Made by a program: the position numbers and the translations under genes. 64,000 nucleotides of DNA, taken from contig OZ240232.1 in the NCBI GenBank assembly GCA_965197895.1, forward strand, positions 228,211 through 292,210. Direction: 5' to 3'. The notes under the pieces are model-generated. The model had not been told where the DNA came from. It saw nothing but the letters and a program-made list of their open reading frames with translations, and ran no database searches. Within the stretch, counting starts at the first letter, position 1, and every line of letters starts with the position of its first letter. Below, in pieces: positions 1 to 64,000 of this stretch. The DNA is from Candidatus Versatilivoraceae bacterium (lineage in GTDB: Bacteria; Acidobacteriota; Terriglobia; Versatilivoradales; Versatilivoraceae).

Positions 1-995
1 ACCAGATCGCCCAGTCGAATCACGTTCCCATGATGCACCCGCATTCTCTTGTTGAACCACAGCTCTTCCACCGAGGTCTTCCCCTGGCTCCGGGTGAGCT
101 TGAGGGCACGGCTTCCACCCTTGTAGGCCGTAGAGAGGAACAGCAGGTTGTCCTCGCCCCAAACCGGGGTGCTGACCGTCAGGCCTCCGGCCAGACCATG
201 GGTGTGGCTCCACAATAGTTCTCCGGTATCGGGATCGGCACCCACCACCTCCTGGTCCATCATTCCCACCACCTGATCCTGACCGTCGAGGTTGATGAGG
301 ATGGGTGAGGAGTGAGAGCGTTTGAAATCGTGTTTTGCCCAGGCCACCCGGCCGTCTCCGGCATTGAAGGCCATCAGGCTGTGACCGGGTCCACCCACCA
401 GACAGATGACCAGGTCTTTGTAGGCAATGGGGCTGGAGGAGAATCCTCTGCTCATGGGAGTGCTCTGGAAATCCTGTGCCAGGTCGTGTGACCAGAGGAC
501 CTTTCCGCTAGTCTTCTCCAAACAATGCAGGTTGCCCTTCCAGCCGATGGTCACGATGGCGTCCTTGATCAGCAAGGGGGTCGAGTGTGGTCCGAGGCCG
601 TATTTGCGATCGGTATTATCCTGCTTCTTTTGGATCACTGCCGGGTAGCTGTATTCCCAAAGGGTGTGGCCCGTTCCGGCCTCCAAGGCGACCACGATTT
701 CGGTGTCTTCCCTTCGGTATAGGGTGTATAGACGGTCCCCGTCCACCAGGATTCCCGAGTAGCCCTCGCCGAGATCACGACTCCAAAGCTGAGGAGGGCC
801 GTCAGGCGACCAGGAGGTGGAAAGGCCGGCCGCGTTGACTTTGAAATCCCCGCTGGGTCCGCCCCAACCCGGCCATCCCGGTGAGGGGGCGGTACTGCAA
901 CCGGCCAGCAGGAGGATTGCGATCGCGATGAATTGGGGGAGGCTCGGTGGCCACCATCCACAACCGGACTGCCGGTCTGACAGCAAGAATTTCAT
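1..995 (-). CDS. PQQ-like beta-propeller repeat lipoprotein (start at 995, 3' end runs off the window)
   Basis: Minus-strand ATG at 995-993 preceded by an AAGGAG SD. The N-terminus MKFLLSDRQSGCGWWPPSLPQFIAIAILLLAGCS carries a lipobox, followed by repeated G..L.A.D..TG..LW blades. The ORF track omits it because it is open at the window edge. Confidence 0.6.
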   Translation of the reverse strand, partial: MKFLLSDRQSGCGWWPPSLPQFIAIAILLLAGCSTAPSPGWPGWGGPSGDFKVNAAGLSTSWSPDGPPQLWSRDLGEGYSGILVDGDRLYTLYRREDTEIVVALEAGTGHTLWEYSYPAVIQKKQDNTDRKYGLGPHSTPLLIKDAIVTIGWKGNLHCLEKTSGKVLWSHDLAQDFQSTPMSRGFSSSPIAYKDLVICLVGGPGHSLMAFNAGDGRVAWAKHDFKRSHSSPILINLDGQDQVVGMMDQEVVGADPDTGELLWSHTHGLAGGLTVSTPVWGEDNLLFLSTAYKGGSRALKLTRSQGKTSVEELWFNKRMRVHHGNVIRLGDL

Positions 996-1079
996 CAATG
1001 AATTCTCCTTGAGGGCAAGCCACAGGGATCCAGCCGCGTTCCGTCCTGGAATCCCTGCGCTGGGACATTCGAGGTCGGG

Positions 1080-2126
1080 TCAGACGCCGCTGATCCCCAG
1101 TGATTTTGCGGTGTCGACCACCTTCTGCCAGACGTCCTCCGCAATCGGGATCCCCTCTCGTTCCCGCCTTGCCCGGGTCTGAACCTCGGGATCTCCCGGT
1201 ACCTTCACCTCCCGGAACCCCGGTGCCGGTGGAACCGCCCGAACGCGCTGCTGCATCCGGTCGGCTCCTTCCGCGAATTGGGAGAAAGGCTGGAACAGAT
1301 CCGCTCGAAATACCAGAAACGTATCCCCTTGGTGACGTAAAACTCCGTCGGATGTTTCGGGATCGGCAAAGGAGTCGGAACCCAGCAAGATGCGGCTCAG
1401 GAACTCGGCCGCCAGCATGATGGCCCATCCCTTATGCTGCCCAAACGGGATGTGCCCGCCCCCTTCAAAAAAGTCGCCAGGGTTAGTGCTGGGCCGGCCT
1501 TCTTTGTCCACAATGCAACCGGGAGCTAGCGATTCTCCTCGGTTGTAGGCATTGTCGACTTTGACGCCGGAGATGGCCGACGTGGCGAAGTCGACGATCA
1601 TGGGTGGCTCGTCCCCTGCCGGTATACCCAGAGCAATGGGATTGGTGTGCAAGAGCCGCCGGCTGCCGCCGTAGGGCATGGTCTTGGGATCGTTCTCGCT
1701 CAACCCTCCCACCCACACCATGGAGATCATTTTCTCTGCGGCCGCCATTTCCACGAAATGTCCCAGACGTCCGATGTGGTGGGATTGGACCAAACCCACC
1801 AGAGCGACCTGATTCTGGCCTGCCTTCCGGATGGCCGTTTGCATGGCGAATCGGGCAGCCACCTGGCCGAACGTCCAGTTGCCGGAGATTAAGGCGCTGG
1901 TCGGCGTTTGCTTGAGGATTTCGGGTTGCTGCGTGGGTGCGAGTTGTCCGGCTCGGATCGCCTTCACATATCCGGGGATATGCCACACGCCATGGGTGTC
2001 AACTCCCTTGAGGTTGGCCAGCACCAAATGCTCGGCAACCTGGCCGGCATTGGACTCGTCGGCACCGGCGGCCAACAGGATTCGGCAGGTTAGTTGGCGG
2101 AGCGCTTCCGCCGTTCGGATAGCCAT
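1080..2126 (-). CDS. Ldh_2 family oxidoreductase (malate/L-lactate/sulfolactate dehydrogenase type)
   Basis: 348 aa; the motifs KGVDTHGVWHIPGYV and HIGRLGHFVEMAAAEKMISMVWV are typical of Ldh_2. ATG start with an AGGAG SD ~10 nt upstream. Confidence 0.75.
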   Translation of the reverse strand: MAIRTAEALRQLTCRILLAAGADESNAGQVAEHLVLANLKGVDTHGVWHIPGYVKAIRAGQLAPTQQPEILKQTPTSALISGNWTFGQVAARFAMQTAIRKAGQNQVALVGLVQSHHIGRLGHFVEMAAAEKMISMVWVGGLSENDPKTMPYGGSRRLLHTNPIALGIPAGDEPPMIVDFATSAISGVKVDNAYNRGESLAPGCIVDKEGRPSTNPGDFFEGGGHIPFGQHKGWAIMLAAEFLSRILLGSDSFADPETSDGVLRHQGDTFLVFRADLFQPFSQFAEGADRMQQRVRAVPPAPGFREVKVPGDPEVQTRARREREGIPIAEDVWQKVVDTAKSLGISGV

Positions 2127-2231
2127 TTTGAATCGACTCCTGGAGTCAAGATCCCTTCTTGTCGGAACGTCGGGTCGGTGGCTACGGTGTCACCGCGGCC
2201 CGATGGCCTCTTAAAGAGAATTCACCGTTCA

Positions 2232-3602
2232 CTACTGAATCAAGCCGCTTTGAACGGCCAGTCCGAAGACCACACATCCAATGATGACGACGGCCGAGGC
2301 CAACAGCAGCAGCTCGATCGGCCGGCTCATTCTAAGAGGCCGCTCGGTGCGAAAGGCGAGCCAGCAGATGGCAATGGTCGCCAAAGGAGTGCCCAGCACG
2401 CCGATGATATAGTGGCTCATCAGCACCATAAGGGCGGGTCTGGTCGGAACCAGAAGAAAGAGCGTGAGAACGCTCAACAGAAAGACGGTCTGAACCACCT
2501 GGTGCGATCGACGAACGGCCTCGGGGCGGCTTCGATCGACCCATCCCAGGCTGCACAGGAAATCGGTAATGATTCGCCCATTGACGGCCGTTGCCGCCAG
2601 CAAGGTGGACAGCAGGGTTGCCAGAGCGCTGACCAGGAAGATGCTCTTGGACCAGGGACCATAGCTGGCCGTGAAGATGGAGGATATCTGGTCGACGACT
2701 CCGATGCCCGACGGCGTCTTGCCCTGGGGAAAGAGAATGGCAGCCCCCAGGATGAAGTAGGCAGCGGTCACGACGGTGGCCATGAGCGTGGCCAGGCCGG
2801 CATCCAGCTTGAGGACCCTGATCCAGCCCCGGGCCCGATCGAGCCATCCCTGAGAATCACGAGACCCTAAAAACCTGCCGTAGCCCTTCTCCAGCAACCA
2901 ATAGGGGTAGACCACCAGCTCCGAACCTGAGACGCCCAAGGCGCCGATGAGGCTGATGACGGCGAAGGCCGCCAGGCGAACGTCCGTATCCCCCAGAGAG
3001 AAAGCCATGCCCGACCACAAGTCCTGGCCACTCACTCGGTAGGGTGTGCCTTGAAGCATGACCAGGCCCACCACGGCTGAAGCACTCAACACCAGGGCCA
3101 GAACGATCATCAACTTTTCCAGCGGCCGATAGAGGCTCCTCCATAGCAGCAGTTGTACCCCGACCACGACCACCACCGCCCAGACCCGTACCGACCCGAT
3201 GGTGTTGGAGAAAAGTGGGGCGATTCCGTGCAACAGGCCCGCCATGGCTCCCACCAGCCCTGAGGAGCCCACCTGGGCTAATAACCACCCCACCATGAAG
3301 GTCCACACCAGCCAGGAAGTCTTCCGAAGCTTGGGCCCCGGGAAGTGGGTGAGGGCCTCGAAGATGGTTTGGTTGTTGATGAGGCAATAGCGGCCCACCT
3401 CGACTTGGAGAAAATATTTAATCAAGCAGGAAAGCAGAACGGCCCACAAGAGAACGAACCCGAACCGCGCGGCCTGCAGCGGTGTATTGATCAGCTCGCC
3501 GGAGCCAATCACGCCGGCCGCCAACACAATTCCCGGTCCCATGGTAAGCAAGACCGGCCAGGTTCCAACCGGCGCGGTTCTGATCTGAGGATCTGAACTC
3601 AT
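2232..3602 (-). CDS. NRAMP-related multi-pass membrane transporter (metal-ion transporter-like)
   Basis: ~11 TM helices. TM1 reads GPGIVLAAGVIGSGEL, analogous to the NRAMP GPGxLxxIxYIDPGN region. The start is uncertain: an internal ATG at 3602 was chosen, while the track start at 3680 is TTG. Confidence 0.5.
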   Translation of the reverse strand: MSSDPQIRTAPVGTWPVLLTMGPGIVLAAGVIGSGELINTPLQAARFGFVLLWAVLLSCLIKYFLQVEVGRYCLINNQTIFEALTHFPGPKLRKTSWLVWTFMVGWLLAQVGSSGLVGAMAGLLHGIAPLFSNTIGSVRVWAVVVVVGVQLLLWRSLYRPLEKLMIVLALVLSASAVVGLVMLQGTPYRVSGQDLWSGMAFSLGDTDVRLAAFAVISLIGALGVSGSELVVYPYWLLEKGYGRFLGSRDSQGWLDRARGWIRVLKLDAGLATLMATVVTAAYFILGAAILFPQGKTPSGIGVVDQISSIFTASYGPWSKSIFLVSALATLLSTLLAATAVNGRIITDFLCSLGWVDRSRPEAVRRSHQVVQTVFLLSVLTLFLLVPTRPALMVLMSHYIIGVLGTPLATIAICWLAFRTERPLRMSRPIELLLLASAVVIIGCVVFGLAVQSGLIQ

Positions 3603-3753
3603 GGATGCGTCCTGGGTCCCCAAGCTTGTATTCTGTGGCCTCTTCCGTACAGCGGTCGATCGGGCTGTGAACCGGTCCAAGCGGAAGCCGCCCCTGCAGG
3701 CCCTTTATTGCCGCGGGCACCGCAGCGATTGGATAAGCGGGCACGGCTCCCGG

Positions 3754-4452
3754 TCAGGGCTTGTCGGGCCGCATCCGACGTTTCAACTCATCCAGGCTGA
3801 ATCGATTCTCCAGGAAATCGAAATATTCGGCTTCTTCATCGCGGACCATCTGTGCCTTGGCCGCCAGTGAATCGACGATGCCTTCCGGGATTTTGATCAA
3901 ACCGCTCTCGTCTCCGTGCAGCAGATCGCCCGGTGCGATGGTTAAACCGCCGACGGTAACGGTTGTGTTGAAGCTGACGTAGGCCGGATACCCGTGGGAA
4001 GCCACCCAACCGGCGCTGAAGATCTGAAATTCGGGCGTTCGCTGCGCGATGCCGCTTCGATCTCGGGCATTGGCATCGGTGACGATGCCAATGCAACCCA
4101 GTTTGTCCAAAGCACAGCAGAACATATCTCCGATGACGCAACATCGCTGGCGATCGTGACCATTGTGCTTGATCACCAGCACGATGGGCCGGGGGGCCGC
4201 TTCCAGGGCTTCCAGCAACTCGCCGATTCTAGGCGACCGCCGGTCGCCGGGAGTGGTGCTGTCCGCCGTGGCCGTGACCGCGTAGCCGGCCATCGGTTTG
4301 AGCCGGGGGAACTGGCAAACGAGCTGGTTGGAGGCATAGCCGGTGGCTCGATCGCGAACGCCGTACTTCTCTATGGCGTTGGAAACAGTGGCCGTATCGA
4401 AGGTCCTCAGAGCGTCCAGGGCTTGCGGCGAGGGATTGGATTTCTTGGTCAT
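3754..4452 (-). CDS. RraA family protein (HMG/CHA aldolase / RNase E regulator fold)
   Basis: ATG at 4452 gives MTKKSNPSPQALDALRTFDTATVSNAIEKYG; the TATVSNA motif and 233-aa length match the RraA-like family. The track ORF 3754..4746 has a non-protein-like N-extension. Confidence 0.75.
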   Translation of the reverse strand: MTKKSNPSPQALDALRTFDTATVSNAIEKYGVRDRATGYASNQLVCQFPRLKPMAGYAVTATADSTTPGDRRSPRIGELLEALEAAPRPIVLVIKHNGHDRQRCCVIGDMFCCALDKLGCIGIVTDANARDRSGIAQRTPEFQIFSAGWVASHGYPAYVSFNTTVTVGGLTIAPGDLLHGDESGLIKIPEGIVDSLAAKAQMVRDEEAEYFDFLENRFSLDELKRRMRPDKP

Positions 4453-4655
4453 TGGGTCTCCTATGTCCTCAACCAGGGCAGAGAACTGAAAACTGGATTG
4501 GTAGCAACCTGCCGGAGTGATGAACACGGGCTGCGGGCGTGGATCCCATCCCAAGTCCCGGAGAACGTTCCCCGTAGCTGCTTGCGCCGGCTTCCCATCG
4601 ATTCTGGTCTGGAACCGGCCACCGAGCGGAGCGGTGAGCGCCCGGCTGAGAAGGC

Positions 4656-5537
4656 TCAGACGCCTTTGGCAATTCTCTCCTGCAAGTCGGCCATTTGCTC
4701 CATCTGTTTCATGAAGGCGATGGTTCCGGTGAGGATGGTTCTCCAATCGGGTTTGGCCGGAACGCTGTCGAGAGAGATATAGCCCGAGAACCCCATGGCG
4801 TTGAGAGTCCGCACAACCTGCAGAAAGTCGATATGACCGGTTCCGGGCGCCTGCCGGTTGTTGTCGGCCAAATGGATATGCATCAGCCGGTCACCGGCGG
4901 CCCGGAGGGCGTCGTTCAGGGGACCATCTTCCATGTTTACGTGGAAGAAATCGGCTAGGACGCCCAGGTTGCTGGCTCCGATCTCTTCAACGATGTCTTT
5001 GGCTTCAACCAGGCTGTTCAGAAAACCGGCGTAGCCTTCGAAACGATTGATGGGCTCGATGGCGATCTCGACGTTGCGTTCGGCTGCATACTCTGTGATT
5101 TCTCGGGTGGATTTGATGAAATTGGCGCGCAGGACGTTTCGGGGCGTCTTGGCCACCGGGTACTCGGATTGCGCCGGAGAGGCGACAATTTCAAAGACGG
5201 GAGGCTCGTCGAAGGTCGTTGCCAGATCGACGCTTTTTTTGGCATAGTCTACGCCGTGGCGCCGCTCCGATTCGTCACTCGAGGCCAGGTCCCGGACTTC
5301 GCCCGCGTGCCACGGTGCCCAGGCTCCAATCAAAGCCGGCACTTGTAGGCCCAGGGAGGTGGCCAGGTCCTTCACCTCGTCAAATTGCCTGGCATCGATG
5401 CGGTCCGGCTCGGCGTCCAGGTCGACACCGTCATAGCCCGCTTGGGCCACAGCCTCCAGAACCTCGCGGGGTTTCTCCCAGACGTTGCCGCCGCTCGACG
5501 CCAGCGTGCAGAGAATCACTGAATACTTGTGCCCCAT
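4656..5537 (-). CDS. sugar phosphate isomerase/epimerase (xylose-isomerase-like TIM barrel)
   Basis: The pattern ...IEPINRFEG...HIHLADNNRQAPGTGHIDF is characteristic of AP_endonuc_2. ATG at 5537 has a GGAGG SD 9 nt upstream, whereas the track start at 5558 lacks one. Confidence 0.8.
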   Translation of the reverse strand: MGHKYSVILCTLASSGGNVWEKPREVLEAVAQAGYDGVDLDAEPDRIDARQFDEVKDLATSLGLQVPALIGAWAPWHAGEVRDLASSDESERRHGVDYAKKSVDLATTFDEPPVFEIVASPAQSEYPVAKTPRNVLRANFIKSTREITEYAAERNVEIAIEPINRFEGYAGFLNSLVEAKDIVEEIGASNLGVLADFFHVNMEDGPLNDALRAAGDRLMHIHLADNNRQAPGTGHIDFLQVVRTLNAMGFSGYISLDSVPAKPDWRTILTGTIAFMKQMEQMADLQERIAKGV

Positions 5538-5683
5538 GGTAAAACCTCCCTCCATCACTTTGGATGGGTTAGTAACCTGGATGGCTGACCTTCGGTTCCA
5601 CGTTAGCCAAGCGCCAGGGCAGTCTAATCCAAAGCCCGGTCACGTTCAAGGATTGGAGTGATTGCTGAGGCCGGAAACCGTTA

Positions 5684-7123
5684 ATGAAGAAGCGAATCAT
5701 CCTGATCGGCTTTTTGCTTTGGACTGTCTTTGCAGTGGAGCGGCTGCAGGGCCACGGCGTCCTGGGCCAGGTGGTTCAGCACCACATCATTGTCACAGCC
5801 GGGGAGTTTCATATTGATGTGACAGTTGAACTGACATTTCATTCCGTTTTCGCCCAACGAGAACGCCAACGGTTGGATACCAATCGCGATGGGTTCATCG
5901 AGGCTAAGGAAGTCGAGCAATACCTTGCCGGTATTTTGGCCAAGCTCGAACCAGGCCTGAGAATGGAGACTCGGCAGCGAGAGATTGACCTGATACGGTT
6001 GCACCCTCCCGAGCTGGATTTATTGGGGAATGAGGAGTCAGGGGCTCATCCGCTCCGAGTGAGTGCCTTCTACCTGGCCAGACTTGACCGGGGGTTGCGG
6101 AAGGCGGGCGTTGTGGACCTGGAGGATCGCCTTTGGATGGAGGGTCATGCTCTGGCTATGAACACCACCAGCCTGGTGCGGGATCCCGATCGATACTATC
6201 TCTACGGCTGGATGTTCGACCGGGTCCACCGGCAGGGTGGGTTGACGGGCTACGCTCACGTTCATCGAACCTATCCTCAACTGCATCGGGACATGAGTAT
6301 CAATGTTCCCAAAAACAAAGTGGATTTCCTCGAGTTGATGCAAATTGGTATTTTAGGGACGAATCTCTACTACGAGTTTCTCAATCTCGGCTTCAAATTG
6401 ACCGCCGCCGCCGGATCGGATGTGCCTTTTGCGGGTACCGTGGGGGAAGTCAGAGTTTATGCTTACGCCCAGGAGCCTGCCGATGCCGACTCTTGGTTTG
6501 AAGCCGTGCGTCAGGGGCGGACCTTCGTCACCAATGGCCCCATGCTGGAATTGGAGGTCGGGGGAGCCATGCCGGGTGGGGAGGTCTTGGTGGAAAAGGA
6601 CCGGAAGGTTCGAGTCCGCGCGCGGACCTGGGGCCATCCCGAGCGGTCCCGCCCTTCTCGATTGGAGATTGTGCGCCACGGTCAGGTCATCCGCCAGGTT
6701 CACCCTGGCCATGCCGGTGAGCACGAATTGCGCCTTTCTTTCGAGCTTGAAGCTGAATCCGGCTACTGGATCGCGGCCCGTGCTGAAGGGGCCGATGGAT
6801 CTCGAGCCCATACCACCCCGGTCTACGTGGTTCGGAAACCCCTTCGTTTCTGGAAATACGACCAGGTCGAGCCGCTGATCACAACCCGACTGCATAGCTT
6901 GGTTGAGGTGGAACGCTTAGTGGACCAAGCCACCTCCATGAGCCAAGGCCAAATTGCTTATGAGCCACTGGGCACGGGTGAGGGCACCGGATGGTGGGAG
7001 ATCCAGCGCCTGGCAGAGCAGGGACCCGAGTTGCTGGAAAGGGTGGCGGAGGCCAGGAGGATCTATGAGCAACTGCGAGAAACCTGGAAACTGGAAAAGT
7101 CTCAGCGTGAGGGGGCCCGTTGA
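5684..7123 (+). CDS. secreted hypothetical protein (possible PHP/CehA-like metallohydrolase C-domain)
   Basis: N-terminal signal peptide MKKRIILIGFLLWTVFAVERLQG. The central segment GYAHVHRTYPQL...AAAGSDVPFAG...RTFVTNGP resembles PHP-type metal-dependent hydrolases. The functional assignment is weak. Confidence 0.5.
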   Translation: MKKRIILIGFLLWTVFAVERLQGHGVLGQVVQHHIIVTAGEFHIDVTVELTFHSVFAQRERQRLDTNRDGFIEAKEVEQYLAGILAKLEPGLRMETRQREIDLIRLHPPELDLLGNEESGAHPLRVSAFYLARLDRGLRKAGVVDLEDRLWMEGHALAMNTTSLVRDPDRYYLYGWMFDRVHRQGGLTGYAHVHRTYPQLHRDMSINVPKNKVDFLELMQIGILGTNLYYEFLNLGFKLTAAAGSDVPFAGTVGEVRVYAYAQEPADADSWFEAVRQGRTFVTNGPMLELEVGGAMPGGEVLVEKDRKVRVRARTWGHPERSRPSRLEIVRHGQVIRQVHPGHAGEHELRLSFELEAESGYWIAARAEGADGSRAHTTPVYVVRKPLRFWKYDQVEPLITTRLHSLVEVERLVDQATSMSQGQIAYEPLGTGEGTGWWEIQRLAEQGPELLERVAEARRIYEQLRETWKLEKSQREGAR

Positions 7124-7188
7124 TTCTTTGCAGAGGGGTCTCGCTCCGGGGATCGGGCGGGTGTACGACAAAAACGTTGGAATCGCAA

Positions 7189-7670
7189 ACCGGTTTAACG
7201 GGACATGGTCCTTGCTCCCGAAAGGCCATGAAGGCCGGTTGTTTCACCCTCGAATGATCCGCCCCGTCGTGGGGGGCGGGGGCCCCACTTGCCTGAAACA
7301 AACCTGGGCTCGGGTGACGGAAAATCGGTTCAACAGATTGAAAGAAAGGGGGTTGGAGAGGAATTGACAACTTCTGGGGGTTATCCAGGAAGGACACGGA
7401 GCCACACCCTACAATTCCCGGCGTTGGGTCTCGGCGTCGAGCATGAGTCGATCCCTGATTAACATCGATAGACAGGATAAACAGGATGGTTTGGAGAGAG
7501 GTTTCAGCGTCTTGAGTTCGACCATCGCCTTTTCTTCAACAAGGATTCCAAAAACCCGCTCCCAAGTTCATGGATCACTTCAAACGTGCACCCGATCATC
7601 GAGCGAGTCAGCTTCCTGTGCAGCAACACCCTTACAAATTCCAGTAACGTTTAATCTCATCCATTACAGT
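7189..7670 (+). repeat. single copy of the dispersed ~490-bp repeat unit (MITE-like core plus spacer), directly upstream of integrase 1
   Basis: Near-identical to the units in the 16805-17885 array and to 25915-26440 (inverted). Contains ATCGATAGACAGGATAAACAGGAT 9-mer iteron inverted repeats. Confidence 0.7.
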
Positions 7671-7738
7671 CCATAACTGTATTTTATATCAGTGGTTTAT
7701 ATGAGTCCCGCAATCGCGCGGCCGGCTCGAAACATCCC

Positions 7739-7773
7739 TTGCAATCCACTACCATCCCCCATATAATTAGGGG
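7739..7773 (+). promoter_or_regulatory. sigma70-type promoter TTGCAA-17nt-TATAAT with the -10 box inside the palindrome CCCC-ATATAATTA-GGGG, abutting the integrase ATG (leaderless mRNA predicted)
   Basis: TTGCAA at 7739-7744, 17-nt spacer, TATAAT at 7762-7767, ATG at 7774. The same architecture recurs at 39825-39859 in front of integrase 2. Confidence 0.55.
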
Positions 7774-9006
7774 ATGATTAATGTAACCAAAACCACCCGC
7801 CTGCTACTTAAGACGAAACCCAAGGGCCGCCATCCCCCAAAGGCCCTCTCGGCTGCCTTCATCCGCTCCGCTCCGCCTGGAAGACACGCCGACGGGAACG
7901 GATTGTACCTCTTCGTCCAACCCAGCGGAACCCGCAGCTGGATTCAGCGCCTTCTCGTCCGCGGTCGCCGCCGTGAGCTCGGACTCGGAAGTGTTGCCCT
8001 CGTTCCATTGGCCGAAGCCCGGGAGAAGGCCCTCGCCAACCGCAAGCTCGCCCGCCAGGGCGGAGACCCGCTCGCCGAGAAGCGCCGTGCCGAAGGCATC
8101 CCCACTTTCGCCGAAGCCGCCATGCGTGTGCTGGAGCAGAAGCAGGGCGGATGGCGCGGGCAGCGTCACCCTCGCGAGTGGCTGTCGAGCCTGAGGCGGT
8201 TCGCCTTCCCTCGCATCGGCAAGGTGCCGGTCTCAGAGGTTACGAGCGCCGACGTGCTTGAGATCCTCACGCCCATCTGGCACCGGAAGATAGAGACGGC
8301 CCGGCGAGTGCGCCAGCGCCTGCGGGCGGTCCTGGAATGGGCGGTAGCGATGGAGTACCGCCTTGACAACCCCTGCGACCGGATCGGACCGGTGCTGGGT
8401 GCCCAACAGGACGTTACCGAGCACAGGCAGGCCGTGCCCCATCGGGAGGCGGGTGCGGTGATCCGTAGGGTGCGGGCATCGGCAGCGCCGCCGGGCGTCA
8501 AGTTGGCTCTTGAGTTCCTGGTGCTGACGGCAGCCAGGTGGGGCGAGGTGCGGTGGGCCGAGTGGGAGGAGATCGATCGCAGCGGGAGGGTGTGGACCGT
8601 CCCGGCCAGGCGGATGAAGACGAACCGCCGGCACCGGGTGCCGCTGTGTGGCCGCGCCCTGGAGATTCTCGACACTGCGGAGATACAGGAGGGGGGAGTC
8701 GGTCCACTGGTGTTCACCCATAGGGGCGGGAAGCCTCTCAATGACAGCGTGCTGCGCCGGCTGCTGCGGGAGCTTGGGATTGCGGCGGTGCCGCACGGTT
8801 TCCGCTCGACCTTCCGGGATTGGGCGGGTGAGGAAACGGATCATCCCCGGGAAGTGATCGAGGCGGCCTTGGCGCATGTGGTCCGGAACCGGGTGGAGGC
8901 GGCCTATGCCCGCTCGGACCTGTTCGAACGCCGGCGCACGTTGATGGACGAATGGGCGCGTTACCTGGCCCAAGGGTCGGGAGAGGATCTGGAGCCCGTG
9001 GGATAA
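7774..9006 (+). CDS. int: P4-type tyrosine integrase (DUF4102 arm-binding N-domain + phage-integrase catalytic domain)
   Basis: N-terminal GRHADGNGLYLFVQPSGTRSWIQR (Arm-DNA-binding), C-terminal HGFRSTFRDWAGEE...AHVVRNRVEAAYARSDLFERRR with the R..H..R..Y catalytic residues. ~85% identical to the 39860..41092 copy. Confidence 0.9.
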   Translation: MINVTKTTRLLLKTKPKGRHPPKALSAAFIRSAPPGRHADGNGLYLFVQPSGTRSWIQRLLVRGRRRELGLGSVALVPLAEAREKALANRKLARQGGDPLAEKRRAEGIPTFAEAAMRVLEQKQGGWRGQRHPREWLSSLRRFAFPRIGKVPVSEVTSADVLEILTPIWHRKIETARRVRQRLRAVLEWAVAMEYRLDNPCDRIGPVLGAQQDVTEHRQAVPHREAGAVIRRVRASAAPPGVKLALEFLVLTAARWGEVRWAEWEEIDRSGRVWTVPARRMKTNRRHRVPLCGRALEILDTAEIQEGGVGPLVFTHRGGKPLNDSVLRRLLRELGIAAVPHGFRSTFRDWAGEETDHPREVIEAALAHVVRNRVEAAYARSDLFERRRTLMDEWARYLAQGSGEDLEPVG

Positions 9007-9162
9007 AGAGGCGGCCAGGGATCGGACCGACTCCACAGAAGGCGAGTCAGCGCCTCTGAGAGAGTGTGCCAGTCTCTAAGCACGGGACTACACCCGGACC
9101 ACCGCCCTCTTCGACACGCTGATAGTCTTCAGAAAGCTTGAATCTGCCAGCATGGTGACTGC

Positions 9163-10128
9163 ATGCCCAAGACCAGGGAAACCATGATTGCCCACCTGAA
9201 CGGACGGGAAAAACTGCTGAGGCCTCTTGGCTTCACCCCCCAACAGGCCGAATGGATCACCCTGGTCTGCCTGCACTCGGGCCTGTTCACCCGAGACCAG
9301 GTCGAGGCTTTCTTCGGATACGCCAAGTCTACCGCCAACCGCTTTATCCAGGCGTTGCTCCAGACACGCATTTCACACAAGCCAATAGCCTCGGAGACCA
9401 TCACCGACGGCCGCCGAGTTTGCCGGATCTTCGGCAAGCAGATCTACGGGGAGCTGGAGGTCCCCCACATCCGTCACCGCCGGGAGACCTCGCTTGAAGT
9501 CACCCGGCGGCGACTGCTATCGCTCGATTTCGTGCTGGATCATCCGGAGTTGGCTTGGCTGCCGACCGAGCAGGAGAAGGTCGCCTGCTTCCAACAGCTC
9601 GGGATCGAGCGAGGCTTTCTGCCTTTCAGGATCTACTCCGGCCATGCCAAGGGGCAGGTCCGGTATTTCCCCCTCAGGCTACCGGTTGCCATGGGGCCGG
9701 AGGCGGCCGTATTCGTCTACATCGACCCCGGCATGGGAACCCGTACGGAGCTGGACTCCTGGAGACATACCCACCGGCCGCTTTGGCAGGCGCTCCGCGA
9801 GTGCGGCTGGCGGATCGAGGTGGTTGCGGTCGCCTGGGAGCAGGAACTCCTGGACCGCGCCGAGCGGGTGATGCAATCCTGGGTCGGCAGAGACCTGACT
9901 GAGGCCGGCAGAGAACTTCTCATTCTCCGGTGGGCTGTCTCCAACGCCGACCGGGAAACAGTCGAACGCTATGGTGGCCTCAATGCCGCCCTCAAGAAAA
10001 TCAACCAATTGAAGCAGGCAACGCCGGAGCCCCAGGGCCTGGGAATGATCGACGATTTCCACCTCTGGGGGTCAAGGCGGTGCCGTCGTAGGCATGCGCC
10101 ACTGAAAAAGGGGGGGTGGCTCCTCTAG
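9163..10128 (+). CDS. integrase-element-associated hypothetical protein (wHTH-like N-terminus; possible replication/maintenance function)
   Basis: 321 aa, co-directional with int. A 5'-truncated paralogue lies at 46972..47506. No recognisable catalytic motif. Confidence 0.55.
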   Translation: MPKTRETMIAHLNGREKLLRPLGFTPQQAEWITLVCLHSGLFTRDQVEAFFGYAKSTANRFIQALLQTRISHKPIASETITDGRRVCRIFGKQIYGELEVPHIRHRRETSLEVTRRRLLSLDFVLDHPELAWLPTEQEKVACFQQLGIERGFLPFRIYSGHAKGQVRYFPLRLPVAMGPEAAVFVYIDPGMGTRTELDSWRHTHRPLWQALRECGWRIEVVAVAWEQELLDRAERVMQSWVGRDLTEAGRELLILRWAVSNADRETVERYGGLNAALKKINQLKQATPEPQGLGMIDDFHLWGSRRCRRRHAPLKKGGWLL

Positions 10129-10323
10129 TGGCGCACGCTCTTGACCACCGCAATGCTTCTCTCTCAGAGAGCGGAGCCCTCTCTGCTGTGGTCGGGGCCT
10201 TGCCTGGAAAGCCTTGTTGGAAGCGGTTTGGCACGGATTCCTGGCGTCGGCTGAGACAGCCGTGGTGGGGTGGCGGCTGGCGTGTTCCCGCCTCGCCCGG
10301 CGCACCGCACGAGACGGGTGATG

Positions 10324-10459
10324 GTGGAGGGAGCGACCCCCCGATTTTTGCCGCTGGTGCGGCACCGGGGAGGGGTAAAGGGTGACAGGCAAAACGACAC
10401 CTTTACCCTCCCCTTAAAGGGGGGTCGCTCCCTCCACAGTGATCCCTGCGGGAAGGCTG
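10324..10459 (+). repeat. palindromic module copy 1: 17-bp perfect inverted arms GGAGGGAGCGACCCCCC / GGGGGGTCGCTCCCTCC around a nested hairpin, with tail ACAGTGATCCCTGCGGGAAGGCTG
   Basis: Arms at 10326-10342 and 10419-10435. Other copies at 41208-41342 (inverted) and 47711-47846 (different centre). Confidence 0.75.
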
Positions 10460-10619
10460 ACGAGCCGATGAGGAGGTCAGGGCCGCCGCATCGACCACAG
10501 GCGGTGCGCTGCGCGGACCGACTGGAAGGAATTCAGTGGGGCAGTGTGGCGGGTGACCAGGGTGTCGAAGAAATGCCTGAGGGCAGCCAGGCTTGGTTGT
10601 TGGTTGCGTTTGGACATCG

Positions 10620-11108
10620 TCATGGACAAGATCCTTTATTGTCCTGAGGATACCAATCGCGAATTTGTGCGTTATTTGTTACACGCATTTTCTGGAAGCA
10701 CTCCATCGCACGCGTGAGATTTTGGGTTAGCGAATAGTAGTTGTCGATTGCGCGTTCCAGCATGTCCTTCGCCTCCTCATTTGCATCAAATTCGACAGTC
10801 TTCGAATCGCCAGGAGACCAGTGCTTTAGCTTATTCCTTGCGTAGTTTGCTCGTTTGGCAACGTCCCTTTCACTGAGTTCCCCGTCATAAAGCTGCTTGT
10901 GGATTTCAGGGACATCTTTCTTGAGAGAGTCCAAAGAATTCTCAGACTTCTCAAGTTTGTTTTCCTTTAGAAGTTTCCCAAAGATCTCCTCTGAAGCGCC
11001 CGCCAATGTGATCACGGAATAGTAATCCTCTTGTTCGAAGTACAGGCGAAGGGCGGTTTCAAGTTGCCTAAGCGCCATACACTGCGGGTCATGAGCCATG
11101 AGGGTCAT
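10620..11108 (-). CDS. small alpha-helical protein with Rx4H (HEPN-like) motif
   Basis: Start at ATG 11108 (AAGGAG SD 6 nt upstream) gives MTLMAHDPQC..., 162 aa. Contains ...AKRANYARNKLKHW. Local GC is markedly lower than in flanking genes. Confidence 0.5.
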   Translation of the reverse strand: MTLMAHDPQCMALRQLETALRLYFEQEDYYSVITLAGASEEIFGKLLKENKLEKSENSLDSLKKDVPEIHKQLYDGELSERDVAKRANYARNKLKHWSPGDSKTVEFDANEEAKDMLERAIDNYYSLTQNLTRAMECFQKMRVTNNAQIRDWYPQDNKGSCP

Positions 11109-11205
11109 TACATCTCCTTCTATCCTGTGTTGCGTCGAGCGCCTTACGGGAATACTGTTCCCGGGGCCGCTTGAATGTACTTCATACTCATCCATCGCCC
11201 GCGTT

Positions 11206-13779
11206 TTATTTTACCGCTGCTAGGCGCCCTGCGATGTCCGCTAGCGCCAGAGATCGGTAATACGCGTTCTTGATATGCATGGCAATTGTCATCGCGTGCT
11301 TGAAGTCTCCTTCTTCCGCCTGCATCACGGCGATGTCCACCAAGGCACTGCTACCAAACCCGGCCTCTTCGACGCTGTGGGCATTTCGCACAGCAGCGGC
11401 TATGTCTCCAAATTTCGCCTGCTCTGTGATGAACTCCTCAATGTTGTTAGACACGCTGGCTCTGTCACCAAGTTCGTCGATTGCGCGGGCATGAGCAGCC
11501 TTGAGGGCGGAGGCGAATGTCTGGTTGGCTTGCGGCGCATGCCCTGCTTCCATTTGTGCGGTGGCGATCTCGCACAAGCTTTCGACGCGGGAATTGGCAG
11601 CGCCAATGCCACGGGCGGCTCGGAAGGCGGCCCCAAATGTTTGCATGGCTGCTGGACCATCCCCCGTTTTTGCCTGCACAGTGGCGATCTCGCGTAACGT
11701 CTCCGCGCAATGGACTCTGAACCAACCGGGACATAAGGCAGCCTGAGCGGTGGCGATCTGTAGTGCTTTCCAACTGTCTGGAGATGATGGATCCCACTGC
11801 CCTAAAATAGCCTCCAATTGTTCTGGAGTGGTGTCCTTCGGCGCTTCAGCTGTGAATTTCTTACTGCTTTTCTCGTGTGTGACTTCATATTTGCTCATCG
11901 GAATGCCGATGGGCTGAGCAAGCTCAAGAGCAGCGGCGATGTCTCCCGCTTTCGCCTGGGCCACAGCGATGTCCATCAAGGCCCAGCTACGGTCCCAAGC
12001 GTCATCAATGTCATAAGCGGCCTTTAGGGCAGTGGCGAGCATTGACTTGGCTGCTTGCTTGTCCCCGACTTCCCTCTGTGCATCGGCGATCTCGCACAAC
12101 GCTCGTACTCGATTTTCGGGCTGGCCTATTTCGTGGGCAATCTTGAGGGCCGTGGCGAATGTATGCCCAGATGCGAGTCTGTCTCCCAATTCCGCCTGCT
12201 TCTTGGCGATATCATCAAGCACCGTGGCCCGTTTTTGGGCAGACTCGATGGTGTGAGCAGCCTCTATGAAAAGAGCAATGTCATCTGTTGTTTTCGTGTG
12301 CTCAGCGACGAGTTGGTGAAGCATCTCAGGCCGAGAGGGGAAAAAGCCATAGTCGGAAAGATTGCGGGTAGTTGAGAGGGCAGCAGCTATATCTCCTGCC
12401 TCCGCTTGAATAGTAGCCATTTTCTCCAAGTAAGAGTCCCGACCCCAAGACGCGCTAGCTTCGATATCGTGAGCCTTCTCCAAGGCGAGAGCGGAATCAG
12501 CTGTTTGTCTGGCTGCTCGCAAATCTCGTGCTTCTGCCTGCCTTTCGGCAATCCCGTACAATGCGCCGACGCGTTTTTCAACATCGTCGATATCGCGAGC
12601 GGTCCGGAGCCCGCCGGCGATATCGCCTGCTTCTGCTTGCTCTATGGCGATATTGCTCAAGGTATAAGCGTGAGACCCTGCTCCGTCGATAGCAGCGGCA
12701 ATTGTTTGTCTGGCTGCTTGCAAATCTCCTGCTTCTACCTGCACCTTGGCAATCAATCGCAATGCCCCGACGCGCGTTAAGACATTGTGGATACCGTAAG
12801 CAGTCTGGAGGCCGCCAGCGATATCCCCTGCTTTGGCCTGGGCGGTGGCGATTCCGTGCAGGATTTCAGCGCGGACAGCGCGGAGTGTCCCGCCAATACT
12901 GCTGGCGGCCTTGATGGCGGCGGCGAATGATTGTTTGGCTACACTCAAGTCACCTGCTTCCGCTTGCGCTGTACCGATTTTCCGAAACACGACGGCGCGA
13001 GAAAGACTGTCGTTGATGCTGTTTACCCCATGCAATACAAGGCCTATAACGCACTCGTAGTTCGGGTTCTTCGGGCACTCATTGCGTCGCGTTGCTTCCA
13101 TGAGCTGTGATCGACCCTGGACCCGCAGTTCTTCGATCCACTCCGCCGGCAAGGCAAAGTTCAAACTCTCACCCCGCCACTTGAAGGTTGTGATTCCCAC
13201 CAGTTCGCCGGATTGATTGAAGAGCCCGCCGCCCGATGAACCCGGAGAGATGGCCGCATCCGTCTGCACCAGGGGCGCGGACCGCTTGCCGAAAGCGCCG
13301 CGCAGTTGCGATACGACCCCACGCGACAGCGACAGTTCCAGTCCCGCCGGAGCGCCCACCGCGTACACTTCCTCGCCTACCGACAACACCTTGGCTGCAC
13401 CCAGTCGGACTGCCTGAGCTGCCGGAGGCTCGGGCAACTGGTCCACGAACAGGAGACACAGATCGCGCTCGTCATTTCGCGCCAGCAAGTACGCGGGCAT
13501 CCGGTAGGTTTCTCGACCGGACCAATCAGCTGCCTGGCGCACCGCGACATCGGCCGCCTTACGAAGCACATGGCAATTGGTGACCACTTCGTAATCTCCC
13601 ACGACCACGCCGCTGCCTTGGCCTGTCGTCTTGCCTTGCTCATCCAACGCCAACACGACAACCACCGAGGGAGCTACTTTGGTAAAGACATCCTTGGCAG
13701 AGGCTCCCCAAGCACTAGCTGGCAAGGTCAGAACCGCCCACGCAATGACGGCGGCGCGGAGAATGAGCGTCACTTTCAT
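11206..13779 (-). CDS. secreted trypsin-like (S1/Trypsin_2) serine protease fused to ~13 HEAT/PBS-lyase-like repeats
   Basis: Signal peptide MKVTLILRAAVIAWAVLTLPASAWG. Catalytic His in VVTNCHVL, Asp in ERDLCLL and Ser in AISPGSSGGGLF. Followed by ~650 aa of degenerate repeats centred on I-A-x-A-Q-A-E-A-G-D-I-A. The internal DNA repeats generate many spurious opposite-strand ORFs. Confidence 0.75.
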   Translation of the reverse strand: MKVTLILRAAVIAWAVLTLPASAWGASAKDVFTKVAPSVVVVLALDEQGKTTGQGSGVVVGDYEVVTNCHVLRKAADVAVRQAADWSGRETYRMPAYLLARNDERDLCLLFVDQLPEPPAAQAVRLGAAKVLSVGEEVYAVGAPAGLELSLSRGVVSQLRGAFGKRSAPLVQTDAAISPGSSGGGLFNQSGELVGITTFKWRGESLNFALPAEWIEELRVQGRSQLMEATRRNECPKNPNYECVIGLVLHGVNSINDSLSRAVVFRKIGTAQAEAGDLSVAKQSFAAAIKAASSIGGTLRAVRAEILHGIATAQAKAGDIAGGLQTAYGIHNVLTRVGALRLIAKVQVEAGDLQAARQTIAAAIDGAGSHAYTLSNIAIEQAEAGDIAGGLRTARDIDDVEKRVGALYGIAERQAEARDLRAARQTADSALALEKAHDIEASASWGRDSYLEKMATIQAEAGDIAAALSTTRNLSDYGFFPSRPEMLHQLVAEHTKTTDDIALFIEAAHTIESAQKRATVLDDIAKKQAELGDRLASGHTFATALKIAHEIGQPENRVRALCEIADAQREVGDKQAAKSMLATALKAAYDIDDAWDRSWALMDIAVAQAKAGDIAAALELAQPIGIPMSKYEVTHEKSSKKFTAEAPKDTTPEQLEAILGQWDPSSPDSWKALQIATAQAALCPGWFRVHCAETLREIATVQAKTGDGPAAMQTFGAAFRAARGIGAANSRVESLCEIATAQMEAGHAPQANQTFASALKAAHARAIDELGDRASVSNNIEEFITEQAKFGDIAAAVRNAHSVEEAGFGSSALVDIAVMQAEEGDFKHAMTIAMHIKNAYYRSLALADIAGRLAAVK

Positions 13780-13787
13780 GGGATCGA

Positions 13788-14069
13788 TTATACCCTTCCG
13801 CGTCTCAGGAAGGGTTCGGTTTGCTGCGTTCGATTGGTGTAAAGGCCCGCCCTGTGACTTTCCCCCGAATTTAGGTCCGACTCCAGGCCGCGATACTGCT
13901 TCTTCCAGCGGTAGAAGGTCGGCTCCGCAATGCTTAACTTTCGGGCAAGGTCGGTCGCCGAAACCGCCAGATCGTGTTGCTTCACTGCTGCAACGATCTG
14001 CTCAACCGAGAATCGCTGACGCTTCATCTGACACCCTCCTTCCTTTCTTGGGAGTTTGTCAGAATTCAC
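13788..14069 (-). pseudogene. IS3-family OrfA (HTH) remnant
   Basis: MKRQRFSVEQIVAAVKQHDLAVSATDLARKLSIAEPTFYRWKKQY matches the IS3/IS911 OrfA N-terminus. It breaks off after ~55 aa and no OrfB follows. Confidence 0.6.
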
Positions 14070-14103
14070 TTTCTCAGTGGATCAGCTGTTGGGGAGACCC
14101 TCA

Positions 14104-14275
14104 ATTGATACTCGGCTGACCAGTCCGCTAACGTCCCTGAGGGTCCCGTGGATTCCTTTTTGAAAAAAGGGATATAATGAGGAAACTGTAGCGGGCTGAT
14201 CCGCGTTAAGTCTATTATAATTAATGGTTTATATTTGAGAGATTGCAGGCTGTGCAGGCGCGGGCTCGTTGTGAG
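14104..14275 (+). repeat. P1 repeat copy (TTGATACTCGGCT...GGGATATAATGAGG...GCAGGCTGTGCAG)
   Basis: Homologous to 16506-16804 and 48001-48165. Confidence 0.7.
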
Positions 14276-15005
14276 ATCTGGATAGGCGATCGATGTGTAA
14301 GGCTAAAGCTTTCCTCAGTGATCGAGAAGACCAGAAGGCGAGACCAATGGTGCAGACCGCCAAACCTGCATACATTACGGGTTGATGGTGACCGGCCAGC
14401 AGACTGAGCGCCAGGCACAAACCCGCCAGATTGGCATGGAGAATCCGGCGGCTGGGTTTTATGGTTTGCAAGGACTTGGCATAGAACAGGAAGACTGCCG
14501 GTACCCACACCGAGGCGTAGAAGAGGCTGGCCGCACTAACCACCCGCATGCCGATGGAGCCTGAATAGGCGAAGATCACGGCGGCCACACAGGAGCTGAA
14601 GGGACGAAGACCCAGGTGCCGTCCGAGCAGGTAAAATAAAAAGGAGGCAATGATGCAATGAAGGATGAGGAATCCTTCAATCACGGAAACAGGGATGAGC
14701 CCATTGGGGTTGAGGGGAACCAGTCCCAGGAGAAGATTAGGAGGGTAGAAGATCCCTGGTTGCATTTCGCCGGCAAATGGACGCCCGGCATCGGTGTAAC
14801 TGTCCCAGAATGGAAAGCTTCCCTGGTGTAAAGTACGGGCGATGTACTGAGCCCACGGATAAGTCTGATCGGCGGAGTCTTCATGCGTTAGTATCGAATA
14901 CTCGGCTGTAAAGACCACCTTCCAAAAGATGGCTATGCCAAAGAAAAAAAGGAGTAGGCCATATTTCCAAGTGTTTCTTTTACGGTGCCACGCCACGGGA
15001 ATCAA
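14229..15005 (-). pseudogene. YfhO-like polytopic membrane protein, 3'-truncated by IS3-remnant/P1 insertion
   Basis: N-terminal ~250 aa (DQTYPWAQYIARTLHQGSFPFWDSYTDAGRPFAGEMQPGIFYPPNLLLG...) match the YfhO family, which is normally >700 aa. The last 8 codons and the stop are supplied by the P1 repeat. Confidence 0.6.
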
Positions 15006-15364
15006 CTCTTGTCAGGAGAAATGACAACGGTAAGGCAAAAACGATAAGGAGGGAAAAGAACGCTGGTGCTTCAGATCGGAGAAGCCCTCCGCTTTAGATA
15101 ACTTGGTATTGCGATTTCTTGTAAGTTCCCCCTCTGTTCCCCCACGACGGGGTGGATCATTATATTCTAAGGTAAGTCTAGGCCCGTGCAAGCCATCATT
15201 ACAAATAAGGCTTGCCCTGAAGCTCTCTCCTGGGCAACGCTTGACCGGTACCGTCATCTCGGACCGGAACCGGTCGTAGAGGTTTGTTGAACAGCCACTA
15301 AAATCTTAAAGCTTCATCCCGCTTGACCAATATCGCCGGCGGCACAAGATACAAAGGAATTCCG

Positions 15365-16327
15365 ATGGCTTGCAGAACAACCAGTGTGTTCGAGAAGGAG
15401 ATGCGGTCTCTGGGATGGTGGTATCAACATTTCGAATTTCCCAATGGAGTCAAGACCGGAACCGGAGCCCCTCCAGGATACGACGCCCGAAGCCGATGGT
15501 CATTTATTGAGGCATTTGTTCCAGACGACCTGACGGGGAAGACCGTCCTGGATCTAGGGGGCAATGCTGGTTTCTTTTCAATTCAGATGAAGCTCAGGGG
15601 GGCTCAAAGATGCGTGCTGGTGGATCCGTTTGAGATCGCAATCAAACAGGCTGGGTTTGCGGCCAGGCAATTCGGCGTCAGCCTGGAACTGGTCATGGAG
15701 GACGCACATACCTTTTGTCTGACGACAGAAGAGCGATTCGATTTCGTGCTCTTTCTGGGCTTGTTTTACCACCTCAAATATCCGGGCATCGTGCTGGACA
15801 GGCTGGCTGAAATCACGCGAGAGCGAATCTACATTCACTCACACGTCATCGGTCACAAGAGAGAACCTTTTATCAGCAAACCGGACTACAAGAGGAAAAG
15901 TGACGACCACTTGCTGGAACACCCCGGTTTCCCAAGGCTGGCGTTTGTGGAAGCGCAATACAACGAAGATTCTACGAACTGGTGGATACCCAACCGGACT
16001 GGAATGGAGGCCATGGTAAGAAGCGCGGGCTTGCGCATCATTGACCGGCCTCACCGCCAAATAATCGTCGCAGTTCCCGAAATTTATTTCGGGAAGCAGA
16101 TATTTTCGAAGCTGGTGTTCCCGAGGTATGGCAAGAAAGGAGGTGCGGTCCTTCCTGGCTCACAGCGGTATGACCCTGAAGCGTGGATAGAAATATCCGA
16201 GGCCATTGCCGAAAGGCCGGTGGAGAAAACGAACTTTATCGTACGGACGGGGTGGAAATGGATTAACCGATTGCGGTCCCTGTACCTGAAGATTCGCAGT
16301 CGTCTGGTGAGCAAGCTGAGGCAATAA
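15365..16327 (+). CDS. class I SAM-dependent methyltransferase (DUF1698/CmoB-like)
   Basis: Motif I VLDLGGNAGFFSI, then acidic LVDP and DFVLFLGLFYHL. ATG at 15365 has an AAAGGA SD; the track start at 15323 is TTG. Confidence 0.8.
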   Translation: MACRTTSVFEKEMRSLGWWYQHFEFPNGVKTGTGAPPGYDARSRWSFIEAFVPDDLTGKTVLDLGGNAGFFSIQMKLRGAQRCVLVDPFEIAIKQAGFAARQFGVSLELVMEDAHTFCLTTEERFDFVLFLGLFYHLKYPGIVLDRLAEITRERIYIHSHVIGHKREPFISKPDYKRKSDDHLLEHPGFPRLAFVEAQYNEDSTNWWIPNRTGMEAMVRSAGLRIIDRPHRQIIVAVPEIYFGKQIFSKLVFPRYGKKGGAVLPGSQRYDPEAWIEISEAIAERPVEKTNFIVRTGWKWINRLRSLYLKIRSRLVSKLRQ

Positions 16328-16505
16328 TGTTCAAGAACCGCACTGATCCATCCTCCTACTTCCTTTACGTCAAATCCTGACCTGCTACCCTAGGACGTGC
16401 GGCTCGAGGCCGTGTAGTACCTGGTCGGCCACGCCAACCCCATTTCCACCCAGATCTATCACCGGCCCACGATTTGCTCGACGGACTTGGACTCCCGGAC
16501 TCACG

Positions 16506-16804
16506 ATTGATATTCGGCTGACCTGTCCCTCAGTAACTGTTCGGTCAAGCCGTGATGGCTTGGACCCGGACGAGGTTGGAGGTGCCTGCAATCACAGGCG
16601 ATCCGTCGGTTCTGCTCGCTGCGCCTCCCCGGGACGGCGGATGGTCTCCACGGCTTGGCCGAACGGTTACGTCCGCCAACGTCCTGGAGGGTCCAATGGA
16701 TTCCTTTTCGAAAAGAGGGATATAATGAGGGAACTTCAGTCGGATAAACCATATTAAGTCTATTATAATTAGAGGTTTACAAACTATAGGTTGCAGGCTG
16801 TGCA
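16506..16804 (+). repeat. P1 repeat copy carrying a ~130-bp internal insertion
   Basis: Shares both ends with the other P1 copies; the extra segment lies at 16520-16690. Confidence 0.6.
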
Positions 16805-17885
16805 GCAGCTTCTCGTCCTGTTTATCCTGTCTATCCTGTCTATCGATGTTCCCTAATGCAACAAACCGGTTTAACGGGACATGTCCCTACTCCGGAAAGG
16901 TCATGAAGGTCCGTTGTTTCACTCTCGAATGATCCGCCCCGTCGTGGGGGCGGGGGCCGGCTTGCCTGAAACAACATCTGGGTTCGGCTGAAGGAAAACC
17001 GGTTGAGGGGTTATCCAGGAAGGACACGAAGTTACACCCTACAATTCCCGGCGTTTGGTATCGGCCTCGAGCATGAAAAGACTAATTGACATCGATGGAC
17101 AGGATAAACAGGATTATTTGGCGAGAGGTTTCAGCCTCTTGAGTTCGACCATCGCCTTTTCTTCAACAAGGATTCCAAAAACCCGCTCCCAAGCTCATGG
17201 ACCCCTTCAAACGTGCACCCGATTATCGAACCAGTCAGCTTCCCGTGCAGCAGCTTCTCGTCCTGTCTATCCTGTCTATCCTGTCTATCGATGTTCCCTA
17301 ATGCAACAAACCGGTTTAACGGGACATGTCCCTACTCCGGAAAGGTCATGAAGGCCGGTTGTTTCACTCTCGAATGATCCGCCCCGTCCTGGGGGGCGGG
17401 GGCTATACTTGCCTGAAACAAACCTGGGTTCGGGTGAAGGAAAACCGGTTCAACAGATTGAAAGAAAGGGGGTTGGAGAGGAATTGACAACTTCTGGGAG
17501 TTATCCAGGAAGGACACGAAGTTACACCCTACAATTTCCGGCGTTTGGTATCGGCGTCGAGCATGAAAAGACTAATTGACATCGATGGACAGGATAAACA
17601 GGATTATTTGGCGAGAGGTTTCAGCCTCTTGAGTTCGACCATCGCCTTTTCTTCAACAAGGATTCCAAAAACCCGCTCCCAAGCTCATGGACCCCTTCAA
17701 ACGTGCACCCGATTATCGAGCCAGTCAGCTTCCTGTGCAGCAGCTTCTCGTCCTGTCTATCCTGTCTATCGATGTTCCCTAATGCAGCAAACCGGTTTAA
17801 CGGGACATGGTCCCTGCTCCCGAAAGGCCATAAGGGTCCGTTGTTTCACCCTCGAATGATCCACCCCGTCGTGGGGGCGGGGGCC
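16805..17885 (+). repeat. tandem array (~2.3 units) of the ~490-bp repeat
   Basis: The units beginning at about 16805 and 17230 are >90% identical, and a third partial unit begins at about 17725 and ends at 17885. Each unit holds a ~340-bp segment bounded by 23-bp inverted repeats ATCCTGTCTATCCTGTCTATCGAT / ATCGATGGACAGGATAAACAGGAT. Confidence 0.8.
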
Positions 17886-18341
17886 GAACCTGTCTGAGAT
17901 CACCCGCCAGGAATCATTGCTGCCGCCGCCTACGCGGCTCCCCTTGACCCCCCGGGCTGGCGCCCGGAGGATGATCATTAAAAAATCCTGTCCCCCGGCA
18001 GCGTTGTTATTTTTGGGAGAGCGGCGCAGCCGCGGCAGCACTTCGCCCTCGTGATGTTTGAGGGAGACTTTGGCCGCGCGTTCAGACCGCTTGCGGTTAA
18101 GGGGGAGGCCAGCAGCCATGCCGTCTGCCCGCAGTCGCACCGCCAAACCAGCGACGGGAAGATAGGCATGAAGACTCTTCATATCTGATAACGAATACTG
18201 ATACAGATACAGATATCCATGCTATCCCGCTGCCAGTAGGCCCTACGCGCCTCGCCTCACGAAGTTGTCGTACACCCGGGATCGGGCTTGCCTTTGGCTG
18301 GTGGTTGCCTGTAGCCTGGATCATGCGGGTTAGGAGAAAAG

Positions 18342-19208
18342 ATGCTGAGTCCAAAGCAGGTCCATCAATATCACAGCGACGGCTACACGGTCTGTGAGCG
18401 GTTTTTGGCGGCCTTGGAGGTCGACCGGTTCCGACACCGGATTGAGGAGATCTGCTCAGGGAATACCTTGGCCCGCCACGACCGGACCAGGATGGAATTG
18501 GAGCCCAACCAACCCCCTGAGGGGACTCGGGTGAGGCGGATCTACCAGCCTTGCGACGACGTTCCGGAATTCCGTCGCTTTTCGGAATCCGCCAAGCTGC
18601 TGGATTGTGTGGAACAGCTTCTGGGACCGGACCTGCTGCTCCAGTACAGCAAAATCAACATGAAGCCTGCGAAGGTGGGTTCAGTCGTCGAATGGCATCA
18701 GGACCTGGCCTACTATCCTCTGACCAATCGGGACTCTCTGGCGGTTTTGTTCTATCTGGACGACGCCGGCAGACGGAACGGTTGCCTCCGGATTATTCCG
18801 GGCCACCACACCGGATCGTTAATGAATCACACCCGCGACGGTCTGTTCCAGGGACGCGTCACCGAGGCAGTGGATAGCTCAGGAGCAGTGTTTGTCGAGG
18901 GAATAGCCGGAACGGCGATCTTCATGCACTGCATGGCTCCTCATGCTTCGGCTCCCAATACCTCCTCCCAGCCGCGCCGGACTCTGATCCTCAGCTACCG
19001 GGCGGCGGATGCCTTCCGCATTTACGATGGCGAAACCACCACCAGTGGGGAGGCTGTGGTTCGCTTGGTGCGGGGGCGACGTCGGGATGTCGCTCGCTTT
19101 ACCATGAACGAGTTTCCGATCCCGACCTACCCGGGAAAGTTTATCTCGCTCTACGACCTTCAGGGTAAGGCCCGCCAGTCTGAGGCACAGCAGACGACTT
19201 CCAGGTAA
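18342..19208 (+). CDS. phytanoyl-CoA dioxygenase (PhyH) family Fe(II)/2OG oxygenase
   Basis: Motifs WHQDLAYYP...D and ...GCLRIIPGHH...FMHCMAPHAS, giving the His-x-Asp...His triad. Confidence 0.85.
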   Translation: MLSPKQVHQYHSDGYTVCERFLAALEVDRFRHRIEEICSGNTLARHDRTRMELEPNQPPEGTRVRRIYQPCDDVPEFRRFSESAKLLDCVEQLLGPDLLLQYSKINMKPAKVGSVVEWHQDLAYYPLTNRDSLAVLFYLDDAGRRNGCLRIIPGHHTGSLMNHTRDGLFQGRVTEAVDSSGAVFVEGIAGTAIFMHCMAPHASAPNTSSQPRRTLILSYRAADAFRIYDGETTTSGEAVVRLVRGRRRDVARFTMNEFPIPTYPGKFISLYDLQGKARQSEAQQTTSR

Positions 19209-19282
19209 CCGACTCTCCCGAATCTCAAGACCAAAGACCCCGGCGGCGAAGGCCGGACGTGAGCAACGCAGTAGCCGTAGAC

Positions 19283-19741
19283 CTAGAAGAACGCTTCCAG
19301 GTATCTGAGGGGCTGAGGAGCGAGGAGGAGTTGATCCAGGTGGTATTGCCAGCAGCAGTCGGTGTCGGTGGCGTCGTAGTCAACTCGACAGCATGTGCAG
19401 TGAACCAGAGCGACCCATTGGTGTCGGTCGCTGCCAAAGAAGGCTTCAGCGAAATCCTCGGAAAAGAGGACGTGGCTATAGTGGTTGAAAAGCCAGGTCT
19501 TTCTGTCCAGCAAGGAGGCGTTGATGCGAACCGTTGCCTGCCGCAGGATCACCCCATCAAAGCGGTAGCCCGAATCCCGAATTCCCAGCCATCCGTTGGC
19601 CACCGCCCGGTCGACGGCCTTGATCAGGATCTCGGCCTCGGTCATGACCGGCGGGCCGGGCGAGCGTCTGTTGGGATAGGTCCCTGCAGAGTCACGGTGA
19701 GCCTGTTCAGTTGGAAGCACTCCCCATTCCTCACTCATCAT
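19283..19741 (-). CDS. hypothetical protein
   Basis: More protein-like than the overlapping plus-strand ORF 19259..19759. No recognisable domain. Confidence 0.3.
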   Translation of the reverse strand: MMSEEWGVLPTEQAHRDSAGTYPNRRSPGPPVMTEAEILIKAVDRAVANGWLGIRDSGYRFDGVILRQATVRINASLLDRKTWLFNHYSHVLFSEDFAEAFFGSDRHQWVALVHCTCCRVDYDATDTDCCWQYHLDQLLLAPQPLRYLEAFF

Positions 19742-19765
19742 TCCTCACTCATCACTTAGCAAAGC

Positions 19766-21208
19766 TCAAGCTATTATCTTGTGGGCGACCACGCCGTGAA
19801 CATCGGTTAGACGAAAGTCACGGCCGCCATGGCGGTAGGTGAGGCTCTCGTGATCCAGACCGAGCAGGTGAAGAATGGTCGCATGGAGGTCGTGGATGTG
19901 CATGCGGTCTTCCACGGCGTGGTAACCGAATTCGTCGGTCGCCCCGTAAATGGTTCCCGGCTTGACGCCGCCACCGGCCATCCACATGGTATATCCGTAG
20001 GGGTTATGGTCGCGCCCGTCGTGCTGAGCAAAGGGCGTGCGACCGAACTCACCTCCCCAAATGACCAGCGTGTCCTTCAGAAGTCCTCGAGCCTTGAGAT
20101 CGGTCAGCAGTCCCGCGATGGGTTTGTCCACCTCCCGGGCATTCTGAGCGTGAAGCCGGGCCAAATCGCTATGCTGGTCCCACTTGTAACTATGCCAGCA
20201 GCGCACCACCCGAACGCCTCGTTCGACCAATCGGCGGGCCAGCAGCAATTGCCAACCATAATCATGGGTGCGCTGGTCATCCAAACCGTAGAGTTTTTTG
20301 GTGGCCTCCGATTCCTGCTTGATCTCCAGGACCTGCGGGGCTTCCATCTGCATGCGAAAGGCCAGTTCGAATGACTGAATGCGAGCCTCCAGTTTCGGGT
20401 CGAAATCGTTGTTGAGGGCGTTGCGCCGGTTGATTTTTTGCAGCATCTCCAACTCGTAGCGCTGTTGCTCGGACGTTGCACCCTGATGGGTCAGGTGCTC
20501 AATGGGATTGTCCTTGACGTCTGCGACCTGGGTCGTGTCGTTGCTAATGGGAGTCCCCTGATAGACTCCCGGGAGAAAGCCGGAATGCCAGTTCCTGGCT
20601 CCCCCATGGTAGAAGGAAGGTTTGATTTCAATGTATCCCGGAAGATTTTGATTTTCGGTTCCCAAACCATAAAAAATCCAGGAACCCATGCTGGGGAGGG
20701 TGAAGTTGAGCGTACCGGTATTGAGTTGTAACAAGGCCGCTCCGTGGTCCACGCCCTCGCCGACCATGGAGCGGATCACGCAGAGATCGTCGGCATGGGC
20801 TCCCACCTTTCGAAAGAGATCGCTGACCGGAATGCCGCTTTGTCCGTAGCGCCGGAAAGCGAAGGGTGATTTCATCAAGCCGCCCAGATCTTTGGGCGCA
20901 AACTGGAGCGACAGCTTGAAGGGAATGGGTTTGCCGTGATCCTTCTCCAGCCGAGGTTTGGGGTCGAAGGTGTCGACCTGAGATGGGCCGCCGTGCATGA
21001 ACACGAAAATGACCCGCTTGGCTCCGGGCCTGAATTGGGGAAGCTTGGGGGTGAGTGGATTTTGAGAGGCAGACCGGGCCAGCAAGCCGGACTCCTCGGC
21101 AAGTAGGGCGCTCAATCCCAGGGCACCGAAGCCACAGGCTGTGCGGCGCAGCATCGCCCGCCGCGAAAGGGGTTGGGGTAGCAGATCCATGGTTCCCTCA
21201 GTTGACAT
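19766..21208 (-). CDS. DUF1501 (sulfatase-fold) protein with twin-arginine signal
   Basis: The signal reads SRRAMLRRTACGFGALGLSAL. The start overlaps the stop of the upstream DUF1553 gene, forming the classic PSCyt/DUF1501 pair. Confidence 0.9.
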   Translation of the reverse strand: MSTEGTMDLLPQPLSRRAMLRRTACGFGALGLSALLAEESGLLARSASQNPLTPKLPQFRPGAKRVIFVFMHGGPSQVDTFDPKPRLEKDHGKPIPFKLSLQFAPKDLGGLMKSPFAFRRYGQSGIPVSDLFRKVGAHADDLCVIRSMVGEGVDHGAALLQLNTGTLNFTLPSMGSWIFYGLGTENQNLPGYIEIKPSFYHGGARNWHSGFLPGVYQGTPISNDTTQVADVKDNPIEHLTHQGATSEQQRYELEMLQKINRRNALNNDFDPKLEARIQSFELAFRMQMEAPQVLEIKQESEATKKLYGLDDQRTHDYGWQLLLARRLVERGVRVVRCWHSYKWDQHSDLARLHAQNAREVDKPIAGLLTDLKARGLLKDTLVIWGGEFGRTPFAQHDGRDHNPYGYTMWMAGGGVKPGTIYGATDEFGYHAVEDRMHIHDLHATILHLLGLDHESLTYRHGGRDFRLTDVHGVVAHKIIA

Positions 21209-24011
21209 AGTTGAATTCGTTGGACGTCATCAGAATTCGACAGAGACTTTGCCAAGCGTCGAGGTAAGGGTCCCGGTCTTTTGCGGTTCCGGCAGGGTAT
21301 TTCTGCAAATAGAGCAGCGCCTCCTCGACCTCCTCTGGTGTGGCCGGTCGGGTCAAGGTGATCCGGTAAGCCCTCCGAACACGCTGGGAGTCCTCCAGGT
21401 GCTTCTCCGCGATCAAATACTGGGCCAGAGAGCGTGACCGGTCAGCCACGTTTTCGCTATTCATCATATAGAGCGCCTGGGTTGCCACGTTGCTTTCGGT
21501 CCGCTTGGCCGAGCTGGAGGAACTGTTGGCGAAATCGAACAGCTTCATGACGCCGGGAATCTTATTGCGAATGACGGGAACGTAAACGCTGCGCCGGCGG
21601 GTTTCATTGGGATGAAAAGCCTGCTCCGGGCCCTTCTGAGCGTAATCCATCTCCCGGGAACCCAGAGTGCCGCCCAGGGTCAGGTCCAAGGAACGATCCA
21701 AGGCAAGGAAGGCATCGCGCATTTCTTCCACCGTGAGCCGGCGCCGTCTGGCGCGAGACCAGAGTCGATGGTCCAGATCGGATTCCCTGGTCTCGGGAGA
21801 AGCCTGACTGCTCTGTTGATAGGTGTTGGACAGCAGCAGAAGCCGGTGCATGGCTTTGGTGGACCATCCACTCCGAACGAACCGCCGCGCCAGATAATCC
21901 AGCAACTGCGGGTGAGTGGGCTTTTCCCCGGTGGTGCCGAAATTATTGGGCGTGCGCACCAGCCCTTCGCCGAAGTGCCACTGCCAGATGCGATTGACCA
22001 TCACCCGGCTGGTCAGGGGATGGTCGGGCCCAGTCAACCACTCGGCCAACTCTCTGCGTCCGCTGCCCCGGGTGATGGGTGTTTGCCGACTGCCGGCCAG
22101 CACCACCGGGAACTGCTTGGCTACCGGCTCTCCCGGTGTCTGGTAACTGCCTCGGATAAACACCTTCTGTTCGACGCTTTTCCCCTCGGCTACGGCTGAA
22201 ACGAGAGGTGGCTCGGGAGGTGAGGACTGCTTCAAGACTTCCACTTCCTGTCGCAACCCGGCAATTTGGTCCTTGACCTCCTTGAGGAGCAGTTCCTCCT
22301 TGTCCTCTTCATGAATGCCGAAAGGTCCGCTGTCGGCCTTGGATCCCGCCGCCTTGGGAGGAGGGCTGGTCACCGAGTTGAAGAAACGCCCCTCGACCGT
22401 GATGAACCCATCTTCGAACGCGGGTTTCTTGGGCGGGGCTTTGTCCTCCCGGACTGCCAAATTCACCGCCTGTTTCCATTGCCGCAGACGCTGGTGCCAA
22501 TCTCCTGCCAGTCCGTCGAACAGGTTCTGGTATTCCAGCGCAATCTCCCTGAGCCGCGACGGCTCGGCTTGATGCCACTTGTCCAGGTAAGGCCGAAAGG
22601 CGTTGCCCGGGCCAAGGTAGTCGATCCACCTCTTGAGCAGGTCCGGGTCCAGTTCCTCCTGTTTCGCGACCTCTTCCTGAGATTCTCCGCCTCGGTAAAT
22701 GCGGTGAGCCGCCAACATGTACTCGGCCAGATGAGGGTAGAGGTGCTCCTCAGCATACTCGGCCGCTCCGGTCAACACTATGGCCTGAATCTGGGCTTCT
22801 CGTCGCTTGATTTTGTCCTGGTGCCTCCGATAGCGCTCATAGATTTCCTTGGGAACCAGGGGCTCGAAGTAGAACTTGGACACGAAGGGCGGTTTCATGT
22901 CGGCCGGCTTCAGGACGCTAAAGCTGCGGGTGCTGGCAAAGATGGAAGCCAGTGAGTAGTAATCCCTGGTCGAAATCGGGTCGAACTTGTGGTCGTGGCA
23001 GCGAGCGCAGGCGATGGTCAGGCCCAGGAAGGTTTTGGAGAGGGTATCGATCTGCTCGTCCACCAGGTCGTAGAGCATTTTCATCTTGTCCTGCTGGGCG
23101 ATGGCGCGGGGGCCGACCGCCAGAAACCCGGTCCCCAAGAGGCCGCGAACGTTGGGGTGGCCCGGCTGGCTGGAGGGGTAGAGATCTCCGGCGATCTGGT
23201 CTTTGACGAATTGGTCGTAGGGAAGGTCTTGGTTGAAGCTGTCGATCACGTAGTCGCGGTATCGCCAAGCGTAGGGCATGGTGATGTCTTCGTCCAGGCC
23301 ACTGGAATCGGCGTAACGGACAACGTCCAGCCAGTGCCGGCCCCAGCGTTCCCCGTATCGGGGGGAGGCCAGTAGCCGATCAATGACTCGAGCCATAGCG
23401 CCCGGGGCTGTATCGGCCAGAAATTGCTCGATTTCGGTTTCACTTGGGGGCAAGCCATGAAGGTCAAAGGTGACGCGCCTGAGCAGGCTCAGCTTGTCGG
23501 CGCGAGGTGCCGGTTCGAGACCATTTCCCTCCAGCTTTTTCAGAATGAAGGCATCAACGGGTGTCCGAACCCAACTTCGATTATGGACCTGGGGCAGCGG
23601 CGGGTCTTGCAGACGCTGGAAAGACCACCAGGAGGAAAGACCGGCCAAACGGTGAGGGTCCTCCCCCCACGGCGCCCCGTCTTGAATCCATTGGCGAAGG
23701 ACCTCGATCTCTTCGGCCGAAAGGCTCCCTCCCACCGGCATTTTCAGCTCTCCATTCTGAAGGACCGCCTGGTAGAGTAGACTCTCTGCCGGTTGTCCGG
23801 GCACAACGGCAGGCCCACGATTTCCTCCCCTGAGCAGGAACTCCCGCTCTCGGAGATCCAGGCCCGAGTTGCCCGCCTCCCCATGACAAGCCAGGCAATG
23901 CTGCTCGAGGATTGCTCGGGCATTTTGAGCCAAGGATCCCTCAGCAGCCAGACCCGGGGCCGAGCCGGCCGACAAAATCAGGAGAAGGATGGGAAAGACT
24001 CTCGGACTCAC
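21198..24011 (-). CDS. DUF1549/DUF1553 protein with N-terminal Planctomycete-type cytochrome c domain (PSCyt1/PSCyt2/PSD1)
   Basis: Signal peptide followed by a CLACHG haem-binding motif. 937 aa. Confidence 0.9.
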   Translation of the reverse strand: MSPRVFPILLLILSAGSAPGLAAEGSLAQNARAILEQHCLACHGEAGNSGLDLREREFLLRGGNRGPAVVPGQPAESLLYQAVLQNGELKMPVGGSLSAEEIEVLRQWIQDGAPWGEDPHRLAGLSSWWSFQRLQDPPLPQVHNRSWVRTPVDAFILKKLEGNGLEPAPRADKLSLLRRVTFDLHGLPPSETEIEQFLADTAPGAMARVIDRLLASPRYGERWGRHWLDVVRYADSSGLDEDITMPYAWRYRDYVIDSFNQDLPYDQFVKDQIAGDLYPSSQPGHPNVRGLLGTGFLAVGPRAIAQQDKMKMLYDLVDEQIDTLSKTFLGLTIACARCHDHKFDPISTRDYYSLASIFASTRSFSVLKPADMKPPFVSKFYFEPLVPKEIYERYRRHQDKIKRREAQIQAIVLTGAAEYAEEHLYPHLAEYMLAAHRIYRGGESQEEVAKQEELDPDLLKRWIDYLGPGNAFRPYLDKWHQAEPSRLREIALEYQNLFDGLAGDWHQRLRQWKQAVNLAVREDKAPPKKPAFEDGFITVEGRFFNSVTSPPPKAAGSKADSGPFGIHEEDKEELLLKEVKDQIAGLRQEVEVLKQSSPPEPPLVSAVAEGKSVEQKVFIRGSYQTPGEPVAKQFPVVLAGSRQTPITRGSGRRELAEWLTGPDHPLTSRVMVNRIWQWHFGEGLVRTPNNFGTTGEKPTHPQLLDYLARRFVRSGWSTKAMHRLLLLSNTYQQSSQASPETRESDLDHRLWSRARRRRLTVEEMRDAFLALDRSLDLTLGGTLGSREMDYAQKGPEQAFHPNETRRRSVYVPVIRNKIPGVMKLFDFANSSSSSAKRTESNVATQALYMMNSENVADRSRSLAQYLIAEKHLEDSQRVRRAYRITLTRPATPEEVEEALLYLQKYPAGTAKDRDPYLDAWQSLCRILMTSNEFNYVN

Positions 24012-24132
24012 TCCAGGGCCCCCCGGTTTTTCGGTTGGACTTAGCCATTTTTGCGCCTACTATAGACGTTCATTCTAGCATAGGGCCTTTTGAGCGGATA
24101 ACGGCTTTCAGATCAGGCAGGTCAAACCGACA

Positions 24133-24423
24133 GTGGCAACCAGAGCGGGATTCCACCAGCAGGGATGGGTTCTTGTTTTCGAGACCACCGACGTGTCTCT
24201 GCTGATGGTGGTCAAATCGGTGCTGGATGACGCCGGCATCGACTATATGGTGCAGGGCGAGGAAGCCTCTTCGCTTCTACCCCTGGGTCCCTTTGGGCAG
24301 GGCCTCAGCCGCCACGGCTTCGGCGCCAGAATCCACGTCCCCGAAGACCAAGCCTCGGATGCTGAGGAAGTGCTGGCCGTTCTGGACAACGAGCCCACGG
24401 ACGATGCGGACGCCGAGACTTGA
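24133..24423 (+). CDS. DUF2007 (putative signal-transducing) small protein
   Basis: WVLVFETTDVSLLMVVKSVLDDAGIDY matches the DUF2007 core. GTG start, so the exact start is uncertain. Confidence 0.5.
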   Translation: MATRAGFHQQGWVLVFETTDVSLLMVVKSVLDDAGIDYMVQGEEASSLLPLGPFGQGLSRHGFGARIHVPEDQASDAEEVLAVLDNEPTDDADAET

Positions 24424-24561
24424 TCCCCTTGTTCTCATCCACGACGCCGGGACCGCTCACGGTTCTCATTGCAGAGCCGTTTGAGCAGGGTTCCGATGGC
24501 GGCCGGCGGCGCTTCCGGCAACCGCTTTGACCGCCGGGGCAGGAACTGAGGAGGTGCTCTC

Positions 24562-25641
24562 TTGATCGATTGGACCCAAATTGGCGAGCACGCGACTCGC
24601 TACACGGGTGTAGGCCTCAAAATTGGTGGCCTGCTTCTGATGGCCTGGATTGCCTCTCGCCTGATTCATCGCTATGTGCCCAGGGTGCGGATGCGGTTGG
24701 TCAGGGTCATGCAGGCCCGACGGCCGGAGCCGGACCTCGAGTTGGAGAAACGGGCCGCCACGCTGGGGGGCATTTTCCGAAAGACGGTGGTGGTGGTGAT
24801 CTGGGTGGTGGTCTTCATGATGGCCCTGGAGGAAGCGGGCTTCAACGTAGGGCCTCTGCTGGCCGGGGCCGGGGTCGCGGGGCTGGCTGTCGGCTTCGGG
24901 GCTCAGAACCTGGTACGGGACGTGATTTCGGGATTGTTCCTGTTGATGGAGAATCAAATCCGCGTCAACGACGTTGCCGTCATCAACGGCACCGGCGGAC
25001 TGGTGGAGGAGATCAACCTGAGGACCACCGTGCTGCGAAGCCTGGACGGCACCGTTCACATCTTTCCCAACGGCGCCATCACCACCCTGTCCAACATGAC
25101 CCAGGAATATTCCTACTATGTCTTCAACATCGGCGTGGCCTACAAGGAGGATACCGACCACGTCTCGGCGGTGGTCAAGGAACTGGCCGACGAAATGATG
25201 CAGGAGGAGACCTATCGATCCTTCATTCTGGCGCCGCTGGAGGTGATGGGGGTGGATCAGTTCGCCGATTCCGCCGTCATGATCAAGGCCCGCATCAAGA
25301 CCGCACCCATCAAGCAGTGGATGGTCGGCCGGGAGATGAACCGCCGCATCAAGAAGAAGTTCGACGAGCTGGGCATCGAGATTCCCTTCCCCCACCGCTC
25401 CCTCTATTTCGGCGAGGCCAGCAAGGCCTTCGCCACCCGGTCGGCCGGTCACGATCCCGGCGAGACCAAGGCCACGATCAAAGAAGTGCTGGAGGAAAAG
25501 GGCCTGCGGACCGGAAAGGTGGAGCCTCCGGCCCCCAAGCCGGAGGTTCGCCGCCCGCCGGCCAAGCCGCCCGCCGCCCGCCGCCCCGCCCGCCCGGCTC
25601 CCCTGGGAGAAAGCACGGGCGACTCTGAGAGTTTCGAATGA
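24562..25641 (+). CDS. MscS-family mechanosensitive channel
   Basis: Three TM helices followed by NLVRDVISGLFLLMENQIRVNDVAVINGTGGLVEEINLRTTVLRSLDG. TTG start with a GAGGAGG SD. Pro/Ala/Arg-rich C-terminal tail. Confidence 0.85.
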   Translation: MIDWTQIGEHATRYTGVGLKIGGLLLMAWIASRLIHRYVPRVRMRLVRVMQARRPEPDLELEKRAATLGGIFRKTVVVVIWVVVFMMALEEAGFNVGPLLAGAGVAGLAVGFGAQNLVRDVISGLFLLMENQIRVNDVAVINGTGGLVEEINLRTTVLRSLDGTVHIFPNGAITTLSNMTQEYSYYVFNIGVAYKEDTDHVSAVVKELADEMMQEETYRSFILAPLEVMGVDQFADSAVMIKARIKTAPIKQWMVGREMNRRIKKKFDELGIEIPFPHRSLYFGEASKAFATRSAGHDPGETKATIKEVLEEKGLRTGKVEPPAPKPEVRRPPAKPPAARRPARPAPLGESTGDSESFE

Positions 25642-25914
25642 TCCAGGGAGGGGTCCCCGGCAATACTCAAAGTAGGGGTTTTAGGGCGAAGCAGGCCTTG
25701 GGCCGGGGGGAGCGGGCGCTGCCGCTGCTGCCCGAAGCCCGAGGAGTAGGGCCCCGAATGAATGCGACCAGGATGTTGCTTGAGGATTCGGGGACGGACG
25801 GCCCAAAGAGTCCCAAGGAGGCAATGGGAAGGCCGCTTACCAGACCTTCCCTGGCAGTGGGACTGTCAGGTGATTACCGTCACTGTACAGACACGGGCGG
25901 ACCAGAGGTAAGTG

Positions 25915-26440
25915 GGGCCCCCGCCCCCCAGGACGGGGCGGATCATTCGAGGGTGAAACAACGGATCCTTATGGCCTGTCGCGAGTAGGGACCATGTCCC
26001 GTTAATCGGGTTTGCTGCATTAGGGAACATCGATAGACAGGATAGACAGGATAAACAGGACGAGAAGCTGTTGCACAGGAAGCCGACTCGCTCGATGATC
26101 GGGTGCGCGTTTGAAGTGATCCAGTAGCTTGAGAGCGGGTTTTCGGAATCCTTGTTGAAGAAAAGGTGATGGTCGAACTCAAGGGGGTGAAAACTCTCGT
26201 CCCGGAGCATGCAGCCCAGACCATCAACAAACCATCCTGTTTATCCTGTCCATCGATGTTAATCAGGGATCGACTCATGCTCGACGCCGAGACCCAACGC
26301 CGGGAATTGTAGGGTGTGGCTCCGTGTCCTTCCCGGATAACCCCCACAAGTTGTCAATTCCTCTCCAACCCCCTTTCTTTCAATCTGTTGAACCGGTTTT
26401 CCGTCACCCGAACCCAGGTTTGTTTCAGATAAGTATAGCC
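25915..26440 (-). repeat. inverted copy of the ~490-bp repeat unit
   Basis: Reverse complement of the 16805-17885 array consensus. Confidence 0.75.
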
Positions 26441-26450
26441 CGAGCCGGAT

Positions 26451-26972
26451 TTAGTCGAGAATAGACTCTTTCTGACTCTCTTCTCTGAAATCCCCCGCAG
26501 CGCGAATGACGTAACGACGGAAAGAATCGTTCGGTTCACAATTGGGAAGGTGGCGGCATATGGCCTCCATGGCTTTCTGTAGAACCTTAGAATCTTCGTA
26601 CCTGATATATTCACCCAACACCCCGTTCCTGATCTTTTGATCGATTTCGTGCTCCATGATGACCAGTTCAATTCTACTGATCTGAAGTTCACTCCTTATT
26701 CCGTTCAAACCGACCAACAGAAGTTCCGTGGCTATCTCATGCTCTGCCAGCACGTCATTCCGTAGTTGAGAGGATTTACTGATCTCGGTATTGATTACTC
26801 TGTTTAGGGCAGACACTTTTTTCCAAAGAACGACCACTTTGCTATAAAGATCACCTATTTTCTTTTGCAATCTTCTTTTTTCGGGGTTGGTAAAATCGCC
26901 TGGGATTTCCTTCAGTTTTTTTTCAGTTTTATTATATGAGCCTTTTGCAAAATTCGGAATCGGGCATGACAT
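26451..26972 (-). CDS. hypothetical protein in AT-rich islet
   Basis: ~174 aa (MSCPIPNFAKGSYNKTEKKLKEIPG...). Conspicuously low GC. Sits between a repeat copy and an IS. Weak SD. Confidence 0.35.
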   Translation of the reverse strand: MSCPIPNFAKGSYNKTEKKLKEIPGDFTNPEKRRLQKKIGDLYSKVVVLWKKVSALNRVINTEISKSSQLRNDVLAEHEIATELLLVGLNGIRSELQISRIELVIMEHEIDQKIRNGVLGEYIRYEDSKVLQKAMEAICRHLPNCEPNDSFRRYVIRAAGDFREESQKESILD

Positions 26973-27099
26973 TGGGCTGGCAAAGGTGATGTTCCGCTGG
27001 TGACTACCCGACAGTAAAGACACTTCTGAACGGAAATACCTGGATCTGATGGCCAGATCGCCAGCGGTCGCCGGGCGCGGGCACAGCTTGCCCTCTGCC

Positions 27100-28350
27100 T
27101 GCCCTACGGCGGGCAAACCTGCTGCCTGTTCGGGGTGGCGGCCGAGTCTTCAGAGCGTCAGACGCATCAACTGTTCCACCGTCAGCGCGAGAATGCCGAA
27201 CATCAGGTGGCACATCACCTTGCCAGGGCCGCGAACCCTCACATGCCGCCCGCCAAATTCGTCCTTGAGCCGCCCGTTCACCCGCTCCACGGTCGAGCGT
27301 TGGCGGTAGCGTTGCGCCTCAGGAGACACGTGACCGATACAGCGCTGCGCCAGCGCCTCCCGCTTCCGCTCGGCTTTCACCTCCGGTCGCCTGCGGGGGT
27401 TGACGTCAATGATCGGCACATGGCCCAGCGTCTCACTGAAGGCCCGGATCTCGGGCGCGTCATAGGCGCTGTCCATCAAGTCGTAGAGGCTGTCGACCCG
27501 GCTCGCCGTCAGCCTCGCCAGCGGGATGGCCGCCTGACTGTCATGCACCGACGCCGAGGTGAGCAGGCAACTGACCGGAATCCCGCCGTCGATCGCGTCC
27601 AGGTGCAGTTTGTAGCCGGTCCAGCTCTCCTGATGCCCCTTGGCGTTGCGCTTGACACCGATGTCGCAGACCTTCGGCAGGTCCTTCAGCATCTCCTGCA
27701 GCGTCATCGACGCCTGCCGCTCCAGGCGGCGCGGCTCCTTCGGCCGTTGCTCGCCCTTCCGCGGCCGGCCCCGCCTTCGCTTCCGCTTACCCGTCGGGGC
27801 GCGCTTGGGCGCCGGCGACTCGCGTCCCGGGATGGCGGTGGAGTCCCTCGACACGTGGCCCGCCAGATGGCCCTCCAGCGTTCGGTCCAGCAGCGCCTCG
27901 TGCAGGCGCCCCGGCAGGTCGCTCTCAGCGAATGCCGCAAACGCGCGAGAGAAGGTCGCCTCGCTCGGCACCGCCCGCGCCCCCTCCCAGCCGCACAGCC
28001 GGCGCAGCAGGCCTTCCGTCCTCAGCCGCTCCACCAGCGCCCGCGTGGTAGGCATGTCCAGCACCGCCTTCGCCAGAAAGGCCCGCGCCAGCGCCGCCCG
28101 ATCCTCCAGCGGACGACCCCGCCAGCCCCGGCTGTAGGGCAGCGACTCCTCCACCCGCACCAACTCCAACACCCGGACCAGCCGCTCGTAGCGCTCGCCC
28201 AAGGGGCCCAGAGCCTCCTCCAGCCAGGGGAACAGCTCCCGTTGAAAGGTGAACCAGTGTCGTGATAGGGTTTGTTTAAGGGACAAGTTCTACCTCCGTT
28301 CATCATGTGGACTACGCACCTCCATGATACAACAGAGTGTGGACTTGTCC
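27100..28350 (-). mobile_element. IS5/IS4-family insertion sequence (approximate ends)
   Basis: Contains the transposase gene 27150..28286. A GGGACAAGT/ACTTGTCCC hairpin lies at 28287-28347 near the presumed left end. Confidence 0.6.
27150..28286 (-). CDS. DDE transposase, IS5/IS4 family (DDE_Tnp_1 type)
   Basis: 378 aa. Carries a KR-rich linker, D..YD..H.....A.VERVNGRLK and a C-terminal YRQRSTVER.NGRLKDEFG signature. Confidence 0.9.
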   Translation of the reverse strand: MSLKQTLSRHWFTFQRELFPWLEEALGPLGERYERLVRVLELVRVEESLPYSRGWRGRPLEDRAALARAFLAKAVLDMPTTRALVERLRTEGLLRRLCGWEGARAVPSEATFSRAFAAFAESDLPGRLHEALLDRTLEGHLAGHVSRDSTAIPGRESPAPKRAPTGKRKRRRGRPRKGEQRPKEPRRLERQASMTLQEMLKDLPKVCDIGVKRNAKGHQESWTGYKLHLDAIDGGIPVSCLLTSASVHDSQAAIPLARLTASRVDSLYDLMDSAYDAPEIRAFSETLGHVPIIDVNPRRRPEVKAERKREALAQRCIGHVSPEAQRYRQRSTVERVNGRLKDEFGGRHVRVRGPGKVMCHLMFGILALTVEQLMRLTL

Positions 28351-28429
28351 CTCGATTCACCTATCCCCTTACCCCTCCCGGCAAAAAAATCTCGCTACCT
28401 GCGGAATTTTGCAAAAGGCTCATATTGAT

Positions 28430-28572
28430 ATTCACTAATTTTATTGCTTTGATGAGTTCATCCTTTGCTTTTCAAGGTCTTTGAGCTTTTGCGGAATGAC
28501 CACTTCACCGCAAACAGAGCTTACGGACAGGGCGATAAAAAGAGCAAGGATCGATAGGGATAAGAATTTCAT
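28430..28572 (-). CDS. putative 47-aa secreted peptide
   Basis: ATG at 28572 with a GGAGG SD. MKFLSLSILALFIALSVSSVCG is signal-like. AT-rich. Not in the ORF track because it is shorter than 60 aa. Confidence 0.2.
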
Positions 28573-28789
28573 GACGCCTCCATGGTCGCTTTGGATCAAT
28601 ACAAACGTGGTCCGGAGAAAACCGGACAGGCTCTTAAAAGTGGAATCCCTCGGGGTGGATCATGCCGCTACCTGAAGCGGCCGCTGCTCAGAGAGAATAG
28701 GTCGTCCGGCGTTGGCCGGTCAATGAACCCGATGACTCCCCTTGCTTTTCTTCGCCTTCTTGTGTGTTTTCCTGCTCATATTACCATGG

Positions 28790-28990
28790 AGAAGCCGGTG
28801 GGAGACACACGGGGCCCCGGCTCCGGTCGGGCTCGTCCTTCCTTCGCTGGGCCCCTCACTACCTCCTCAGGTCCTGATGGAGACACTCACCCCAAGAGGG
28901 GCTATACTCATCCTCAACAGCAGAGCTCCACAACTGAGGAATACACCTTAATTCTGCCAATCAGCTGTCTAAAAAACGGGACCACCTCAA
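28790..28990 (-). repeat. IS3-terminal-region-like repeat (solo)
   Basis: Its reverse complement aligns, with one indel, to 63303-63475, the segment between DUF4276 and the IS3 OrfB stop. Confidence 0.55.
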
Positions 28991-29063
28991 TGACAACCCT
29001 CACCGAAGCCGAAGTTGAAACCGCCATAGCCTTAATGCAAGTTAATGCAAGTGAGGTAACCCA

Positions 29064-29291
29064 ATGACAGACTGGGAGAAATGCTCCGCGGTCGAACGCG
29101 ACCCGGATAAGCTCAGTGATGCTTGGGTGTTTCGTGGGACGCGAGTGCCGGTGTCCGCCCTGTTCGAGAATCTCAAGGACGGCGCGACGGTGGAACAGTT
29201 CCTTGAGTGGTTCCCCGGCGTCGATGGCCGGAAGGTGGAAGCTGTCCTTGCCCACGAAGTGAGTTCGCTGGCGGGTGGGGTGCGCTCTTGA
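29064..29291 (+). CDS. DUF433 antitoxin-like protein
   Basis: 75 aa; the WVFRGTRVPVSALFENLKDGATVEQFLEWFPGV core is typical of DUF433. Confidence 0.75.
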   Translation: MTDWEKCSAVERDPDKLSDAWVFRGTRVPVSALFENLKDGATVEQFLEWFPGVDGRKVEAVLAHEVSSLAGGVRS

Positions 29292-29533
29292 GGGTCTTGT
29301 TTGACCAGGGCGCCCCCGCTCCTCTCCGGCGTTACCTGGACGAGCACTCAGTCGACACCGCCTTCGAGATGGGCTGGTCCAACGCCCATACCGGCGAGTT
29401 GCTGGACCGAGCCGAAGATGGCGGCGACGAACTTCTCATCACCACGGATCAACAGTTGCGTCATCAACAGAATCTTGCCACTCGGCAACTGGCAGTGCTT
29501 GTACTGCTGTCGACTTCATGGCCTCGCATGTGA
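29288..29533 (+). CDS. DUF5615 (PIN-like/Mut7-C fold) toxin-like protein
   Basis: TTG start at 29288 overlaps the DUF433 TGA stop (TTGA). LRVLFDQGAPAPLRRYLDEHSVDTAFEMGWSNAHTGELLDRAEDGGDELLITTDQ fits DUF5615. Confidence 0.7.
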   Translation: MRVLFDQGAPAPLRRYLDEHSVDTAFEMGWSNAHTGELLDRAEDGGDELLITTDQQLRHQQNLATRQLAVLVLLSTSWPRM

Positions 29534-29938
29534 TCCAGGATCTACGCGATTCGGGAGGCCGTCAGCCAAATGCACTTGGCGATTACCGAGAGGTGGCGAT
29601 TTGATAGCTGCCCGCGGCTCCGTACTACGTAACCCAGTAGCCCATCGCTGATATCCCAAAAGCGGGACGAGTTGCTCCATGACCATCATCACCGAGGCCG
29701 ACTTTGAGCAGGTCGCCCTCGAGTGGCTGTCCGGCGTGGGCTGGCAGGTTGCGCACGGGCGTGATTGGCGCGCTGCTGAAGCGCCGTATCCAGCAGAGCC
29801 GCCTTGGTTGCCGCCCGAAGGAGAACCGGTTTCGATGGTCCGCCCTCCGGAGCGGGAGTATAATCCAAGCAGTGGGGTCGTCAGGCGCTGTCGGAGCCAA
29901 GCCTCTCCGACCATCCCTTGAAATCACGGCCAGATATC

Positions 29939-31063
29939 ATGGCAAACTTGCAAAACATTCTTAAGCACAAGGTGCGGGAAGGCGAGCTCTACGAGCGGAT
30001 CGACGAGAAAAGAATCCGTTGTTACGCCTGCGGACACTGTTGCCCCATTCCTGACGGCCATTTGGGTGTTTGCCGGGTCCGATTCAATCGGGGCGGCAAA
30101 TTGTGGGTTCCTTGGGGTTACGTTGGAGGGGTGCAGTGCGATCCGATCGAAAAGAAACCTTTCTTTCATGCTTTCCCCGGAGCGCTGGCCTACAGCTTTG
30201 GAATGCTGGGTTGCGACCTGCACTGCGGCTACTGTCAGAACTGGGTAACTTCCCAGGCATTACGAGATCCGGCGGCAGTGGCGCCCCCTCGCAGAGCCAC
30301 GCCGCAGGCGCTGGCCAGGGCCGCCGTGAGGCAACGTGCCCGGGTGATCGTGAGCACCTACAACGAGCCTCTGATCACCAGCGAGTGGGCGGTGGCGGTG
30401 TTCAAAGAGGCCCGCAAGGAGGGCTTGATTACCGGGTTCGTCTCCAACGGCAACGGCACCCCCCAGGTGCTGGATTACCTGCGGCCCTGGGTGGACCTCT
30501 ACAAGGTGGATCTGAAAAGTTTTGGCGACCGCCAGTACCGCAAGTTGGGGGGACGGCTGAAGCCTATCCTGGAAACCATCTGGAGCCTGTTTCAACAAGG
30601 ATTCTGGTTGGAGATCGTGACCCTGTTGATTTCCGGCTTCAACGATTCAGAGGATGAAGTCCGGCAGATCGCGGCTTTCCTGGCAGCCGTGTCTCCCGAT
30701 ATTCCCTGGCACGTGACGGCTTTTCACCAGGATTACAAGATGACCGATCCCGCCAATACCAGTGCGGAGATGCTGGTGCGGGCGGCTGAAATTGGGAAGG
30801 AAGAGGGGTTGCGCTTCGTCTACGCCGGTAACCTGCCGGGTCGGGTGGGAGATTTGGAGAACACGCGTTGCCCGGATTGCCAGGCTCTATTGATCGAGAG
30901 GTTTGGTTACCTGATTATGGGTTACCACTTGACTCCGGAGGGTTGCTGTCCCGACTGCGGTCTGGCCATTCCCGGGCGCTGGGCCGAATCTTTCCAAGGC
31001 CAGGTGGCCGCCCATCCCTTCCTGCCTTCACGGGGAATGAACCCGCCCCCGGCGCCTTCCTGA
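29939..31063 (+). CDS. AmmeMemoRadiSam-system radical SAM enzyme
   Basis: N-terminal Cys cluster RCYACGHCCPIPDGHLGVCRVRFNRGGKL. Radical-SAM CGYCQNW motif. C-terminal CPDC...CPDCG cluster. Confidence 0.8.
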   Translation: MANLQNILKHKVREGELYERIDEKRIRCYACGHCCPIPDGHLGVCRVRFNRGGKLWVPWGYVGGVQCDPIEKKPFFHAFPGALAYSFGMLGCDLHCGYCQNWVTSQALRDPAAVAPPRRATPQALARAAVRQRARVIVSTYNEPLITSEWAVAVFKEARKEGLITGFVSNGNGTPQVLDYLRPWVDLYKVDLKSFGDRQYRKLGGRLKPILETIWSLFQQGFWLEIVTLLISGFNDSEDEVRQIAAFLAAVSPDIPWHVTAFHQDYKMTDPANTSAEMLVRAAEIGKEEGLRFVYAGNLPGRVGDLENTRCPDCQALLIERFGYLIMGYHLTPEGCCPDCGLAIPGRWAESFQGQVAAHPFLPSRGMNPPPAPS

Positions 31064-31218
31064 GCTGAAAACCGACCGATAATTGAAAGCTGGCCAAGCG
31101 TCCGCTGCCGCCGCCGGCCGCTAGCTTGCTTGAACCGCAACGAAGTTGACAGATGAGTCAAGTTTCAGGCACCAGCAAACAGCTACAAGCTCGGCGGTCT
31201 GAAGCCGAGCCTCGCTAG

Positions 31219-31749
31219 TCGACACCTCCCCGGATACCTGCAGCACCCTTGCCACCACCCGCATGTCGCTGCTAGCGTGGCTACGGAGCTTGGTTTCTGT
31301 ATCTCACATCGATAGACAGGATGGACAGGATGAACCAGATGGTTTTCTGTCTCTATTATCCTGTCCATCCTGTTCATCCATGTTCCATTTCATCGATCCA
31401 TAATCTTCCACAGGTCATGCAGCAAGCGCAGGGTCTTTCCGAAGACATCAATCAGCAGTTTGCTAAAGGTTAGCCTTGCCCCCGCCCCATACGACGGGGC
31501 GGATCATTCGAGGAAAAACGGCTGATCGTTAATGAAGACGAACCACGAATGGACACGAATAGACCAGAAGACAGATGGGCCTCCTTCAACGACAAGCGGC
31601 ACCAAAATGCATCTGCAATTTTGTGACCTTGGTGCAGCCCTTGGTGTCCTTCGTGTCCATTCGTGTCCCTTCGTGGTTCTTCGTGCCCCTTCGTGGATTT
31701 CTTTTTTTTGGCCTTGGTGGATAACCCCTCAATTGGTTTCAGGTAAGCC
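31219..31749 (+). mobile_element. 531-bp non-coding insertion flanked by 23-bp direct repeats (GGTCTGARGCMGAGCCTCGCTAG) that duplicate the BNR-gene stop codon
   Basis: DRs at 31196-31218 and 31750-31772. The interior holds a TIR-TIR hairpin of the 9-mer-iteron MITE (31296-31400) and a CACGAAGG-type iteron block (31600-31700). Confidence 0.6.
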
Positions 31750-31768
31750 GGTCTGAGGCAGAGCCTCG

Positions 31769-34700
31769 CTAGAGTTCCAACGCCGGCAATCCTGCGTCGC
31801 GGACCAGTTGGTTGAAGGATGCCGCCTCGCCCTGGCACAACTCCCGGAGTCGGGAGAGCTGAACGTCGATCTGGGCGCAGAGGTGGTCGAAAACGTCGTA
31901 GGCCTGTTTGGGCGGGGCGGCATCGGCAATGCCGACCACACTCACCAGTCCGCCCAGTTTGGCGTTTAAGCGGACCGGATAGCGCAGGCGGTCGAAGGGG
32001 GTTTTGTCTTTCGTCTGAATCAATGCGTTCTCGATGGATTTCAATTGATCCCGGACATCATTGGCCTTATCGGAGATCTGCCGCGACTTGTCCTGGTCGG
32101 ATTTGTCCAGTTCCTTAGCGCGCCGTGACCACTCGTCCGTTTGCTGCTGCAAGCGCCGTGTGCGGTTGATGGCGCCGTTGGTTTCCGACAGCTTGTCGCG
32201 GATTTTGGTCCACAGTTCGAACTGGGCCTGGAAGTCGGCCGGCGTGGCTGTCACCCGCGGGTCCTTGAGAATATCGAAGGATTCCGTCTGGGTCTGTCCG
32301 CCCAGGGTGAGACGGACTTGATAGGTCCCGGGAGGGGCCAGGGGACCGTTCCCGCTCTTCTCCTGCGAGCCCAGGAGAGTGGGTTCGGCTTTCTTGTGTT
32401 CCTCGACTTTCTCGGCATCGGGGTAGCGCATATCCCAGACGAAGCGGTTCAGGCCGGCCTGGGCGGTGAGGTAGCGGTCCGGCTTGGAGGTGTCTTCCTC
32501 TCGGTCCTCTTCCTCCGACTCTTCCAATTTATTGGCGAAGCTCTTGACTGCATAGCCGGCGGCATCGAGGAAGGTCAGCTCGACGGGCTCGGTGGGCGCC
32601 TGCCCCAGCAGGTAATAGACGATGACGCCTGGGGGAGGGTTTTGGCCGGAGTCGAGGTAGTGGCGGACGATTTCGCCCTCCGGAGTCTCTTCCTGGGTGT
32701 AGCCGGCGTTGGCGCCCAGGCCCAGCATATAGTTCTTACCTTTTCCGGCGAATAGATTCAGGCTCCAGTGCAGCAGGGTACGGTAGGTGGGTCGTGGCGG
32801 GAACAAATGAGTCGCGGCCTGGGCTCCTTCGGGACCCAACCGGCGCAGCGGTGTCAGATCGTCGAGGACCCAGAAGGATCGGCCGTGGGTACCGGCCACC
32901 AGGTCGGAGTCTTTGATTTTGAGGTCGTAGACGGGTACCACCGGGAGGTTGTTTCGCAGCACCTGCCAGTGTTGCCCGTCGTCGAAGGACACGAAGACGC
33001 CCGTCTCGGTGCCCACGAAGAGCAGTCCCGGGCAAATGGGGTCGGCTCTGACCACCCGGGTGATTTGGGCCTGGGGGAAGTCGCCGTTGATGCTCCTCCA
33101 GCTCCGGCCGTAGTCCTCGGTCTTGTAGAGGTAGGGACGGTAGTCGTCCAGCTTGTAGCGGGTGGCGGAGACATAGGCCGAAGCCGGGTCGTGGGGGGAG
33201 ACTTCGACGCAACCCACATAGGCCCAATCCGGCAGTTCGGGGGGAGTCCTGTTGTTCCAATGGTCGCCGCCGTCTCGCGAGAGGTGAACCAGTCCATCGT
33301 CGGTCCCGGCCCAGAACACGCCCTTTTCGTGGGCCGATTCCACAAAGGTAGAGAGGGTGGCGTATTGCTCGGCCCCGCTGACGTCCTTGGTAATGGGGCC
33401 GCCGGAAGCCTCCAGCTTGCTGGGGTCGGCCCGGGACAGGTCCGGACTGATGGCTTGCCAACTGCTGCCCCCGTCGAGACTGCGGAAAAGGATGTTGCCG
33501 CCGGCATAGAGCACGTTGGCGTCGTGCGGTGAAATGGCAATGGGGAAGGTCCAGGCAAAGCGGTATTTGAGGTTCTTGGGCGCCCAGCCCGTCGACTCTT
33601 CGGGCCAGACGTTCACCAGGCGGATCTGCCTGGTTTTGCGATCATAGCGCTGCATCACGCCGTTGCCGCCCGGGGAGCTTCCGACGGCACCCAGGTAGAC
33701 AACGTCAGGATTTTGGGGATGCACCGCGATAAAACCGCTTTCTCCGGTACCAGGCGAAAAGCAGTGGCTCCAGGCGATGGCGCCGTACTCGGTGGCGCTG
33801 GGAACGCAAATACTGGCGTTGTCCTGCTGGGTGGCATAGACGCGGTAGGGGAACTGGTTGTCGATGTCGATGCGATAGAGCTGTGCCGTGAGCTGATTGT
33901 AGATGGTCGACCAACTCTGGCCGCCGTTGAAGGAGACACAGGCACCGCCGTCGTTCCCCTGCACCAGATGCCTGGGATCACGGGGATCGATCCACAAGTC
34001 GTGGTTATCGCCGTGGGGCGTGGTCACCTGGGCAAAGTGACGGCCGCCGTCAGTGGACTTCCACATCTTCAGGTTGGTGACGTAGACGGTGTCAGCCTGC
34101 TGCGGGTCGGCGAAGACGTGGCAGTAGTACCAGGGCCGGTGCATCAGGTCGCGGTTGTCGCTGACCCGCTGCCACTCTTGTCCGCCGTCATCCGACCGGT
34201 AGAGGCCTTCCTGCTCCGCTTCCACAATCGCCCAGACGCGGTCCGCCTGCGCCGGCGAGACGGCGACGCCGATCTTGCCCTTGATGCCCTTGGGTAGACC
34301 TTGGTTGTTGCTGATCTCGGTCCAGGTGTCGCCTCCGTCGGTGGATTTAAAGAGTCCGCTATCGGGCCCGCCGCTGGACAGAGACCAGAAGTTGCGATAG
34401 GCCTCCCAGATGGAGGCGTAGAGCAGGCGCGGGTTGTTGGGGTCCATGGCCAGGTCCACCGCACCGGCTTTGTCGCTGCGGTAGAGCACCTTTTCCCAGG
34501 TCCGGCCGCCGTCATCCGAGCGGTAGACGCCGCGTTCCGGGTTGGGGCCGAAGGCGTGTCCCAGAGCAGCTACGTAGACCAGGTCGGGATTGTGCGGATG
34601 GATGCGAATTTCGCCGATGTGGTGGGTTTCCTCAAGTCCCATGTGAGTCCAGGTTTTGCCTGCGTCGGTGGATTTGTAGAGGCCGTCCCCATAGGACACG

Positions 34701-34990
34701 TCCAGGCGGATGGTCGTTTCACCGGTGCCGGCGTAGATGACGTTGGGGTCGGAAGCGGCCACCGCCAGGGCGCCAATAGAGGCCGTGTTGAAGAAGCCGT
34801 CGGAGACGTTTTCCCAGTAAGTGCCACCGTCGGTGGTCTTCCATACTCCGCCGGCTACGGCGCCGAAGTAGGCGGTCATGGAGTTGACGGGGTCACCGGC
34901 CACGGCCACCACCCGACCGCCGCGCGGCGGGCCGATGCAGCGCCATTTGAGGTCTTGTAGCAGGCTTGGATCGTAGGGGGGGGTGCTCAT
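31769..34990 (-). CDS. BNR/Asp-box repeat protein (VPS10/sortilin- or GH74-like beta-propellers)
   Basis: 1073 aa from ATG 34990 (GGGAG SD). Many S-x-D-x-G-x-T-W Asp-boxes (KTTDGGTYW, STDAGKTW, SDDGGRTW, STDGGDTW, SLDGGSSW...). No obvious signal peptide. Confidence 0.8.
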   Translation of the reverse strand: MSTPPYDPSLLQDLKWRCIGPPRGGRVVAVAGDPVNSMTAYFGAVAGGVWKTTDGGTYWENVSDGFFNTASIGALAVAASDPNVIYAGTGETTIRLDVSYGDGLYKSTDAGKTWTHMGLEETHHIGEIRIHPHNPDLVYVAALGHAFGPNPERGVYRSDDGGRTWEKVLYRSDKAGAVDLAMDPNNPRLLYASIWEAYRNFWSLSSGGPDSGLFKSTDGGDTWTEISNNQGLPKGIKGKIGVAVSPAQADRVWAIVEAEQEGLYRSDDGGQEWQRVSDNRDLMHRPWYYCHVFADPQQADTVYVTNLKMWKSTDGGRHFAQVTTPHGDNHDLWIDPRDPRHLVQGNDGGACVSFNGGQSWSTIYNQLTAQLYRIDIDNQFPYRVYATQQDNASICVPSATEYGAIAWSHCFSPGTGESGFIAVHPQNPDVVYLGAVGSSPGGNGVMQRYDRKTRQIRLVNVWPEESTGWAPKNLKYRFAWTFPIAISPHDANVLYAGGNILFRSLDGGSSWQAISPDLSRADPSKLEASGGPITKDVSGAEQYATLSTFVESAHEKGVFWAGTDDGLVHLSRDGGDHWNNRTPPELPDWAYVGCVEVSPHDPASAYVSATRYKLDDYRPYLYKTEDYGRSWRSINGDFPQAQITRVVRADPICPGLLFVGTETGVFVSFDDGQHWQVLRNNLPVVPVYDLKIKDSDLVAGTHGRSFWVLDDLTPLRRLGPEGAQAATHLFPPRPTYRTLLHWSLNLFAGKGKNYMLGLGANAGYTQEETPEGEIVRHYLDSGQNPPPGVIVYYLLGQAPTEPVELTFLDAAGYAVKSFANKLEESEEEDREEDTSKPDRYLTAQAGLNRFVWDMRYPDAEKVEEHKKAEPTLLGSQEKSGNGPLAPPGTYQVRLTLGGQTQTESFDILKDPRVTATPADFQAQFELWTKIRDKLSETNGAINRTRRLQQQTDEWSRRAKELDKSDQDKSRQISDKANDVRDQLKSIENALIQTKDKTPFDRLRYPVRLNAKLGGLVSVVGIADAAPPKQAYDVFDHLCAQIDVQLSRLRELCQGEAASFNQLVRDAGLPALEL

Positions 34991-35082
34991 GAGCTTGGCT
35001 CCCTTCTGAGGGCGGGCGCCCCGCATGGCCGCGGGGCCGCCGGATAAGTGACGGGGACCATTATATATTTACTGTCGTGCCA

Positions 35083-35325
35083 GCCCGCATTTCTCACCGG
35101 GGGGCGTGATCATGGCGTAGGATTTTCCGCTTCAGCGCGTGCTCGTGACCGAAGAGCGTAGCCGGAACTACGTTCGAGGGAGCACGTGCGCGCTGAAGGG
35201 GAAAAGACAAGCCAGGGTGCGCCCAGCGTCGTGTGTAACTGCAAGCCCTCAATATAAGAGCAATAAGCTGCTGAAGACAACCTGCTTTTCATGACGTGTC
35301 CAGCGACCCGGTGAGAAATGCGGGC
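35083..35325 (+). mobile_element. 243-bp MITE with perfect 18-bp TIRs GCCCGCATTTCTCACCGG and an internal imperfect palindrome
   Basis: TIRs at 35083-35100 and 35308-35325. A second copy at 42055-43164 carries a group II intron. Confidence 0.75.
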
Positions 35326-35330
35326 TAACG

Positions 35331-37732
35331 TTACCAGTACCAGCGGACCTTGGCGGACAAGGTGCGGGGCTGCACCACGCGGGTCCCCACAAAGACCGAT
35401 TGGAAGTTGTAGAGCGCCGTCCTGTCGGTCAGGTTGGCCACCTGAAAAACGAGGTCCCAAACACGGCGGTCGCCGCGAATATGCCGGTAGCCGACGGTCG
35501 CGTCCACGATCGTCCTGGCCTTCATCCGAGGGGGCTCCGAGGTCAGGTTCACCAGGGGCAGTTGGTCGAAGTAGTCGGGATCCCGGGCCACCTCGGCCGG
35601 GTCGGAAGGGTTGGGCACCAGGCCGCTGTCGTAGCGAACCTGCCAGCTCGTCCACCAGTTCTTTCGCGGACGGTAGGTCAGCAAACCGCTGACCGCCAGT
35701 TTCTGGTCGTGGTCGATCACAAAAGGCCCCTCACTCAAGAGGCCCAGCGCGGCGCTGCCCAGAAAGAGTCCTCCGGTAAAGGGCGGGGTGACGACCACGT
35801 GATAGTGGGTGGTGCTGACCGACCCGCTGAAACGGCGAATTTCCGGAAGGGTGAGACGGGTTTCGAAGCCGTTGACGTTGGAGCCAGCCAGCGAGGTCGG
35901 GAAGATGATCCCGGTATTGAGGAAATTGTCGTTGTCCTGCAGATCGCGGGAATCCTTGTGGTAGAACACCGCGTTCAGGCTGGCCCGGTCGGCCAGTTTC
36001 TGCTGCAGCCCCACCTCGTAGACGTTCTGGCGCTGTGGGCCGATCGGGATGACGCCGCCGTTCAGGTCGCGCCTCACATTCGGCGGGGCCAGGCGCCCGG
36101 CCGCGGCCGAGTTGGACAGCAGCAGATTTTCGTTGGGCGGGGTCTGATAGTTCCGATTGTAGGAAGCCCTCAGAACGGTCCCGGTCTCTCTGAGGTGAAA
36201 GGCCAGACCGAGCCGCGGCTGGAGTTGAGCTCCCACCGTCACAAAGCGGTAGCGGTCATAGCGCCCGCCAGGTTGAGCTGGAACCGGCCCAGTTTGATAC
36301 GGTCCTGCAGGAAGAGGGTCTGCAGTTGGCCGGCGCCCTTGTCGGAAAACCGGAACCAATGCCCCCCTCGGGTGAGGTCGAAGGAAGCCAGGTTGGGGTT
36401 GAAATCCCGCGACCCGGGATGGTTGAAGCCGGGGTCGGTGATTCCGAAGAAGAAATTCTCGCTGACCGGAAAATACTGGTAGTCGAATCCGATTCTCCAT
36501 TGATGGCGGCCGCGCAGGATGTTGAAGCGGTTGAAGGTGGAGAAGGTCGAAAGATGCCGGGCCAGTGAGGCCGTCACCGGGGTGTCTGCGGCGCTGGGGA
36601 ACAGTTGGGCCACCGTGGTTCGGTAGGAGGTGGTGGAATCGAAGGTAGTCGAGGGGGAGATCAGCCGAACCCACCCCAGTGAAACTGCCGCATCGCGCAG
36701 GTGGCGCCTCTGTTGCTGGCCGTTCCGATGCTGAGACCTCAAGTTGGCCAACTGGAAGGAGGAGCGTCCGGCCAGCAGGCTCAGCCGAAGATTGTCTTTC
36801 GGGGTGGCGTGGGAGTCCAGCCGAAGGAAACCGCGTTCGGCGTTGCCGCCGTTGTGAAGATTATCGAGAGAGGGGCTGTCGAGGAAGCGGTTGCTCTTCA
36901 CCGCGGAGACGGAGGCGAAGTAGCCCAGGTTTTCCCTGGCCCCGCCGAGCTGCAGGATCGCCGAGCCGGTGTCGAACTGTCCCCCACCGAGTTCGAGCAT
37001 CCCGAAGGCATCGCCCCCCCCGTCAAAGCCTGAATGGGTGGTGATGTTGGCCACTCCCGAAATCTTGCTGCCATAGTCTGGAGGAATGTCCCCCGTGTAG
37101 AGCTCAAGGGATTGCACCATCGATGGATCGATCGAGGTGGCGAAAGAACCGGTGAATTGATCGCTGATCGGCATGCCGTCGATCACATAGGTCATCTGAT
37201 TGTGGGCCCCGCGCGGATGAACAGCCCCGTTGGCGTTGGCGGCAAAACCGGGCAAGGTGAGCAGGATCCCTTCCAGCCCGCGGGCTCCGGCCTGGACAGG
37301 CATCTCCTCGATGGCTTTGCGGTTGAGCTCGGTGCGGGTTCCGGTGGCCTCGGTATCGATCAGCGTCATTCGCTCTACCAGAGAGACCTCAATGGCCTCC
37401 TGCTGAGTAGCCAGCGAGAGCCGGATAGGGGTGAGGACGGGAAGGTTGGAGCGAAGATGGACGGCCTCGGTGTGGGTGGCGAAGCCGGAGTGGCTTACTT
37501 GCAGCTCGTAGGTTTGAAATGGAATGTTGAGAACCTGAAAGGAACCATCCGATTCGGTGGCGGTTTGGCGCTCGAATCCGGTCAGGAGGTTGGTCAAGCG
37601 AACGGTGGCTCCGGACACGGAGGCTCCAAGCGGATCGACCACGGTTCCGCCCAGTTGTGCCGTTGCCTGAGCCCCGGCCGGCCAGGGAACGGTCAAAATC
37701 AACAAGATTCCCAAAAGGATCGAATAGACCAT
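35331..37732 (-). pseudogene. TonB-dependent receptor (CarboxypepD_reg + plug + barrel) with a -1 frameshift near 36262
   Basis: N-part 36239..37732 (signal MVYSILLGILLILTVPWPAGAQA, TVVDPLGASVSGATVRLTN...). C-part 35331..~36260 ends in an aromatic C-terminus. The two frames join as ...FQLNLAGA|YDRYRFVTVG. This may be a sequencing error. Confidence 0.75.
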
Positions 37733-38009
37733 TGCTTGGAACTGCCCCGATTCGATCGCGGGCGACAGGGAGCTTCCCTGGCTGGACGGTTGCCGGGGAG
37801 CACCCGGGAAACGCCGCCTCGGGCTGCTCCGCCGCACCCCCCTGCCCTCCTTGAGCCACCGGGCCGAATCCCTTCCCCTGAAGCATGATTGCCCGCCTGT
37901 TGGCGCAAGCTTTTGCAAGCTTAAAATAAAGTTTAGATAAGGCTAAATATCTTGTCAACGCTTTTGTTCACAGGATGGAGGAGGATCTGCACCGATAGAT
38001 CGTCTGTGG

Positions 38010-39215
38010 TCAGGCCGTGACCAGAGAAAGGAGCCAGCCCAGGACCCCGCCCCCGACCACAATCCAGGCCAGGTTGACTTTCCAGCGAAGACCGATGAGG
38101 ATGGCTGCCAAGGCAATGAGCCAGGCCGGCCAGGCGGTGAGAGTGGCCTGGCCCAGCTTCACGGTGACGGCCGCCATCAGTGCCACGGCGCTGACGTTGA
38201 CCGAATCCAGGAAGGCTGAGGTCCATCGGGACTGGCGCAGGCGAGGCACCCAGGGATTGATGAGGGCTACGAAGAGGAAGGATGGAGCGAAAATGCCGGT
38301 GGTCGCCACCGCCGAGCCCGGAATTCCGCCGATCATGTAACCGATGAAGGTGGCGGTGGAAAGGACGGGTCCGGGTGTGAATTGACCGATGGCGATGGCG
38401 TCCAAGAGTTGGCGCTGAGTCAGCCAGCCGTATTCGTGTACCAGACCGCCCTGCAGAAAAGCGACCAGCACGTAACCGCTTCCATAGAGCACGGCGCCGA
38501 CTTTCAGGAAGAAGAGGCCCAGCGCCCACAACGAGGCCGGCGCCGCTCCCGCCCCGCCGGCTCCCACCATGGCCGCCAGCAGGATCTGCGACTTCGCGCC
38601 CAGCCACTGGCCCAACCAGGTTACCGCAAGGATCGGGAGGATCTTTCCCCGTTGGGAGCGAACCGCCTGGGGCAGCCGCAACCAGAGCATGCCGGCAACG
38701 CCGCCGATCAGCAGTGCCGCGACCTCGTTGACCTGGAGCAGGGAGGCGATCAAAACGCCACCGCCGATGACCCCCAACGACCAGGTCTTACAAGCCTTGT
38801 TCCCCAGCCTCCACACCGACAGGGCAATGACCGCCAAGACGGCGGGCTTGATTCCGAGCAACCAGGGTGCAACCTGCGGAAGCTGTCCGAACCCGACGTA
38901 GATCCAGGCCAGGCCGGCGGTCAAGCCGACGGCAGGAAGAATGAAGCAGATTCCTGCAACCGCCAGGCCGCTCCAACCGGCTCTGACGTAGCCGAGATGG
39001 ATGGCCATCTCGGTTGAGTTCGGACCTGGGATCAGGTTGGTGGCCCCCAGCAGATCCAGGAAGCGTTCCCGTTTCAGCCAGGCTCGGCGAGCCACCACCT
39101 CTTCTTCCATCATGGCGATATGGGCTGCCGGCCCCCCAAAGCCCAGGACACCCAGCTTCAGGAAGACCAGCGCCAGTTCCTTGAGGCGGGCGAGGTTGCT
39201 TTCGTTCGGGGTCAT
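38010..39215 (-). CDS. chrA: chromate transporter (CHR family, fused two-domain form)
   Basis: Has LKLGVLGFGGPAAHIAMMEEEVV and a second FLKVGAVLYGSGYVLVAFLQ half-repeat. Confidence 0.85.
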   Translation of the reverse strand: MTPNESNLARLKELALVFLKLGVLGFGGPAAHIAMMEEEVVARRAWLKRERFLDLLGATNLIPGPNSTEMAIHLGYVRAGWSGLAVAGICFILPAVGLTAGLAWIYVGFGQLPQVAPWLLGIKPAVLAVIALSVWRLGNKACKTWSLGVIGGGVLIASLLQVNEVAALLIGGVAGMLWLRLPQAVRSQRGKILPILAVTWLGQWLGAKSQILLAAMVGAGGAGAAPASLWALGLFFLKVGAVLYGSGYVLVAFLQGGLVHEYGWLTQRQLLDAIAIGQFTPGPVLSTATFIGYMIGGIPGSAVATTGIFAPSFLFVALINPWVPRLRQSRWTSAFLDSVNVSAVALMAAVTVKLGQATLTAWPAWLIALAAILIGLRWKVNLAWIVVGGGVLGWLLSLVTA

Positions 39216-39339
39216 GGCCGAGGAATCAAAGGTCGGGCACAGGGCGGGAGGATGCTAACACAGATCCAGCCCATCTCAACGGGAAGAGGCTTGCCTGAAA
39301 CCAATTGAGGGGTTTATCCACAAAGGCCAAAAAAAGAAA

Positions 39340-39635
39340 TCCATGAAGGTGATCCACAAAGAGCACGAAGGGGAAAAGAGATATCCACGAAGGGGCACGA
39401 AGGACCACGAAGGGCCACTAAGGGGTTGGAGAAGGCTCAAGAGGGATCCGCCAAAGGTCGGGAAGGGGGAATAGATTTCCAGGAAGGGGCTGAAGTATCT
39501 GTCAAGGGGGTAAAAGATTAATCCGCGAAGGGACTCTAAGGGGTTGGAAAAGACTCGAAAGGGGTCTGTGAAGGACCACGAAGAAAGACACTAAGGAAAA
39601 AAGAAATCCACGAAGGACACGAAGTTGCACCAACG
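39340..39635. repeat. array of >=12 degenerate 8-9-mer direct repeats (CACGAAGG / CACTAAGG) at ~10-25-bp spacing
   Basis: Seen directly: cacgaagggg, cacgaagggg, cacgaagga, cacgaaggg, cactaagggg, ctctaagggg, cacgaagaa, cactaagga, cacgaagga, cacgaagtt. A shorter inverted block lies at 31600-31700. Confidence 0.7.
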
Positions 39636-39824
39636 TTGCGAAAATAATGTAGATTTTGGATCGCTTCAAACGCGGATCTGATCATTGAGCTAGTCAGCTT
39701 CCTGTGCAGCAACATTCTTATAGATTCCAATGGCGTTTATCTTCGTCCAGTACAGTCTATTACTGTCTTTATTATCATTGACTTATGTGAGTTCCGTCGT
39801 CGCTTGGCCAGCTTGCATCATCCC

Positions 39825-39859
39825 TTGCAATCCACTGGCATCCCCTATATAATAAGGGG
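39825..39859 (+). promoter_or_regulatory. second copy of the TTGCAA-17-TATAAT integrase promoter inside the CCCC-TATATAATA-AGGGG palindrome
   Basis: Same architecture as 7739-7773; ATG at 39860. Confidence 0.55.
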
Positions 39860-41092
39860 ATGATTGCTGGAACCCATACCGCCTGTCTGCTACCCAGAAC
39901 CAAACCCAAGGGCCGCCATCCCCCAAAGGCCCTCTCGGCTGCATTCCTGCGCTCCGCTCCGCCCGGAAGACACGCCGATGGAAACGGATTGTACCTCTTC
40001 GTCCAGCCCAGCGGAACCCGCAGCTGGATTCAACGCCTCCTGGTCCGCGGCCGCCGCCGTGAGCTCGGACTCGGCAGCGTTGCCCTGGTCCCGCTGGCCG
40101 AGGCCCGGGAGAAGGCGCTCGCCAACCGCAAGCTCGCCCGCCAGGGCGGGGACCCGCTCGCCGAGAAGCGACGTAGCCAGGCCGTCCCCACCTTCGCCGA
40201 AGCCGCCATGCGTGTGCTGGAACAGAAGCGGGACGGATGGCGCAACCCGAGACACCCGCGCGAGTGGATCTCGAGCCTGAGGCGGTTCGCCTTCCCGCGC
40301 ATCGGCAAGGTGCCGGTCTGTGAGGTCACGAGCGCCGATGTCCTTGAGATCCTCACGCCCATCTGGCACCAGCAGGCCCCCACGGCCCGGCGGGTGCGCC
40401 AGCGCCTGCGGGCGGTCCTGGAATGGGCCGTAGCCATGGAGTACAGGATCGACAACCCCTGCGACCGGATCGGCCCGGTCCTGGGTCTCCAACAGGACGT
40501 TATCGAGCACATGCAGGCCTTGCCCCATCGGGAGGTGGCTGCGGTGATCCGGACGGTGCGGGTATCCCCAGCTCTGCCGGCCGCCCGGCTGGCCCTTGAG
40601 TTCCTGGTGCTGACGGCAGCCAGGTGGGGCGAGGTGCGGTGGGCTGAGTGGGAGGAGATCGATCGTAGCGGGAGGGTGTGGACCGTCCCGGCCAAGCGGG
40701 CAAAGACGAACCGCCGGCACCGGGTGCCGCTGTGTGGCCGTGCCCTGGAGATTCTCGAGGCGGCGCAGGCACTGGAGCAGGGAGCCGGTCCGCTGGTGTT
40801 CACCCATGGGGGCGGGAGGCCTCTCCATGACAGCCAGCTGCGCCGCCTGCTGCGCGAGCTTGGGGTTGCGGCGGTGCCACACGGGTTCCGCTCGACCTTC
40901 CGGGACTGGGCGGGTGAGGAAACGGACCATCCCCGGGGGGTGATCGAGGCGGCCCTGGCGCATGTGGTCCGGAACCGGGTCGAGGCAGCCTATGCCCGCT
41001 CGGACCTGTTCGAGCGCCGGCGTATCCTGATGGACGACTGGGCGCGTTACCTGGCCCAAGGGATGGAGGAGGAGTCGGAGCCCTTGGAGTAA
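39860..41092 (+). CDS. int: P4-type tyrosine integrase, copy 2
   Basis: 410 aa, collinear with 7774..9006. Confidence 0.9.
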   Translation: MIAGTHTACLLPRTKPKGRHPPKALSAAFLRSAPPGRHADGNGLYLFVQPSGTRSWIQRLLVRGRRRELGLGSVALVPLAEAREKALANRKLARQGGDPLAEKRRSQAVPTFAEAAMRVLEQKRDGWRNPRHPREWISSLRRFAFPRIGKVPVCEVTSADVLEILTPIWHQQAPTARRVRQRLRAVLEWAVAMEYRIDNPCDRIGPVLGLQQDVIEHMQALPHREVAAVIRTVRVSPALPAARLALEFLVLTAARWGEVRWAEWEEIDRSGRVWTVPAKRAKTNRRHRVPLCGRALEILEAAQALEQGAGPLVFTHGGGRPLHDSQLRRLLRELGVAAVPHGFRSTFRDWAGEETDHPRGVIEAALAHVVRNRVEAAYARSDLFERRRILMDDWARYLAQGMEEESEPLE

Positions 41093-41207
41093 AGAGGCCC
41101 AAGGGATCGGTTGCCCGGGGCAAACCAGGGTGAGAGCCAGGCTCGAAGTCCGGCGGCAGTCAAAGCCAGGTTGAGCAGGACAACCCGGGTCCAGGTCTTC
41201 AGCATTT

Positions 41208-41342
41208 CAGCCTTCCCGCAGGGATCACTGTGGAGGGAGCGACCCCCCTTTAAGGGGAGGGTAAAGGTGTCGTTTTGCGTGTCACCCTTTACCCCTACCC
41301 GGTGCCGCACCAGCGGTCAAAAAGGGGGGGTCGCTCCCTCCA
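41208..41342 (-). repeat. palindromic module copy 2 (inverted relative to integrase; centre identical to copy 1)
   Basis: Reverse complement of 10324-10459. The adjoining 41350-41520 is the inverted 3' flank of the 9163 gene family. Confidence 0.75.
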
Positions 41343-41660
41343 CCAGCACCCCTCTCGTGCGGCGCGCCGCCGCGCCGGTCGGGAGGGGGACACGCGAGGC
41401 GCAGCCTCGCTTCGCTGTTTCGCATTGGACGCGGAAAATGCTTGTCCTTCCGCGTCTGATGCGGCGTTTCGGGAAAACCCTTAACCACAACGGAGAGGCC
41501 TCCGCCCTCTGAGAGAAAAGCGTTGTCGTGCTCAAAAACATGTCACCCCTCGATGTCACCCCCCCCCTTCGGAAAGGGTGACACCCATACGGCGGCATCT
41601 GCTTGACCCCCAGAGGCGGAAATCGTCGACCATTCCGCGGTCATTGGGTGAGCCTGTTTC

Positions 41661-41897
41661 TTGCTCCGATTCATCCCCGCGTCTGTGGGGAACAGGACCG
41701 TGACCAGTATTCCCGAATGGCTGAAGACGGATCATCCCCGGGAGGTGATCGAGGCAGCCCTGGCGCATGTGGTCCGGAACCGGGTCGAGGCAGCCTATGC
41801 CCGCTCGGACCTGTTCGAACACCGGCAGGTCCTGATGGATGACTGGGCGCGTTACCTGGCCCGAGGGACGGGGGAGAATCTGGAGCCCTTCGGGTAA
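41661..41897 (+). pseudogene. integrase C-terminal fragment (third copy, ~65 aa)
   Basis: DHPREVIEAALAHVVRNRVEAAYARSDLFEHRQVLMDDWARYLARG. Homology begins abruptly at 41735. Confidence 0.8.
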
Positions 41898-42054
41898 ACA
41901 GGCCCGTGGACCCTGCCGGAGGTGTGGAAAACCCCGCGGCGCCGGACCGGTACGCTGCAAGCTCACTAGAGAGTTTCCCATACCTCCTTGGACGGGCACT
42001 CCCCGCCCACAGGCTCCACCGTCCCGGCGGCGGTCTTTTTGAATAATCCATTAA

Positions 42055-43164
42055 CCCGCATTTCTTGCCGGGGGGGCGTGAAAATGGCGCAGGAATTTTC
42101 CCCTCAGCGCGTGCTCGTGAGCGAAAAGCGTAGCGGTTTCTACGGTCGAGCGAGCATGTGCGCGCTGAGGGAAAAAGGACGAGCCAGAGTGCGCCCAGCA
42201 CCGTGTGTCATTGGAAACCGTCAAAATAGACCTACAAGCTGTTGAAAACACACCGTCGTTGCACGGTGTATCCAGCGACCCGGGTAGAGTCGAGGACTGG
42301 CGCGTTGACTATAGGGTCCGGTGGCTATTCCGTCGCTTTCGCTTCGGGCCTCAGTCCGGCTCCCTTATCACGTTTCCAGTCCCCGCTCTCCGAACCGGAC
42401 GTGCGGTTTTCCCGCATCTCGGCTCTCCAGTGGGATCATGCCTCTCGCACACAGGTCTCCGCTCGCATCCGTGGACGACTCCTATGGGACTGGCACTCGT
42501 CCCCCACTCCATCCACGTCCGCTCGCGGGTTGCCGCCAGGCCTGTTGACGCCCCGACGACGCCGTCCTCATCAGACGACCCCTTCGCTTTGGCATGTGAT
42601 GCTTCCGGAGTCTCCGGTCCTTTTGCCGGGGTTTCAGGCTTTCGCCACTCCCGGGACCCTTCCCCCTTCGGTCACCGCTCCTCACCTGAGGCCCCTTCCC
42701 TCCACCGGCATTACCCGGCTTCTCCAGTACTACGAGCCTCTCCGCCACCCTGCCGGCCCAGCCTCCCCCTCACGGGGTCCCGGTTCGATGCGTGCCTCAC
42801 CACCCACAGGGCTTCCCATGTTGCCACCTTCTTCCCCTTCCATGCGTGCCAGCGCCACTACCCCGGCGGATCCCGAGGGGTGCCCGCGTCGCTCGCTTCC
42901 CCCTCCGTCTTCGGCCTTCCCCATTTCTCAGGTGGGTCGCCCCCCGCATTGCCCGTTTCGAGGCCTGCTCGACGTTCACTCGCGTTCCGGCCCGCATGTT
43001 CGCTGAACCGCCCAAAGCAGCCCTTTGAACCAGGGTGCTTCAGACCCTATCGTTACCTCCATGATCCGCCCTGGCTGCTACCAACCGGAGCGACAGTTGT
43101 TGGACGGGTTTCGCACCCGTTAGAAGAAGGCGCCTTTCCATGGCGCACTGAGAAATGCGGGTTA
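42055..43164 (-). mobile_element. second copy of the 18-bp-TIR MITE, interrupted by a group II intron
   Basis: Left TIR 42055-42071; right TIR TGAGAAATGCGGGTTA at 43149-43164. Collinear with 35083-35325 except for the insert at 42285-43148. Confidence 0.75.
42285..43148 (-). ncRNA. ORF-less group II intron (864 nt)
   Basis: Minus-strand 5' end GUGCGC, 3' end ...CUCGACUCUAC. Domain V GAGCCGAGAUGCGGGAAAACCGCACGUCCGGUUC at 42392-42427. The insertion is precise relative to the empty MITE copy. No RT ORF. Confidence 0.7.
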
Positions 43165-43363
43165 GGCTGTCTCAGGACCGCGCTCTTCTTCAGCAATGGC
43201 GCGCCGTCCGTCAATGACCAGAGACCGGTTCCCTAATCTCATCAGTCCTTTAGTAAGGTGTGGCTCGAACGTGCTGTGTTTAAAATCACCCAAATACGTT
43301 ATAGTGTGCCTTTCATCATCTAACCCCTTCAGACATTACCCGAGAAACCGGAGAGAACTCGTC

Positions 43364-46300
43364 ATGGGAAACCCCGCTTTGACTGCCGCTTGCCTGCACC
43401 GATTTAGATTTCAAACCGCCCTGGCGTGCCTGCTGGCCTGTGTCTGGACCGTAGCTCTGAGTGTCGAAGGCAGCGCTCAGGACCACGCCGGGGACAAACA
43501 GGCGCTAGTCGCGCTCTACAACGCCACCGACGGCCCCAATTGGGCCAACAACGAAAACTGGTTGAGCGAGGAGCCGCTCGAGAACTGGTACGGCGTCAGC
43601 GTCAGCGATGGACGTGTTACGAGGCTTTTTCTCGCCGGCAACCAACTGACGGGCGCCATTCCTGCCGAGTTGGGCAACCTCTCCAACCTCACGGGGCTGA
43701 TTCTCTCCAGCAACCAACAATACTTGCCTGAAACGAGAACCTTTGAAGGGGGACTGACGGGCGCCATTCCTGCCGAGTTGGGTGACCTCTCCAGCCTGGA
43801 GGTCCTGGATCTCGCCGGCAACCAACTGACGGGGACCATCCCCGCCGAGTTGGGTAACCTCTCCAGCCTCACGGGGCTGTTTCTCCGGAACAACCAACTG
43901 ACCGGGACCATTCCGCCCGAGTTGGGCAACCTCACCAATCTCAGGTGGTTGGATCTTGCAAACAACCAGCAATACTCGCCTGAAACGAGAACCTTTGAAG
44001 GGGGACTGACGGGAGCCATTCCTGCCGAGTTGGGTGACCTCGCCAGCCTGGAGGTCCTGAATCTCGGCGGCAACCAACTGACGGGGACCATTCCGACGGA
44101 ACTCGGTGACCTCGCCAACCTCACGCGTCTGTATCTCGCCGGCAACCAACTGACGGGGACCATCCCCGCCGAGTTGGGTGACCTTTCCAGCCTCGTGGGC
44201 CTGGATCTCTCTGGCAATCAACTGACGGGGACCATTCCGCCGGAGCTGGGTGACCTCTCCAACCTCACGGAGCTGATTCTCTCCATCAACCAACTGACGG
44301 GAGCCATTCCGACGGAACTCGGTGACCTCTCCAGCCTCACGAGGCTGTATCTCCACAACAACCAACTGACGGAACCCATCCCTCCGGAGTTGGGCAACCT
44401 CTCCAACCTCACGGAGCTGATTCTCTCCAGCAACCAACAATACTCGCCGGAAACGGGAACCTTTGAAGGGGGACTGACGGGGTCCATCCCGCCCGAGTTG
44501 GGTGACCTCGCCAACCTCACGCGTCTGTATCTCGCCGGCAACCAACTGACGGGGACCATCCCCGCCGAGTTGGGTAACCTCTCCAACCTCACGGAGCTGA
44601 TTCTCAACAACAACCAACTGACGGGTCCCATCCCGACGGAACTCGGTGACCTCGTCAGCCTCACGAGGCTGTGGCTCTCCACCAACGAACTGACAGGCCC
44701 CATCCCCGCCGAGTTGGGTAACCTCTCCAACCTCACGGAGCTGATTCTCAACATCAACCAACTGACGGGTCCCATCCCGACGGAACTCGGTGACCTCGTC
44801 AGCCTCACGAGGCTGTGGCTCTCCACCAACGAACTGACAGGCCCCATACCCGCCGAGTTGGGTGACCTCTCCAGGCTCTTGGCGTTGTATCTCAACGGCA
44901 ACCAACTGACGGGGTCCATTCCTCCTGAACTCGGGGACCTCGCCAGCCTCACGAGGCTGTATCTCCACAACAACCAACTGACGGAACCCATTCCGCCTGA
45001 GTTGGGCAACCTCGCCAGCCTCAGGTGGCTGGTTCTCTCCGGCAACCAACTGACGGGGTCCATCCCGCCAGAACTCGGTGACCTCTCCAGCCTCGTGGGG
45101 TTGTATCTCAACGGCAACCAACTGACGGGGTCCATCCCTCCTGAACTCGGGGACCTCGCCAGCCTCACGAGGCTGTATCTCCACAACAACAAACTGACGG
45201 AACCCATTCCGCCTGAGTTGGGCAACCTCGCCAGCCTCAGGTGGCTGGATCTCTCCGGAAATCAACTGACAGGGACCATTCCTCCAGAGTTGGGTAACCT
45301 TTCCAGCCTCGTGGCACTGAATCTCGCCGGCAACCAACTGACGGCATCCATCCCTCAGAGTTTCACCAGCCTGATGCTGGAGCATTTCTACTTCCATGGA
45401 AATCCCGGTCTGAGCGTGCCGGATGACGTTGCCCTGCGGGAGTGGCTGGATGGCATCAAGGAACTCCGGGACCAGGATTACTCCCCCGCTACACCCTTTG
45501 TTCCGGTGATCCTGAGCTCCGCCGGGCAAAACAATTCTTTCTTCACCTCGGAGCTGACCCTGACCAATCGAGGAACCGTGGCGGCACCTCTGACCTACAC
45601 CTACACGGCTCATAGGGGAGGGGGAAGCGGCGTTGCCAATGACAGTCTGCGTCCCGGGGAGCAAAGGATCATTTCCAATGCCATCGAGTACCTCAGAACC
45701 CGGCTCATTCCCATCCCCATCCCCGGCACCGGCAATCGGATTGGGACGTTACGGGTAACGCTCGGACAGTTTTCATCGTCCCAGGTGGGGGTCACGGTGC
45801 GGACCACCACCACGGTGCCCGAGGGTCGCGCCGGTCTGGCCTACCCCGGGGTTTCCGCAGAGGCCGGTTTCGATGAAGCCGTGTATTTGTGCGGCCTGCG
45901 CCAGAACCAACAAGATCGCTCCAACGTTGCCTTCCAGAACCTGGGGACAGATGCCGACGGTCCCATTACCTTGAGGACCACGGTGTTTTCGGGAGACCCG
46001 GAGGATAGCCGTCCCCACGTTCTCGAGGATAGAACCCTGCAGCCGGGCGGGTTCTATCAGTATTCGGGGTTGTTGGGGGTGTTGGCCAGTGTGGGCGGCA
46101 ACCGACAGGGCTACGTCAAGGTGGAACGGGTTGAGGGGACGGCTCCGTTCTATGCCTACGGCGTCATCAACGACCAGGCCAACTCAGATGGGTCGTTCGT
46201 CTTTCCGGCCACGGCCAGTTTGCTCGAGGGGACAACGGGACAGACCCTGCCGGTGATTGTCGAGACCGGAGTCTTCACCAGCGAGCTGATGGTGACCAAC

Positions 46301-46966
46301 TTCTCAGACGTTGCCAAGACGGTGACCTTCCGCTTCAGGGCCGATGCGGTCCAGACTCCCGACAAGACGGCCACAGTGGAATGGACCTTCCATCCCGGCC
46401 AGCAAATGATCGTCCCCAACATCGTCGACATGGTGCGCAAGTTGGGAGCAGCAGGGGTCGGGCGGGCCGGACAGACCTTTGCCGGGGCACTGTTCGCCAC
46501 CGTGGCCGAGGGGGACATGAGCGGGATAGCGATCGGAGCCCGCACCAGCTCCTCCGACGGCCGCGGCGGGCAGTACGGGGTTTACTACAACGCGGTGCCC
46601 TACGGGGGGGCGTTCCTGGAAGGCGCCTGGGTGGAGGCTCTCCAGCAGAACGAGGAGAACCGCAGCAACCTGGCGCTGGTCAACACCGGTGAAGTCGATG
46701 ACAGTCCCAGTGTCTTTCAACTCGACATCTACGATGGAGCGACCGGGATGTTGGCCAACACGGTCACCGGCCTGACGGTTCCGGCCGGAGGGTGGCGTCA
46801 GATCAACACCCTCCTGGGGGACTATGCTCCCGGCACCATGCAAGGCTATGTGCGGATCAGCAAGATTTCAGGCAACAATCCCTTCCTGGCTTACGGAATC
46901 ATCAACGACGGCGGGGCGCCGGGACAGCGCAGCGGCGACGGGGCCTACCTGCCGGCTCGGGAGTAG
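43364..46966 (+). CDS. secreted plant-type leucine-rich-repeat protein (~30 x 24-aa LRRs) with duplicated uncharacterised C-terminal domain
   Basis: ATG 43364 with a GGAGAG SD. Signal peptide, then the LRRNT-like cap ALVALYNATDGPNWANNENWLSEEPLENWYGVSV, then repeats LxxLxLxxNQLTGxIPxELGNLSN. The last ~520 aa form two homologous ~250-aa halves. Confidence 0.85.
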   Translation: MGNPALTAACLHRFRFQTALACLLACVWTVALSVEGSAQDHAGDKQALVALYNATDGPNWANNENWLSEEPLENWYGVSVSDGRVTRLFLAGNQLTGAIPAELGNLSNLTGLILSSNQQYLPETRTFEGGLTGAIPAELGDLSSLEVLDLAGNQLTGTIPAELGNLSSLTGLFLRNNQLTGTIPPELGNLTNLRWLDLANNQQYSPETRTFEGGLTGAIPAELGDLASLEVLNLGGNQLTGTIPTELGDLANLTRLYLAGNQLTGTIPAELGDLSSLVGLDLSGNQLTGTIPPELGDLSNLTELILSINQLTGAIPTELGDLSSLTRLYLHNNQLTEPIPPELGNLSNLTELILSSNQQYSPETGTFEGGLTGSIPPELGDLANLTRLYLAGNQLTGTIPAELGNLSNLTELILNNNQLTGPIPTELGDLVSLTRLWLSTNELTGPIPAELGNLSNLTELILNINQLTGPIPTELGDLVSLTRLWLSTNELTGPIPAELGDLSRLLALYLNGNQLTGSIPPELGDLASLTRLYLHNNQLTEPIPPELGNLASLRWLVLSGNQLTGSIPPELGDLSSLVGLYLNGNQLTGSIPPELGDLASLTRLYLHNNKLTEPIPPELGNLASLRWLDLSGNQLTGTIPPELGNLSSLVALNLAGNQLTASIPQSFTSLMLEHFYFHGNPGLSVPDDVALREWLDGIKELRDQDYSPATPFVPVILSSAGQNNSFFTSELTLTNRGTVAAPLTYTYTAHRGGGSGVANDSLRPGEQRIISNAIEYLRTRLIPIPIPGTGNRIGTLRVTLGQFSSSQVGVTVRTTTTVPEGRAGLAYPGVSAEAGFDEAVYLCGLRQNQQDRSNVAFQNLGTDADGPITLRTTVFSGDPEDSRPHVLEDRTLQPGGFYQYSGLLGVLASVGGNRQGYVKVERVEGTAPFYAYGVINDQANSDGSFVFPATASLLEGTTGQTLPVIVETGVFTSELMVTNFSDVAKTVTFRFRADAVQTPDKTATVEWTFHPGQQMIVPNIVDMVRKLGAAGVGRAGQTFAGALFATVAEGDMSGIAIGARTSSSDGRGGQYGVYYNAVPYGGAFLEGAWVEALQQNEENRSNLALVNTGEVDDSPSVFQLDIYDGATGMLANTVTGLTVPAGGWRQINTLLGDYAPGTMQGYVRISKISGNNPFLAYGIINDGGAPGQRSGDGAYLPARE

Positions 46967-46971
46967 ACACC

Positions 46972-47506
46972 GCAGGAGAAAGTTGCCTGCTTCAAGTAGC
47001 TCGGCGTCGACCCCAAGCTACTCCCGAAACGCATCTACGCCGGCCGCGCCAACGGACGCATCCGGTATTTCCACATCAAGATGCCAGTCGCCGTCGACGG
47101 TGACCGGGCCATCTTCGCCTACATGGATCCTGGCATGTCCACCCGAAGCCCGCTCCATTGCTGGGGCCAAGCCCACCGGCAGCTTTGGGACAAGCTCCGG
47201 CAGGCAAGCCGGACTGTCGAAGTATTTGCGGTCGCTTGGTACCAGCACCATCTCAACCGCACCCAGCGGGTTCTCCAGGCCTGGACAACCCGAGACCCGG
47301 CAGCGGCCAAGACAGAAGCGGCGGGGCTGCGGCAAGCCATCGCTGATGCCGATTGGGACACCGTCGAACGCCATGGCGGCCTCGACGCCGTCGTGGATAA
47401 GATCGACCAAGCTGAGGAGGAAACGGCGGCCTGGGCCGGAGCAGGATGGATCGACCATTTCCGCCTCCGGGGATCAAGCTCGTGGCGTCAAATGACCGCA
47501 ATTTGA
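46972..47506 (+). pseudogene. 5'-truncated paralogue of the 9163..10128 integrase-element gene
   Basis: Homology starts 6 bp after the LRR stop and covers the C-terminal ~175 aa (..KVACFQQLG.., YMDPGMSTRS..). It is followed by the same 3' flank and palindromic module. Confidence 0.7.
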
Positions 47507-47710
47507 AAGTCATTGTCAAATTGCGCAGACAAGCCCTGTATTTCCGCCTCTCTCAGAGGGCGGGGCCCTCGCCGTTGTGGTGTGCTCGTTTCAGGAAAAC
47601 CGTTACGGGACGCGGGTTTTCCCGCGTCCTCACCCCCTAAGGGGGCGGGGCTGTGCCCCGCGCGTCCCCCTTCCGGCCAGCGGAGATGGTGGCGCACAAT
47701 AAGGGAGAAA

Positions 47711-47846
47711 GTGGAGGGAGCGACCCCCCTTTTTGCCTTCAAAGTGCGCCACCGAGCAGGGATGACAATTGCGCACCAAATTGCGCACTTTTCCTCCCCT
47801 TTTCGTGGGGGGGCGCTCCCTCCACAGTGATCTCTGCGGGAAGGCT
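47711..47846 (+). repeat. palindromic module copy 3 (same arms, different centre GTGCGCCACCGAGCAGGGATGACAATTGCGCACCAAATTGCGCAC)
   Basis: Arms at 47713-47728 and 47806-47822 (one mismatch). The tail ACAGTGATCTCTGCGGGAAGGCTG is conserved. Confidence 0.75.
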
Positions 47847-48000
47847 GTCGAGTCGGCTAGGAAGCCGACAGCGGAAAAACAGCAGACCATAAATGGCCCT
47901 CAGGCCGAGACGGGTAAGCCTGGGGGATGCACACAACCCAATATCTCCGACCCGCAGCACGGGCAGCTTGCCACTCCACTTGACGGCCTCGGACTCAGGG

Positions 48001-48300
48001 TTGATACTCGGCTAACCTGTCCGCCAACATCCTGGAGCGTCCAGTGGGTTCCTTTTCAAAAAGAGGGATATAATGAGGGAACTGCAGCAGGCTGATTTGT
48101 AGTAAGTTTATTATAATTAATGGTTTATATTTGAGAGATTGCAGGCTGTGCAGCAGCTTCTCGTCCTGTTTATCCTGTCTATCGATGTTCCCTAATACAG
48201 CAAACCGGTTTAACGGGACATGGTCCCTACACCCGAAAGGCCATAAGGGTTCGTTGTTTCACTCTCGTATGATCCGCACGGCGGGGCGGGGGCGGGGGCG
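48001..48300 (+). repeat. P1 repeat plus the first ~140 bp of the 490-bp unit
   Basis: Collinear with 16506-16950 minus the internal insertion. Confidence 0.7.
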
Positions 48301-48454
48301 CGCCGGTTCCCGGCCGGTCGGCTCACCGGCCGTGGGGCGTGCCTTTTTTGTTTTGAGTCCCTCCATCGGACTCGACTATGATGCCGTCGGGCCCGATGGT
48401 TCCGCGGGTTCAGGTGTATCCGGGACAGAGACGGGAACCGGCGAGGAGAGGAGA

Positions 48455-48940
48455 ATGACGCTGGCCAATTGGAAAACTCAATCTTACAACGGGATTCAAA
48501 GCCTGCTGTTCAACAACCCCCATCGCGTGGTCGAGTTTCACGTTGCCCAGAGCGATGGGGGTTGGCGCAACCGCGCCGAGCTGCCGGCCCCGGTAAGAAG
48601 GCTCTATGAAACCGAGGCGCCGGAGGAACGGACTTGCCTGCAGACGACCCAGTTCGTCCACCACATGATGATCCCTCCCGGGGGGCGTCACGTGGCGGAA
48701 CTCCATATCCATCCCGATGCCGAAGAGATCTTGGTGGTGACCCGGGGGCGAGGCCAGGCGCGCATTGCAGGCCAAAGCCATCCGGTGGAAAGGGAGGACG
48801 TGCTCTACATCCCCCCCGGAGCCGAACACGAAATTCGTAACACCGGCGAGGATTTTTTGGGTATACTGTTTGTCAACGTGCCGACGGGAGAAGGATTGAA
48901 GAAGCTCCTGTCGGTTCAGAATAAAGCCAAGAGCCCTTGA
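48455..48940 (+). CDS. cupin-domain protein
   Basis: ATG 48455 (GGAGAGGAGA SD). HIHPDAEEILVVTRGRG...LYIPPGAEHEIRNTG is the cupin_2 two-motif core. The track ORF start at 48131 lies inside a repeat. Confidence 0.75.
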   Translation: MTLANWKTQSYNGIQSLLFNNPHRVVEFHVAQSDGGWRNRAELPAPVRRLYETEAPEERTCLQTTQFVHHMMIPPGGRHVAELHIHPDAEEILVVTRGRGQARIAGQSHPVEREDVLYIPPGAEHEIRNTGEDFLGILFVNVPTGEGLKKLLSVQNKAKSP

Positions 48941-49252
48941 TTTCCTCGCACCGCCGGCTCAATTCCGGACCTGGGCGGTGCATCGCCGAAGTGATGTGGC
49001 GATTGACCCGGTCTGGCTGCAATTCGGTTTTGCCACCGAAGATGAGCATGAGTTTTTAGAGAGACCCTCCCGGACAGGACCTTCAGCGCTTCCCCACCAG
49101 GCAGCCACTCCTCCGATCAGGATTCATCCTGAGACGATGCAACTTTCCACCGGTGAAAGACATCTGGGTAGGAGGCCCGGCACTGCCCCCTGTTGAATGG
49201 CGAAAAGCGCTGGCCCGCCGGCATGATTTGATCAATTGAAGGAGTGTATTAA

Positions 49253-49450
49253 ATGTTTGTGACCTGCCCCAAATGCAATCGGGGACTTACCGTCAAGGAG
49301 CTGGTGACCGATTCACACCAGTGCAGTCAGGAAAAGCGCTCAAACCGAGCTTCCAATCAGGCCAAGCGCTCGGCCAGGATCCCCCGCAGTCCGAAATACA
49401 TCAAGGACAACTTCGATTCCCTGGTTTCAGCCGCTTTGAAGAATTCCTGA
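49253..49450 (+). CDS. small hypothetical protein (CPKC..C zinc-ribbon-like N-terminus)
   Basis: 65 aa, lower GC, no SD. Weak support. Confidence 0.2.
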   Translation: MFVTCPKCNRGLTVKELVTDSHQCSQEKRSNRASNQAKRSARIPRSPKYIKDNFDSLVSAALKNS

Positions 49451-49496
49451 AGCGTTTCCTCTCCCAAACCCCGGCGGCCATCGCTTCGCCCGGACC

Positions 49497-51350
49497 TCAA
49501 TGTTCGGATGCGGTCTCGATGGCGACTGCCGGGACCTCACCTTCGGGCTCACGGACCGAATCCACCAGATCCTTTACCTCCTCGCTCGGCTCTCGGCAGA
49601 AGGGCGTCAACCCGAGCGTCACCACAAAGTTGAGGGCCATGCCGATGGTGCCGATTCCCTGTGGGCTGATCCCTTGCTTGAAAAGGCCGAACGTCCAGGG
49701 TGCCATACCCCCGTAGACACTGGCAACGATGTAGAAGCTGGTGAAGGCCAGACCTGTGATCATTCCCATCACGGCCGGAACGGTCCCGACTCGTTTGGTG
49801 AAGATGCCCAGCACGATGGCGGGAAAGAATGATGCCGCCGCCAGACCGAAGGCAAAGGCCACCACCTGGCTCACGAAGCCAGGTGGGAAGATGCCGAAGA
49901 GTCCGGCGACCACCACGGCCACTCCGATCACGCTCCGACCCACCAGCAGGCGCTGTTTCTCGCTGGCGGCGGGGTTGATCACACGAGCGTAGACATCGTG
50001 AGCCACGGCCGAGGAGATGACGAGCAGCAGTCCCGAGGCCGTGGAGAGCGCGGCCGCCAATCCTCCGGCGGCGACCAGCGCCACGATCCAGGGGAAAAGC
50101 TCCGCCATCTCCGGCGTGGCCAGAACGATGATGTCGCGATCCGGACCGGAGAGCTTGGCCTCCCTGAGAACGGGACGCCAATCGCGTCCTTCCGCGCCGC
50201 TCGAAGCAATCCACTCTTGATGACTCCTGGCGATCTGGGCCAGCGACATCGATTCACCGTCAACGACGACCTTTCCGGCCTTGTAGCTGAAGATCTCGTT
50301 GTCCTTACCCGCCGAATAGCGGAGCCGGCGGTCGCCGTCGTCGAGCCACAGAATCAAGCCCGTCTTCTCCCAATTCCGGAACCAATCCGGCAACTGAGCA
50401 GCGGTCCTTCCCTGAACAGAGTCGATCATGTAGTAGCGTGCGAAGGCCCCTGTCGCCGGTGCCGTCAGGTAGAGCAGCGCGATAAAGAACAGGGCCCAGA
50501 AGGCTGAGGAACGAGCTGCCCGGACGGTTCTCACCGTGTAAAAACGCACGATTACATGCGGTAGGCCGGCGGTGCCGGCCATCAGGGCCAGGGTCACGAA
50601 GAAGACGTTGGCCATGTCCCAGGGTCCGTCGAAGGCCGCGGTGTAACTGGAGAACCCGAGGTCGGCGTGGATCCGGTCCAGCTTGTCGAGCAGGTAGCCG
50701 CCCTCCACCAGTTCGGAACCCAAACCGATTTGGGGCAGAGGGTGCCCGGTCAGACGAATGCTGATCGCGATGGCGGGAATGAGGAAGGCGGTGATCAACA
50801 CCCAGTACTGGGCGACCTGCGTCCATGTGATCCCTTTCATGCCTCCTAGCGTGGCATAGACGAAGACGATGCACATTCCGATTGCCACACCCACGTTGAT
50901 GTCTACTTCGAGGAATCGGGAAAAGACCACGCCCACCCCTCGCATCTGTCCGGCAACGTAGGTGAAGCTGACGAAGAGCGCAGAGACCACGGCGACCAGG
51001 CGCGCCGTGTTGGACGCGTAGCGGTCACCGATGAAATCCGGGACCGTGAAGTGACCGAACTTGCGCAGGTAGGGCGCCAGTAGGAGAGCGAGCAGCACGT
51101 AGCCACCTGTCCAGCCCATCAGATACATCCCGCCGGCGTATCCCATGAAGCTGATGAGCCCGGCCATGGAGATAAAGGATGCCGCGCTCATCCAGTCGGC
51201 GGCGGTCGCCATCCCGTTGGCCACCGCCGGCACACCGCGTCCCGCCACGTAAAAGCCCTTGGTGTCGCGAACCCGGCTGATCCAGGCGATGAGCAGGTAG
51301 AGACTGAAGCTCAGCCCGACGAACAGGAACGTCCAGGCGCCAACGGTCAC
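49497..51350 (-). CDS. sodium:solute symporter (SSF) family transporter, ActP/PutP-like with cytoplasmic insert
   Basis: 13-14 TM helices. SSF N-terminal signature GFYVAGRGVPAVANGMATAADWMSAASFISMAGL. Confidence 0.85.
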   Translation of the reverse strand: MTVGAWTFLFVGLSFSLYLLIAWISRVRDTKGFYVAGRGVPAVANGMATAADWMSAASFISMAGLISFMGYAGGMYLMGWTGGYVLLALLLAPYLRKFGHFTVPDFIGDRYASNTARLVAVVSALFVSFTYVAGQMRGVGVVFSRFLEVDINVGVAIGMCIVFVYATLGGMKGITWTQVAQYWVLITAFLIPAIAISIRLTGHPLPQIGLGSELVEGGYLLDKLDRIHADLGFSSYTAAFDGPWDMANVFFVTLALMAGTAGLPHVIVRFYTVRTVRAARSSAFWALFFIALLYLTAPATGAFARYYMIDSVQGRTAAQLPDWFRNWEKTGLILWLDDGDRRLRYSAGKDNEIFSYKAGKVVVDGESMSLAQIARSHQEWIASSGAEGRDWRPVLREAKLSGPDRDIIVLATPEMAELFPWIVALVAAGGLAAALSTASGLLLVISSAVAHDVYARVINPAASEKQRLLVGRSVIGVAVVVAGLFGIFPPGFVSQVVAFAFGLAAASFFPAIVLGIFTKRVGTVPAVMGMITGLAFTSFYIVASVYGGMAPWTFGLFKQGISPQGIGTIGMALNFVVTLGLTPFCREPSEEVKDLVDSVREPEGEVPAVAIETASEH

Positions 51351-51700
51351 TTCTCCTCCTTCCCAGCGCTCTTCTTCAAGAACTCCATCTCAGCGTAGTG
51401 CTTGGCGTCAAGCCGATTGAGTAACAGCGAGTAGATCAGAATAAGGAGGACGAAGACGATGATCGAGCCTTGCTGCGCGAACCAGAACCCCAGGGGGTAG
51501 CCGCCCAATCTGAAGGCGTTGAGAGCATCGGCGAAGAGCACTCCGCAGCCAAGACCGGCAATCGCCCAGATGACCAGGAGTACCGTCATGATCTTCAGGT
51601 TGGAACGCCAGTAGCGCTTCAGAGAATCCCGAACGGGCCCGCTCAGGTGTGGAGCTTTGGGTGAGCCGGATTCTGCGCCCGGCGAATTCTCATGAGACAT
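51347..51700 (-). CDS. DUF4212 small membrane subunit of the SSF transporter
   Basis: ATG 51700 with an AAGGAG SD. RYWRSNLKIMTVLLVIWAIAGLGCGVLFADALN...GFWFAQQGSIIVFVLLILIY matches DUF4212. Its stop overlaps the SSF start. Confidence 0.75.
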   Translation of the reverse strand: MSHENSPGAESGSPKAPHLSGPVRDSLKRYWRSNLKIMTVLLVIWAIAGLGCGVLFADALNAFRLGGYPLGFWFAQQGSIIVFVLLILIYSLLLNRLDAKHYAEMEFLKKSAGKEEK

Positions 51701-52233
51701 GGTTCTCCTTCGGGTGAGCTGGAGATTCAACGGAAGAACGCACATGTTACCAGCATCATCCCTTGAGGTAAACGGACAGGGTTATCCGGCGGATCGCTTT
51801 CTGAAGCTGCTGGCAGCCATTTTGGACAGGGCGAAATCCGATGCGTTTCTGGTGCGAATGAAAATCTCTGCGACAGTCTCCACGTCCAAGTCGGCATTCA
51901 ATCCGACGAGGCCGAGGGAGTTGTTGCGGATACTTCGAAGGCGCCCACTGCCGTCTTAGATCTTGCCCCTGTCAACACCCCAATTCACTTTGCTTGGGTT
52001 TCGGATCAGATCAGGACAGGGGCAACTCGATAGACCTGGAGAATCTATTGCCTTTGTAAGCAATTACTTATGAAATTTTAATGACAGCGGTGAGCGCAGT
52101 ATGGAACACTCTGAACTTTCGTGGTTTGGAGAAAACCGACCGTTTGCACAGCATCGGCCGTTCGACCCCGCTTGGTGACCAAGCCGTCGATCGAGGCCGA
52201 ATTCCCCGAAGAACAAAGGAGCCTGGACCAACG

Positions 52234-53958
52234 ATGAAACGCCGACATTTTCTGACGACGATGGGAGCTATGGCTCCCGGGGCTTTAGCCACACCTTTTG
52301 TGTCTCCGTCCGTGGCTGATCCGACACCATCCAAGAACCCCGAGGTGACCGGCGAGCCGCGTGTTTTCGTTTTCGATGACGGGCGTCACGCCGCAGATTT
52401 GTACTGTTTTGAACCCCCGGTCTCGCCGGCCGATCATGCCTATATCGTTGACCAGATCGCCAGCAGTGGCGCGGACGCTTTGGTCTATTTCGCCGGCGTT
52501 GAAGGCGGAACCGTGCTCTACGATAGCAAGGTGGCTCAGCTCTGGGGAGCTGAGGTGAAGCAGTGGACGCATTATGTGTGGTATCGAGCAGGACGGAGTT
52601 TGAGGCAACTCATCGATGAGGGCCATGATCCTCTCAAGATTCTGGTGGACCGCTGTCACCAGACAGGGATTCTGATGATTGCCAGTGCCTGGGTCAGTCT
52701 TCAAGGGGGAACCCGGGAAGACAACGAAGGCCTGGGCCGATGGGCGGCCTTTGCCATGGACAACCCTCAATTTCACGTCGGGGAAGATCCCGACCCCCGA
52801 GCCCAAGATATCGACAAGGCTCGATTCAATTTCCTGCATCCCGAGGTTCGGGAGGAACGGTTCCGTGTCTTCGAAGAGCTGATTTCGAGGTATGAAACAG
52901 ACGGCGTCGAGTTGCATTTGACCTGGTCCATGCCCTTTTGTCGCTTGGACCAAGTCGCCGAGCTGGCACCCGTCATGACCCAATGGATCCGTGATTTACG
53001 ACAGGTTGCCGATAAAGCCCAGCAGGCCCAGGGTCGCCGCAAGCGTATTTACGCCCGTATCCCGGCCCATCCCCAAGCCTGGAAAATGGTGGGCTACGAG
53101 GTGCCGACCTGGATTTCGGAAAAACTGGTGGACGGTTTCTTTTGCGAAGGCAGTTATACCGAGGACGAAGGAGTGGTGCAGGATGTGGATTGCACTCCGG
53201 TGGTGAAGTTGACGCGAGGGACCGGATCCCGCGCCTACTTTTCCTTCCATAACTCTCTGGGCAGGCAGTTTGCCAGATATGCCACGCCCGAGATGATCTG
53301 GGCCGGTGCCGCCAACGCCTACGATCAAGGTGTGGATGGCATTGCCATGGGCGACCATCATTGGACCCCTTCCGGTTGGCCGTGGACAGCCAAGGAGTAT
53401 GACACCTTGCGGTTGCTGGGCCACCCGGAACTGCTGGCCAGCGCTGACAAATACTATATGGTTCGTACCAGTCGGCAGCGCGACACTGCAATGGATTGGC
53501 TGCCTGGGCGCTCGAAAGCCTTGCCGCAAGAGCTCGGGGAGGGGGAGTCGACCGAGGTCTCTTTCCGCGTGGCGGACGATATTGAGCACTGGCGGAGGCT
53601 GGGACGAATCAAGGCGGTTGTCTTAAGGGTGCGCTTTGGGGGGATTGTTCCGACCGTTGATCAGGTCCGGGTCGAGTTCAACCATCGAGTGCTGCCGGAC
53701 TCCATCTTGCAAAAAGTCGACATGACCTATCGCTTGGTCGGCCAAGATTCCAGCTCGCATTCCATCGGACCCTACGGGTATGCCTATGACTATCACCTGG
53801 GTCCGGAGTTCACGCCCAAACGGGGGCGAAACAGGCTGAAAGTCAAAGTCCTGAAACGAGATCCGGACATTGCGGGGAATCTCTCTCTGGTCAATGTCGA
53901 TTGTAAAATCACCTACCGACTCCATCGTCACTTCGAACAACGGCCCATTGAATATTGA
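52234..53958 (+). CDS. TAT-secreted hypothetical protein (possible glycoside-hydrolase-like TIM barrel)
   Basis: ATG 52234 with an AAGGAG SD. MKRRHFLTTMGAMAPGALATPFVSPSVA is a twin-arginine signal. The domain assignment is tentative. Confidence 0.6.
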   Translation: MKRRHFLTTMGAMAPGALATPFVSPSVADPTPSKNPEVTGEPRVFVFDDGRHAADLYCFEPPVSPADHAYIVDQIASSGADALVYFAGVEGGTVLYDSKVAQLWGAEVKQWTHYVWYRAGRSLRQLIDEGHDPLKILVDRCHQTGILMIASAWVSLQGGTREDNEGLGRWAAFAMDNPQFHVGEDPDPRAQDIDKARFNFLHPEVREERFRVFEELISRYETDGVELHLTWSMPFCRLDQVAELAPVMTQWIRDLRQVADKAQQAQGRRKRIYARIPAHPQAWKMVGYEVPTWISEKLVDGFFCEGSYTEDEGVVQDVDCTPVVKLTRGTGSRAYFSFHNSLGRQFARYATPEMIWAGAANAYDQGVDGIAMGDHHWTPSGWPWTAKEYDTLRLLGHPELLASADKYYMVRTSRQRDTAMDWLPGRSKALPQELGEGESTEVSFRVADDIEHWRRLGRIKAVVLRVRFGGIVPTVDQVRVEFNHRVLPDSILQKVDMTYRLVGQDSSSHSIGPYGYAYDYHLGPEFTPKRGRNRLKVKVLKRDPDIAGNLSLVNVDCKITYRLHRHFEQRPIEY

Positions 53959-53999
53959 ATATTGAACGCTGCCCCCCGTCTCCACTCGGTTGCGGCTCC

Positions 54000-55511
54000 C
54001 TAAATTTTGGTGTGGTAGACGGGTTGGAGTTTCTGCTGGATCTCGAGGTAGAGGTTAAAGAGCGAGCTGTAGCGTTCCTTTCGCTTGGGGTCCGGCGAGA
54101 GGACCTGTGTCTCTTGCCTGGACCGGGCAAGCGGCTGGGAGACGTCGGAGTAGAGACCGATTCCCACCAGTCCGAGAAGGGCTGCCCCGTAAGCAGAGTC
54201 TGTCCCCCGCGAAACGTGTAAGGTCTCGCCAATGACATCACAGACAATCTGCGTCCACAGGCTTCCTGCCGTACCCCCACCAACAGCGGTGATGGTGCCC
54301 CGCCGGACCCCGAGGTCATCCAGCACTGTCAGCGCATCGCGCAGAGAAAAGGCAGTGCCCTCGTAGGCAGCGCGGACAAAGTGCTCGGGACGATGGCTGA
54401 AGGTTGCTCCCGTGAAGCTGGCACGCAGCCGGCTATCCCAGTAGGGGCAGCGCTCTCCTGAAAGGTAGGGGTGAAAGAACAGCCCTTCGGCACCCGGTGG
54501 GATGGCGGCAACCGTCGAATCCCATTCTTGGAAGGTCCGGGGCCGGTCGGAGCCGATGGTGCTGAACACCCAATGGAGAGCGGAAGTGCAGGAGTTGGTG
54601 CCGGCCTGAGAGTACCAGAGCGGGGGCAGGGGGTGCGGGTAGGTGATGAGTCGCGGGTGAGGGCGGGGACCGTCGACCACCAGGTGGATCCCTCCCGCTG
54701 TAGCCAATCTGAGCAAGCAGTCACCGGCTCGAACCACCCCGGCGCCGTAGGTTTCAGCCGCACTGTCCAGGGTCCCGTTGATCACCGGCACGCCGGCGGG
54801 AATTCCGAGCTCCCGGGCCGCAGGTGCCGTCAGTGACCCCACCGGCTCAGTGGAGGGGAGCACCTGGGGAAGTACCTCGGGGGTGAGTCCGAGCGGCTCC
54901 AACAAGCGCTCGGACCAGCGCTCGGCTTCCGCGTCCAGGAGCATGGAGGAAAGGGCCGTTGCCGGATCGGTGGTCTTCCGTCCCGTGAGCCAGCTCGACA
55001 GGTAATCCTTGGAGAGAAGCACCCGACGGACCTTCGACCACAGCTCTCTTTCCTGCCGACGAATCCAGAGGAGCTGAGGCAGGGTCCAGGTTGGAGAAAC
55101 ACTATTGTGGGACTGTCTGAAGATTTCGTCACCCTGCCGCGACTTCAGCTCGTCCACCTCAATTTGGGAGCGCTGGTCATACCACAGGATAGCGTTTCTC
55201 AGAGGGCGGCCGTCAGCGCCGAGCAGTACGGCGATATGGGCGGCGCTGGACAAGGAAATGCCTCCCACAAGCTCAGGGGGAACGGATCTCTCTGACAGAA
55301 GCTCACGGGTCGCTTGGGTCACTGCCGGTATCCAGCGCTCCGGATCCTGCTCCGCCCAGCCGGCACGCGGGGTGATGGTGGGAAAGCCGGCACTGCAGGT
55401 CCCCAGAGGTCTGCCTGAAGCATCGACCGCACAGACCTTGCAGGAAGAGGTGCCCAGGTCGATGCCGATGAGATAGGGTGGATCTCCTGATTGGATTGTG
55501 TCAGTGATCAT
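54000..55511 (-). CDS. FGGY-family carbohydrate kinase (xylulokinase/gluconokinase-like)
   Basis: N-terminal YLIGIDLGTSSCKVCAVDASGRPL. C-terminal GGG.AGS.LWTQI.ADV.G motif. Confidence 0.85.
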   Translation of the reverse strand: MITDTIQSGDPPYLIGIDLGTSSCKVCAVDASGRPLGTCSAGFPTITPRAGWAEQDPERWIPAVTQATRELLSERSVPPELVGGISLSSAAHIAVLLGADGRPLRNAILWYDQRSQIEVDELKSRQGDEIFRQSHNSVSPTWTLPQLLWIRRQERELWSKVRRVLLSKDYLSSWLTGRKTTDPATALSSMLLDAEAERWSERLLEPLGLTPEVLPQVLPSTEPVGSLTAPAARELGIPAGVPVINGTLDSAAETYGAGVVRAGDCLLRLATAGGIHLVVDGPRPHPRLITYPHPLPPLWYSQAGTNSCTSALHWVFSTIGSDRPRTFQEWDSTVAAIPPGAEGLFFHPYLSGERCPYWDSRLRASFTGATFSHRPEHFVRAAYEGTAFSLRDALTVLDDLGVRRGTITAVGGGTAGSLWTQIVCDVIGETLHVSRGTDSAYGAALLGLVGIGLYSDVSQPLARSRQETQVLSPDPKRKERYSSLFNLYLEIQQKLQPVYHTKI

Positions 55512-55839
55512 CGATCAACCTGTTTTCCGACACCAGCAACGTTTCCTTGGCTTCAGATCCCATTGGTAGGGGTTCGGCTACCGAGGTCGGCTGGTAAAGG
55601 TCCGGCTCGGCCTCCCGGTTGTTGGCGGTGAGACAGGTGATGTCCGGGTGCACGCGGTAGTTTTTAAAGGCAGTGGCAGCCCAGGAGGCCGCGGGGGAGA
55701 GTTGTCTCCAACCCCTCAACGACCCTGCCGTTACAAGCAGCATCACCAGAATGAACGCCCGCAAGAAGATGTGCTGGTACAGGTTTTTCACCTCCCTGGG
55801 CAGTTTCGGAAATCTAGACTGGAACGCCGCCGAAGTCAA
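55501..55839 (-). CDS. small hypothetical membrane protein
   Basis: One TM helix; overlaps the FGGY start by 11 bp. Weak support. Confidence 0.3.
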   Translation of the reverse strand: MTSAAFQSRFPKLPREVKNLYQHIFLRAFILVMLLVTAGSLRGWRQLSPAASWAATAFKNYRVHPDITCLTANNREAEPDLYQPTSVAEPLPMGSEAKETLLVSENRLIDDH

Positions 55840-56323
55840 TCTTGTTTAGCTCCAGGAAGCGCCAAGCGATAGCCGCCGAAATGCACAGGCCCGTCATGCG
55901 TTCCTCATGGTTTCCGCGGTCACCTATCCGCCCTCGAACGGCGCCACCGTCGGCCCTCGGGCCTCTAAAGATCAAATCGATCCATGTTACATTCTGTTGC
56001 ACTCCGTCACACTCTGTCGGCATTGGGGAATGCCTCTCAAGTTCGATAACTCGTTGTTACAGAAGAATTATCGTAGACTCACAGCCCCGATTCTGCTGAA
56101 CTCCGTGAGGTATTCGAATTGGACACCCTTTCCCGTTCCTTCGGTCCGGGCCTCCGACCTATTCGCCGACCCACCTTCGGGCTGCGCGCCCGCCTTCGCT
56201 CCTCTTACAGGTAGACGGACAGGCGACTACCCCGGTTTCTTGGCAACGCTATGCTGCTTGAAGACCGAAAGCGGTTCGGAGATACCTCAGGGGATAGGTC
56301 GGTATCAGGGCAAAAGCCGATAG

Positions 56324-56587
56324 GTGACGGTCGAGCGGCCGCTGCGGCTCGCCGTCGATCTGTCTCCGGAACGCCGCGCGTGGTTCCGCGGTGCCTGCGG
56401 CGAAGGGCTGCCCTACGCCCCCGATGCCTGGTACGACCCGGCCAGGGTCAAGACCGGCTACGAGATCAGCTTCACCCGCTACTTCTACCAGTCCCGGCCG
56501 CTGCGCACGTTGGAAGAAATCCGGGTCGACATCCTGGCGCTGGAGCAGGAGACCGAAGGGCTGCTGGATGAAATTATCGGCGGGTAG
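56324..56587 (+). pseudogene. hsdM: type I R-M HsdM C-terminal remnant (last ~70 aa only)
   Basis: VKTGYEISFTRYFYQSRPLRTLEEIRVDILALEQETEGLL is the conserved HsdM C-terminus. No N6_Mtase core lies upstream. Confidence 0.7.
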
Positions 56588-56741
56588 CGTGGGGGTGCTG
56601 TTATTAAATGCAGCCTTTAGTAAGTGCGAATTTCTCTTCCATATTAAACTCAACCTTTACCAAAGCTGTAACGATGCTCTATAGTAAACACAGCCTTTAA
56701 TATGAGCCTTCTAAGTGGCCATACGAAAGCGCCAGTTTACT

Positions 56742-57920
56742 ATGGAAGACCGTTCTCCAACCTCAATCCGAGCAGGGCGATACATCACGCAGCCAGCCGG
56801 CTACAGGACTTTCCTTCCGGCGCCGTTGCCGCCCGACCCGCCCGTCCGGATCACCGGGGGAATACAAGAGCTGCTCTCTCAGGCCGCCCTCGCACTCGGG
56901 CGTCTCGACGGGTCAATCCAAACGCTGCCCAATCCGGATCTGTTCGTTTACATGTACGTCCGCAAAGAGGCGGTGCTATCGAGCCAGATTGAAGGGACGC
57001 AGAGCTCGTTGCAGGATCTGCTAGCGGCTGAAGCGAAGATATTCGCGCCGAATCGAGCGAACGACGTAAACGAAGTGGCGAACTATGTCAAAGCCATGAA
57101 TCACGGGCTGAGAAGGCTGTCTGAGCTACCCGTTTCGGTCCGACTGATCCGCGAAATCCATACAAAACTCCTCCAAGACGTGCGGGGCTCTCATCTCACC
57201 CCCGGCGGGTTGCGAACCAGCCAGAACTGGATCGGACCTGCTGGCTGCACGCTCAGGGAGGCCCTCTTTGTCCCGCCTCAACCCCATCAGGTCGTGCAGG
57301 ATATGTCGCAATTGGAACGGTTTATCCGCGTCGACAAAGGACTGCCTCTATTGATCAAAATCGGATTGGTACACGCCCAATTTGAGACGATCCACCCCTT
57401 CCTGGATGGCAATGGTCGCGTCGGGAGGTTGCTTATCACCTTTCTGCTTTGCGAGCAGGGAGTGTTGCGAAAGCCGGTTCTCTACCTGTCCCATTTCTTC
57501 AAGCAGCACCGACAACAATATTACGAAGAACTGCAATCGGTGCGCGACGCCGGAACCTGGGAACGGTGGCTCACCTTCTTTCTGCGCGGCATTGTGGAGG
57601 TGAGCGGACAGGCTACCGACACGGCACGGCGGATACTCGCTCTCCGCGAAGAGCATCGTCGTATGATCAACGAAAACTTCGGCCGCGCCGTCGGCAACGG
57701 TCACCGCACGCTGGAATATCTCTACGAACACCCGATCGTATCGGTGGGCGACGTGCAGGGTTTAACTGGAACGACGTACCCGGCAGCGAACAATCTGGTC
57801 GCGCGGATGGTCGATAGCCGCATCCTGCACGAGTTTACCGGACAGGCACGCAACCGGGGATTCATGTATCAGAGCTACATTGAACTGTTCCACGAGACTG
57901 GGCCCGAGGCTGACCTCTGA
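56742..57920 (+). CDS. Fic/DOC family protein
   Basis: HPFLDGNGRVGRLL Fic motif. ATG 56742; the track start at 56715 is GTG. Confidence 0.85.
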   Translation: MEDRSPTSIRAGRYITQPAGYRTFLPAPLPPDPPVRITGGIQELLSQAALALGRLDGSIQTLPNPDLFVYMYVRKEAVLSSQIEGTQSSLQDLLAAEAKIFAPNRANDVNEVANYVKAMNHGLRRLSELPVSVRLIREIHTKLLQDVRGSHLTPGGLRTSQNWIGPAGCTLREALFVPPQPHQVVQDMSQLERFIRVDKGLPLLIKIGLVHAQFETIHPFLDGNGRVGRLLITFLLCEQGVLRKPVLYLSHFFKQHRQQYYEELQSVRDAGTWERWLTFFLRGIVEVSGQATDTARRILALREEHRRMINENFGRAVGNGHRTLEYLYEHPIVSVGDVQGLTGTTYPAANNLVARMVDSRILHEFTGQARNRGFMYQSYIELFHETGPEADL

Positions 57921-58109
57921 TCGCCTGCCTCCAACCTTACTCCGCCAAAGCCTACGATCCGCCGTACAAGGCAAGCCAATATGTCTACAGCTATATTCAG
58001 GACAACATCGAAGATTGGGTGGAAGAGGCAATCTGGATTCGCAACTAACTCTGGAATGGAGTAGCACCATGACCGAACACCCGACGCAGTTTAAGGAGGA
58101 CTCACCCGC

Positions 58110-58384
58110 AGTCCAGGCTCATTATTGCCAAGGTGACAGCACAGACATCTCCACTGAGCACTACCATTGACCGTGCCCGTCACCAAATCGAGTTGTTGCG
58201 CGAATACCGCGCCCGCCTGATCGCCGATGTGGTCACCGGCAAGCTGGACATGCGCGAGGCGGCGGCACGGCTGTCTGACGAAACCGAGGCATCTCAACCG
58301 ATGGACAGGTCAGACGCCCTGCCCACTCTCGAAGAAGACGTGATGACTAGCCTCGACTCGATCACTGAAAGCACCGAATCATGA
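58110..58384 (+). pseudogene. hsdS: HsdS 3'-terminal fragment (conserved C-terminal helix only)
   Basis: AKVTAQTSPLSTTIDRARHQIELLREYRARLIADVVTGKLD is ~95% identical at the DNA level over ~150 bp to 61197-61340 in the longer hsdS. Confidence 0.7.
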
Positions 58385-59277
58385 CGAATCACCGGGACCA
58401 CGATTACCTTCTCGGCTTGGTGCGCGAATTGCGCAACTTGCCGTATGAGACTGAATGGGTTGAGTTCAAGGTCAACTACTGGAAACCGCACGCCATCGGA
58501 GAGTATATCTCGGCACTGGCCAACGCCGCGGCTCTCCATGCCAAGATCCACGCATACATGCTCTGGGGGATTGAGAACGGAACGCATGACGTCGTCGGCA
58601 CGGACTTTTCGCCGGACACCGAGAAGAAGGGCAACGAGCCGCTTGAAACGTGGCTGCTGCAACTTCTGAATCCTCGCATTGACTTCCGCTTTCACGAGGT
58701 AACGGCCAGCGGACGGCGCGTCGTGCTCTTGGAGATCGACCGCGCGTCTCAGCACCCGGTCACATTCGAAGGCGTTGAGTACATCCGAGTGGGCGGCACC
58801 ACCAGAAAGCTCAAGGACTATCCCGAGAAGGAACGGGCACTCTGGCGTGTGTTTGACCGGGTGGGCTTCGAAGACGGAATCGCCGCCGAACGGGTGAGCG
58901 ACGAGGATGTTCGGCTCTGCGAGGAGCGCGGCAGCGGGATCGACAAGGTTGTTTTCGAGGTAGAACTTTACCAGTTGCCTGCACCGCTTTTTGAAGCGCC
59001 GGAAGGTTTCACGCGCACCGTCTTGTTCGCACATAGGGCTCTGGCCGACATGGACACAGCGGATCGGGTGCGGGCCTGTTACCTGCACGCCTGCCTGAAA
59101 TACGTGACGCGAGCTTTCCTGACCAACGCATCTCTAAGGGAACGGTTCGGCAACAAGGAGAAAAATAGGGCAGTCGTGTCGCGCTACATCCGAGAGGCGG
59201 TGGACGGAGGTATGATCAAGCCATTTGACGAACATGCCAGCAGGAGGATGATGAAATACGTTTCTTTTTGGGCTTGA
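58381..59277 (+). CDS. AlbA_2 (Schlafen-like divergent AAA) domain protein, putative DNA-binding regulator
   Basis: ETEWVEFKVNYWKPHAIGEYISALANAAALHAKIHAYMLWGIENGTHDVVGT matches the AlbA_2 N-domain. Its ATG overlaps the hsdS-fragment stop (ATGA). Confidence 0.65.
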   Translation: MTNHRDHDYLLGLVRELRNLPYETEWVEFKVNYWKPHAIGEYISALANAAALHAKIHAYMLWGIENGTHDVVGTDFSPDTEKKGNEPLETWLLQLLNPRIDFRFHEVTASGRRVVLLEIDRASQHPVTFEGVEYIRVGGTTRKLKDYPEKERALWRVFDRVGFEDGIAAERVSDEDVRLCEERGSGIDKVVFEVELYQLPAPLFEAPEGFTRTVLFAHRALADMDTADRVRACYLHACLKYVTRAFLTNASLRERFGNKEKNRAVVSRYIREAVDGGMIKPFDEHASRRMMKYVSFWA

Positions 59278-59547
59278 TTGTTGTGAATGGGTCATTGACA
59301 GATAACATGAAAAATAGGCCTGATTTCTCGCAAGTTATTGAATACAAAAATGTTTTTTAATTGATGGGTAATTGATGGAAGGGAAGGTCAGTGGGCTGTG
59401 ATGGCTAAGCAAGTTATTGATTTCATTGAAAAATTGCAAAAACTGCACGACACCGTCTGGTGATGCCGATGAGCCGGTCGGCGTTTCATTGCGTGGTCGC
59501 CGACAATTTCATATATTGTGAATCAGAAGAACTGTGAGACTGTGTTT

Positions 59548-59835
59548 ATGAAAAATATCACCGTATCTGTGGACGAAGAGACCTATCGGCTGTCCCGCGT
59601 CAAGGCGGCGGAACGGGGCACTTCGGTTTCGGCGTTGGTACGTGGCTACCTCAAAACCCTCATCCGCGAGCAAGCCGACGGGCCTAGGGCCAGTGAACAA
59701 GGCATAGAGACCGAGTCCGAACGGCGCCGGCTGTTGAACGAGGTGCTTGCGGACTTTGATGCGCGAGGCGTGGGATTGCGTATGGCTGACAATCTCCCCC
59801 GTGAAGCCCTGTACGACCGCGATGCGCTTCGTTGA
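59548..59835 (+). CDS. vapB: ribbon-helix-helix VapB-like antitoxin
   Basis: ATG 59548 gives MKNITVSVDEETYRLSRVKAAERGTSVSALVRGYL, an RHH fold. Overlaps the downstream PIN gene by 14 bp. Confidence 0.7.
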   Translation: MKNITVSVDEETYRLSRVKAAERGTSVSALVRGYLKTLIREQADGPRASEQGIETESERRRLLNEVLADFDARGVGLRMADNLPREALYDRDALR

Positions 59836-60313
59836 TACCAACGTGTTGCTCTATGCAGTAAGCGTTTTGCCGGAGGATGCCAACAAGCGCCGCCGCGCAC
59901 GCACGCTGCTGACCGAGGCTGACCTTGCGGTATCGGTGCAGGTCCTGCAGGAGTTCTACTATCAGGCGACGCGCCCAAGCCGCTCGGCGCCGCTGACGCA
60001 CGCCGACGCTTTGCTGTTTATGGAACCAATCATGAGCTTCCATGTACAGGCCGTCACACTCGAGGTGTTCCGCGCCGCGCTTTCAATCCGCCAACGCTTC
60101 GGGTTGTCCTATTGGGATAGCGCGATCCTGGCCGCCGCTGAGCTTCAGTGCGATGCTGCAGGCAGCCACCCTGTGGGCGGGAACAGCATCGGCCAAGCCG
60201 AAGGAGAGCCATGGCGCCATTCCCGGTTGATCCAAGTCGGGGAGATGGCCGAGGCTGTGCCGGGCTCTGTGCGGGCGGGACGCCCGCGCTCCCAGGAAGC
60301 CGTCATCCCATGA
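59822..60313 (+). CDS. vapC: PIN-domain VapC-like toxin
   Basis: MRFVDTNVLLYAV...DLAVSVQVLQEFYY...GLSYWDSAILAAA supplies the PIN acidic residues. The C-terminal ~40 aa are atypical, so a possible frameshift. Confidence 0.7.
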   Translation: MRFVDTNVLLYAVSVLPEDANKRRRARTLLTEADLAVSVQVLQEFYYQATRPSRSAPLTHADALLFMEPIMSFHVQAVTLEVFRAALSIRQRFGLSYWDSAILAAAELQCDAAGSHPVGGNSIGQAEGEPWRHSRLIQVGEMAEAVPGSVRAGRPRSQEAVIP

Positions 60314-60328
60314 CATCACTTTTCTGAC

Positions 60329-61411
60329 GTGCACCCGATCTTCAATGTAATTTCTGGCAAGGCTGGTATCGTGGATGCCAAAATGCCAGAGTTTGTCTTC
60401 AGTAACTTCTTATTGCGAGTTGTTGCACACGGTCGTGTTGTGAGCCCGCGCTACCTTTTTCTATTGCTTAGTGGCCACCTCACCCGCGAGCGTGTCAAAC
60501 GCATGGTTACAGGATCAACTTACCCCAATCTGCGAGTCGACGAATACACCTCCGCTCTCTTACCGATTCCACCCCTCTCTGAGCAAGCTGCCATTGTCCG
60601 TTACCTCGACCACGTGGACCGGCGGATTCAGCGCTACCTCAACGGCAAGCAAAAGCTCATCCGGTTGCTGGACGAACAGAATCAGGCCGTCATCCACCGC
60701 GCCGTCACCCGGGGCCTCGACCCCAACGTCCGCCTCAAGCCCTCCGGCGTCGAATGGCTGGGCGATGTGCCTGCGCATTGGGGAATTTCTCGGACAAAGA
60801 ATGAATTCCATTGCTGGAATCACCGGCGCGTGCCATTGAGTGCCAGCGAAAGAGGATTGATGAGCGTACGTCGATACGATTACTATGGAGCATCTGGCAC
60901 CGTAGACAAGGTTGAAGACTAACTGTTCGATAGCGAACTACTGCTTATCGCTGAGGATGGGGCAAATCTTATCCTCCGTAACTTACCACTGGCAATTATC
61001 GTTCGCGGGAAATTCTGGGTGAATAACCACGCACATGTCTTGAAACCGAAAAGAGGGAATCTCGAATATCTCGCGGCAGTTATGGAAAGGCTAAACTACA
61101 CCCCCTGGATTTCAGGTACTGCACAACCGAAGCTCACCCTAGACAGATTGATGAACATTGCCATCGCAGTGCCACCGAGAGCAGAACAAGATGACATTAT
61201 TGCCAAGGTGACAGCACAGACATCTCCACTGAGCACTACCATTGACCGTTCCCGTCACCAAATCGAGTTGTTGCGCGAATACCGCACCCGTTTGATCGCC
61301 GACGTGGTCACCGGCAAGCTGGACGTGCGCGCGGCGGCGGCGTTTACGGAGGAAGCTGAGGGAGACCCGGAACTTTATGATGAAGCCGAAAGGCCGGAAC
61401 CGCTTGACTAA
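60329..61411 (+). pseudogene. hsdS: type I R-M HsdS, 5'-truncated and carrying an in-frame TAA in the conserved DYLF motif
   Basis: The two track ORFs 60329..60922 and 61019..61411 are in the same frame. The sequence reads ...GTVDKVED-TAA-LFDSELLLIAEDGANL...KFWVNNHAHVL, where HsdS has Tyr at the stop position. The N-terminal TRD is only ~90 aa. Confidence 0.75.
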
Positions 61412-61443
61412 GCCGGTGGTCCCGTGGGAGAGATGGACTGATT

Positions 61444-62550
61444 ATGAGAAACAAGCTTCATGCAATAACGCTCAAGGGATTCAAGACCATTCAAGAGCTG
61501 GATGACTTCAAGCCTGGCTCCTTAACGGTACTCATTGGACCCAATGGCGCGGGCAAGTCCAACTTCATTTCTTTCTTTCGTATGATGAGTTGGATGCTGG
61601 CAGACCCAGACAATCTTCAATTTCACGTGGCGCAACATGGTGGAGCCAGCAAACTTTTGCACGACGGCTCGGACAGGACCCATGAGATTGAAGCCGAGTT
61701 AACGATTCGGACCGACGCCGGCGAGAACCAATATGCGTTCCGGCTGTTTTATGCAGCCGGGGATAGGTTGATTTTCGCTGATGAGCGTTACCGTTTTTCT
61801 CGCGATGATTACGACGGCATTGCACCTTGGCGAGAAACGGGTGCCGGGCACCGCGCTCCGCAACTCCTTGACAAGGCATCCGAGGACGATACTGCTCGCT
61901 TCATTCGAAACGTCCTAAGGAAAATAGTTTTATACCAATTTCACAACACGTCGGCCACAGCCCGCATCCGGAGCAAGTGGAGCGTGAACGACAACCGTTA
62001 CCTGAAGGAAGATGCGGCCAATATCGCTCCGCTCCTGCTTCGCCTCAGGGAGGAAGACGGCAGGTGTTACCAGCGGATTGTAGATACCGTCCGCCTGATC
62101 CTACCCTTCTTCTCGGATTTTGAACTGGAACCTGAGAACGGTCATCTGCTGCTTGCCTGGCGTGAACGAGACAGTGACCAGGTGTTCGATGTTTCGCAGG
62201 CGTCGGACGGCATGTTGCGGGTCATAGCGCTCGTCATGCTTCTCCTTCAACCGGAAGAGAACTTGCCGGACGTTTTGATTCTGGACGAGCCGGAGCTTGG
62301 ACTCCATCCCTACGCCATTACTGTGGTCGGTGGCCTGATACGGGCCGTGTCCACAAAGGTCCAGGTCATTGTCGCCACTCAGTCCACGGCGTTCGTCGAC
62401 TGCTTCGAGCCTGAGGACATCGTCGTTGTCGAGCGTGAAGGTCGAAAATCCATATTCCGACGGCTGGGTACCGAGGCTCTGGCAGAGTGGCTCAAAGACT
62501 ATACGCTTTCCGAGTTGTGGGAAAAGAACGTACTCGGGGGGCGACCGTAG
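61444..62550 (+). CDS. AAA_21/ABC-type ATPase (SMC-like, OLD/AbiL-type)
   Basis: Walker A GPNGAGKSNF. C-terminal LILDEPELGLHP (Walker B/D-loop) and VIVATQS. Confidence 0.85.
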   Translation: MRNKLHAITLKGFKTIQELDDFKPGSLTVLIGPNGAGKSNFISFFRMMSWMLADPDNLQFHVAQHGGASKLLHDGSDRTHEIEAELTIRTDAGENQYAFRLFYAAGDRLIFADERYRFSRDDYDGIAPWRETGAGHRAPQLLDKASEDDTARFIRNVLRKIVLYQFHNTSATARIRSKWSVNDNRYLKEDAANIAPLLLRLREEDGRCYQRIVDTVRLILPFFSDFELEPENGHLLLAWRERDSDQVFDVSQASDGMLRVIALVMLLLQPEENLPDVLILDEPELGLHPYAITVVGGLIRAVSTKVQVIVATQSTAFVDCFEPEDIVVVEREGRKSIFRRLGTEALAEWLKDYTLSELWEKNVLGGRP

Positions 62551-63227
62551 TGGCCGTAAGGTTACATTTCATCGTTGAAGGACAGACCGAAGAGACTTTC
62601 GTAAATCGGGCCTTGCGCCCACACTTGGCGAATCTGTCCATCTGGGTTAGAGCCCGGTGTGTGATGACGAGTCGTAGGCGCGGCGTCAGGCATCGCGGAG
62701 GTATCGGGAATTATGCGCAAGCGAAGAGAGACATCAATGCTTGGATGATGGAGGACCAGAACCCAGACGCACGCTTCACAACCATGTTTGATTTGTACGG
62801 GCTGCCGGCAGACTTTCCAAGTTACGAGAATGCTGTGAGAGTAAGCAATCCGTATGACCGCGTCAGGGCTTTGGAGCACGCCTTGAAGGAAGACATTTCT
62901 GATCCGCGATTCATTCCTTATCTTCAGCTTTACGAATTCGAGGCGCTATTGTTGTCCGATCCTCAGAAACTCGACTCGCAGTTTTACGATCATGGTGTCG
63001 GGATACAGAAACTTGTGGAGATAGCTTCTGGCTTCGAATCACCGGAGCACATCAATGACGGAATCAACACCGCCCCGTCGAAGCGAATTACTGATGCCAT
63101 ACCGGAATATGAAAGAATGAAGGCGTCCGCGGGTCCCATTGTGGCTGAGAAGATCGGATTGCCCACTCTGCGATTGCAATGTGAGCATTTCGGAGAATGG
63201 ATTGGTCAATTGGAGCGTCTGGGCTGA
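62550..63227 (+). CDS. DUF4276 family protein
   Basis: GTG at 62550 overlaps the ATPase TAG stop (taGTG). LHFIVEGQTEETFVNRAL...TTMFDLYGLPADFP matches the DUF4276 N-terminus. Confidence 0.8.
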   Translation: MAVRLHFIVEGQTEETFVNRALRPHLANLSIWVRARCVMTSRRRGVRHRGGIGNYAQAKRDINAWMMEDQNPDARFTTMFDLYGLPADFPSYENAVRVSNPYDRVRALEHALKEDISDPRFIPYLQLYEFEALLLSDPQKLDSQFYDHGVGIQKLVEIASGFESPEHINDGINTAPSKRITDAIPEYERMKASAGPIVAEKIGLPTLRLQCEHFGEWIGQLERLG

Positions 63228-63302
63228 GCAGTTCCGAGGCCAGGAAGCTTTCGTGCCGAATGGCATCATCGCGGTCGTCATACGCGTCGCGCCGCCGGCT
63301 CT

Positions 63303-64000
63303 GAGAGTCTTCGACTGAGGTGGTTCCGCTTTTTAGACAGCTGAACGGCAATTTTAAGGTGTATTCCTCAGTTGTGAGAATCTGCCGTTGGGGGACAGTA
63401 TAGCAGCAGTTGGGGGCGCTGGCGGAGGGAGGGCGGAGCCCGACCGGAGCCGGGGTCCGGTATGTCTCTTACCGACTTTCCCCTCTACCTTAAGCGGCCC
63501 GTAGCGCTTCTTTCGGCGTTCCCCCGCCCAGCGCCGAGTGAGGCCGCCTCCGGTTGTAAAACTCCAGCCATTCCCCGATCATCCGTTCGGCCTGGAATCC
63601 GTCCTCCGGTTCGGCCAAGTACACCGACTCGTACTTCAACGAGCGCCACAACCGCTCGATGAAGAGGTTGTCCATCCAGCGTCCCCGCCCGTCCATCGAC
63701 ACCTGTACGCCCATCTCCAGCAGGCGCCCCGTGAAGGCCTCGCTCGTCAACTGGCTGCCCTGGTCCGTGTTGAAGATCTCCGGCTTGCCGTAGCCCCCCA
63801 ACGCTGACTCCAACGCACTCACGCAGAACCCGCTGTCGAGCCTGTTCGACAGCTGCCACGCCAGCCCACAGCGGCTCGCCCAGTCCATCACTACCACCAG
63901 ATAGAGATACCCCCGCCTCATCGGAATGTAGGTGATGTCAGCACACCAGACCTGGTGGGGCCGTCTGATCTCCAGTCCCCTCAGCAGGTAGGGGTAGATC
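63303..64000 (-). mobile_element. IS3-family element, right part (continues beyond the window)
   Basis: OrfB DDE/rve domain 63490..64000 (DQGSQLTSEAF...YNRRRPHSALGGGTP). The terminal region 63303-63489 begins TGAGGTGG. Confidence 0.8.
63490..64000 (-). CDS. IS3-family transposase OrfB (integrase-core DDE), 5' part outside window
   Basis: rve-domain motifs; the ORF is open at 64000. Confidence 0.85.
   Translation of the reverse strand, partial: IYPYLLRGLEIRRPHQVWCADITYIPMRRGYLYLVVVMDWASRCGLAWQLSNRLDSGFCVSALESALGGYGKPEIFNTDQGSQLTSEAFTGRLLEMGVQVSMDGRGRWMDNLFIERLWRSLKYESVYLAEPEDGFQAERMIGEWLEFYNRRRPHSALGGGTPKEALRAA

Follow-up and report, generated by a model that had tools for sequence, protein, structure and literature searches.

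The 64-kb stretch of DNA that was analysed (the window) contains a discrete element of about 2.9 kb, extending from position 7626 to about 10457, which genomes of Candidatus Versatilivorator (Acidobacteriota) contain in many different surroundings. The unit carries genes for an integrase and a 321-residue protein (ORF321), followed by a long covarying hairpin and the motif TCCCTGCGGGAAGG. The features of this copy (copy 1) and its borders are the following:

7571-7625, plus strand: left target (attL, bacterial side), 55 bp, ending in the core CTGTGCAGCA at 7616-7625.
7626-7773, plus strand: left arm of the element with the promoter, recognised from the promoter match, the conservation in 13 elements and the inverted-repeat fold.
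7739-7774, plus strand: copy 1 promoter, with -35 box TTGCAA at 7739-7744, a 17-nt spacer, -10 box TATAAT at 7762-7767, and 6 nt to the ATG at 7774.
7774-9006, plus strand: int1, an intact P4-type (DUF4102-type) tyrosine integrase of 410 residues.
9163-10128, plus strand: ORF321, with the probable start codon ATG at 9184; candidate relaxase or oriT-processing protein.
10324-10457, plus strand: oriT-like region, a three-way hairpin followed by GTGATCCCTGCGGGAAGG, with the motif at 10444-10456; right end of the conserved unit.
10458-10510, plus strand: 53-bp flank remnant, from comparison with loci L091 and L087; this flank type elsewhere continues into a convergent integrase gene.

Further copies and fragments lie downstream:

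39657-39711, plus strand: left target of copy 2, with the core CTGTGCAGCA at 39702-39711, preceded by CCACGAAGG arrays.
39712-41110, plus strand: copy 2 integrase module with arm, promoter and int2.
39825-39860, plus strand: copy 2 promoter, with TTGCAA at 39825-39830, TATAAT at 39848-39853 and the ATG at 39860, in the same geometry as in copy 1.
39860-41092, plus strand: int2, an intact P4-type tyrosine integrase of 410 residues.
41111-41636, minus strand: inverted fragment of a conjugative element, containing the 5' end of a coupling-protein gene, the motif with the hairpin, and the last ~90 nt of ORF321.
41727-41903, plus strand: integrase 3' fragment of the last ~57 codons, 88% identical to 8836-9012, with the translation ...DHPREVIEAALAHVVRNRVEAAYARSDLFEHRQ...
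46972-47855, plus strand: relic with the C-terminal two-thirds of ORF321, the hairpin, and the motif at 47832-47844, 64% identical to 9570-10467.

The initial annotation had listed the two intact integrase genes, the 3' fragment and the relic, all of which are present, but had overlooked the inverted fragment at 41111-41636. It had also described a family of small elements, and a unit with the same boundaries (about -149 and +2683, counted from the integrase ATG) in at least eleven differently flanked loci confirms that this is a discrete family and not a simple segmental duplication. Several copies of the element occur per genome. The units of loci L001 and L002 are 99.6-99.9% identical and their left flanks differ: although the two elements are 99.6% identical, 9 of 38 positions are different immediately to the left of AGCCAGTCAGC. 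The left end had been placed at 7739, which is incorrect, as the junction ...CTGTGCAGC|AAC lies at about 7625/7626. All 13 aligned elements, which belong to several flank families, start right after ...GCAGC|AAC. At the right end, pairwise homology stops at about 10457, after the motif. This end was taken from the comparison of eleven loci; the pair L001 and L002 was rejected for the purpose, since the two share their right flank once an inserted sister element is removed. The element thus combines its own site-specific recombinase with ends that are discrete across contexts, sharp on the left and consistent at the motif on the right, as is characteristic of integrative mobilizable elements (IMEs).

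Conserved chromosomal sequence begins at about 10511. The right-flank type of copy 1 is also present in L002, L007, L021, L097 and L098. We considered the flank as a relic of a coupling-protein gene, but this assignment is doubtful, since the likeness is confined to the first two to three codons; the flank fits better as a remnant of the type that is followed by a convergent integrase gene in other loci. Copy 1 is 80-82% identical to the elements of L090-L092, which share its right neighbour. Copy 1 is old at its locus and may thus no longer move. L085, from a 99.6%-identical strain, lacks the att core and the -35 box.

The products of int1 and int2 are 85.6% identical. The int1 protein matches Arm-DNA-bind_3 (PF13356, 7e-18), Phage_int_M (PF22022, 1e-25) and Phage_integrase (PF00589, 5e-13), all with scores exceeding the curated cut-offs, and int2 has the same three domains. 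The int1 protein also matches PHROG 1, "integrase" (1e-54). The catalytic pattern R...HxxR...H/W...Y is represented in both translations by TAARWGE, HGFRSTFRDW, LAHVV and AAYARSD, as read by eye. Arm-type DNA-binding, SAM-like central, and tyrosine-recombinase catalytic domains place both proteins among P4-type integrases.

The promoter layout proposed in the initial annotation, TTGCAA and TATAAT separated by 17 nt and followed after 6 nt by the ATG, was borne out at both intact integrase genes. The int1 promoter, with a score of 10/12, is the sole promoter-like match on the plus strand within 7000-11000. The layout is kept in 13 related elements from other genomes, in which the mean pairwise identity of the promoter segment is 87.5%, as compared to 63-71% for the remaining arm and 97% for the -10 box. 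The sequence around the -10 box is not the perfect palindrome that had been described. Its centre is not palindromic, and only arms of 7-8 bp pair. The conserved inverted repeat is CATCCCC-N10-GGGGATG, with arms at 7753-7759 and 7770-7776 in copy 1 and 8-bp arms in copy 2.

The int1 start codon is preceded two codons upstream by an in-frame TAG, and further starts in this frame do not occur before codon 44. No Shine-Dalgarno sequence lies at a usable distance from the start. A -10 box 6-7 nt before the start codon and the lack of a Shine-Dalgarno sequence are attributes of a leaderless gene. Since the promoter geometry is conserved, including in a sister integrase subfamily in which TATAAT lies 7 nt before the ATG, the most economical reading of the sequence is that the integrase mRNA is probably leaderless. 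A sigma-70-type promoter with its -10 box 6 nt before the ATG would then drive the integrase gene. It is fairly unlikely that the mRNA instead starts upstream and has a leader, in which pairing of the repeat arms in the RNA hides the start codon in a hairpin and provides translational control, or that TATAAT is a binding site of the integrase or a host factor within the attachment arm. These alternatives would account for the inclusion of the ATG in the inverted repeat and for the conservation of the 17-nt spacer, which at 92% is unusually high for a simple promoter. Furthermore, the sister subfamily keeps a CCCC-N8-GGGG repeat although its -10 box is now downstream of the repeat, which indicates that the repeat is selected independently of the -10 box. 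However, both subfamilies retain TATAAT 6-7 nt before the ATG with a TTGNNN box 17-18 nt upstream, no usable Shine-Dalgarno sequence is present, int1 has the in-frame stop codon just upstream, and the CATCCCC/GGGGATG hairpin is weak as DNA or RNA (-6 to -8 kcal/mol). Most likely, the repeat binds a protein or blocks the translation of read-through transcripts. Transcription of lambda cI from PRM provides an example of a leaderless mRNA. As predicted here, the 5' end of the cI transcript is the AUG, 6-7 nt downstream of the -10 box, and there is no Shine-Dalgarno sequence. Unlike in cI, the integrase start codon belongs to an inverted repeat that brackets the -10 box.

The window contains no tRNA or tmRNA gene according to ARAGORN, in agreement with the initial annotation, and searches with ARAGORN and Rfam identified no tRNA, tmRNA or known RNA as the target. 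The proposed non-tRNA attachment site was also corroborated, as the left junction lies in the conserved ...AGTCAGCTTCCTGTGCAGC site. The elements are bordered by repeats, as had been noted: copy 1 abuts the 490-bp repeat, the final 55 bp of which are also the sequence 7571-7625, and copy 2 abuts the CCACGAAGG arrays in a flank type that recurs in L001 and L004. The 55-bp target-like sequence is common to 7571-7625, 39657-39711, and the repeat junctions at 17243, 17733 and 26069 (minus strand). Integration would take place at ...GATCATCGAGCSAGTCAGCTTCCTGTGCAGC|, a short conserved non-tRNA sequence found in repeats that contain no genes, namely the 490-bp unit and the CCACGAAGG arrays. The target resembles an inverted copy of the motif and its flank, that is, the inverted target is similar to the right end of the element, and may therefore represent an inverted motif. 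Mapping of the copies, which had been suggested as a way to define attL and attR, placed the left junction at the same nucleotide in 13 elements but gave no clean right att repeat. The subfamily in the window is not flanked by a clean direct repeat, having CCTGTGCAGC at the left junction and CCCTGCGG at the right end. Neither the window nor 83 loci contained a palindromic empty attB of the form CAGCTTCC-N-GGAAGCTG, and the orthologous locus, located through the neighbours of the 162-residue protein gene, was not cleanly empty either. In L087 it lacks the integrase and ORF321 but yields no clean attB, because a decayed hairpin and a relic of a coupling-protein gene are still present.

Insertions of the sister integrase subfamily lie exactly in the motif and are bordered by CCCTGCGG as 8-bp direct repeats. 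These flank the sister element in L002, L007 and L021, and the unoccupied counterparts are present in L001, L006/L008 and L011. Such insertions into the motif of resident elements would generate nested and tail-to-tail arrays such as the copy 2 region. It could be argued that ORF321 itself, acting as a nuclease or relaxase in site-specific recombination at nic sites, catalyses insertion into the motif, since the right end of the unit and the sister insertion point both coincide with the putative nick motif, which the left target resembles in inverted form. We regard this as very improbable. The sister elements that insert there have a truncated ORF321 and an intact integrase, the integrase arm always adjoins the junction, and identical 8-bp cores on either side are usual for tyrosine recombinases.

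The copy 2 integrase module shares 86.8% identity with 7571-9025 and 95.6% with L001. The fragment that follows it in inverted orientation matches 10042-10460 on the minus strand (77%, blastn). Its part 41111-41206 encodes the first ~31 codons of the coupling protein of a type IV secretion system (T4SS), in which MLKTWTRVVLLNLALTAAGLRAWL matches the N-termini of the coupling proteins of L009 and L017-L020. By its sequence, the fragment is derived from a conjugative-element module. The same convergent layout was found in L025, where ORF321 is full length, and in L093. All of the copies in the window might be immobile relics, segments duplicated and rearranged by homologous recombination among the repeats, with "ends" that are repeat boundaries. 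Copy 1 is vertically inherited with its right neighbour and lacks clean flanking direct repeats, copy 2 has been broken up and is interspersed with inverted fragments, a group II intron and a piece of an integrase gene, and only the decayed hairpin relic remains at the orthologous site of L087. Nevertheless, we consider this explanation unlikely. Near-identical units reside in unrelated contexts of other genomes (L001 and L002), the neighbouring genes of copy 2 differ from those of L001, the left junction is at the same nucleotide in elements of several flank families, int1 and int2 are both intact, and the sister subfamily offers exact pairs of occupied and unoccupied sites. These observations argue for a mobile element. 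A first pattern scan of metagenomes for circular or tandem junctions gave 0 matches, and a second scan with the right end only gave 6 contigs, each with a known flank type.

The hairpin downstream of ORF321 has an outer stem of 19 bp (10324-10342 paired with 10420-10438) and a folding energy as DNA of -46.3 kcal/mol (z -10.3). In about 75 of 82 loci from Acidobacteriota and Gemmatimonadota, the ORF321 homologue is followed ~300 nt downstream by the hairpin and motif. Among 25 sequences, double changes occur at 6 of 16 predicted pairs; the 12-pair outer stem displays 30 double and 0 single-sided changes, with Watson-Crick pairs only. An inverted repeat beside a conserved putative nick-region sequence, near candidate relaxase and coupling-protein genes, is the architecture of an oriT.

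Homologues of ORF321 with the same hairpin and motif lie inside type IV secretion operons, immediately 5' of the coupling-protein gene. In 12 examined loci, the operons have the order TrbI - ? - TrbL - VirB8 - X - T4CP - VirB11. One 20.9-kb stretch, L083, covers a compact integrative and conjugative element (ICE) with a full T4SS and genes for ArdC, an Xis-like protein and Int. No known relaxase domain was found in this ICE, and its unannotated proteins include one of 295 residues, which could conceivably be the true relaxase. T4SS loci of the helper type accompany small elements in their genomes (CBDAOQ010000003.1 and OZ242296.1), and the two kinds of locus have the outer stem and motif sequence in common. 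The 2.9-kb unit is devoid of T4SS genes, and its gene and hairpin with motif are homologous to the module of the T4SS operons. Judged from gene order and homology, ORF321 and the hairpin that follows it form a module derived from conjugation, and because of this the elements are best seen as probable IMEs.

ORF321 is predicted to fold into a winged helix (wHTH) and a PD-(D/E)xK-like, restriction-endonuclease-like domain. It has no relevant match in Pfam (E <= 10), NCBIfam, PHROGs or a PDB sequence profile, and a tblastn search of 72,556 plasmids, including known MOBC relaxases, gave 0 matches at E <= 1e-3. The family comprises at least 2,500 clusters at 50% identity, named only "hypothetical protein" in the sources that name it. 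For TraX and other MOBC relaxases, a winged helix and a PD-(D/E)XK-related fold were reported (PMC12857230). With its predicted fold, ORF321 would share an N-terminal winged helix and a restriction-endonuclease-like domain with the MOBC relaxases pAD1 TraX and CloDF13 MobC (PMC12857230), and its gene is likewise next to a coupling-protein gene and a repeat-containing (here candidate) oriT. Unlike these, the ORF321 family is found at chromosomal loci, without a plasmid match, and has no detectable sequence similarity to TraX or MobC in the plasmid and Pfam searches.

ORF321 could instead regulate transcription, set the direction of recombination as a directionality factor or initiate replication. 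The hairpin would then serve as a terminator or have a regulatory function between two genes, and the element would be an integrase island that also encodes an accessory regulator. In structure comparisons, the N-terminal domain resembles MarR/ArsR repressors and the weak matches include XisH/XisI-type excision-control proteins; the element has no separate excisionase gene, the scores of the nuclease fold are only moderate, and there is no sequence link to known relaxases. We still find these alternatives rather unlikely, given that in two phyla the gene has a fixed place in T4SS operons, directly 5' of the coupling-protein gene, that the ICE has no other recognisable relaxase, and that ArdC-ORF321 fusion proteins exist. 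Moreover, the GAGCGACCCC/GGGGTCGCTC stem and the downstream motif are invariant, no T-run follows the hairpin, and the stem has no G-U intermediates. A sequence-invariant stem and motif without a T-run suggest recognition of DNA by a protein rather than a terminator.

Based on these comparisons, we propose that 7626 to ~10457 is quite probably a minimal IME of Candidatus Versatilivorator-like Acidobacteriota, consisting of an integrase, a candidate relaxase and a candidate oriT. The P4-type tyrosine integrase would perform integration and excision. ORF321, the hairpin and TCCCTGCGGGAAGG are, as the gene order shows, copied from a family of compact conjugative elements, where they lie between virB8 and the coupling-protein gene. 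The hairpin may be recognised by ORF321, which would nick the DNA in or close to the motif, and the T4SS of a co-resident helper would export the excised element. More tentatively, we speculate that the ORF321 family may consist of unrecognised relaxases with a restriction-endonuclease fold, analogous to MOBC yet unrelated in sequence, which drive the transfer of a widespread family of compact conjugative elements in Acidobacteriota and Gemmatimonadota, and that P4-like integrases have adapted to the nick-site motif as an attachment site, parasitising the oriT of helpers and of each other. If true, this would supply the missing DNA-processing enzyme and oriT for many conjugative and mobilizable elements of poorly studied, largely uncultured phyla; standard relaxase profiles find nothing in the elements described here. 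The 2.9-kb minimal unit of an integrase, one protein and one hairpin is a concrete system for mobilization studies, and the conserved promoter, with an inverted repeat that takes in the start codon, offers a compact model of how integrase expression is controlled. The elements would also be a second, phylogenetically remote case of integrases targeting oriT nick sites, which would explain the build-up of nested arrays of mobile elements.

P4 and CP4-57-type genomic-island integrases have the same three-domain architecture and conserved catalytic motifs, and their genes likewise lie at the extreme end of the element, adjoining the junction. They usually insert at the 3' end of a tRNA or tmRNA gene, which is a habit of the family and no strict criterion, whereas the target here is a short sequence in gene-less repeats or oriT-like motifs. 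In streptococci, tyrosine-integrase IMEs with the nic site of ICE oriTs as their target were documented, as was accretion with decayed cis-mobilizable elements (CIMEs) (PMC5704250). The IME_oriT of Streptococcus agalactiae (PMC5704250) are also small integrase-bearing hitchhikers that can be multicopy, and their insertion into the conserved oriT nick region in resident conjugative or mobilizable elements corresponds to the CCCTGCGG insertions and the motif-like left target described here. The elements differ from IME_oriT in their Acidobacteriota hosts, Arm-DNA-bind_3/P4-type integrase subfamily, and unrelated candidate oriT and Mob protein; for the subfamily in the window, targeting of the oriT motif is deduced from similarity and not from occupied and empty pairs. 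Mobilizable transposons of Bacteroides of the Tn5520 and NBU type (cited in PMC5704250) are likewise minimal combinations of integrase, Mob and oriT, of which Mob and oriT are candidates here, and depend for transfer on a helper T4SS, as we propose for the present elements. Tn5520 is 4.7 kb long, compared to ~2.9 kb here, and the Mob proteins of the Tn5520 and NBU type have the HUH fold in place of the predicted PD-(D/E)xK-like fold. The 490-bp units, gene-less, bounded by att cores and in tandem with integrase elements, are similar to the products of CIME or tandem accretion (Pavlovic 2004, Bellanger 2011, reviewed in PMC5704250), and the 490-bp unit may have originated as a decayed element. 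In both systems intact and decayed elements are arrayed at one site, but the arrangement is often inverted (tail-to-tail) here, unlike the head-to-tail order of CIME accretion.

The window contains the two intact integrase genes, the additional 3′ fragment and the relic reported in the initial annotation:

7774-9006, int1, intact integrase gene, 410 aa
39860-41092, int2, intact integrase gene, 410 aa
41727-41903, integrase 3′ fragment
46972-47855, relic

int1 and int2 are 85.6% identical, and both products show the P4-type architecture of Arm-DNA-bind_3, Phage_int_M and Phage_integrase domains. An in-frame TAG is located two codons upstream of the int1 ATG, and the next in-frame start is codon 44, within the arm-binding domain; the ATG is the sole usable start. 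Downstream of int1 is ORF321 (9163-10128, + strand), which encodes a 321-residue protein. The integrase and ORF321 are 99.6-99.9% identical on two contigs, L001 and L002, with dissimilar left flanks; like L085, both contigs come from the ERZ2506-ERZ2507 series. In pairwise comparisons of eleven loci, homology begins ~149 nt upstream of the integrase ATG, or ~203 nt upstream only if the loci have the target sequence in common, and ends ~2683 nt downstream of the ATG. The corresponding features are:

7571-7625, target-like sequence left of the copy 1 unit
7626 to ~10457, copy 1 unit, placed by transferring the eleven-locus limits to the window
Left-arm sequence of the unit, AACAYYCTT...AATTCCA
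Right-end sequence of the unit, ...CACAGTGATCCCTG...
Candidate integrase target sequences, TCCCTGCGGGAAGG and AGTCAGCTTCCTGTGCAGC

Position 7739, previously taken as the end of the element, is instead the -35 box of the integrase promoter. All elements in a 13-sequence alignment start after ...GCAGC|AAC, and the sequences left of this junction fall into four or more unrelated flank families, the majority of which still carry ...GATCATCG.GC.AGTCAGCTTCCTGTGCAGC. L001 and L002 differ at nine of the 38 positions immediately left of AGCCAGTCAGC and at about a dozen positions across the following 2.9 kb, which places the recombination junction at AGCCAGTCAGC. The family in the window is one of small integrase elements, mobile as a family. 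Copy 1 is old at its locus, because it is shared, together with its right neighbour, by 99.6%-identical and ~81%-identical strains (L085/L086 and L090-L092). The L085 contig, 99.6% identical to the window over 4.2 kb, lacks 164 bp (at 9345/9346, equivalent to window 7600-7763), a stretch that takes in the att core and arm together with the integrase promoter's -35 box. The gap could reflect either a deletion that immobilises the element or, at 10x coverage, an artefact of assembly.

The copy 1 unit contains the integrase gene, ORF321 and a hairpin with an adjacent motif (10324-10457; motif 10444-10456), and nothing further. A protein search with ORF321 identified at least 2392 homologues; those given a name in their sources are all 'hypothetical protein', and the family forms 2578 clusters at 50% identity. 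Conserved acidic and lysine positions of ORF321 include D122, E136, E138/K139, D188 and E219. The closest homologues are from Candidatus Versatilivorator MAGs (Acidobacteriota). The genomic context was read at 80 genome loci with ORF321 relatives. Most relatives ~60-90% identical to ORF321 are preceded by a P4-type integrase gene, whereas distant relatives (~45%, plus some of 60-70%) are not. At the twelve integrase-less loci examined, the gene belongs to a conserved operon with the order TrbI/VirB10, unknown gene, TrbL/VirB6, VirB8, ORF321 homologue, TraG/TrwB-type coupling protein, VirB11. A 20.9-kb view of the Longimicrobiales locus L083 includes an S24 repressor, VirB2, B3, B4, B9, B10, B6 and B8, the ORF321 homologue, coupling protein and VirB11, as well as ArdC, an integrase and a Xis-like protein of the HTH_17 type; these 20.9 kb contain no known relaxase domain. 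L083 also carries a truncated P4-type integrase gene (18357-19232, minus strand) with arm and central domains only. It is inverted and directly adjoins the integrase end of the conjugative element; thus, P4-type integrase sequences also occur beside conjugative elements in Gemmatimonadota. Three ORF321 relatives of 610-721 aa (P0376, P0379 and P0424) are fusions in which ArdC, with its ArdcN and zincin-like MPTase domains, is joined to the ORF321 domain. ArdC is a single-stranded-DNA-binding anti-restriction protein of conjugative systems.

The sequence GGGGTCGCTCCC-N(10-13)-ATCCCTSCGGGAAGG is located ~300 nt downstream of the ORF321-family gene in ~75 of 82 loci from Acidobacteriota and Gemmatimonadota, and in conjugative loci it immediately precedes the start codon of the coupling protein. 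A long three-way hairpin is predicted at this region in every lineage, and the hairpin of the window folds as DNA with -46.3 kcal/mol (z = -10.3). There is no Rfam family for it. In an alignment of 25 sequences, double changes affect six of the sixteen predicted pairs, and the inner seven pairs are essentially invariant. The 12-pair outer stem displays 30 sequence-pairs with a double Watson-Crick change and none with a single-sided change of the G-U type. Judged from this pattern, a DNA hairpin or a symmetric protein site fits better than a structured RNA.

The copy 2 region links the small units to conjugative elements. Window positions 39500-41111 are 95.6% identical to L001, with unlike neighbouring genes, and are followed by:

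41111-41636, inverted fragment 3′ of int2, with part of a coupling-protein gene, motif, hairpin and the 3′ end of an ORF321 gene
42283-43160, minus strand, ORF-less group II intron (Rfam D1-D4, 42980-43122; domain V/VI, 42284-42427)

The first ~31 codons of the coupling-protein gene in the inverted fragment read MLKTWTRVVLLNLALTAAGLRAWL. The same convergent layout is present in L025 and L093, with a full-length ORF321 in L025. The two modules thus occur in a second architecture, which is direct evidence that the putative mobilization module derives from a conjugative element. The integrase 3′ fragment and the intron interrupt this arrangement in the window. The T4SS operon of L018/L023 contains an 879-bp copy of this intron (3787-4664, 95.9% identical); the intron is thus apparently mobile without a reverse transcriptase of its own. 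A 1256-residue ORF (43196-46966) contains ~18 tandem 72-nt (24-aa) repeats (43753-45408); its end and the ORF321 relic are 5 nt apart, and the ORF may therefore be cargo of, or an insertion in, the disrupted copy 2 island.

The genomes carrying the small units also harbour T4SS-bearing relatives whose outer stem and motif are the same. The unit is most likely a minimal integrative mobilizable element (IME); synteny, conservation and fold are observed, and nicking, excision and transfer are inferred. The integrase would mediate excision and integration of the unit, and ORF321 and the hairpin, acting as relaxase and oriT, would enable it to ride the secretion system of a helper. These minimal elements would be built around ORF321 and the hairpin as an unannotated candidate relaxase/oriT module, which belongs to conjugative elements of Acidobacteriota and Gemmatimonadota.

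ARAGORN identified no tRNA or tmRNA genes in the 64-kb window, in agreement with the initial annotation, which had proposed a non-tRNA attachment site bordered by the 490-bp repeat and iteron arrays. The 55 bp of target-like sequence plus the core CTGTGCAGCA close each 490-bp repeat unit (17243, 17733 and 26069, minus strand) and also follow the CCACGAAGG arrays (39702); the proposal is therefore correct. The repeats and their flanks are:

7131-7653; 16800-17883 (~2.3 tandem units); 25906-26446 (inverted); 48146-48299, gene-less repeat of 445-490 bp
14123-14258; 16671-16807; 48019-48155, ~135-nt flank preceding repeat arrays
39300-39620; 31657-31750 (inverted), CCACGAAGG-like repeat arrays

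The first ~150 nt of the gene-less repeat start at the core CTGTGCAGCA and reach a GC-rich hairpin, and the other ~340 nt terminate in the 55-bp integrase target and core. Copies of the core thus delimit the units, which in this respect are like decayed cis-mobilizable elements. The repeat has no Rfam match at E <= 1. The ~135-nt flank contains two TATAAT boxes (GGGATATAATGAGG and TATTATAATTA), terminates in TTGCAGGCTGTGCAG and resembles part of the integrase arm (the GGTTTATAT box); it may represent one end of a different type of element or act as a promoter for the repeat's first half. The CCACGAAGG-like arrays, inverted to each other, enclose a ~7.6-kb segment with a chromate transporter gene (38010-39215), and these arrays are also found at the flanks of the element in L001/L004.

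For the integrase subfamily of the window, comparison of the copies defined the left junction, ...GCAGC|AAC, and yielded no clean direct repeat, because the ends have just CCTGYG in common. No empty palindromic attachment site was found for this subfamily, and two metagenome scans contained no circular junction. In L002, L007 and L021, elements of a sister integrase subfamily (~65% amino acid identity) interrupt resident elements exactly within the motif; they are inverted and lie between 8-bp direct repeats (CCCTGCGG). L001, L006/L008 and L011 represent the unoccupied state. On its opposite strand, the left target of the window's subfamily reads GCTGCACAGGAAGCTGACTCGCTCGATGA, which can be aligned with the motif plus flank (CCCTGCGGGAAGGCTGACGAGCCGATGA). 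We therefore propose motif-like attachment sites for both subfamilies. The orthologous locus on the TARA contig L087 (4562-4900, equivalent to window ~10336-10540) has neither integrase nor ORF321; what remains beside the same 162-residue gene is a decayed relic, limited to a truncated hairpin, the motif and the beginning of a coupling-protein gene. Modules of this kind recurrently land or decay at this locus.

The integrase promoters have exactly the spacing initially described:

7739-7744, TTGCAA, 17-nt spacer; 7762-7767, TATAAT, 6 nt; 7774, int1 ATG
39825-39830, TTGCAA; 39848-39853, TATAAT; 39860, int2 ATG

In a consensus scan of 7000-11000, the int1 promoter is the sole promoter-like site on the + strand, with 10 of 12 positions matched (0.7 sites expected for both strands together). 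There is no Shine-Dalgarno sequence at a usable distance, because the only purine-rich stretch directly adjoins the ATG. The 'perfect palindrome' claimed around the -10 box has an AT-rich centre that is not palindromic, and only its arms, CATCCCC (7753-7759) and GGGGATG (7770-7776), form an inverted repeat, to which the start codon therefore belongs; in copy 2 the arms are 8 bp. Mean pairwise identity among 12 non-redundant elements was:

7730-7773, promoter segment, 87.5%
-10 box, 97%
17-nt spacer, 92%
Arm outside the promoter, 63-71%

The sister subfamily has TTGCAT, 18 nt, TATAAT, 7 nt and ATG, with a CCCC-N8-GGGG repeat in the -35/-10 spacer, so that the -10 box 6-7 nt upstream of the ATG and the C4/G4 inverted repeat are both kept, independently. 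Spacing and conservation across the subfamilies support a leaderless integrase transcript, which is probable, and a role of the repeat separate from the promoter. The repeat could bind a protein or, in the window's subfamily, occlude the ATG in read-through transcripts.

The initial observation is real, and its reading is right in outline, as a family of small integrase elements with a non-tRNA site, and its leaderless promoter is retained as probable. MOBC relaxases (pAD1 TraX, CloDF13 MobC) are related to PD-(D/E)XK proteins, and TraX has an N-terminal winged helix (review, PMC12857230). ORF321 has no sequence similarity on 72,556 plasmids or in Pfam; therefore, we claim analogy to the MOBC relaxases, without detectable sequence kinship, and not membership. 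The motif-like attachment sites proposed here have a parallel in streptococcal IMEs that use the nic site of ICE oriTs for integration (PMC5704250). IMEs, IME_oriT elements and MOBC-like relaxases are kinds already known.

What the first reader, a model, noticed from the sequence alone, without database searches (positions are those of the whole stretch)
10620..13779. Lower-GC two-gene module: secreted S1 protease fused to ~13 HEAT-like repeats plus a small Rx4H (HEPN-like) protein
This module sits between the right end of integrase element 1 (palindromic module at 10459) and an IS3 OrfA remnant (13788-14069), in the position of element cargo. The 857-aa protein has a Sec signal and an intact His/Asp/Ser trypsin-fold triad. 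It then carries ~650 aa of degenerate ~35-50-aa repeats, each bearing I-A-x-A-Q-A-E/K-A-G-D-I-A. I do not recognise this combination as a described family. The downstream 162-aa protein is all-helical and carries R-N-K-L-K-H (Rx4H), the HEPN catalytic signature. Its GC content is far below the genome background, so it looks horizontally acquired. A secreted protease/repeat scaffold paired with a cytoplasmic HEPN-like RNase-type protein could be a toxin/immunity pair or a defence/offence cassette.
Basis: partly seen in the sequence, partly recalled or inferred. Interest (0 to 1): 0.65.

Follow-up and report, generated by a model that had tools for sequence, protein, structure and literature searches.

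The report
Exported protease paired with HEPN RNase
A mobile genomic island carries a two-gene operon: a periplasmic HtrA-type protease with a long TPR-like tail, followed by a small cytoplasmic HEPN (RNase-type) protein. This pairing recurs in many uncultured bacteria and I found no description of it in the literature I searched, but what it does is still unknown.

Summary

The family is mostly solitary: 76 of 80 genomic loci have no protease nearby. Within the window's protease lineage, however, the gene directly downstream is this HEPN in about 11 independent loci. In about 6 others it is a different protein with an invariant R-N-x-x-x-H motif plus a CBS pair. Protease and HEPN diverge together (Mantel p ~2e-4).

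The pair is cargo of a 9.2-kb integrase island (7760-16968) that is 99.5% identical to a contig with different flanks. A toxin/immunity relationship is not supported. My best reading is a functionally coupled accessory (conflict or stress) cassette acting in two compartments. How the two proteins are coupled is unknown. Only the small gene is markedly low in GC (0.47).

The parts
11206..13779 (-). Gene 1: 857-aa exported S1C (HtrA/DegP-type) serine protease fused to a TPR-like solenoid
   Evidence: ORF. Pfam Trypsin_2 E=1.3e-28. NCBIfam degP_htrA_DO matches the protease domain only. More than 800 homologues. AF2 model pLDDT 79. Foldseek matches DegS/DegP/DegQ plus TPR superhelices.
13705..13779 (-). 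Sec-type signal peptide (residues 1-25, predicted cleavage AWG|AS)
   Evidence: Read directly from the sequence. The n-region, h-region and A-x-G site are conserved immediately before 'SAKDVF' throughout the family. No dedicated signal-peptide predictor was available.
13105..13704 (-). Trypsin-fold protease domain (residues 26-225). Catalytic codons: H70 at 13570-13572, D106 at 13462-13464, S182 at 13234-13236.
   Evidence: Motifs TNCH, DLCLL and GSSGG. H70, D106, S182 and the adjacent C69/C108 are invariant in 44 sequences.
11209..13104 (-). Linker with invariant C235/P239/C243, then a TPR-like alpha-solenoid (about 16 helix pairs, residues 241-856) with a beta-hairpin insert at 628-647
   Evidence: Repeat motif positions. 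Invariant Cys residues. AF2 secondary structure, pLDDT mostly 85-95. Foldseek to the OGT and LGN TPR domains, Ctr9 and Ski3. Pfam TPR_12 is sub-threshold (24.7 bits against a cut-off of 30.1).
11109..11205 (-). 97-nt intergenic spacer with Shine-Dalgarno GAAGGAG (11114-11120) 5 nt upstream of the ATG at 11108
   Evidence: Sequence. In other loci the gap is 11-51 nt. The close relative L168 has the same 97-nt gap.
10620..11108 (-). Gene 2: 162-aa cytoplasmic minimal HEPN-domain protein ('HEPN-A'), with no signal peptide
10821..10838 (-). Codons for R91-N92-K93-L94-K95-H96 (the Rx4H HEPN motif)
   Evidence: Sequence. N88, N92, K95 and H96 are invariant and R91 is at least 90% conserved in alignment A1.
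10575..10592 (-). Weak terminator-like hairpin 28 nt after the HEPN-A stop codon
   Evidence: Consensus scan only. The number of such sites found is not above the shuffled expectation.
13788..14069 (-). Context, not part of the module: IS3-type OrfA (HTH_Tnp_1) remnant ending 8 nt upstream of the protease start codon
   Evidence: Pfam E=1.3e-11. It is shared only with the very close relatives L081, L082 and L168. The HTH_Tnp_1 gene in L083 is unrelated.
7760..16968 (.). Context: 9.2-kb integrase island that carries the module as cargo. Contents: integrase 7774-9006, orf321 9163-10128, module, IS3 remnant, orf258, methyltransferase 15323-16327.
   Evidence: 99.5% identity over 9,213 bp to L081, whose flanks are unrelated. 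Integrase domains. Dispersed repeats lie at both borders.

Best explanation
The region holds a horizontally mobile two-gene operon, carried as cargo of a 9.2-kb integrase island.

Gene 1 encodes a Sec-exported HtrA/DegP-type serine endopeptidase. The usual PDZ domains are replaced by a ~615-aa TPR-like solenoid. It is predicted to work in the periplasm, with the solenoid acting as the platform that binds substrates or partners.

Gene 2 encodes a ~160-aa cytoplasmic HEPN-domain protein with an intact R-N-x-x-x-H site. It is predicted to be a metal-independent RNase that acts as a dimer, like other HEPN proteins.

In this protease lineage the position directly downstream behaves as a partner slot. 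It is filled either by this HEPN family (short or long form, sometimes followed by a second, classical HEPN gene) or by a different protein with an R-N-x-x-x-H motif and a CBS pair.

From this I infer that the two products form one functionally coupled accessory module of the conflict or stress type. The protease acts on envelope or periplasmic targets and the HEPN partner cleaves cytoplasmic RNA. They are not a toxin/immunity pair.

Shown here: both folds, both sets of catalytic-type residues, the conserved export signal, the conserved gene order, the co-divergence, the partner swapping and the mobility of the island.

Inferred only: RNase activity, protease activity, any physical or regulatory coupling, and the biological role.
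For: Folds and motifs:
- Protease.
- Signal peptide conserved across the family. Invariant Cys pairs C69/C108 and C235/C243, and PG_binding_1 domains in longer relatives, both fit a periplasmic location.
- HEPN fold and invariant RNxLKH.

Linkage:
- HEPN-A lies directly downstream on the same strand, with a gap of 11-97 nt, in the window/L081/L082, L168, L083, L084-86, L087, L170/171 (Nitrospinota) and L004 (Gammaproteobacteria).
- Four more pairs sit on shared contigs, three of them only 4-6 kb long.
- The genomic contexts differ: integrase islands, a locus next to a TrwC relaxase, and chromosomal sites.
- Protease-domain and HEPN-A distances correlate (r=0.61, Mantel p~2e-4, 11 pairs).
- All linked HEPN-A sequences fall in one clade of the family tree.

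Partner swapping:
- Proteases whose protease domain is 87-92% identical to the window's carry the RNDALH+CBS protein in the same slot (L169, L223, L224). Three more cases are inferred from shared contig length.
- The two partner types interleave on the protease-domain tree. They were never seen together on one contig.

Mobility: 99.5% identity of 7760-16968 to a contig with different flanks. TA genes and mobile-element genes are frequent neighbours.
Against: - The two products are predicted to be in different compartments, and no membrane-spanning component that could connect them is encoded in the module.
- Each family also occurs alone. 76 of 80 genomic HEPN-A loci lack the protease and have unrelated neighbours such as rplI, prfC, uvrA and corA. 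More distant protease-TPR relatives (62-69% protease-domain identity) have no HEPN downstream.
- L001 and L073 keep HEPN-A at a locus syntenic with L170 but lack the protease.
- The HEPN nature of the alternative partner rests only on its invariant motif. Pfam, a PDB sequence search and hhalign gave nothing significant for its N-terminal domain.
- Neighbours give no consistent defence-island signal in PADLOC. No copies were found in phage or viral collections.
- No enzymatic activity was tested.
Confidence: 0.4

Rival explanations
1. There is no functional coupling. HEPN-A, and likewise the RNxxxH-CBS gene, is a small, AT-rich, self-sufficient mobile gene that lands behind many kinds of host gene. 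It landed once or a few times behind a periplasmic housekeeping-type protease. The pair then spread together only because the genes are physically linked.
For: - HEPN-A is mostly solitary and sits next to unrelated genes. In 47 of 61 loci it lies downstream of a same-strand gene, with a median gap of 113 nt.
- The partner genes always have much lower GC (0.435-0.50) than the protease gene (0.51-0.59) and the surrounding locus, as expected if their origins differ.
- The window and L168 proteases are 95% identical in the protease domain, yet their HEPN-A proteins are only 66% identical and differ by a ~420-nt insertion.
- The protease is absent from the syntenic loci L001 and L073.
- Distant protease relatives have no partner.
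Against: - The linkage is retained in about 17 loci, across several phyla and genomic contexts, often with an 11-nt gap.
- The two genes co-diverge.
- When the partner is replaced, the replacement again carries an invariant RNxxxH motif and occupies the same position. Random insertion would be unlikely to produce this.
Confidence: 0.3
2. The HEPN partner is a post-transcriptional regulator. It would trim the operon's own mRNA, or secretory mRNAs in general, to limit synthesis of a potentially dangerous exported protease. The CBS pair or the coiled-coil insertion would act as the sensor of cell state. This would be an envelope-load feedback loop, not a defence system.
For: - The partner is co-transcribed downstream of the protease.
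- In one partner family a ligand-sensing CBS pair is attached to the RNxxxH domain.
- Long HEPN-A variants carry a ~100-aa helical insertion.
- HEPN RNases with RNA-processing or regulatory roles are known, for example the Ire1 KEN domain (my own knowledge; listed in PMC3710099).
Against: - No RNA element was detected (Rfam).
- The location in mobile elements and variable regions is not explained.
- Solitary HEPN-A genes sit beside unrelated operons.
- I know of no precedent for a bacterial HEPN that regulates its own operon.
Confidence: 0.12
3. This is the first reader's toxin/immunity idea, or a protease-inhibitor pair. The exported protease would be harmful, and the small cytoplasmic protein encoded just downstream would neutralise it. 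Possible forms are an immunity protein, or a staphostatin-like cytoplasmic inhibitor of prematurely active precursor.
For: The gene order (an exported enzyme followed closely by a small cytoplasmic protein) resembles staphopain-staphostatin and toxin-immunity loci (my own knowledge). From the protease side the linkage is strong within the subclade.
Against: - The small protein keeps an invariant catalytic-type RNxLKH motif and a HEPN fold.
- More than 2,000 family clusters are mostly solitary.
- The alternative partner is an unrelated RNxxxH+CBS protein. Two unrelated folds inhibiting the same protease is unlikely.
- Distant proteases lack any partner.
- The protease has none of the trafficking domains typical of polymorphic toxins.
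Confidence: 0.06

Closest known systems
HtrA family (DegP/DegQ/DegS), MEROPS S1C periplasmic serine proteases
   Same: Sec signal peptide and a trypsin fold with a His-Asp-Ser triad. The protease domain matches degP_htrA_DO, DegS and DegQ models and structures.
   Different: No PDZ domain. The C-terminal ~615 aa form a TPR-like solenoid instead. The full-length score is far below the NCBIfam cut-offs (102 bits against 416). There are extra invariant Cys pairs.
Periplasmic protease plus TPR arrangements: BepA (M48 protease with a C-terminal TPR domain) and NlpI-Prc (TPR adaptor plus S41 protease). Cited from my own knowledge; not tested here.
   Same: An envelope protease whose substrate choice is delegated to a TPR module. 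Some relatives of the window protein also carry a peptidoglycan-binding domain.
   Different: A different catalytic class (S1C). The solenoid is much longer. There is an operon link to a HEPN gene, which as far as I know has not been reported for BepA or Prc.
Solitary HEPN abortive-infection proteins such as AbiV, and the HEPN domains of Csm6/Csx1
   Different: No significant sequence match to any curated HEPN model (best is HEPN_Apea at 16 bits against a cut-off of 24.4). No CARF domain or other sensor domain. No phage phenotype is known.
HEPN families reported in operons with repeat proteins: AbiU2 with a Sel1-repeat protein, and LA2681 fused to or next to TPR (Anantharaman et al. 2013, PMC3710099)
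   Same: A HEPN gene adjacent to a gene encoding a TPR- or Sel1-type solenoid. Sel1 ORFs also lie downstream of the module in L004 and L083.
   Different: Here the solenoid is fused to an exported S1C protease. The HEPN family is neither AbiU2 nor LA2681 by Pfam. That paper reports no association between an S1 peptidase and a HEPN.
HEPN-MNT type II toxin-antitoxin systems
   Same: A small HEPN protein with an Rx4H motif, often found in regions rich in mobile elements and TA genes.
   Different: No nucleotidyltransferase (MNT) gene lies next to HEPN-A in the window or in related loci. The upstream partner is an exported protease.
Ire1/RNase L KEN-domain logic (conceptual analogue only; my own knowledge)
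   Same: A HEPN-type RNase in the cytoplasm associated with events in a topologically external compartment (ER lumen or periplasm).
   Different: In Ire1 the two parts are one transmembrane polypeptide. Here they are two separate proteins with no membrane-spanning link, and no homology beyond the HEPN superfamily.

Membership tests
HEPN superfamily | All-alpha up-down helical bundle of the HEPN fold | tested here: met
HEPN superfamily | Conserved Rx4-6H motif, usually with a polar residue after R | tested here: met
   R91-N92-K-L-K95-H96. N92, K95 and H96 are invariant and R91 is at least 90% conserved in 44 sequences.
HEPN superfamily | Match to a curated HEPN sequence model above its threshold (any Pfam CL0291 family, including DUF4145, HEPN_Apea, HEPN_AbiV) | tested here: not met
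   The best match is HEPN_Apea at 16-16.8 bits against a cut-off of 24.4. 11 of 44 members give weak Apea hits (best E 2.5e-4). No DUF4145 or AbiV hit, and no NCBIfam hit.
HEPN superfamily | Metal-independent endoribonuclease activity of a dimer | not testable with these tools
   Needs biochemistry.
HEPN-MNT toxin-antitoxin | Adjacent minimal nucleotidyltransferase (MNT) antitoxin gene | tested here: not met
   The neighbours are the protease upstream and non-coding sequence downstream. No nucleotidyltransferase was found among neighbours in related loci.
HtrA/DegP (S1C) proteases | Trypsin fold with a His-Asp-Ser triad | tested here: met
   Trypsin_2 E=1.3e-28. H70, D106 and S182 invariant. 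Foldseek to DegS, DegP and DegQ. The AF2 confidence for residues 127-206 of this domain is low.
HtrA/DegP (S1C) proteases | One or two C-terminal PDZ domains | tested here: not met
   No PDZ hit in Pfam or NCBIfam. The C-terminal region is a TPR-like solenoid.
HtrA/DegP (S1C) proteases | Export to the periplasm | tested here: inconclusive
   Supported by a conserved Sec-type signal sequence read from the alignments, invariant Cys pairs and PG_binding_1 in relatives. No signal-peptide predictor was run and no experiment was done.
TPR repeat proteins | Tandem helix-turn-helix repeats forming a superhelix; match to TPR models | tested here: inconclusive
   The structure is clearly a TPR-like solenoid. 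However, Pfam TPR_12 is below threshold (24.7 against 30.1), and the repeat period of 33-44 aa is irregular.
   No HEAT or HEAT_2 hit in Pfam. The top structural matches for the repeat region are designed helical-repeat toroids and TPR proteins.
Known anti-phage defence systems (PADLOC-DB v2) | Proteins match the models of a defined system, with the system's gene content | tested here: not met
   Only domain-level hits were found: RT-Protease_XI trypsin domain at 48 bits, and Csx1 HEPN at 12.9 bits. Neighbours show no recurrent defence system.
Toxin-immunity / protease-inhibitor pair | The downstream protein is dedicated to the upstream enzyme (co-occurs with it, has no catalytic motif of its own) and acts in the compartment where protection is needed | tested here: not met
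   The downstream family is mostly solitary, has an invariant catalytic-type motif, and is replaced in sister lineages by an unrelated RNxxxH-CBS protein.

The most novel reading that the evidence does not exclude
The exported protease may double as a sensor of envelope or export failure for its cytoplasmic RNase partner. When Sec export or membrane energisation collapses (for example during phage attack or envelope damage), unexported precursor would accumulate in the cytoplasm and activate the HEPN (or RNxxxH-CBS) RNase, either by cleaving it or by binding it through the TPR solenoid. The RNase would then shut down translation. This would be a bacterial, two-protein counterpart of Ire1/RIDD, or a new abortive-infection trigger. 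The data do not exclude this, and it would explain why an RNase of either family is kept in the slot behind a periplasmic protease. There is no direct evidence for it.
Probability: 0.08. Interest if true: 0.85.

Novelty: new variant of a known kind. Interest (0 to 1): 0.5.

Why it matters
HEPN RNases are central effectors in CRISPR ancillary nucleases, toxin-antitoxin systems and abortive-infection systems, but many HEPN families remain unmodelled. This work makes three contributions.

- It defines a large stand-alone HEPN family (about 2,200 clusters at 50% identity) that no Pfam or NCBIfam model captures.
- It defines a lineage of periplasmic HtrA-type proteases in which PDZ domains are replaced by a long TPR solenoid.
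- It shows a conserved, swappable operon link between that protease and RNxxxH proteins, carried on mobile islands.

If the link is functional, it would connect proteolysis in the envelope with RNA cleavage in the cytoplasm. I am not aware of any described bacterial conflict or stress system with that logic. If the link is not functional, it still documents how small AT-rich HEPN genes ride behind host genes.

Tried and rejected
- **IS3 OrfA as a third component: rejected.** The IS3 OrfA (HTH_Tnp_1) gene lies directly upstream of the protease in the window, and an HTH_Tnp_1 gene is also present in L083. The window's copy has homologues only in the near-identical relatives L081, L082 and L168. 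The L083 gene is unrelated.
- **A conserved partner for solitary HEPN-A genes: none found.** Clustering of the +/-3 neighbours and a Pfam scan of 126 flanking ORFs gave only lineage-specific synteny, such as rplI in Geomonas.
- **Phage origin: no support.** There were no HEPN-A hits among 50,697 phage records or in IMG/VR. The protease gave only generic trypsin hits of 43% identity or less.
- **Integron-cassette context for distant HEPN-A copies on Vibrio chromids: not supported.** No repeated attC-like sequences were found.
- **Sequence relatives of HEPN-A in the PDB: none**.
- **Is the alternative partner's N-terminal domain a HEPN?** hhalign against A1 gave a probability of 0.14%, although the two motifs did align. 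The Pfam and PDB profile searches were negative. Its HEPN status is therefore unproven.
- **Synteny between the window and L169/L224: none.** I suspected it because both have a PhyH gene nearby.
- **Rfam search of 7000-18000: no hits**.
- **Defence-island test of neighbours with PADLOC: no recurrent system**.
- **afdb50 fold library: unavailable**.
- **Organism of origin: not determined.** The cluster look-up returned no names.


Full report
**1. What is in the sequence**

Two adjacent ORFs lie on the minus strand.
- One spans 11206-13779 and encodes 857 aa.
- The other spans 10620-11195 and encodes at most 191 aa.

For the small gene, the 162-aa form starting at the ATG at 11108 is the likely product. 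That ATG is preceded by GAAGGAG 5 nt upstream, and the database copy P0001 is 162 aa long.

The window's overall GC is 0.592.
- The small gene is 0.470, the 0.9th percentile of same-size windows.
- The protease gene is 0.576, the 26th percentile.

'Low GC' therefore applies properly only to the small gene. The same holds elsewhere. In nine other loci the partner gene has GC 0.435-0.50, against 0.51-0.59 for the protease gene and 0.55-0.64 for the surrounding locus.

**2. The large protein**

Pfam Trypsin_2 matches residues 55-196 (E=1.3e-28). NCBIfam HtrA, DegP, DegS and DegQ models match the protease domain only, far below their full-length cut-offs, and there is no PDZ domain.

In an alignment of 44 homologues the following are invariant:
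- the catalytic residues H70, D106 and S182;
- C69 and C108;
- the C235-x3-P-x3-C243 element.

The N-terminus, M-K/R-...-hydrophobic core-...-A-x-G|ASAKDVF, is a Sec-type signal conserved across the family. Longer relatives add a PG_binding_1 domain. Together these features point to a periplasmic location. This is an inference from sequence, because no dedicated predictor and no experiment were available.

Residues ~241-856 carry at least 11 strict copies of I-A-x-x-Q-x-E/K-x-G-D, mostly 33-44 aa apart, plus degenerate copies. AlphaFold2 (pLDDT 79; repeat region mostly 85-95) folds them into about 16 helix pairs, with a beta-hairpin insert at 628-647. Foldseek matches DegS, DegP and DegQ for the N-terminal domain. 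For the repeat region the matches are designed helical-repeat toroids and TPR superhelices (OGT, LGN, Ctr9, Ski3). The repeats are therefore TPR-like, not HEAT-like.

**3. The small protein**

- sacsin HEPN, LsoA and SO_3166

In the family alignment, N88, N92, K95 and H96 are invariant and R91 is nearly invariant. This gives R-N-x-L-K-H, the canonical Rx4H motif with N after the R.

No curated sequence model captures the family.
- HEPN_Apea scores 16 bits against a cut-off of 24.4.
- 11 of 44 members give weak Apea hits.
- PADLOC Csx1 gives E ~0.01.
- NCBIfam gives nothing.

A profile search of 1.84 billion representative proteins found 2,180 clusters at E<=1e-3 and 836 at E<=1e-10. Nearly all are single-domain proteins of 135-165 aa. 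I call this family HEPN-A.

**4. Is the pairing real?**

*From the HEPN side, mostly not.* Of 80 genomic loci carrying HEPN-A relatives, only L004 has the protease directly upstream. L003 has a TPR-only remnant there. L001 and L073 have an ordinary DegP 2-3 kb away. The remaining neighbours are unrelated genes such as rplI, prfC, uvrA, corA and mscS, and no neighbour family recurs.

*From the protease side, yes, within a subclade.* HEPN-A lies directly downstream on the same strand, 11-97 nt away, in these loci:
- the window/L081/L082;
- L168;
- L083;
- L084-86;
- L087;
- L170/171 (a Nitrospinota MAG);
- L004.

Four further pairs share contigs, three of which are only 4-6 kb long.

Two analyses support inheritance as a unit.
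- In a neighbour-joining tree of HEPN-A, all linked copies fall in one clade, with about eight solitary copies interspersed.
- Protease-domain and HEPN-A distances correlate (r=0.61, Mantel p~2e-4).

More distant protease-TPR relatives (62-69% protease-domain identity; L172-L174) have no HEPN downstream. In a long PG-binding variant (L092-94) the downstream region is occupied by a transposase gene and a group II intron.

**5. An unexpected second partner**

L169 has a protease whose protease domain is 87% identical to the window's. Downstream of it lies a different 261-aa protein. Its family of 165 hits has an invariant R88-N89-(D)-A-x-H93 motif in an N-terminal region of ~115 aa that I presume to be helical. 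This is followed by a CBS pair (E=8e-8 to MJ1225).

This protein sits directly downstream of the protease in L169, L223 and L224. Those proteases are 87-92% identical to the window's in the protease domain.

On a protease-domain tree, the window's HEPN-A-linked lineage is nested among lineages linked to the CBS-type partner, so the partner has been exchanged at least twice. The two partner types were never seen on the same contig.

I could not show that the N-terminal domain of this second partner is a HEPN. That step rests on the motif alone.

In several loci a second, classical HEPN gene (PF05168) follows HEPN-A: L170, L084, L087, and the protease-less loci L002 and L073. The window has no such gene.

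**6. Genomic context**

Window 7760-16968 (9,213 bp) is 99.5% identical to L081, a contig from another assembly, and the flanks beyond this block are unrelated. The block contains:
- a tyrosine integrase (7774-9006);
- an unknown 321-aa ORF;
- the module;
- an IS3 OrfA remnant;
- a 258-aa ORF;
- a methyltransferase.

Dispersed repeats of 150-300 nt lie at both borders. The module is therefore cargo of a recently mobile integrase island.

Elsewhere the module lies next to a TrwC relaxase, another integrase, or in chromosomal variable regions, often near toxin-antitoxin genes. A PADLOC scan of 50 neighbouring proteins showed no recurrent defence system. Neither gene was found in phage records or viral contigs.

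**7. Interpretation**

*Shown:*
- an exported S1C protease with a TPR-like solenoid;
- a HEPN-fold protein with an intact catalytic-type motif;
- a conserved operon arrangement in one protease lineage;
- co-divergence of the two genes;
- partner exchange between two RNxxxH protein families;
- carriage on a mobile island.

*Inferred:* that the two products work together.

I favour functional coupling (confidence 0.4) for two reasons. The linkage survived many transfers. When the partner was replaced, the replacement again carried RNxxxH and occupied the same slot. Given what is known of HEPN proteins (PMC3710099), the partner is most likely an RNA-cleaving effector or regulator, and the module is most likely an accessory cassette of the conflict or stress type.

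The main rival (confidence 0.3) is plain hitchhiking by AT-rich mobile HEPN genes. It is supported by the abundance of solitary copies, the GC contrast, and the loss of the protease at a syntenic locus (L001/L073 versus L170).

How a periplasmic protease and a cytoplasmic RNase would communicate is unexplained. No membrane-spanning component is encoded in the module.

**8. Comparison with known systems and novelty**

Each component belongs to a known superfamily: S1C HtrA proteases, TPR-like repeats and HEPN. HEPN genes next to Sel1 or TPR genes have been noted before (AbiU2-Sel1 and LA2681-TPR). I found no description of an exported HtrA-TPR protease operonically linked to HEPN-type proteins in the family libraries or in the literature searches. 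I classify the module as a new variant of a known kind, of moderate interest (0.5).

Noticed in passing
window 7760-16968 (borders 7131-7653 and 16800-17896; further copies at 25906-26446 and 48001-48297): A 9.2-kb integrase island is 99.5% identical to contig L081, whose flanks are different. Both borders abut a dispersed family of 150-300-nt repeats, which may be the integration target.
   Followed up: partly
window 39850-41110 and 41196-41369: A second tyrosine integrase, 88% identical at the nucleotide level to the first. It is followed by an inverted copy (92-95% identity) of the 10298-10471 element that lies between orf321 and the HEPN gene.
   Followed up: no
window 43196-46966 (repeats 43501-45408): A 1,256-aa ORF containing at least 18 tandem 72-nt (24-aa) repeats. 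It was not characterised.
   Followed up: no
L169:8173-8958, L223:8702-9472, L224:9019-9759: An alternative partner gene downstream of closely related proteases. It encodes a 245-265-aa protein with an invariant R-N-D-A-x-H motif plus a CBS pair. No Pfam model covers its N-terminal domain.
   Followed up: partly
L170:8481-9020, L084:8086-8646, L087:8520-8963, L002:10505-10948, L073:10795-11334: A second, classical HEPN gene (PF05168; two subtypes) directly follows HEPN-A in several loci, both with and without the protease. The window has none.
   Followed up: partly
L001 and L073 versus L170/L171: These loci are syntenic (degP, DUF3179 x2, lgt, [protease-TPR], HEPN-A, HEPN-B, cyclase), but L001 and L073 lack the protease-TPR gene. 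The protease was therefore gained or lost at a fixed site.
   Followed up: partly
L168:8800-9223 versus window 10869-10980; proteins P0016, P0031, P0042, P0049: Long HEPN-A variants (250-300 aa) carry a ~100-140-aa charged helical insertion between the N-terminal helices and the RNxLKH helix. Apart from this, the window and L168 are collinear at 86% nucleotide identity.
   Followed up: partly
L004:10707-11111, L083:9230-9721: Small secreted Sel1-repeat ORFs lie downstream of the module in two loci. This recalls the AbiU2-Sel1 association reported in PMC3710099.
   Followed up: no
window 9163-10128: A 321-aa ORF next to the integrase has no Pfam or PADLOC match. Only its C-terminal ~56 aa recur, in L025 and L091.
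   Followed up: no

Follow-up and report, generated by a model that had tools for sequence, protein, structure and literature searches.

A ~490-bp repeat beside integrase genes in acidobacterial DNA: probable miniatures of a GxxExxY nuclease-gene cassette with two inserted islands

The window, a 64-kb stretch of acidobacterial DNA, carries a repeat of about 490 bp both as scattered copies and as a tandem array next to integrase genes. This raises the question of what the repeat is, how the array arose and in which way it is connected with the integrases. The analysis makes it likely that the repeat consists of tandemly amplified, dead miniatures of a small selfish GxxExxY nuclease-gene cassette with inverted 9-mer ends, and that two integrase islands inserted into copies of it. 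A previously unexplained repeat of the window is herewith annotated in terms of pseudogene, island and attachment-site features.

Copies and modules of the repeat

The ~490-bp repeat is real. With the unit 17245-17734 as query, BLASTN against the window returned matches at 7186-7617 (91% identity, E 2e-174), 16800-17243 (88%) and 17735-17897 (84%), an inverted match at 26441-25906 (82-88%, E 1e-57 to 8e-110) and a further one at 48148-48299 (82%). A repeat-finding run recovered these families as well, at periods of 445 and 481-490, and TRF located the 9-mer TCCTGTCTA in 3.2 copies at 16816-16844 and 17261-17289 and its complement at 26032-26060. These searches bear out the initial annotation of a dispersed and tandem repeat with inverted 9-mer runs. 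Its copy positions were correct to a few bases, except that the last array unit extends to about 17897 and that the first copy ends at 7625 rather than 7670, since the sequence from 7626 onward is the arm of an integrase island. The copies and their modules are located as follows.

16798..17897, minus strand: tandem array of 2.3 units; its first base block is the attR core 16798-16807
7186..7625, minus strand: left portion of the same array in its former state, apparently severed by island 1; terminal core CTGTGCAGCA at 7616-7625
25906..26441, plus strand: single inverted unit, directly 3' of the minus-strand gene 26451-27116
48146..48299, minus strand: right portion of a unit apparently split by island 2; core, two 9-mers, region A1 and hairpin module
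17261..17292, plus strand: left 9-mer run, TCCTGTCTA three times and then TCGAT; the minus strand reads IDRQDRQDRQD, an in-frame leader; equivalent runs at 16816-16847, 17751-17773, 26029-26060 and 48164-48186
17580..17603, plus strand: right inverted run ATCGATGGACAGGATAAACAGGAT; the minus strand reads NPVYPVHR, a tail also borne by intact genes; equivalent runs at 17090-17113, 7463-7486 and 26235-26258
17365..17425, plus strand: GC-hairpin module (gtttcacYcTCGAATGATCCGCCCCG..GGGGCGGGGGCC..CTTGCCTGAAACAA), which separates units; also at 7245-7305, 16920-16974, 17847-17897, 25906-25955 and 48260-48299, and alone at 15139-15164 and 31478-31512
31296..31400, plus strand: two cassette ends face to face with the interior deleted, ACATCGATAGACAGGATGGACAGGAT ... 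ATCCTGTCCATCCTGTTCATCCATGTTCC
31467..31760, plus strand: sister mini element of the same layout, but with CACGAA.. in its repeat; a hairpin module is followed by leader repeats, ~75 bp, inverted repeats and the tail GGATAACCCCTCAATTGGTTT
39280..39711, plus strand: sister-element repeats with an antisense GxxExxY N-terminal remnant (39650-39715); the terminal core 39702-39711 is the putative attL junction of island 2

Read in the gene sense (minus strand), each unit begins with the GC-hairpin module and continues through an upstream region, A1, to ACATCGAT and the two to three 9-mers of the leader. A deleted GxxExxY remnant follows, then the inverted 9-mers with ATCGATGT, and finally module B. 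The hairpin module, and this module only, resembles REP/BIME elements in being a GC-rich, imperfect extragenic palindrome of ~60 nt that occurs singly, doubled or beside other elements. In ~0.25 Mb of fetched sequence it has 38 copies. In contrast to REP/BIME elements, it is mainly attached upstream of GxxExxY-type leaders.

An exact 24-mer from the repeat had 19 matches among 185,579 species genomes searched, all of them in two genomes of Candidatus Versatilivorator, which NCBI taxonomy places in Acidobacteriota. No record matched the PhyH and DUF1501 proteins of the window by exact sequence, and the unique right flank of the array gave no match in a metagenome scan. The DUF1501/DUF1549/PSCyt genes of the window had suggested Planctomycetota, an assignment rejected in view of the Versatilivorator matches and of the best named protein matches, which came from Acidobacteria or Bryobacteraceae.

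GxxExxY gene remnants and cassette ends

The ~165-bp stretch enclosed by the two runs is an internally deleted remnant of a minus-strand gene encoding a PD-(D/E)XK nuclease of the GxxExxY family (PF13366/TIGR04256, PDDEXK_3). Minus-strand translations align to profile positions 2-26 and 64-91, with an E-value of 5e-8 when both parts are joined, and the C-terminal fragment alone reaches 24.9 bits against a Pfam cut-off of 22. Intact relatives are full members of the family, whereas the fragments of the window, at 13-25 bits, stay below the TIGR04256 cut-off of 35 and are therefore remnants, not members. They are frameshifted, and profile positions ~27-63 and 92-116 are missing from them, the catalytic Asp included. 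A custom HMM of 137 positions, built from 60 intact GxxExxY proteins, matched the window at five places, none of the matches extending into positions 43-75; the fifth is the antisense N-terminal remnant at 39650-39715 listed above.

17120..17283, minus strand: GxxExxY pseudogene remnant, HMM positions 1-42 and 76-94 of 137; region of the catalytic Asp absent
17610..17773, minus strand: second remnant of the array, with the identical deletion
7493..7626, minus strand: remnant of the first copy
26038..26231, plus strand: remnant of the inverted unit, which retains more C-terminal sequence (ILVEEKVMVELKGVKTLVPEHAAQTINK)

Stops and frameshifts occur in the units, and no intact ORF was found there. 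Likewise, a regular-expression search for an intact G..E..Y motif found none in the window or in loci L001-L018, and neither the window nor the 18 fetched Versatilivorator loci contained an intact cassette. The earlier statement that the small ORFs lack conservation as proteins therefore stands, but the repeat is not purely non-coding in origin, given its GxxExxY/PDDEXK_3 gene remnant. Metagenomic ORFs found with the remnant were short throughout (17 of 17, 50-121 aa) and lacked the middle of the gene in every case; 8 of the 17 have the window's own junction and frameshift, GFLESLLKKRRWSNSRR. At least five distinct internal deletions were recognized, all of which retain leader and tail.

On the opposite strand, the 9-mers TCCTGTCTA encode the DRQDRQD leader of the nuclease gene. 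Intact relatives read MNIDAQDKQDKQD..LLHEKLTRSIIGCAFEVINELGSGFLESVYEKA..., and the protein end ...NPVNPVYPVHRC occurs in 9 of 34 fetched intact sequences. The intact gene comprises ~135-165 codons and its frame opens inside the 9-bp repeat run, starting with ACATCGAT/ATGGAT followed by [rrACAGGAT]n, which translates into M/I-D-R-Q-D-K-Q-D. Its downstream end is formed by the inverted run [ATCCTGTyy]n and ATCGATGT. In loci L019 and L020 (Acidobacteriota-like MAGs) the 9-mers lie upstream of the gene and return inverted downstream as an in-frame 3' tail, read as N-P-V-Y-P-V-H-R-C. Delta- and Gammaproteobacteria MAGs supplied L022 and L026, in which a stop codon closes the gene ahead of the inverted run, and the run itself is preceded by a degenerate second leader.

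The cassette ends, composed of the 9-mer runs and ACATCGATGT, enclose ~215-250 bp between ACATCGAT and ATCGATGT in the miniatures, with arms of 24-33 nt. Because the inverted 9-mer runs are the sole part retained by every derivative and are conserved across phyla, they most likely represent the putative cis-acting sites of the cassette. They could serve as binding or cleavage sites of the nuclease or, like the ends of 23S rRNA intervening sequences, form a long stem in RNA. No consistent target-site duplication was found flanking the copies; in L022, AGGAG(TT) may be duplicated, but a pair of ribosome-binding sites would explain the sequence just as well. The spacers downstream of gspG in L019 and L020 could not be aligned with each other, and no clean empty cassette site was found.

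Integrase islands and the tandem array

The initial annotation had set apart a module P1 that precedes the arrays. P1 was recovered as a separate module at 14105-14249, 16506-16797 and 48001-48145, and it probably forms the end, distal to the integrase, of P4-type integrase islands, two of which are delimited in the window.

7626..16797, plus strand: putative island 1, 9172 bp; the integrase-side arm is at 7626-7773 and the integrase gene at 7774-9006, and there are cargo genes as well as one internal and one terminal P1 copy
16506..16797, plus strand: P1, putative integrase-distal end (attR arm) of island 1, with a 125-bp insert at 16536-16660; adjoins the core at 16798
39712..48145, plus strand: putative island 2, 8434 bp; integrase gene 39860-41092, P1 at its end, and in addition group II intron fragments and a gene for a leucine-rich-repeat protein

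Both integrases lie beside a junction and are 86% identical to each other; the arm-binding, central and catalytic domains (PF13356, PF22022 and PF00589) were identified at 7774-9006. Five exact copies of the 10-bp core CTGTGCAGCA are found at 7616, 16798, 17733, 39702 and 48146, the one at 17733 residing in an uninterrupted unit. In a three-way alignment of unit, integrase-side junction and P1 junction (alignment A1), only CTGTGCAGCA is common to all three and homology switches exactly there, so that the core of an attachment site is present at both junctions as well as in an intact target. Moreover, once the islands are removed in silico, the rejoined parts line up colinearly with intact units, at 89% and 84% identity. 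Taken together, the junctions point to insertion of two P4-type islands at the core CTGTGCAGCA inside the GxxExxY remnant. L004 and L006 contain P1 junctions of this type, and at the orthologous locus L021 the segment corresponding to window positions 5658-18285 (12.6 kb, units included) is absent altogether.

Like known P4-type islands, these elements have an integrase at one end, a short identical core at junctions and targets, and variable cargo. However, the target is a multi-copy remnant of a selfish element and not a tRNA or tmRNA gene, and island 1 possesses an extra internal P1. Use of such a remnant as a landing site would be one way in which a mobile element could generate hotspots for a different one. 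The circle junction of an excised island is predicted to read P1...TTGCAGG-CTGTGCAGCA-ACACCCTTACAAATTCC. Neither the excised circular form (attP) nor the attL junction had a match in viral or JGI metagenome contigs, and the only relative of the integrase among viral contigs, 42% identical, is located at a contig end. A common arm motif of P1 and the integrase-side arm, TGGTTTATAT.TGAG, was rejected as not above chance.

Repeated site-specific integration had been offered as the source of the array. The connection with the integrases is retained insofar as the islands apparently integrate into the unit, but repeated integrase events do not appear to have produced the array itself: mini cassettes form similar arrays in L011, L015, L019 and L020 with no integrase within the stretch fetched. 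In L019 and L020, three to four tandem minis, of other deletion types, are situated directly upstream of an intact gene, and L029 contains a solo unit with hairpin-module sequence on both flanks.

Alternative readings, related systems and proposed origin

The bare hairpin at 31296-31400 had been taken to mark a mobile core of ~340 bp, a MITE bounded by ...TCCTGTCTATCGAT / ATCGATGGACAGGAT..., which would make the ~165-bp stretch a mere spacer. The hairpin is indeed real: folded as DNA it reaches -20 kcal/mol (z = -4.4), a value attained by none of 200 shuffles. In the tandem array, both intervals lie between inverted repeats, and a folded unit pairs its two runs across the 340-bp segment. However, the bare hairpin carries ATCGAT outermost and can be aligned over its full length with the two ends of the ~165-bp stretch (alignment A5). 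Since, in addition, intact genes fill exactly this ATCGAT-outward interval in L019, L020, L022 and L026, the segment bounded by the inverted repeats appears to be the ~165-200-bp stretch and not the ~340-bp one. The latter splits into modules that occur separately, namely the cassette's upstream region, the GC-hairpin module and the tail of the sister element; A1 with the hairpin is found without module B in at least 12 loci, the hairpin also occurs alone, and B is the tail of another element. A mobile core of 340 bp is accordingly regarded as highly improbable. It is also very unlikely that the units are attachment-site arrays, produced by repeated site-specific integration, in which the 9-mers act as arm-type integrase sites. 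Direct and inverted arm repeats are a usual feature of integrase attP sites, both integrases of the window possess an arm-binding domain and lie 148 bp from a unit, and the islands do seem to integrate there. Yet the 9-mers form in-frame ends of GxxExxY genes where no such integrase is nearby, other phyla included, and the second integrase has no adjacent 9-mers. The crossover core is offset from the 9-mers by 8-20 bp and falls within the gene remnant. Finally, the array units diverge by 11-16% and hence are not recent products of integration.

A structured non-coding RNA or small-RNA array, its repeats being kept for an RNA function, is unlikely, even though the two 9-mer runs are able to form a 24-bp stem and RNase III acts on such stems in 23S rRNA intervening sequences (PMC4990558). 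The cassette is also co-oriented with flanking operon genes in L019, L020, L022 and L026 and hence probably co-transcribed. The search for conserved structure, however, gave no Rfam match even at E <= 1, fold z-scores of only -1.7 and -0.8, no compensatory pair in RNAalifold across 31 hairpin modules, and no excess of promoters or terminators; the interior of the unit, moreover, is a decaying protein gene. A role of the runs at the RNA level is compatible with the cassette explanation. Short tandem direct repeats in two opposed groups would suit an iteron-type replication origin, as proposed initially, or the remnant of a plasmid or phage. This is scarcely credible for a repeat that occupies no fewer than five loci of the 64 kb and is matched exactly 19 times in two chromosomes; the neighbouring genes scanned contain no replication-initiator domain, there is no turn in GC skew, and in intact copies the repeats are translated as parts of a gene.

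The reading preferred here, dead miniatures of a GxxExxY cassette, has its closest parallels in MITEs and the Correia/NEMIS elements of Neisseria. As in these, small non-coding derivatives bear the terminal inverted repeats of a coding parent, which may be autonomous in the present case, occur in many intergenic copies, show several independent internal deletions and have ends that can form a stem in a transcript. The repeat differs in that its parent is a ~140-aa PD-(D/E)XK protein, the only ORF of the parent, rather than a known transposase, and in that its ends are 9-bp tandem runs translated as an N-terminal leader and sometimes as a C-terminal tail. It also lacks a detected target-site duplication, and its copies tend toward tandem arrays. 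GxxExxY and four-helix-bundle genes have both been reported from small cassettes tolerated inside transcription units. Like the intervening sequences of Coxiella and Leptospira (S23p; PMC4990558), the cassette spans a few hundred bases with one small ORF and inverted repeats and would be a selfish element tolerated inside transcription units. In contrast to these, it resides outside rRNA, none being found in the window, and encodes another ORF family, and the RNase III processing established there is only a candidate here.

In the lineage of the window, an internal deletion would have removed the catalytic core of the cassette and left both ends in place. The resulting miniature would then have multiplied jointly with ~130 bp of upstream sequence (A1 and the GC-hairpin module) and a fragment of the sister element (module B). 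Copies of the 61-nt hairpin module flank each unit, and unequal recombination or slippage between them is the likely source of the array. Mobility of the cassette is suggested by the distribution of copies and the series of deletions. The bracketing inverted runs, the deletion families that preserve the ends and the tandem pile-up lead to a testable hypothesis, in which GxxExxY genes are selfish cassettes and the runs their cis sites; it would also explain many spuriously annotated low-complexity ORFs (DRQDRQ..., NPVYPVHRC). Tentatively, and with considerable reservation, this may be extended to GxxExxY genes in general, thousands of which are on record. They would then form the coding part of a hitherto undescribed kind of mobile cassette, whose 9-bp run ends double as N-terminal leader and, at times, as C-terminal tail, whose nuclease acts on the runs and which spawns MITE-like minis and arrays. 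If true, the GACAGGAT repeat in Acidobacteriota, Delta- and Gammaproteobacteria would mark the horizontal spread of one element lineage.

Pfam gives the function of the GxxExxY family as unknown (PMC3424549), and literature searches on GxxExxY/PDDEXK_3 and Versatilivorator retrieved neither a function nor a description of the cassette or its flanking repeats. A PDB sequence search with the intact protein returned no relative, and PADLOC gave no match for the intact protein or the integrases. A fold search with the intact protein recovered only generic PD-(D/E)XK structures (lambda exonuclease and Cas4 SSO0001) with TM ~0.45. The family is very common: in a probe search, 7917 of 8000 candidates scored were GxxExxY proteins at E <= 1e-10.

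Repeat copies and the gene remnant

A search of the window with the unit at 17245–17734 recovered the dispersed and tandem copies of the ~490-bp repeat reported in the initial annotation. Apart from the end of the first copy, which lies at 7625, the annotated coordinates are accurate to a few bases.

Repeat copies, with identity to the unit at 17245–17734
7186–7617: 91% (E 2e-174)
16800–17243: 88%
17735–17897: 84%
25906–26441, inverted: 82–88%
48148–48299: 82%

Repeat-finding on the window gave identical families with periods of 445 and 481–490; TRF placed TCCTGTCTA (3.2 copies) at 16816 and 17261 and the complementary sequence at 26032. The separate module P1 occurs at 14105–14249, 16506–16797 (with a 125-bp insert) and 48001–48145.

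The minus strand between the two 9-mer runs translates into IDRQDRQDRQDEKLLHGKLTGSIIGCTFEGVHELGSGFLES..., and the same stretch of the 26-kb copy into ...ILVEEKVMVELKGVKTLVPEHAAQTINK. In these peptides, profile positions 2–26 and 64–91 of PF13366 (PDDEXK_3) and TIGR04256 (GxxExxY) are recognizable, with an E-value of 5e-8 for the two parts joined; the 9-mers are therefore the repetitive 5' end of a nuclease-gene remnant, encoding DRQDRQD, rather than free-standing iterons. The inverted run opposite the leader, read in the same strand, is NPVYPVHR. An HMM built on 60 intact proteins detects five GxxExxY remnants in the window, none of which covers positions 43–75 of the model; the catalytic core has been lost in these copies. 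Intact coding ORFs in the units are ruled out by broken reading frames.

Intact relatives and the bounded interval

A consensus-like probe, composed of window remnants and general family features and used solely as a query, returned thousands of PF13366 proteins. The closest relatives start with M(NI)D(A/R)QDKQDKQD..LLHEKLTRSIIGCAFEVINELGSGFLESVYEKA, and 9 of the 34 retrieved proteins end in ..NPVNPVYPVHRC. In two metagenome-assembled genomes (MAGs; L019, with a 4.9-Mb contig, and L020, with a 3.7-Mb contig) the intact gene is situated between gspE and gspF of type II secretion, with AACATGGATGCACAGGAT... at its start and ...AATCCTGTTAATCCTGTATATCCTGTGCATCGATG at its end. Upstream of it lie three to four tandem internally deleted cassettes (minis), each between the same two runs. 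Two proteobacterial MAGs, L022 (Deltaproteobacteria) and L026 (Gammaproteobacteria), carry the gene in a type I restriction operon, between hsdR and hsdM, where it likewise begins in GACAGGAT repeats; its stop codon is followed by a degenerate second leader, 15–40 nt and then the inverted run, which is the structure of the window's bare hairpin. Both the cassette architecture and the conservation of the runs across phyla are established. On both sides of the L022 cassette an AGGAG(TT) motif is present (1985–2000 and 2495–2515), either a 5–7-bp target duplication or just two ribosome-binding sites.

The bare hairpin (31296–31400), which folds much better than shuffled sequences (z = -4.4), coincides in alignment A5 with the gene remnant's outer ends (left, ACATCGATrGACAGGAT; right, ATCCTGTCyATCCTGTyyATCsATGTTCC), while the ~150-bp interior is absent. 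The bounded element is therefore the gene cassette, with ATCGAT outward, rather than the ~340-bp segment proposed as the mobile core. That segment is a composite of separate modules: A1 (72 nt) together with a 61-nt GC-hairpin module makes up the sequence upstream of the gene and accompanies the leader in almost every copy, and module B, containing GGATAACCCCTCAAyyGGTTT as well as repeats of the CACGAAGG type, represents the tail of a sister element with minis at 31467–31760 and 39280–39640. The sister family, also found in locus L029 (9410–9560), shares the layout of the cassette minis (hairpin module, leader repeats, inverted repeats, tail) and differs in its CACGAAGG-type repeat, the run of which has grown to ~300 bp at 39280–39640.

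Islands, P1 and tandem arrays

Junction types in alignment A1
Uninterrupted unit: ...GTCAGCTTC-CTGTGCAGCA-GCTTCTCGTCCTGT...
Integrase side: ...GTCAGCTTC-CTGTGCAGCA-ACAyyCTTAyArATTCC..., integrase gene start 148 bp further on
P1 side: ...TTGCAGG-CTGTGCAGCA-GCTTCTCGTCCTGT...

The exact 10-mer CTGTGCAGCA shared by all three junctions occurs five times (7616, 16798, 17733, 39702 and 48146). In-silico removal of island 1 (7626–16797) or island 2 (39712–48145) restores a unit that is colinear with intact units and 89% or 84% identical to them, respectively, and P1 junctions of the same kind recur in loci L004 and L006. P1 is thus the integrase-distal end of islands whose target site lies within the gene remnant. 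Both integrases have P4-type domains and share 86% identity, and the integration core of the islands is shown.

Since the internal P1 of island 1 (14105–14249) is joined to a degenerate leader and ATCGATGTG, this island is composite or rearranged. The 3' end of the integrase gene is found at 8836–9014 and 40922–41100, and a third, isolated fragment (41727–41905, residues 354–410) points to rearrangement inside island 2. Island 2 further contains minus-strand group II intron fragments (42284–42427 and 42980–43122; Rfam RF00029, 41 bits, and RF02003, 79 bits) adjoining an ORF (42205–43236), and carries a 1256-aa ORF (43196–46966, +) composed mostly of 72-nt tandem repeats (24-residue, leucine-rich-repeat-like) at 43501–45408. 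A 19-bp palindromic pair, GTGGAGGGAGCGACCCCCC / GGGGGGTCGCTCCCTCCAC, present in both islands (10306–10474, 41208–41361, 47693–47862) with its order and orientation shuffled, may represent a further small repeat element.

Arrays of units are found in the window, L011 and L015, and arrays of different minis in L019 and L020. The stretches covered around the four arrays elsewhere contain no integrase, which argues against the proposal that repeated integrase events built the window array. A solo unit in L029 has a hairpin module at its start and, at its end, the initial ~16 nt of a second one, and exactly one such module separates neighbouring units of the window array; the simplest source of arrays would be unequal exchange or slippage between flanking hairpin modules. 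With 11–16% divergence between its units, the window array is old.

The orthologous locus L021 (~80% nucleotide identity), which passes straight from the PhyH gene to the AP-endonuclease gene, entirely lacks window 5658–18285; the array therefore lies in a lineage-specific variable region. In place of this 12.6-kb region L021 (at 7277–7941) has an HTH_37 gene, and the 479-aa gene at window 5684–7123 is missing. Elsewhere in the window are a DDE_Tnp_1/DUF772 transposase gene (27150–28286, -) some 700 bp away from the inverted unit, other inverted repeats (28792–28989 and 63316–63478), and direct repeats unrelated to the finding (58120–58266 / 61195–61341, 95%; 35099–35256 / 42071–42228, 81%).

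Nature of the units

The 17 ORFs that the remnant recovered from metagenomes are all short (50–121 aa) and all lack the middle of the gene; in eight of them the deletion junction and frameshift are those of the window, GFLESLLKKRRWSNSRR. The window and 29 loci together show at least five different internal deletions, every one of which spares leader and tail, and three fixed-breakpoint variants recur at unrelated loci.

Recurrent variants
Full mini
N-terminal fragment truncated at position 33 and fused to repeats of the sister element
N-terminal fragment truncated at position 68 and fused to P1

Of 185,579 species genomes searched, only two, both Candidatus Versatilivorator, contain an exact 24-mer, with 19 occurrences between them. 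Deletion series that preserve the ends, together with dispersed copies, typify mobile elements that have non-autonomous derivatives. The units are best read as MITE-like derivatives of a selfish small-gene cassette, and the minis may spread in trans or through recombination. At the loci compared, the cassette showed no target duplication and no clean empty site. In L014 (Versatilivorator) a tyrosine integrase (6306–7532), 30% identical to that of the window, is found ~500 bp away from a further mini cassette (5770–5820).

If the unit were a non-coding RNA, as the initial annotation had considered, conserved secondary structure would be expected; fold z-scores are weak, Rfam gives no match at E ≤ 1, and compensatory pairs are absent from 31 hairpin modules. 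The suggested origin-like iteron structure is likewise disfavoured, by the many loci, the lack of an initiator among the neighbouring genes scanned and the lack of a skew turn. PADLOC gave no match to a defence system.

The GxxExxY family is known by name only; Pfam gives the function of GxxExxY/PDDEXK_3 as unknown (PMC3424549). The literature searched, with subscription journals outside its scope, yielded nothing on flanking repeat runs, minis or use as integrase target. The runs are probably cis sites of the cassette, working either together with the PD-(D/E)XK protein or by forming an RNA stem, the latter resembling stems of rRNA intervening sequences (PMC4990558). The predicted model of an intact protein (pLDDT 80) adopts a minimal PD-(D/E)XK fold, closest to lambda exonuclease and Cas4 with a TM of only ~0.45, and the invariant residues D76, E86 and K88 are consistent with an active nuclease.

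Follow-up and report, generated by a model that had tools for sequence, protein, structure and literature searches.

The ORF-less TeI3 introns of Thermosynechococcus elongatus are mobilized in trans by driver proteins, and their ORF is mostly deleted, with N- and C-terminal remnants left (PMC2882425). Other group II introns are resident in IS. RmInt1, a IIB intron without an endonuclease domain, is located in the multicopy element ISRm2011-2 (IS630 family), the spread of which it probably blocks (PMC5894124). Its retrohoming is primed at the lagging strand, and RmInt2 homes into both inverted repeats of ISRm17 (PMC4615759, PMC5894124).

The locus described here lies in a stretch of 64,000 nucleotides of Acidobacteriota DNA, referred to as the window, in which a short repeat is present twice. 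An earlier note, made from the sequence alone, had described two collinear MITE copies, the second of them interrupted by an ORF-less group II intron. The collinearity was borne out by alignment: 35084-35324 and 42055-43161, the latter with the insert removed, aligned end to end with an identity of about 80%. The insert is absent from copy 1. In copy 2, an exact gap separates ...CCAGCGACCCGG, which extends up to 42283, from TGAGAAATGCGGG, which runs from 43149 on; the insert therefore comprises 42284-43148 on the minus strand (865 nt). The earlier note had recognized a discrete insert, but its start and length (42285-43148, 864 bp) were corrected by the copy alignment to 42284 and 865 nt. The elements of the locus are as follows.

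35084..35324: repeat copy 1, which lacks the intron and has an intact target site at each end (35084-35101 on the plus strand and 35324-35307 on the minus strand)
42055..42283: body of repeat copy 2, including its left inverted repeat (42055-42072)
42284..43148, minus strand: ORF-less group II intron, IIB type, identified from the indel relative to the empty copy, the Rfam matches, and its relatives
43149..43161, minus strand: 5' exon (CCCGCAUUUCUCA), which consists of the 13 outermost nt of the right inverted repeat and is complementary to both EBS1 and EBS2

On the minus strand, the insert reads GUGCGCCAUGG...CUCGACUCUAC. The group II ends that had been claimed for this strand, a GUGCG start and an AC end, fall on the exact edges of the indel (5' GUGCG, 3' CUAC), in agreement with GUGYG and AY. 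Covariance models, proposed earlier as a check, were applied to the whole window by Rfam cmscan and gave two matches only, both in the insert, on the minus strand, and at or above the gathering score. These were RF02003 group-II-D1D4-4 at 43122-42980 (79.4 bits, gathering score of 49, E value of 1e-15) and RF00029 Intron_gpII, covering D5-D6, at 42427-42284 (41.2 bits, gathering score of 40, E value of 1e-4). No assignment of Rfam D1D4-4 to a named intron class was found in a literature search. The identification as a group II intron is upheld by these matches together with a six-domain fold with compensatory changes, a bulged A in D6, and covariation of EBS1 and EBS3, as described below. We therefore consider it very probable that the insert is an ORF-less IIB group II intron that arrived by retrohoming into the terminal inverted repeat (TIR) of an IS1380-derived MITE.

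The host repeat is 243 bp long, with 18- to 19-bp TIRs and without a transposase, as expected of a MITE; no transposase homology was detected in the 64-kb window. It is also dispersed, with two copies in the window and dozens of repeat ends in related loci. With three or fewer mismatches allowed, the window contains four matches to the 18-nt repeat end CCCGCATTTCTCACCGGG, compared to 0.09 expected. Two of them are the ends of copy 1; the others are the ends of copy 2, of which the right one is split after ...TCTCA. A related genome contains a complete IS (locus L100, 2179-4745, 1,698 bp minus its intron), the repeats of which begin CCCGCATTTCTCACCAGAG. It encodes a 455-amino-acid transposase (2274-3641) that matches NF033539 transpos_IS1380 (6e-123) and Pfam DDE_Tnp_1_4 (8e-150). 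Since this IS shares its ends with the 243-bp repeat and carries an IS1380 transposase, the repeat can be regarded as a MITE with IS1380-family ends. The earlier label thus holds for a small element with TIRs and no transposase, and it can be refined to an IS1380-family derivative. An origin by IS630-type TA duplication was considered and dropped because the IS1380 transposase was found. The elements are flanked by YTAR, with a perfect 4-bp direct repeat in 7 of 14 elements; the 4-bp flank repeats of the window copies match at three of four and two of four positions.

Association with such ends is found beyond the ORF-less introns. ORF-bearing relatives of the intron lie within IS1380-like ends in Pseudomonadales, Nitrospirota, and Acidobacteriota (L020, L078, L044, L081, and L109; 5' exons ending in TAGCCCGGATTTCTCA, TAGCCGGGATTATTCA, and others), and an IS1380 transposase adjoins several of them. 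In the literature searched, there was no report of group II introns tied to IS1380 ends or inserted in MITEs.

A consensus structure was derived by RNAalifold from a MAFFT alignment of the window copy and ten ORF-less relatives. It comprises 221 pairs and displays a central wheel with six domains. Standard pairs were present in 96.0% of the cells, compared to 34 to 46% when the 3' partners were slid by one to three columns. Two-sided changes occurred in 67 of the 221 pairs, whereas 12 to 16 were obtained with slid partners and 28.2 ± 3.4 with shuffled alignments, none of 500 shuffles reaching 67. All six domains expected of a IIB intron are therefore backed by covariation (221 pairs, 67 of them compensatory). 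The domains, and two remnants of a coding sequence within the fourth, are positioned as follows.

42823..43133, minus strand: domain 1 (intron nt 16-326), from RNAalifold and compensatory changes; the D1D4-4 match covers 43122-42980
42744..42815, minus strand: domain 2, consensus helices 19-22
42670..42740, minus strand: domain 3, consensus helices 23-26
42438..42666, minus strand: domain 4 stub without ORF, from the alignment with the ORF-bearing introns L074, L003, and L017
42610-42581, minus strand: remnant of the N-terminal codons of a protein (..HAKAK..), from the same alignment
42455-42436, minus strand: remnant of the last codons with the TGA stop, from the same alignment
42392..42425, minus strand: domain 5, with AGC triad, 2-nt AC bulge, GAAAA loop, and an extra bulged A at 42419
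42287..42388, minus strand: domain 6, unusually long (102 nt), helices 38-42, with compensatory changes in 13 pairs

D5 had been described as textbook. Its AGC triad and 2-nt bulge are indeed present, but the loop is GAAAA and an additional A is bulged (GAGCCG-A-GAU), so that the domain departs from the standard form. This extra unpaired A after GAGCCG is found in all copies of the intron family except L011. Notwithstanding these deviations, D5 is recognized by RF00029 at 41.2 bits against the gathering score of 40, and introns from many phyla, in at least 113 genome stretches, have its 24-mer GCGGGAAAACCGCACGTCCGGTTC in common. In D6, the helix that flanks the bulged A is 100% paired and contains four compensatory pairs. 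The bulged A itself, sought by the earlier note in a fold of D5-D6, occupies position 42290, seventh from the 3' end, and is the predicted branch point. The intron RNA retains all six domains, together with the catalytic D5, the branch-point A, and EBS sequences matching the repeat.

The pairing between intron and exons involves three contacts, all read on the minus strand.

43155-43149, minus strand: IBS1, UUUCUCA, exon positions -7 to -1, pairing with EBS1
43161-43157, minus strand: IBS2, CCCGC, exon positions -13 to -9, pairing with EBS2
42283, minus strand: IBS3, C, the first base of the 3' exon, pairing with the EBS3 G at 42858
42924..42930, minus strand: EBS1, UGAGAAA, in the hairpin loop CCUGAGAAA (42932-42924), pairing with UUUCUCA
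42943..42947, minus strand: EBS2, GCGGG, in the loop AAUGCGGGG (42950-42942), complementary to CCCGC
42858, minus strand: EBS3, G, intron nt 291 in an internal loop of D1, covarying strictly with the +1 base of the 3' exon

An EBS3-IBS3 pair is a hallmark of IIB introns. The base in alignment column 322 can pair with the +1 base in every one of the 11 introns, as G:C, A:U, or U:A, which identifies this column as EBS3 and indicates IIB-type recognition of the 3' exon. EBS1 and IBS1 covary across more than 10 specificities among the relatives; the EBS2 pairing is clear for subfamily A only. Subfamily B (L097, L049, L011, and L045) is about 90% identical to the other copies and occupies different insertion sites, with 5' exons ending in ..AUUACA, ..AAGACA, and ..GACACA. 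The respective EBS1 sequences of these four loci are UGUAAU, UGUCUU, UGUGU, and UGUGUUU, giving matched pairs such as UGUAAU with AUUACA and UGUCUU with AAGACA. More distant relatives show the same correspondence (CAUGGAU with AUCCAUG, GUCAAAG with CUUUGAC, and CAUAACG with CGUUAUG). If the window copy is spliced, its junction would be expected to read ...CAUUUCUCA/CCGGGUCG, and the ligated exons from 43161 to 42270 would read ...CCCGCAUUUCUCA/CCGGGUCGCUGG, the slash marking the site of ligation.

Relatives of the intron were collected by scanning one genome per species for the D5 24-mer, which gave at least 113 stretches, followed by a local blastn search with the intron. Among the matches listed, 19 relatives are full length (860 to 916 nt, 88 to 96% identity). 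Their sources are five assemblies of Terriglobia (Acidobacteriota), three of them from Candidatus Versatilivorator; the genome of the window is not among them. Like the window copy, 15 of these 19 are inserted after ...TA[G/A]CCCGCATTTCTCA and before CC, their last 13 nt of 5' exon matching CCCGCAUUUCUCA with at most one mismatch; the other four are located at other sites, with EBS1 changed to match. The proposal that the TIR is the homing target is thereby supported: in 16 of 20 copies, the intron is preceded by these 13 nt, whether at the left or the right end of the element. Among the 3' exons, some are of the right-end type seen in the window (CCGGGTCGCTGG) and some of the left-end type (CCAGGGGGCATGATCATGG), and others belong to elements that share the terminal repeat only, one of which is the full-length IS of L100. 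Chromosome OZ242296.1 contributes nine listed copies without a single difference over 869 nt, and a tenth with two differences. In a test of replication strand based on local GC skew, 13 of the 20 copies fell on one side. No synteny between the window and the related intron loci was observed beyond the repeats.

This distribution bears on how the intron came to be where it is. A bare comparison of the two copies in the window, and nothing more, would fit a history in which the element originally had the long form and the 243-bp copy arose from it by deletion. It is hardly conceivable in light of the related loci, which contain about 35 further intron-free repeat ends with a contiguous ...TCTCA/CC...; the 865-nt segment is so not an intrinsic part of the element, a condition that the earlier note had named as refuting, but a discrete insertion. 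The segment is also a complete ribozyme with boundaries of its own and is found at unrelated sites. It is more conceivable, but still very improbable, that a single MITE gained the intron and that the composite of MITE and intron was then spread passively by an IS1380 transposase. Some occupied MITEs do belong to one subfamily (L092, L076, and L077, with similar 3' exons), and some copies are evidently duplications: L099 and L100 have common flanks on both sides and thus represent one duplicated locus, leaving eight independent contexts for the nine identical copies, and L061 and L031 are likewise duplicate loci. However, the host repeats of the nine identical introns are only about 80% alike and differ immediately inside the repeat end, beyond the first two bases of the 3' exon (CCAGGTCGCTGG, CCAGGGGGCATG, CCTCCAGCTTCG, CCGCCAGCCTGC, CCAGAGTTCGCAC). 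The introns moreover occupy left ends, right ends, and a full-length IS, and sister copies are found at unrelated sites with a re-tuned EBS1. Identical introns in such dissimilar hosts fit independent insertion rather than passive spread with one MITE.

We give serious weight, just short of even, to the reading that the window copy, having arrived by the preferred route of retrohoming, has since ceased to be transcribed, spliced, or mobile in this genome. It has 3 broken pairs among the 221, compared to 0 or 1 in the copies of the recent burst; one is a private G:G mismatch in the stem adjoining EBS2, and D1 carries a private 1-nt deletion. A promoter scan revealed no sigma-70-like site upstream of the copy, which runs antisense to the region upstream of an LRR gene; neighboring genes, which are loosely consistent with Acidobacteriota, include those for a CarboxypepD_reg/TonB outer-membrane protein and a BNR/sortilin protein, among others. 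Of the four intron target sites in the window, only that of the intron itself is occupied; two of the empty ones are perfect and lie about 7 kb away, and the third, the left inverted repeat of copy 2 (CCCGCATTTCTTGCCGGG), has two mismatches in the intron target (...TCTTGCC...). No reverse-transcriptase motif was detected anywhere in the 64-kb window. The broken pairs, the lack of a promoter-like site upstream, and the empty perfect targets are the reasons why the copy may be inactive. On the other hand, no defect is seen in D5, D6, EBS1, EBS3, or either splice site, the exon pairing is kept, three mismatches in 221 pairs are within the range of other copies, and 64 kb is a small sample of the genome.

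The insert and its flanks are spanned on the opposite strand by a 343-amino-acid ORF (42205-43236), which the earlier note had dismissed as an artifact. The ORF has no Pfam match, and neither L077 nor subfamily B retains its frame intact. Its length follows from the purine-rich sense strand of the intron; a real antisense protein was therefore rejected, and the ORF should not be called in annotation.

Domain 4 of the intron contains no RT/maturase ORF of the kind found in an autonomous mobile intron and is reduced to a stub of about 230 nt. The longest open stretch on the sense strand is 106 amino acids, which, with the missing RT motif and the presence of ORF remnants only, agrees with the earlier description of the intron as ORF-less. 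The proximal helix of D4 (42666-42607) is conserved with ORF-bearing relatives. Similarity to these introns continues through the Shine-Dalgarno/start region into the codons for ..LRKALHAKAKE.., the window remnant (..HAKAK..) having a 1-nt frameshift and a changed start codon. It is not detectable in the middle of D4 (about nt 569-693, approximately 125 nt) and returns at the last codons (..FPWAKA, followed by TGA). Among the matches listed, the closest ORF-bearing relatives are L003/L004 (Vicinamibacterales) and L074 (Ca. Multivorans), which are 78 to 80% identical in D1 and have about 1.25 kb more of D4. L003, L074, and L017 encode RT+X proteins that score 304 bits with TIGR04416, reaching the NCBIfam cutoff. 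A homolog search with the nearest intron protein returned thousands of 446-amino-acid proteins. Such homologs contain only Pfam PF00078 (RVT_1) and PF08388 (intron maturase), and thus no endonuclease domain.

With its RT/maturase gene lost, the intron can be regarded as a non-autonomous retroelement that needs a maturase/RT in trans. The cognate protein, a search for which had been proposed in the earlier note, was found neither in the window nor in the listed related loci. The 19 listed Versatilivorator stretches that match the D5 24-mer are all ORF-less or cut by the end of the sequence block, tblastn with the nearest intron protein against all listed loci gave no match in Versatilivorator stretches, and none of the best 120 homologs of this protein traced to the three Versatilivorator genomes. 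A metagenome scan with a subfamily-A 28-mer returned 0 matches, and a scan with the 3'-terminal 23-mer of the intron returned two distant introns only. Plasmid-borne relatives were found in Buttiauxella, Xenorhabdus, Bradyrhizobium, and Paraburkholderia, the Buttiauxella copy being outside an IS1380 end. Judging from the sequences, the clade seems to have lost the ORF more than once (L079, L084, L103/L015/L016/L018, and L064/L043). A bolder proposal, that the ORF-less lineage multiplies without an ORF-bearing sibling by use of a non-cognate or free-standing RT, and that the clade is specialized on IS1380 ends and acts as a transposon brake, we regard as unlikely; were it true, the repeated ORF loss would mean that non-autonomous group II introns are far more common in uncultured soil bacteria than the "rare" of reviews.

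We propose that retrohoming into the repeat could proceed as follows. An intron copy would be transcribed by read-through, and an RT/maturase of about 446 amino acids that has no endonuclease domain would be supplied in trans from a related intron at another locus of the genome. By binding to the retained proximal part of D4, this protein would aid splicing and form a lariat RNP, the RNA of which could reverse-splice between A(-1) and C(+1) of the repeat. Since the protein lineage is without an endonuclease domain, nascent DNA at the replication fork may serve as the primer for cDNA synthesis, as has been demonstrated for RmInt1. As has been argued for RmInt2, the pair of inverted repeats would make a target available on each strand. 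By analogy with the block of ISRm2011-2 by RmInt1, an intron inserted 13 bp from the tip of the repeat probably leaves that end of the element disabled for transposition.

The arrangement represents a layered parasitism, in which the ends of a DNA transposon that is itself non-autonomous house a non-autonomous retroelement. A very recent burst is indicated by the nine identical copies in one Acidobacteriota genome, and exon-binding sites have been re-tuned to different repeats. The system may also serve as a natural case in which to study endonuclease-less intron proteins acting in trans, and whether intron insertion disables IS1380-type ends. The compact 865-nt ribozyme, with its unusual D5, could be of use in splicing and targeting studies.

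Among described systems, the TeI3 introns are similar in the deletion of the ORF with terminal remnants left, in the many near-identical copies at distinct sites with good EBS/IBS pairing, in the families of diverged target specificity, and in the dependence on a protein in trans, which is inferred here. The present intron differs in its host, a member of Acidobacteriota rather than a thermophilic cyanobacterium, and in its ribozyme lineage (Rfam D1D4-4), the relatives of which encode 446-amino-acid proteins without an endonuclease domain. Its main target is the inverted repeat of an IS or MITE, and no ORF-bearing sibling is present among the matches listed from the same genomes. The ORF-bearing introns L003/L004 and L074 are 78 to 80% identical in D1 and share the D5 24-mer and the alignable Shine-Dalgarno/start region and last codons of D4, but keep the 446-amino-acid RT/maturase, do not have the extra A in D5, and have other target sequences.

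With RmInt2, the intron shares the use of both IS terminal inverted repeats as targets, a protein lineage without an endonuclease domain, and the reading of the target by EBS1, EBS2, and EBS3. However, RmInt2 has an RT/maturase of its own, which the present intron does not, and the host elements here are an IS1380-family IS and MITEs. When plasmids were searched with the related protein, the 30 best matches all had at least 44% identity, and none was from Sinorhizobium meliloti. RmInt1 is likewise a IIB intron of an endonuclease-less lineage that is resident in a multicopy IS, but it is autonomous, and its target is inside the IS rather than in the terminal repeat. ORF-less introns mobilized in trans (T. 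elongatus), residence in an IS (RmInt1), and targeting of both repeats (RmInt2) are thus already known. What is new is the host phylum, the absence so far of an ORF-bearing sibling, the atypical D5, the IS1380/MITE target, and the burst in copy number.

The D5 lower helix of the intron carries an additional bulged A, at window position 42419. Among the matches listed, this base was shared across the copies of the intron family, with the exception of L011, a member of subfamily B, and was found in none of the more distant relatives. The extra bulge is evidently compatible with recent mobility. Variant and partial copies were also encountered. The family copy at L095 4488-5403 (from CBDAOQ010000003.1) harbors a 48-nt insertion immediately 5' of the EBS1 loop, and L067 contains a short intron 5' fragment (2537-2579), located at a degenerate repeat end. 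The intron of the ORF-bearing relative L004 (OZ253664.1) is about 4.2 kb long, with an additional insertion of about 2.2 kb within its protein-coding region; a long open frame in this insertion looks like a large serine recombinase.

The window features relevant to insertion sites and neighboring genes are as follows:

39288-39640, arrays of the motifs ATCCACGAAGG and CACGAAGG, adjoining the integrase gene
39860-41092, tyrosine integrase gene
43196-46966, leucine-rich-repeat protein gene (1256 aa; about 25 tandem units of 72 nt, or 24 aa, each)

Long minus-strand ORFs across the leucine-rich-repeat gene are probably artefacts.

Three subfamily B introns (L049, L011, and L045) occupy the same sort of sequence as the motif arrays, with ..TTATCCACGAAGACACA before the insertion point and CGAAGGACGACGAAGG after it. 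The closest match to such a target in the window, at 39382-39405, has 3 mismatches and holds no intron. Around the integrase region, 7571-10471 shares repeated segments, 81 to 92% identical and some of them inverted, with 39657-41905 and 47693-47862, a pattern suggesting a pair of related integrative elements, or what is left of them.

At 7131-7653, 16800-17900, 25906-26446, and 48019-48297, several families of repeats are interleaved; their copies are 85 to 98% identical, occur in both direct and inverted orientation, and contain TCCTGTCTATCCTGTCTATCGATG. An ORF-less relative of 785 nt from Latescibacterota (L103) sits after ATCCTGTCTATCCTGTGTATCCATG, which resembles TCCTGTCTATCCTGTCTATCGATG.

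IS1380-like ends (TA[G/A]CC.G..T..TTCA, directly followed by the insertion point) also hold relatives from other phyla, both ORF-bearing and ORF-less (L020, L078, L044, L081, L109, L064, L043, and L079). For L020, L081, and L109, an IS1380-family transposase gene lies in the same 8-kb block as the intron, and D1 of ORF-less L064 is 89% identical to that of ORF-bearing L044.
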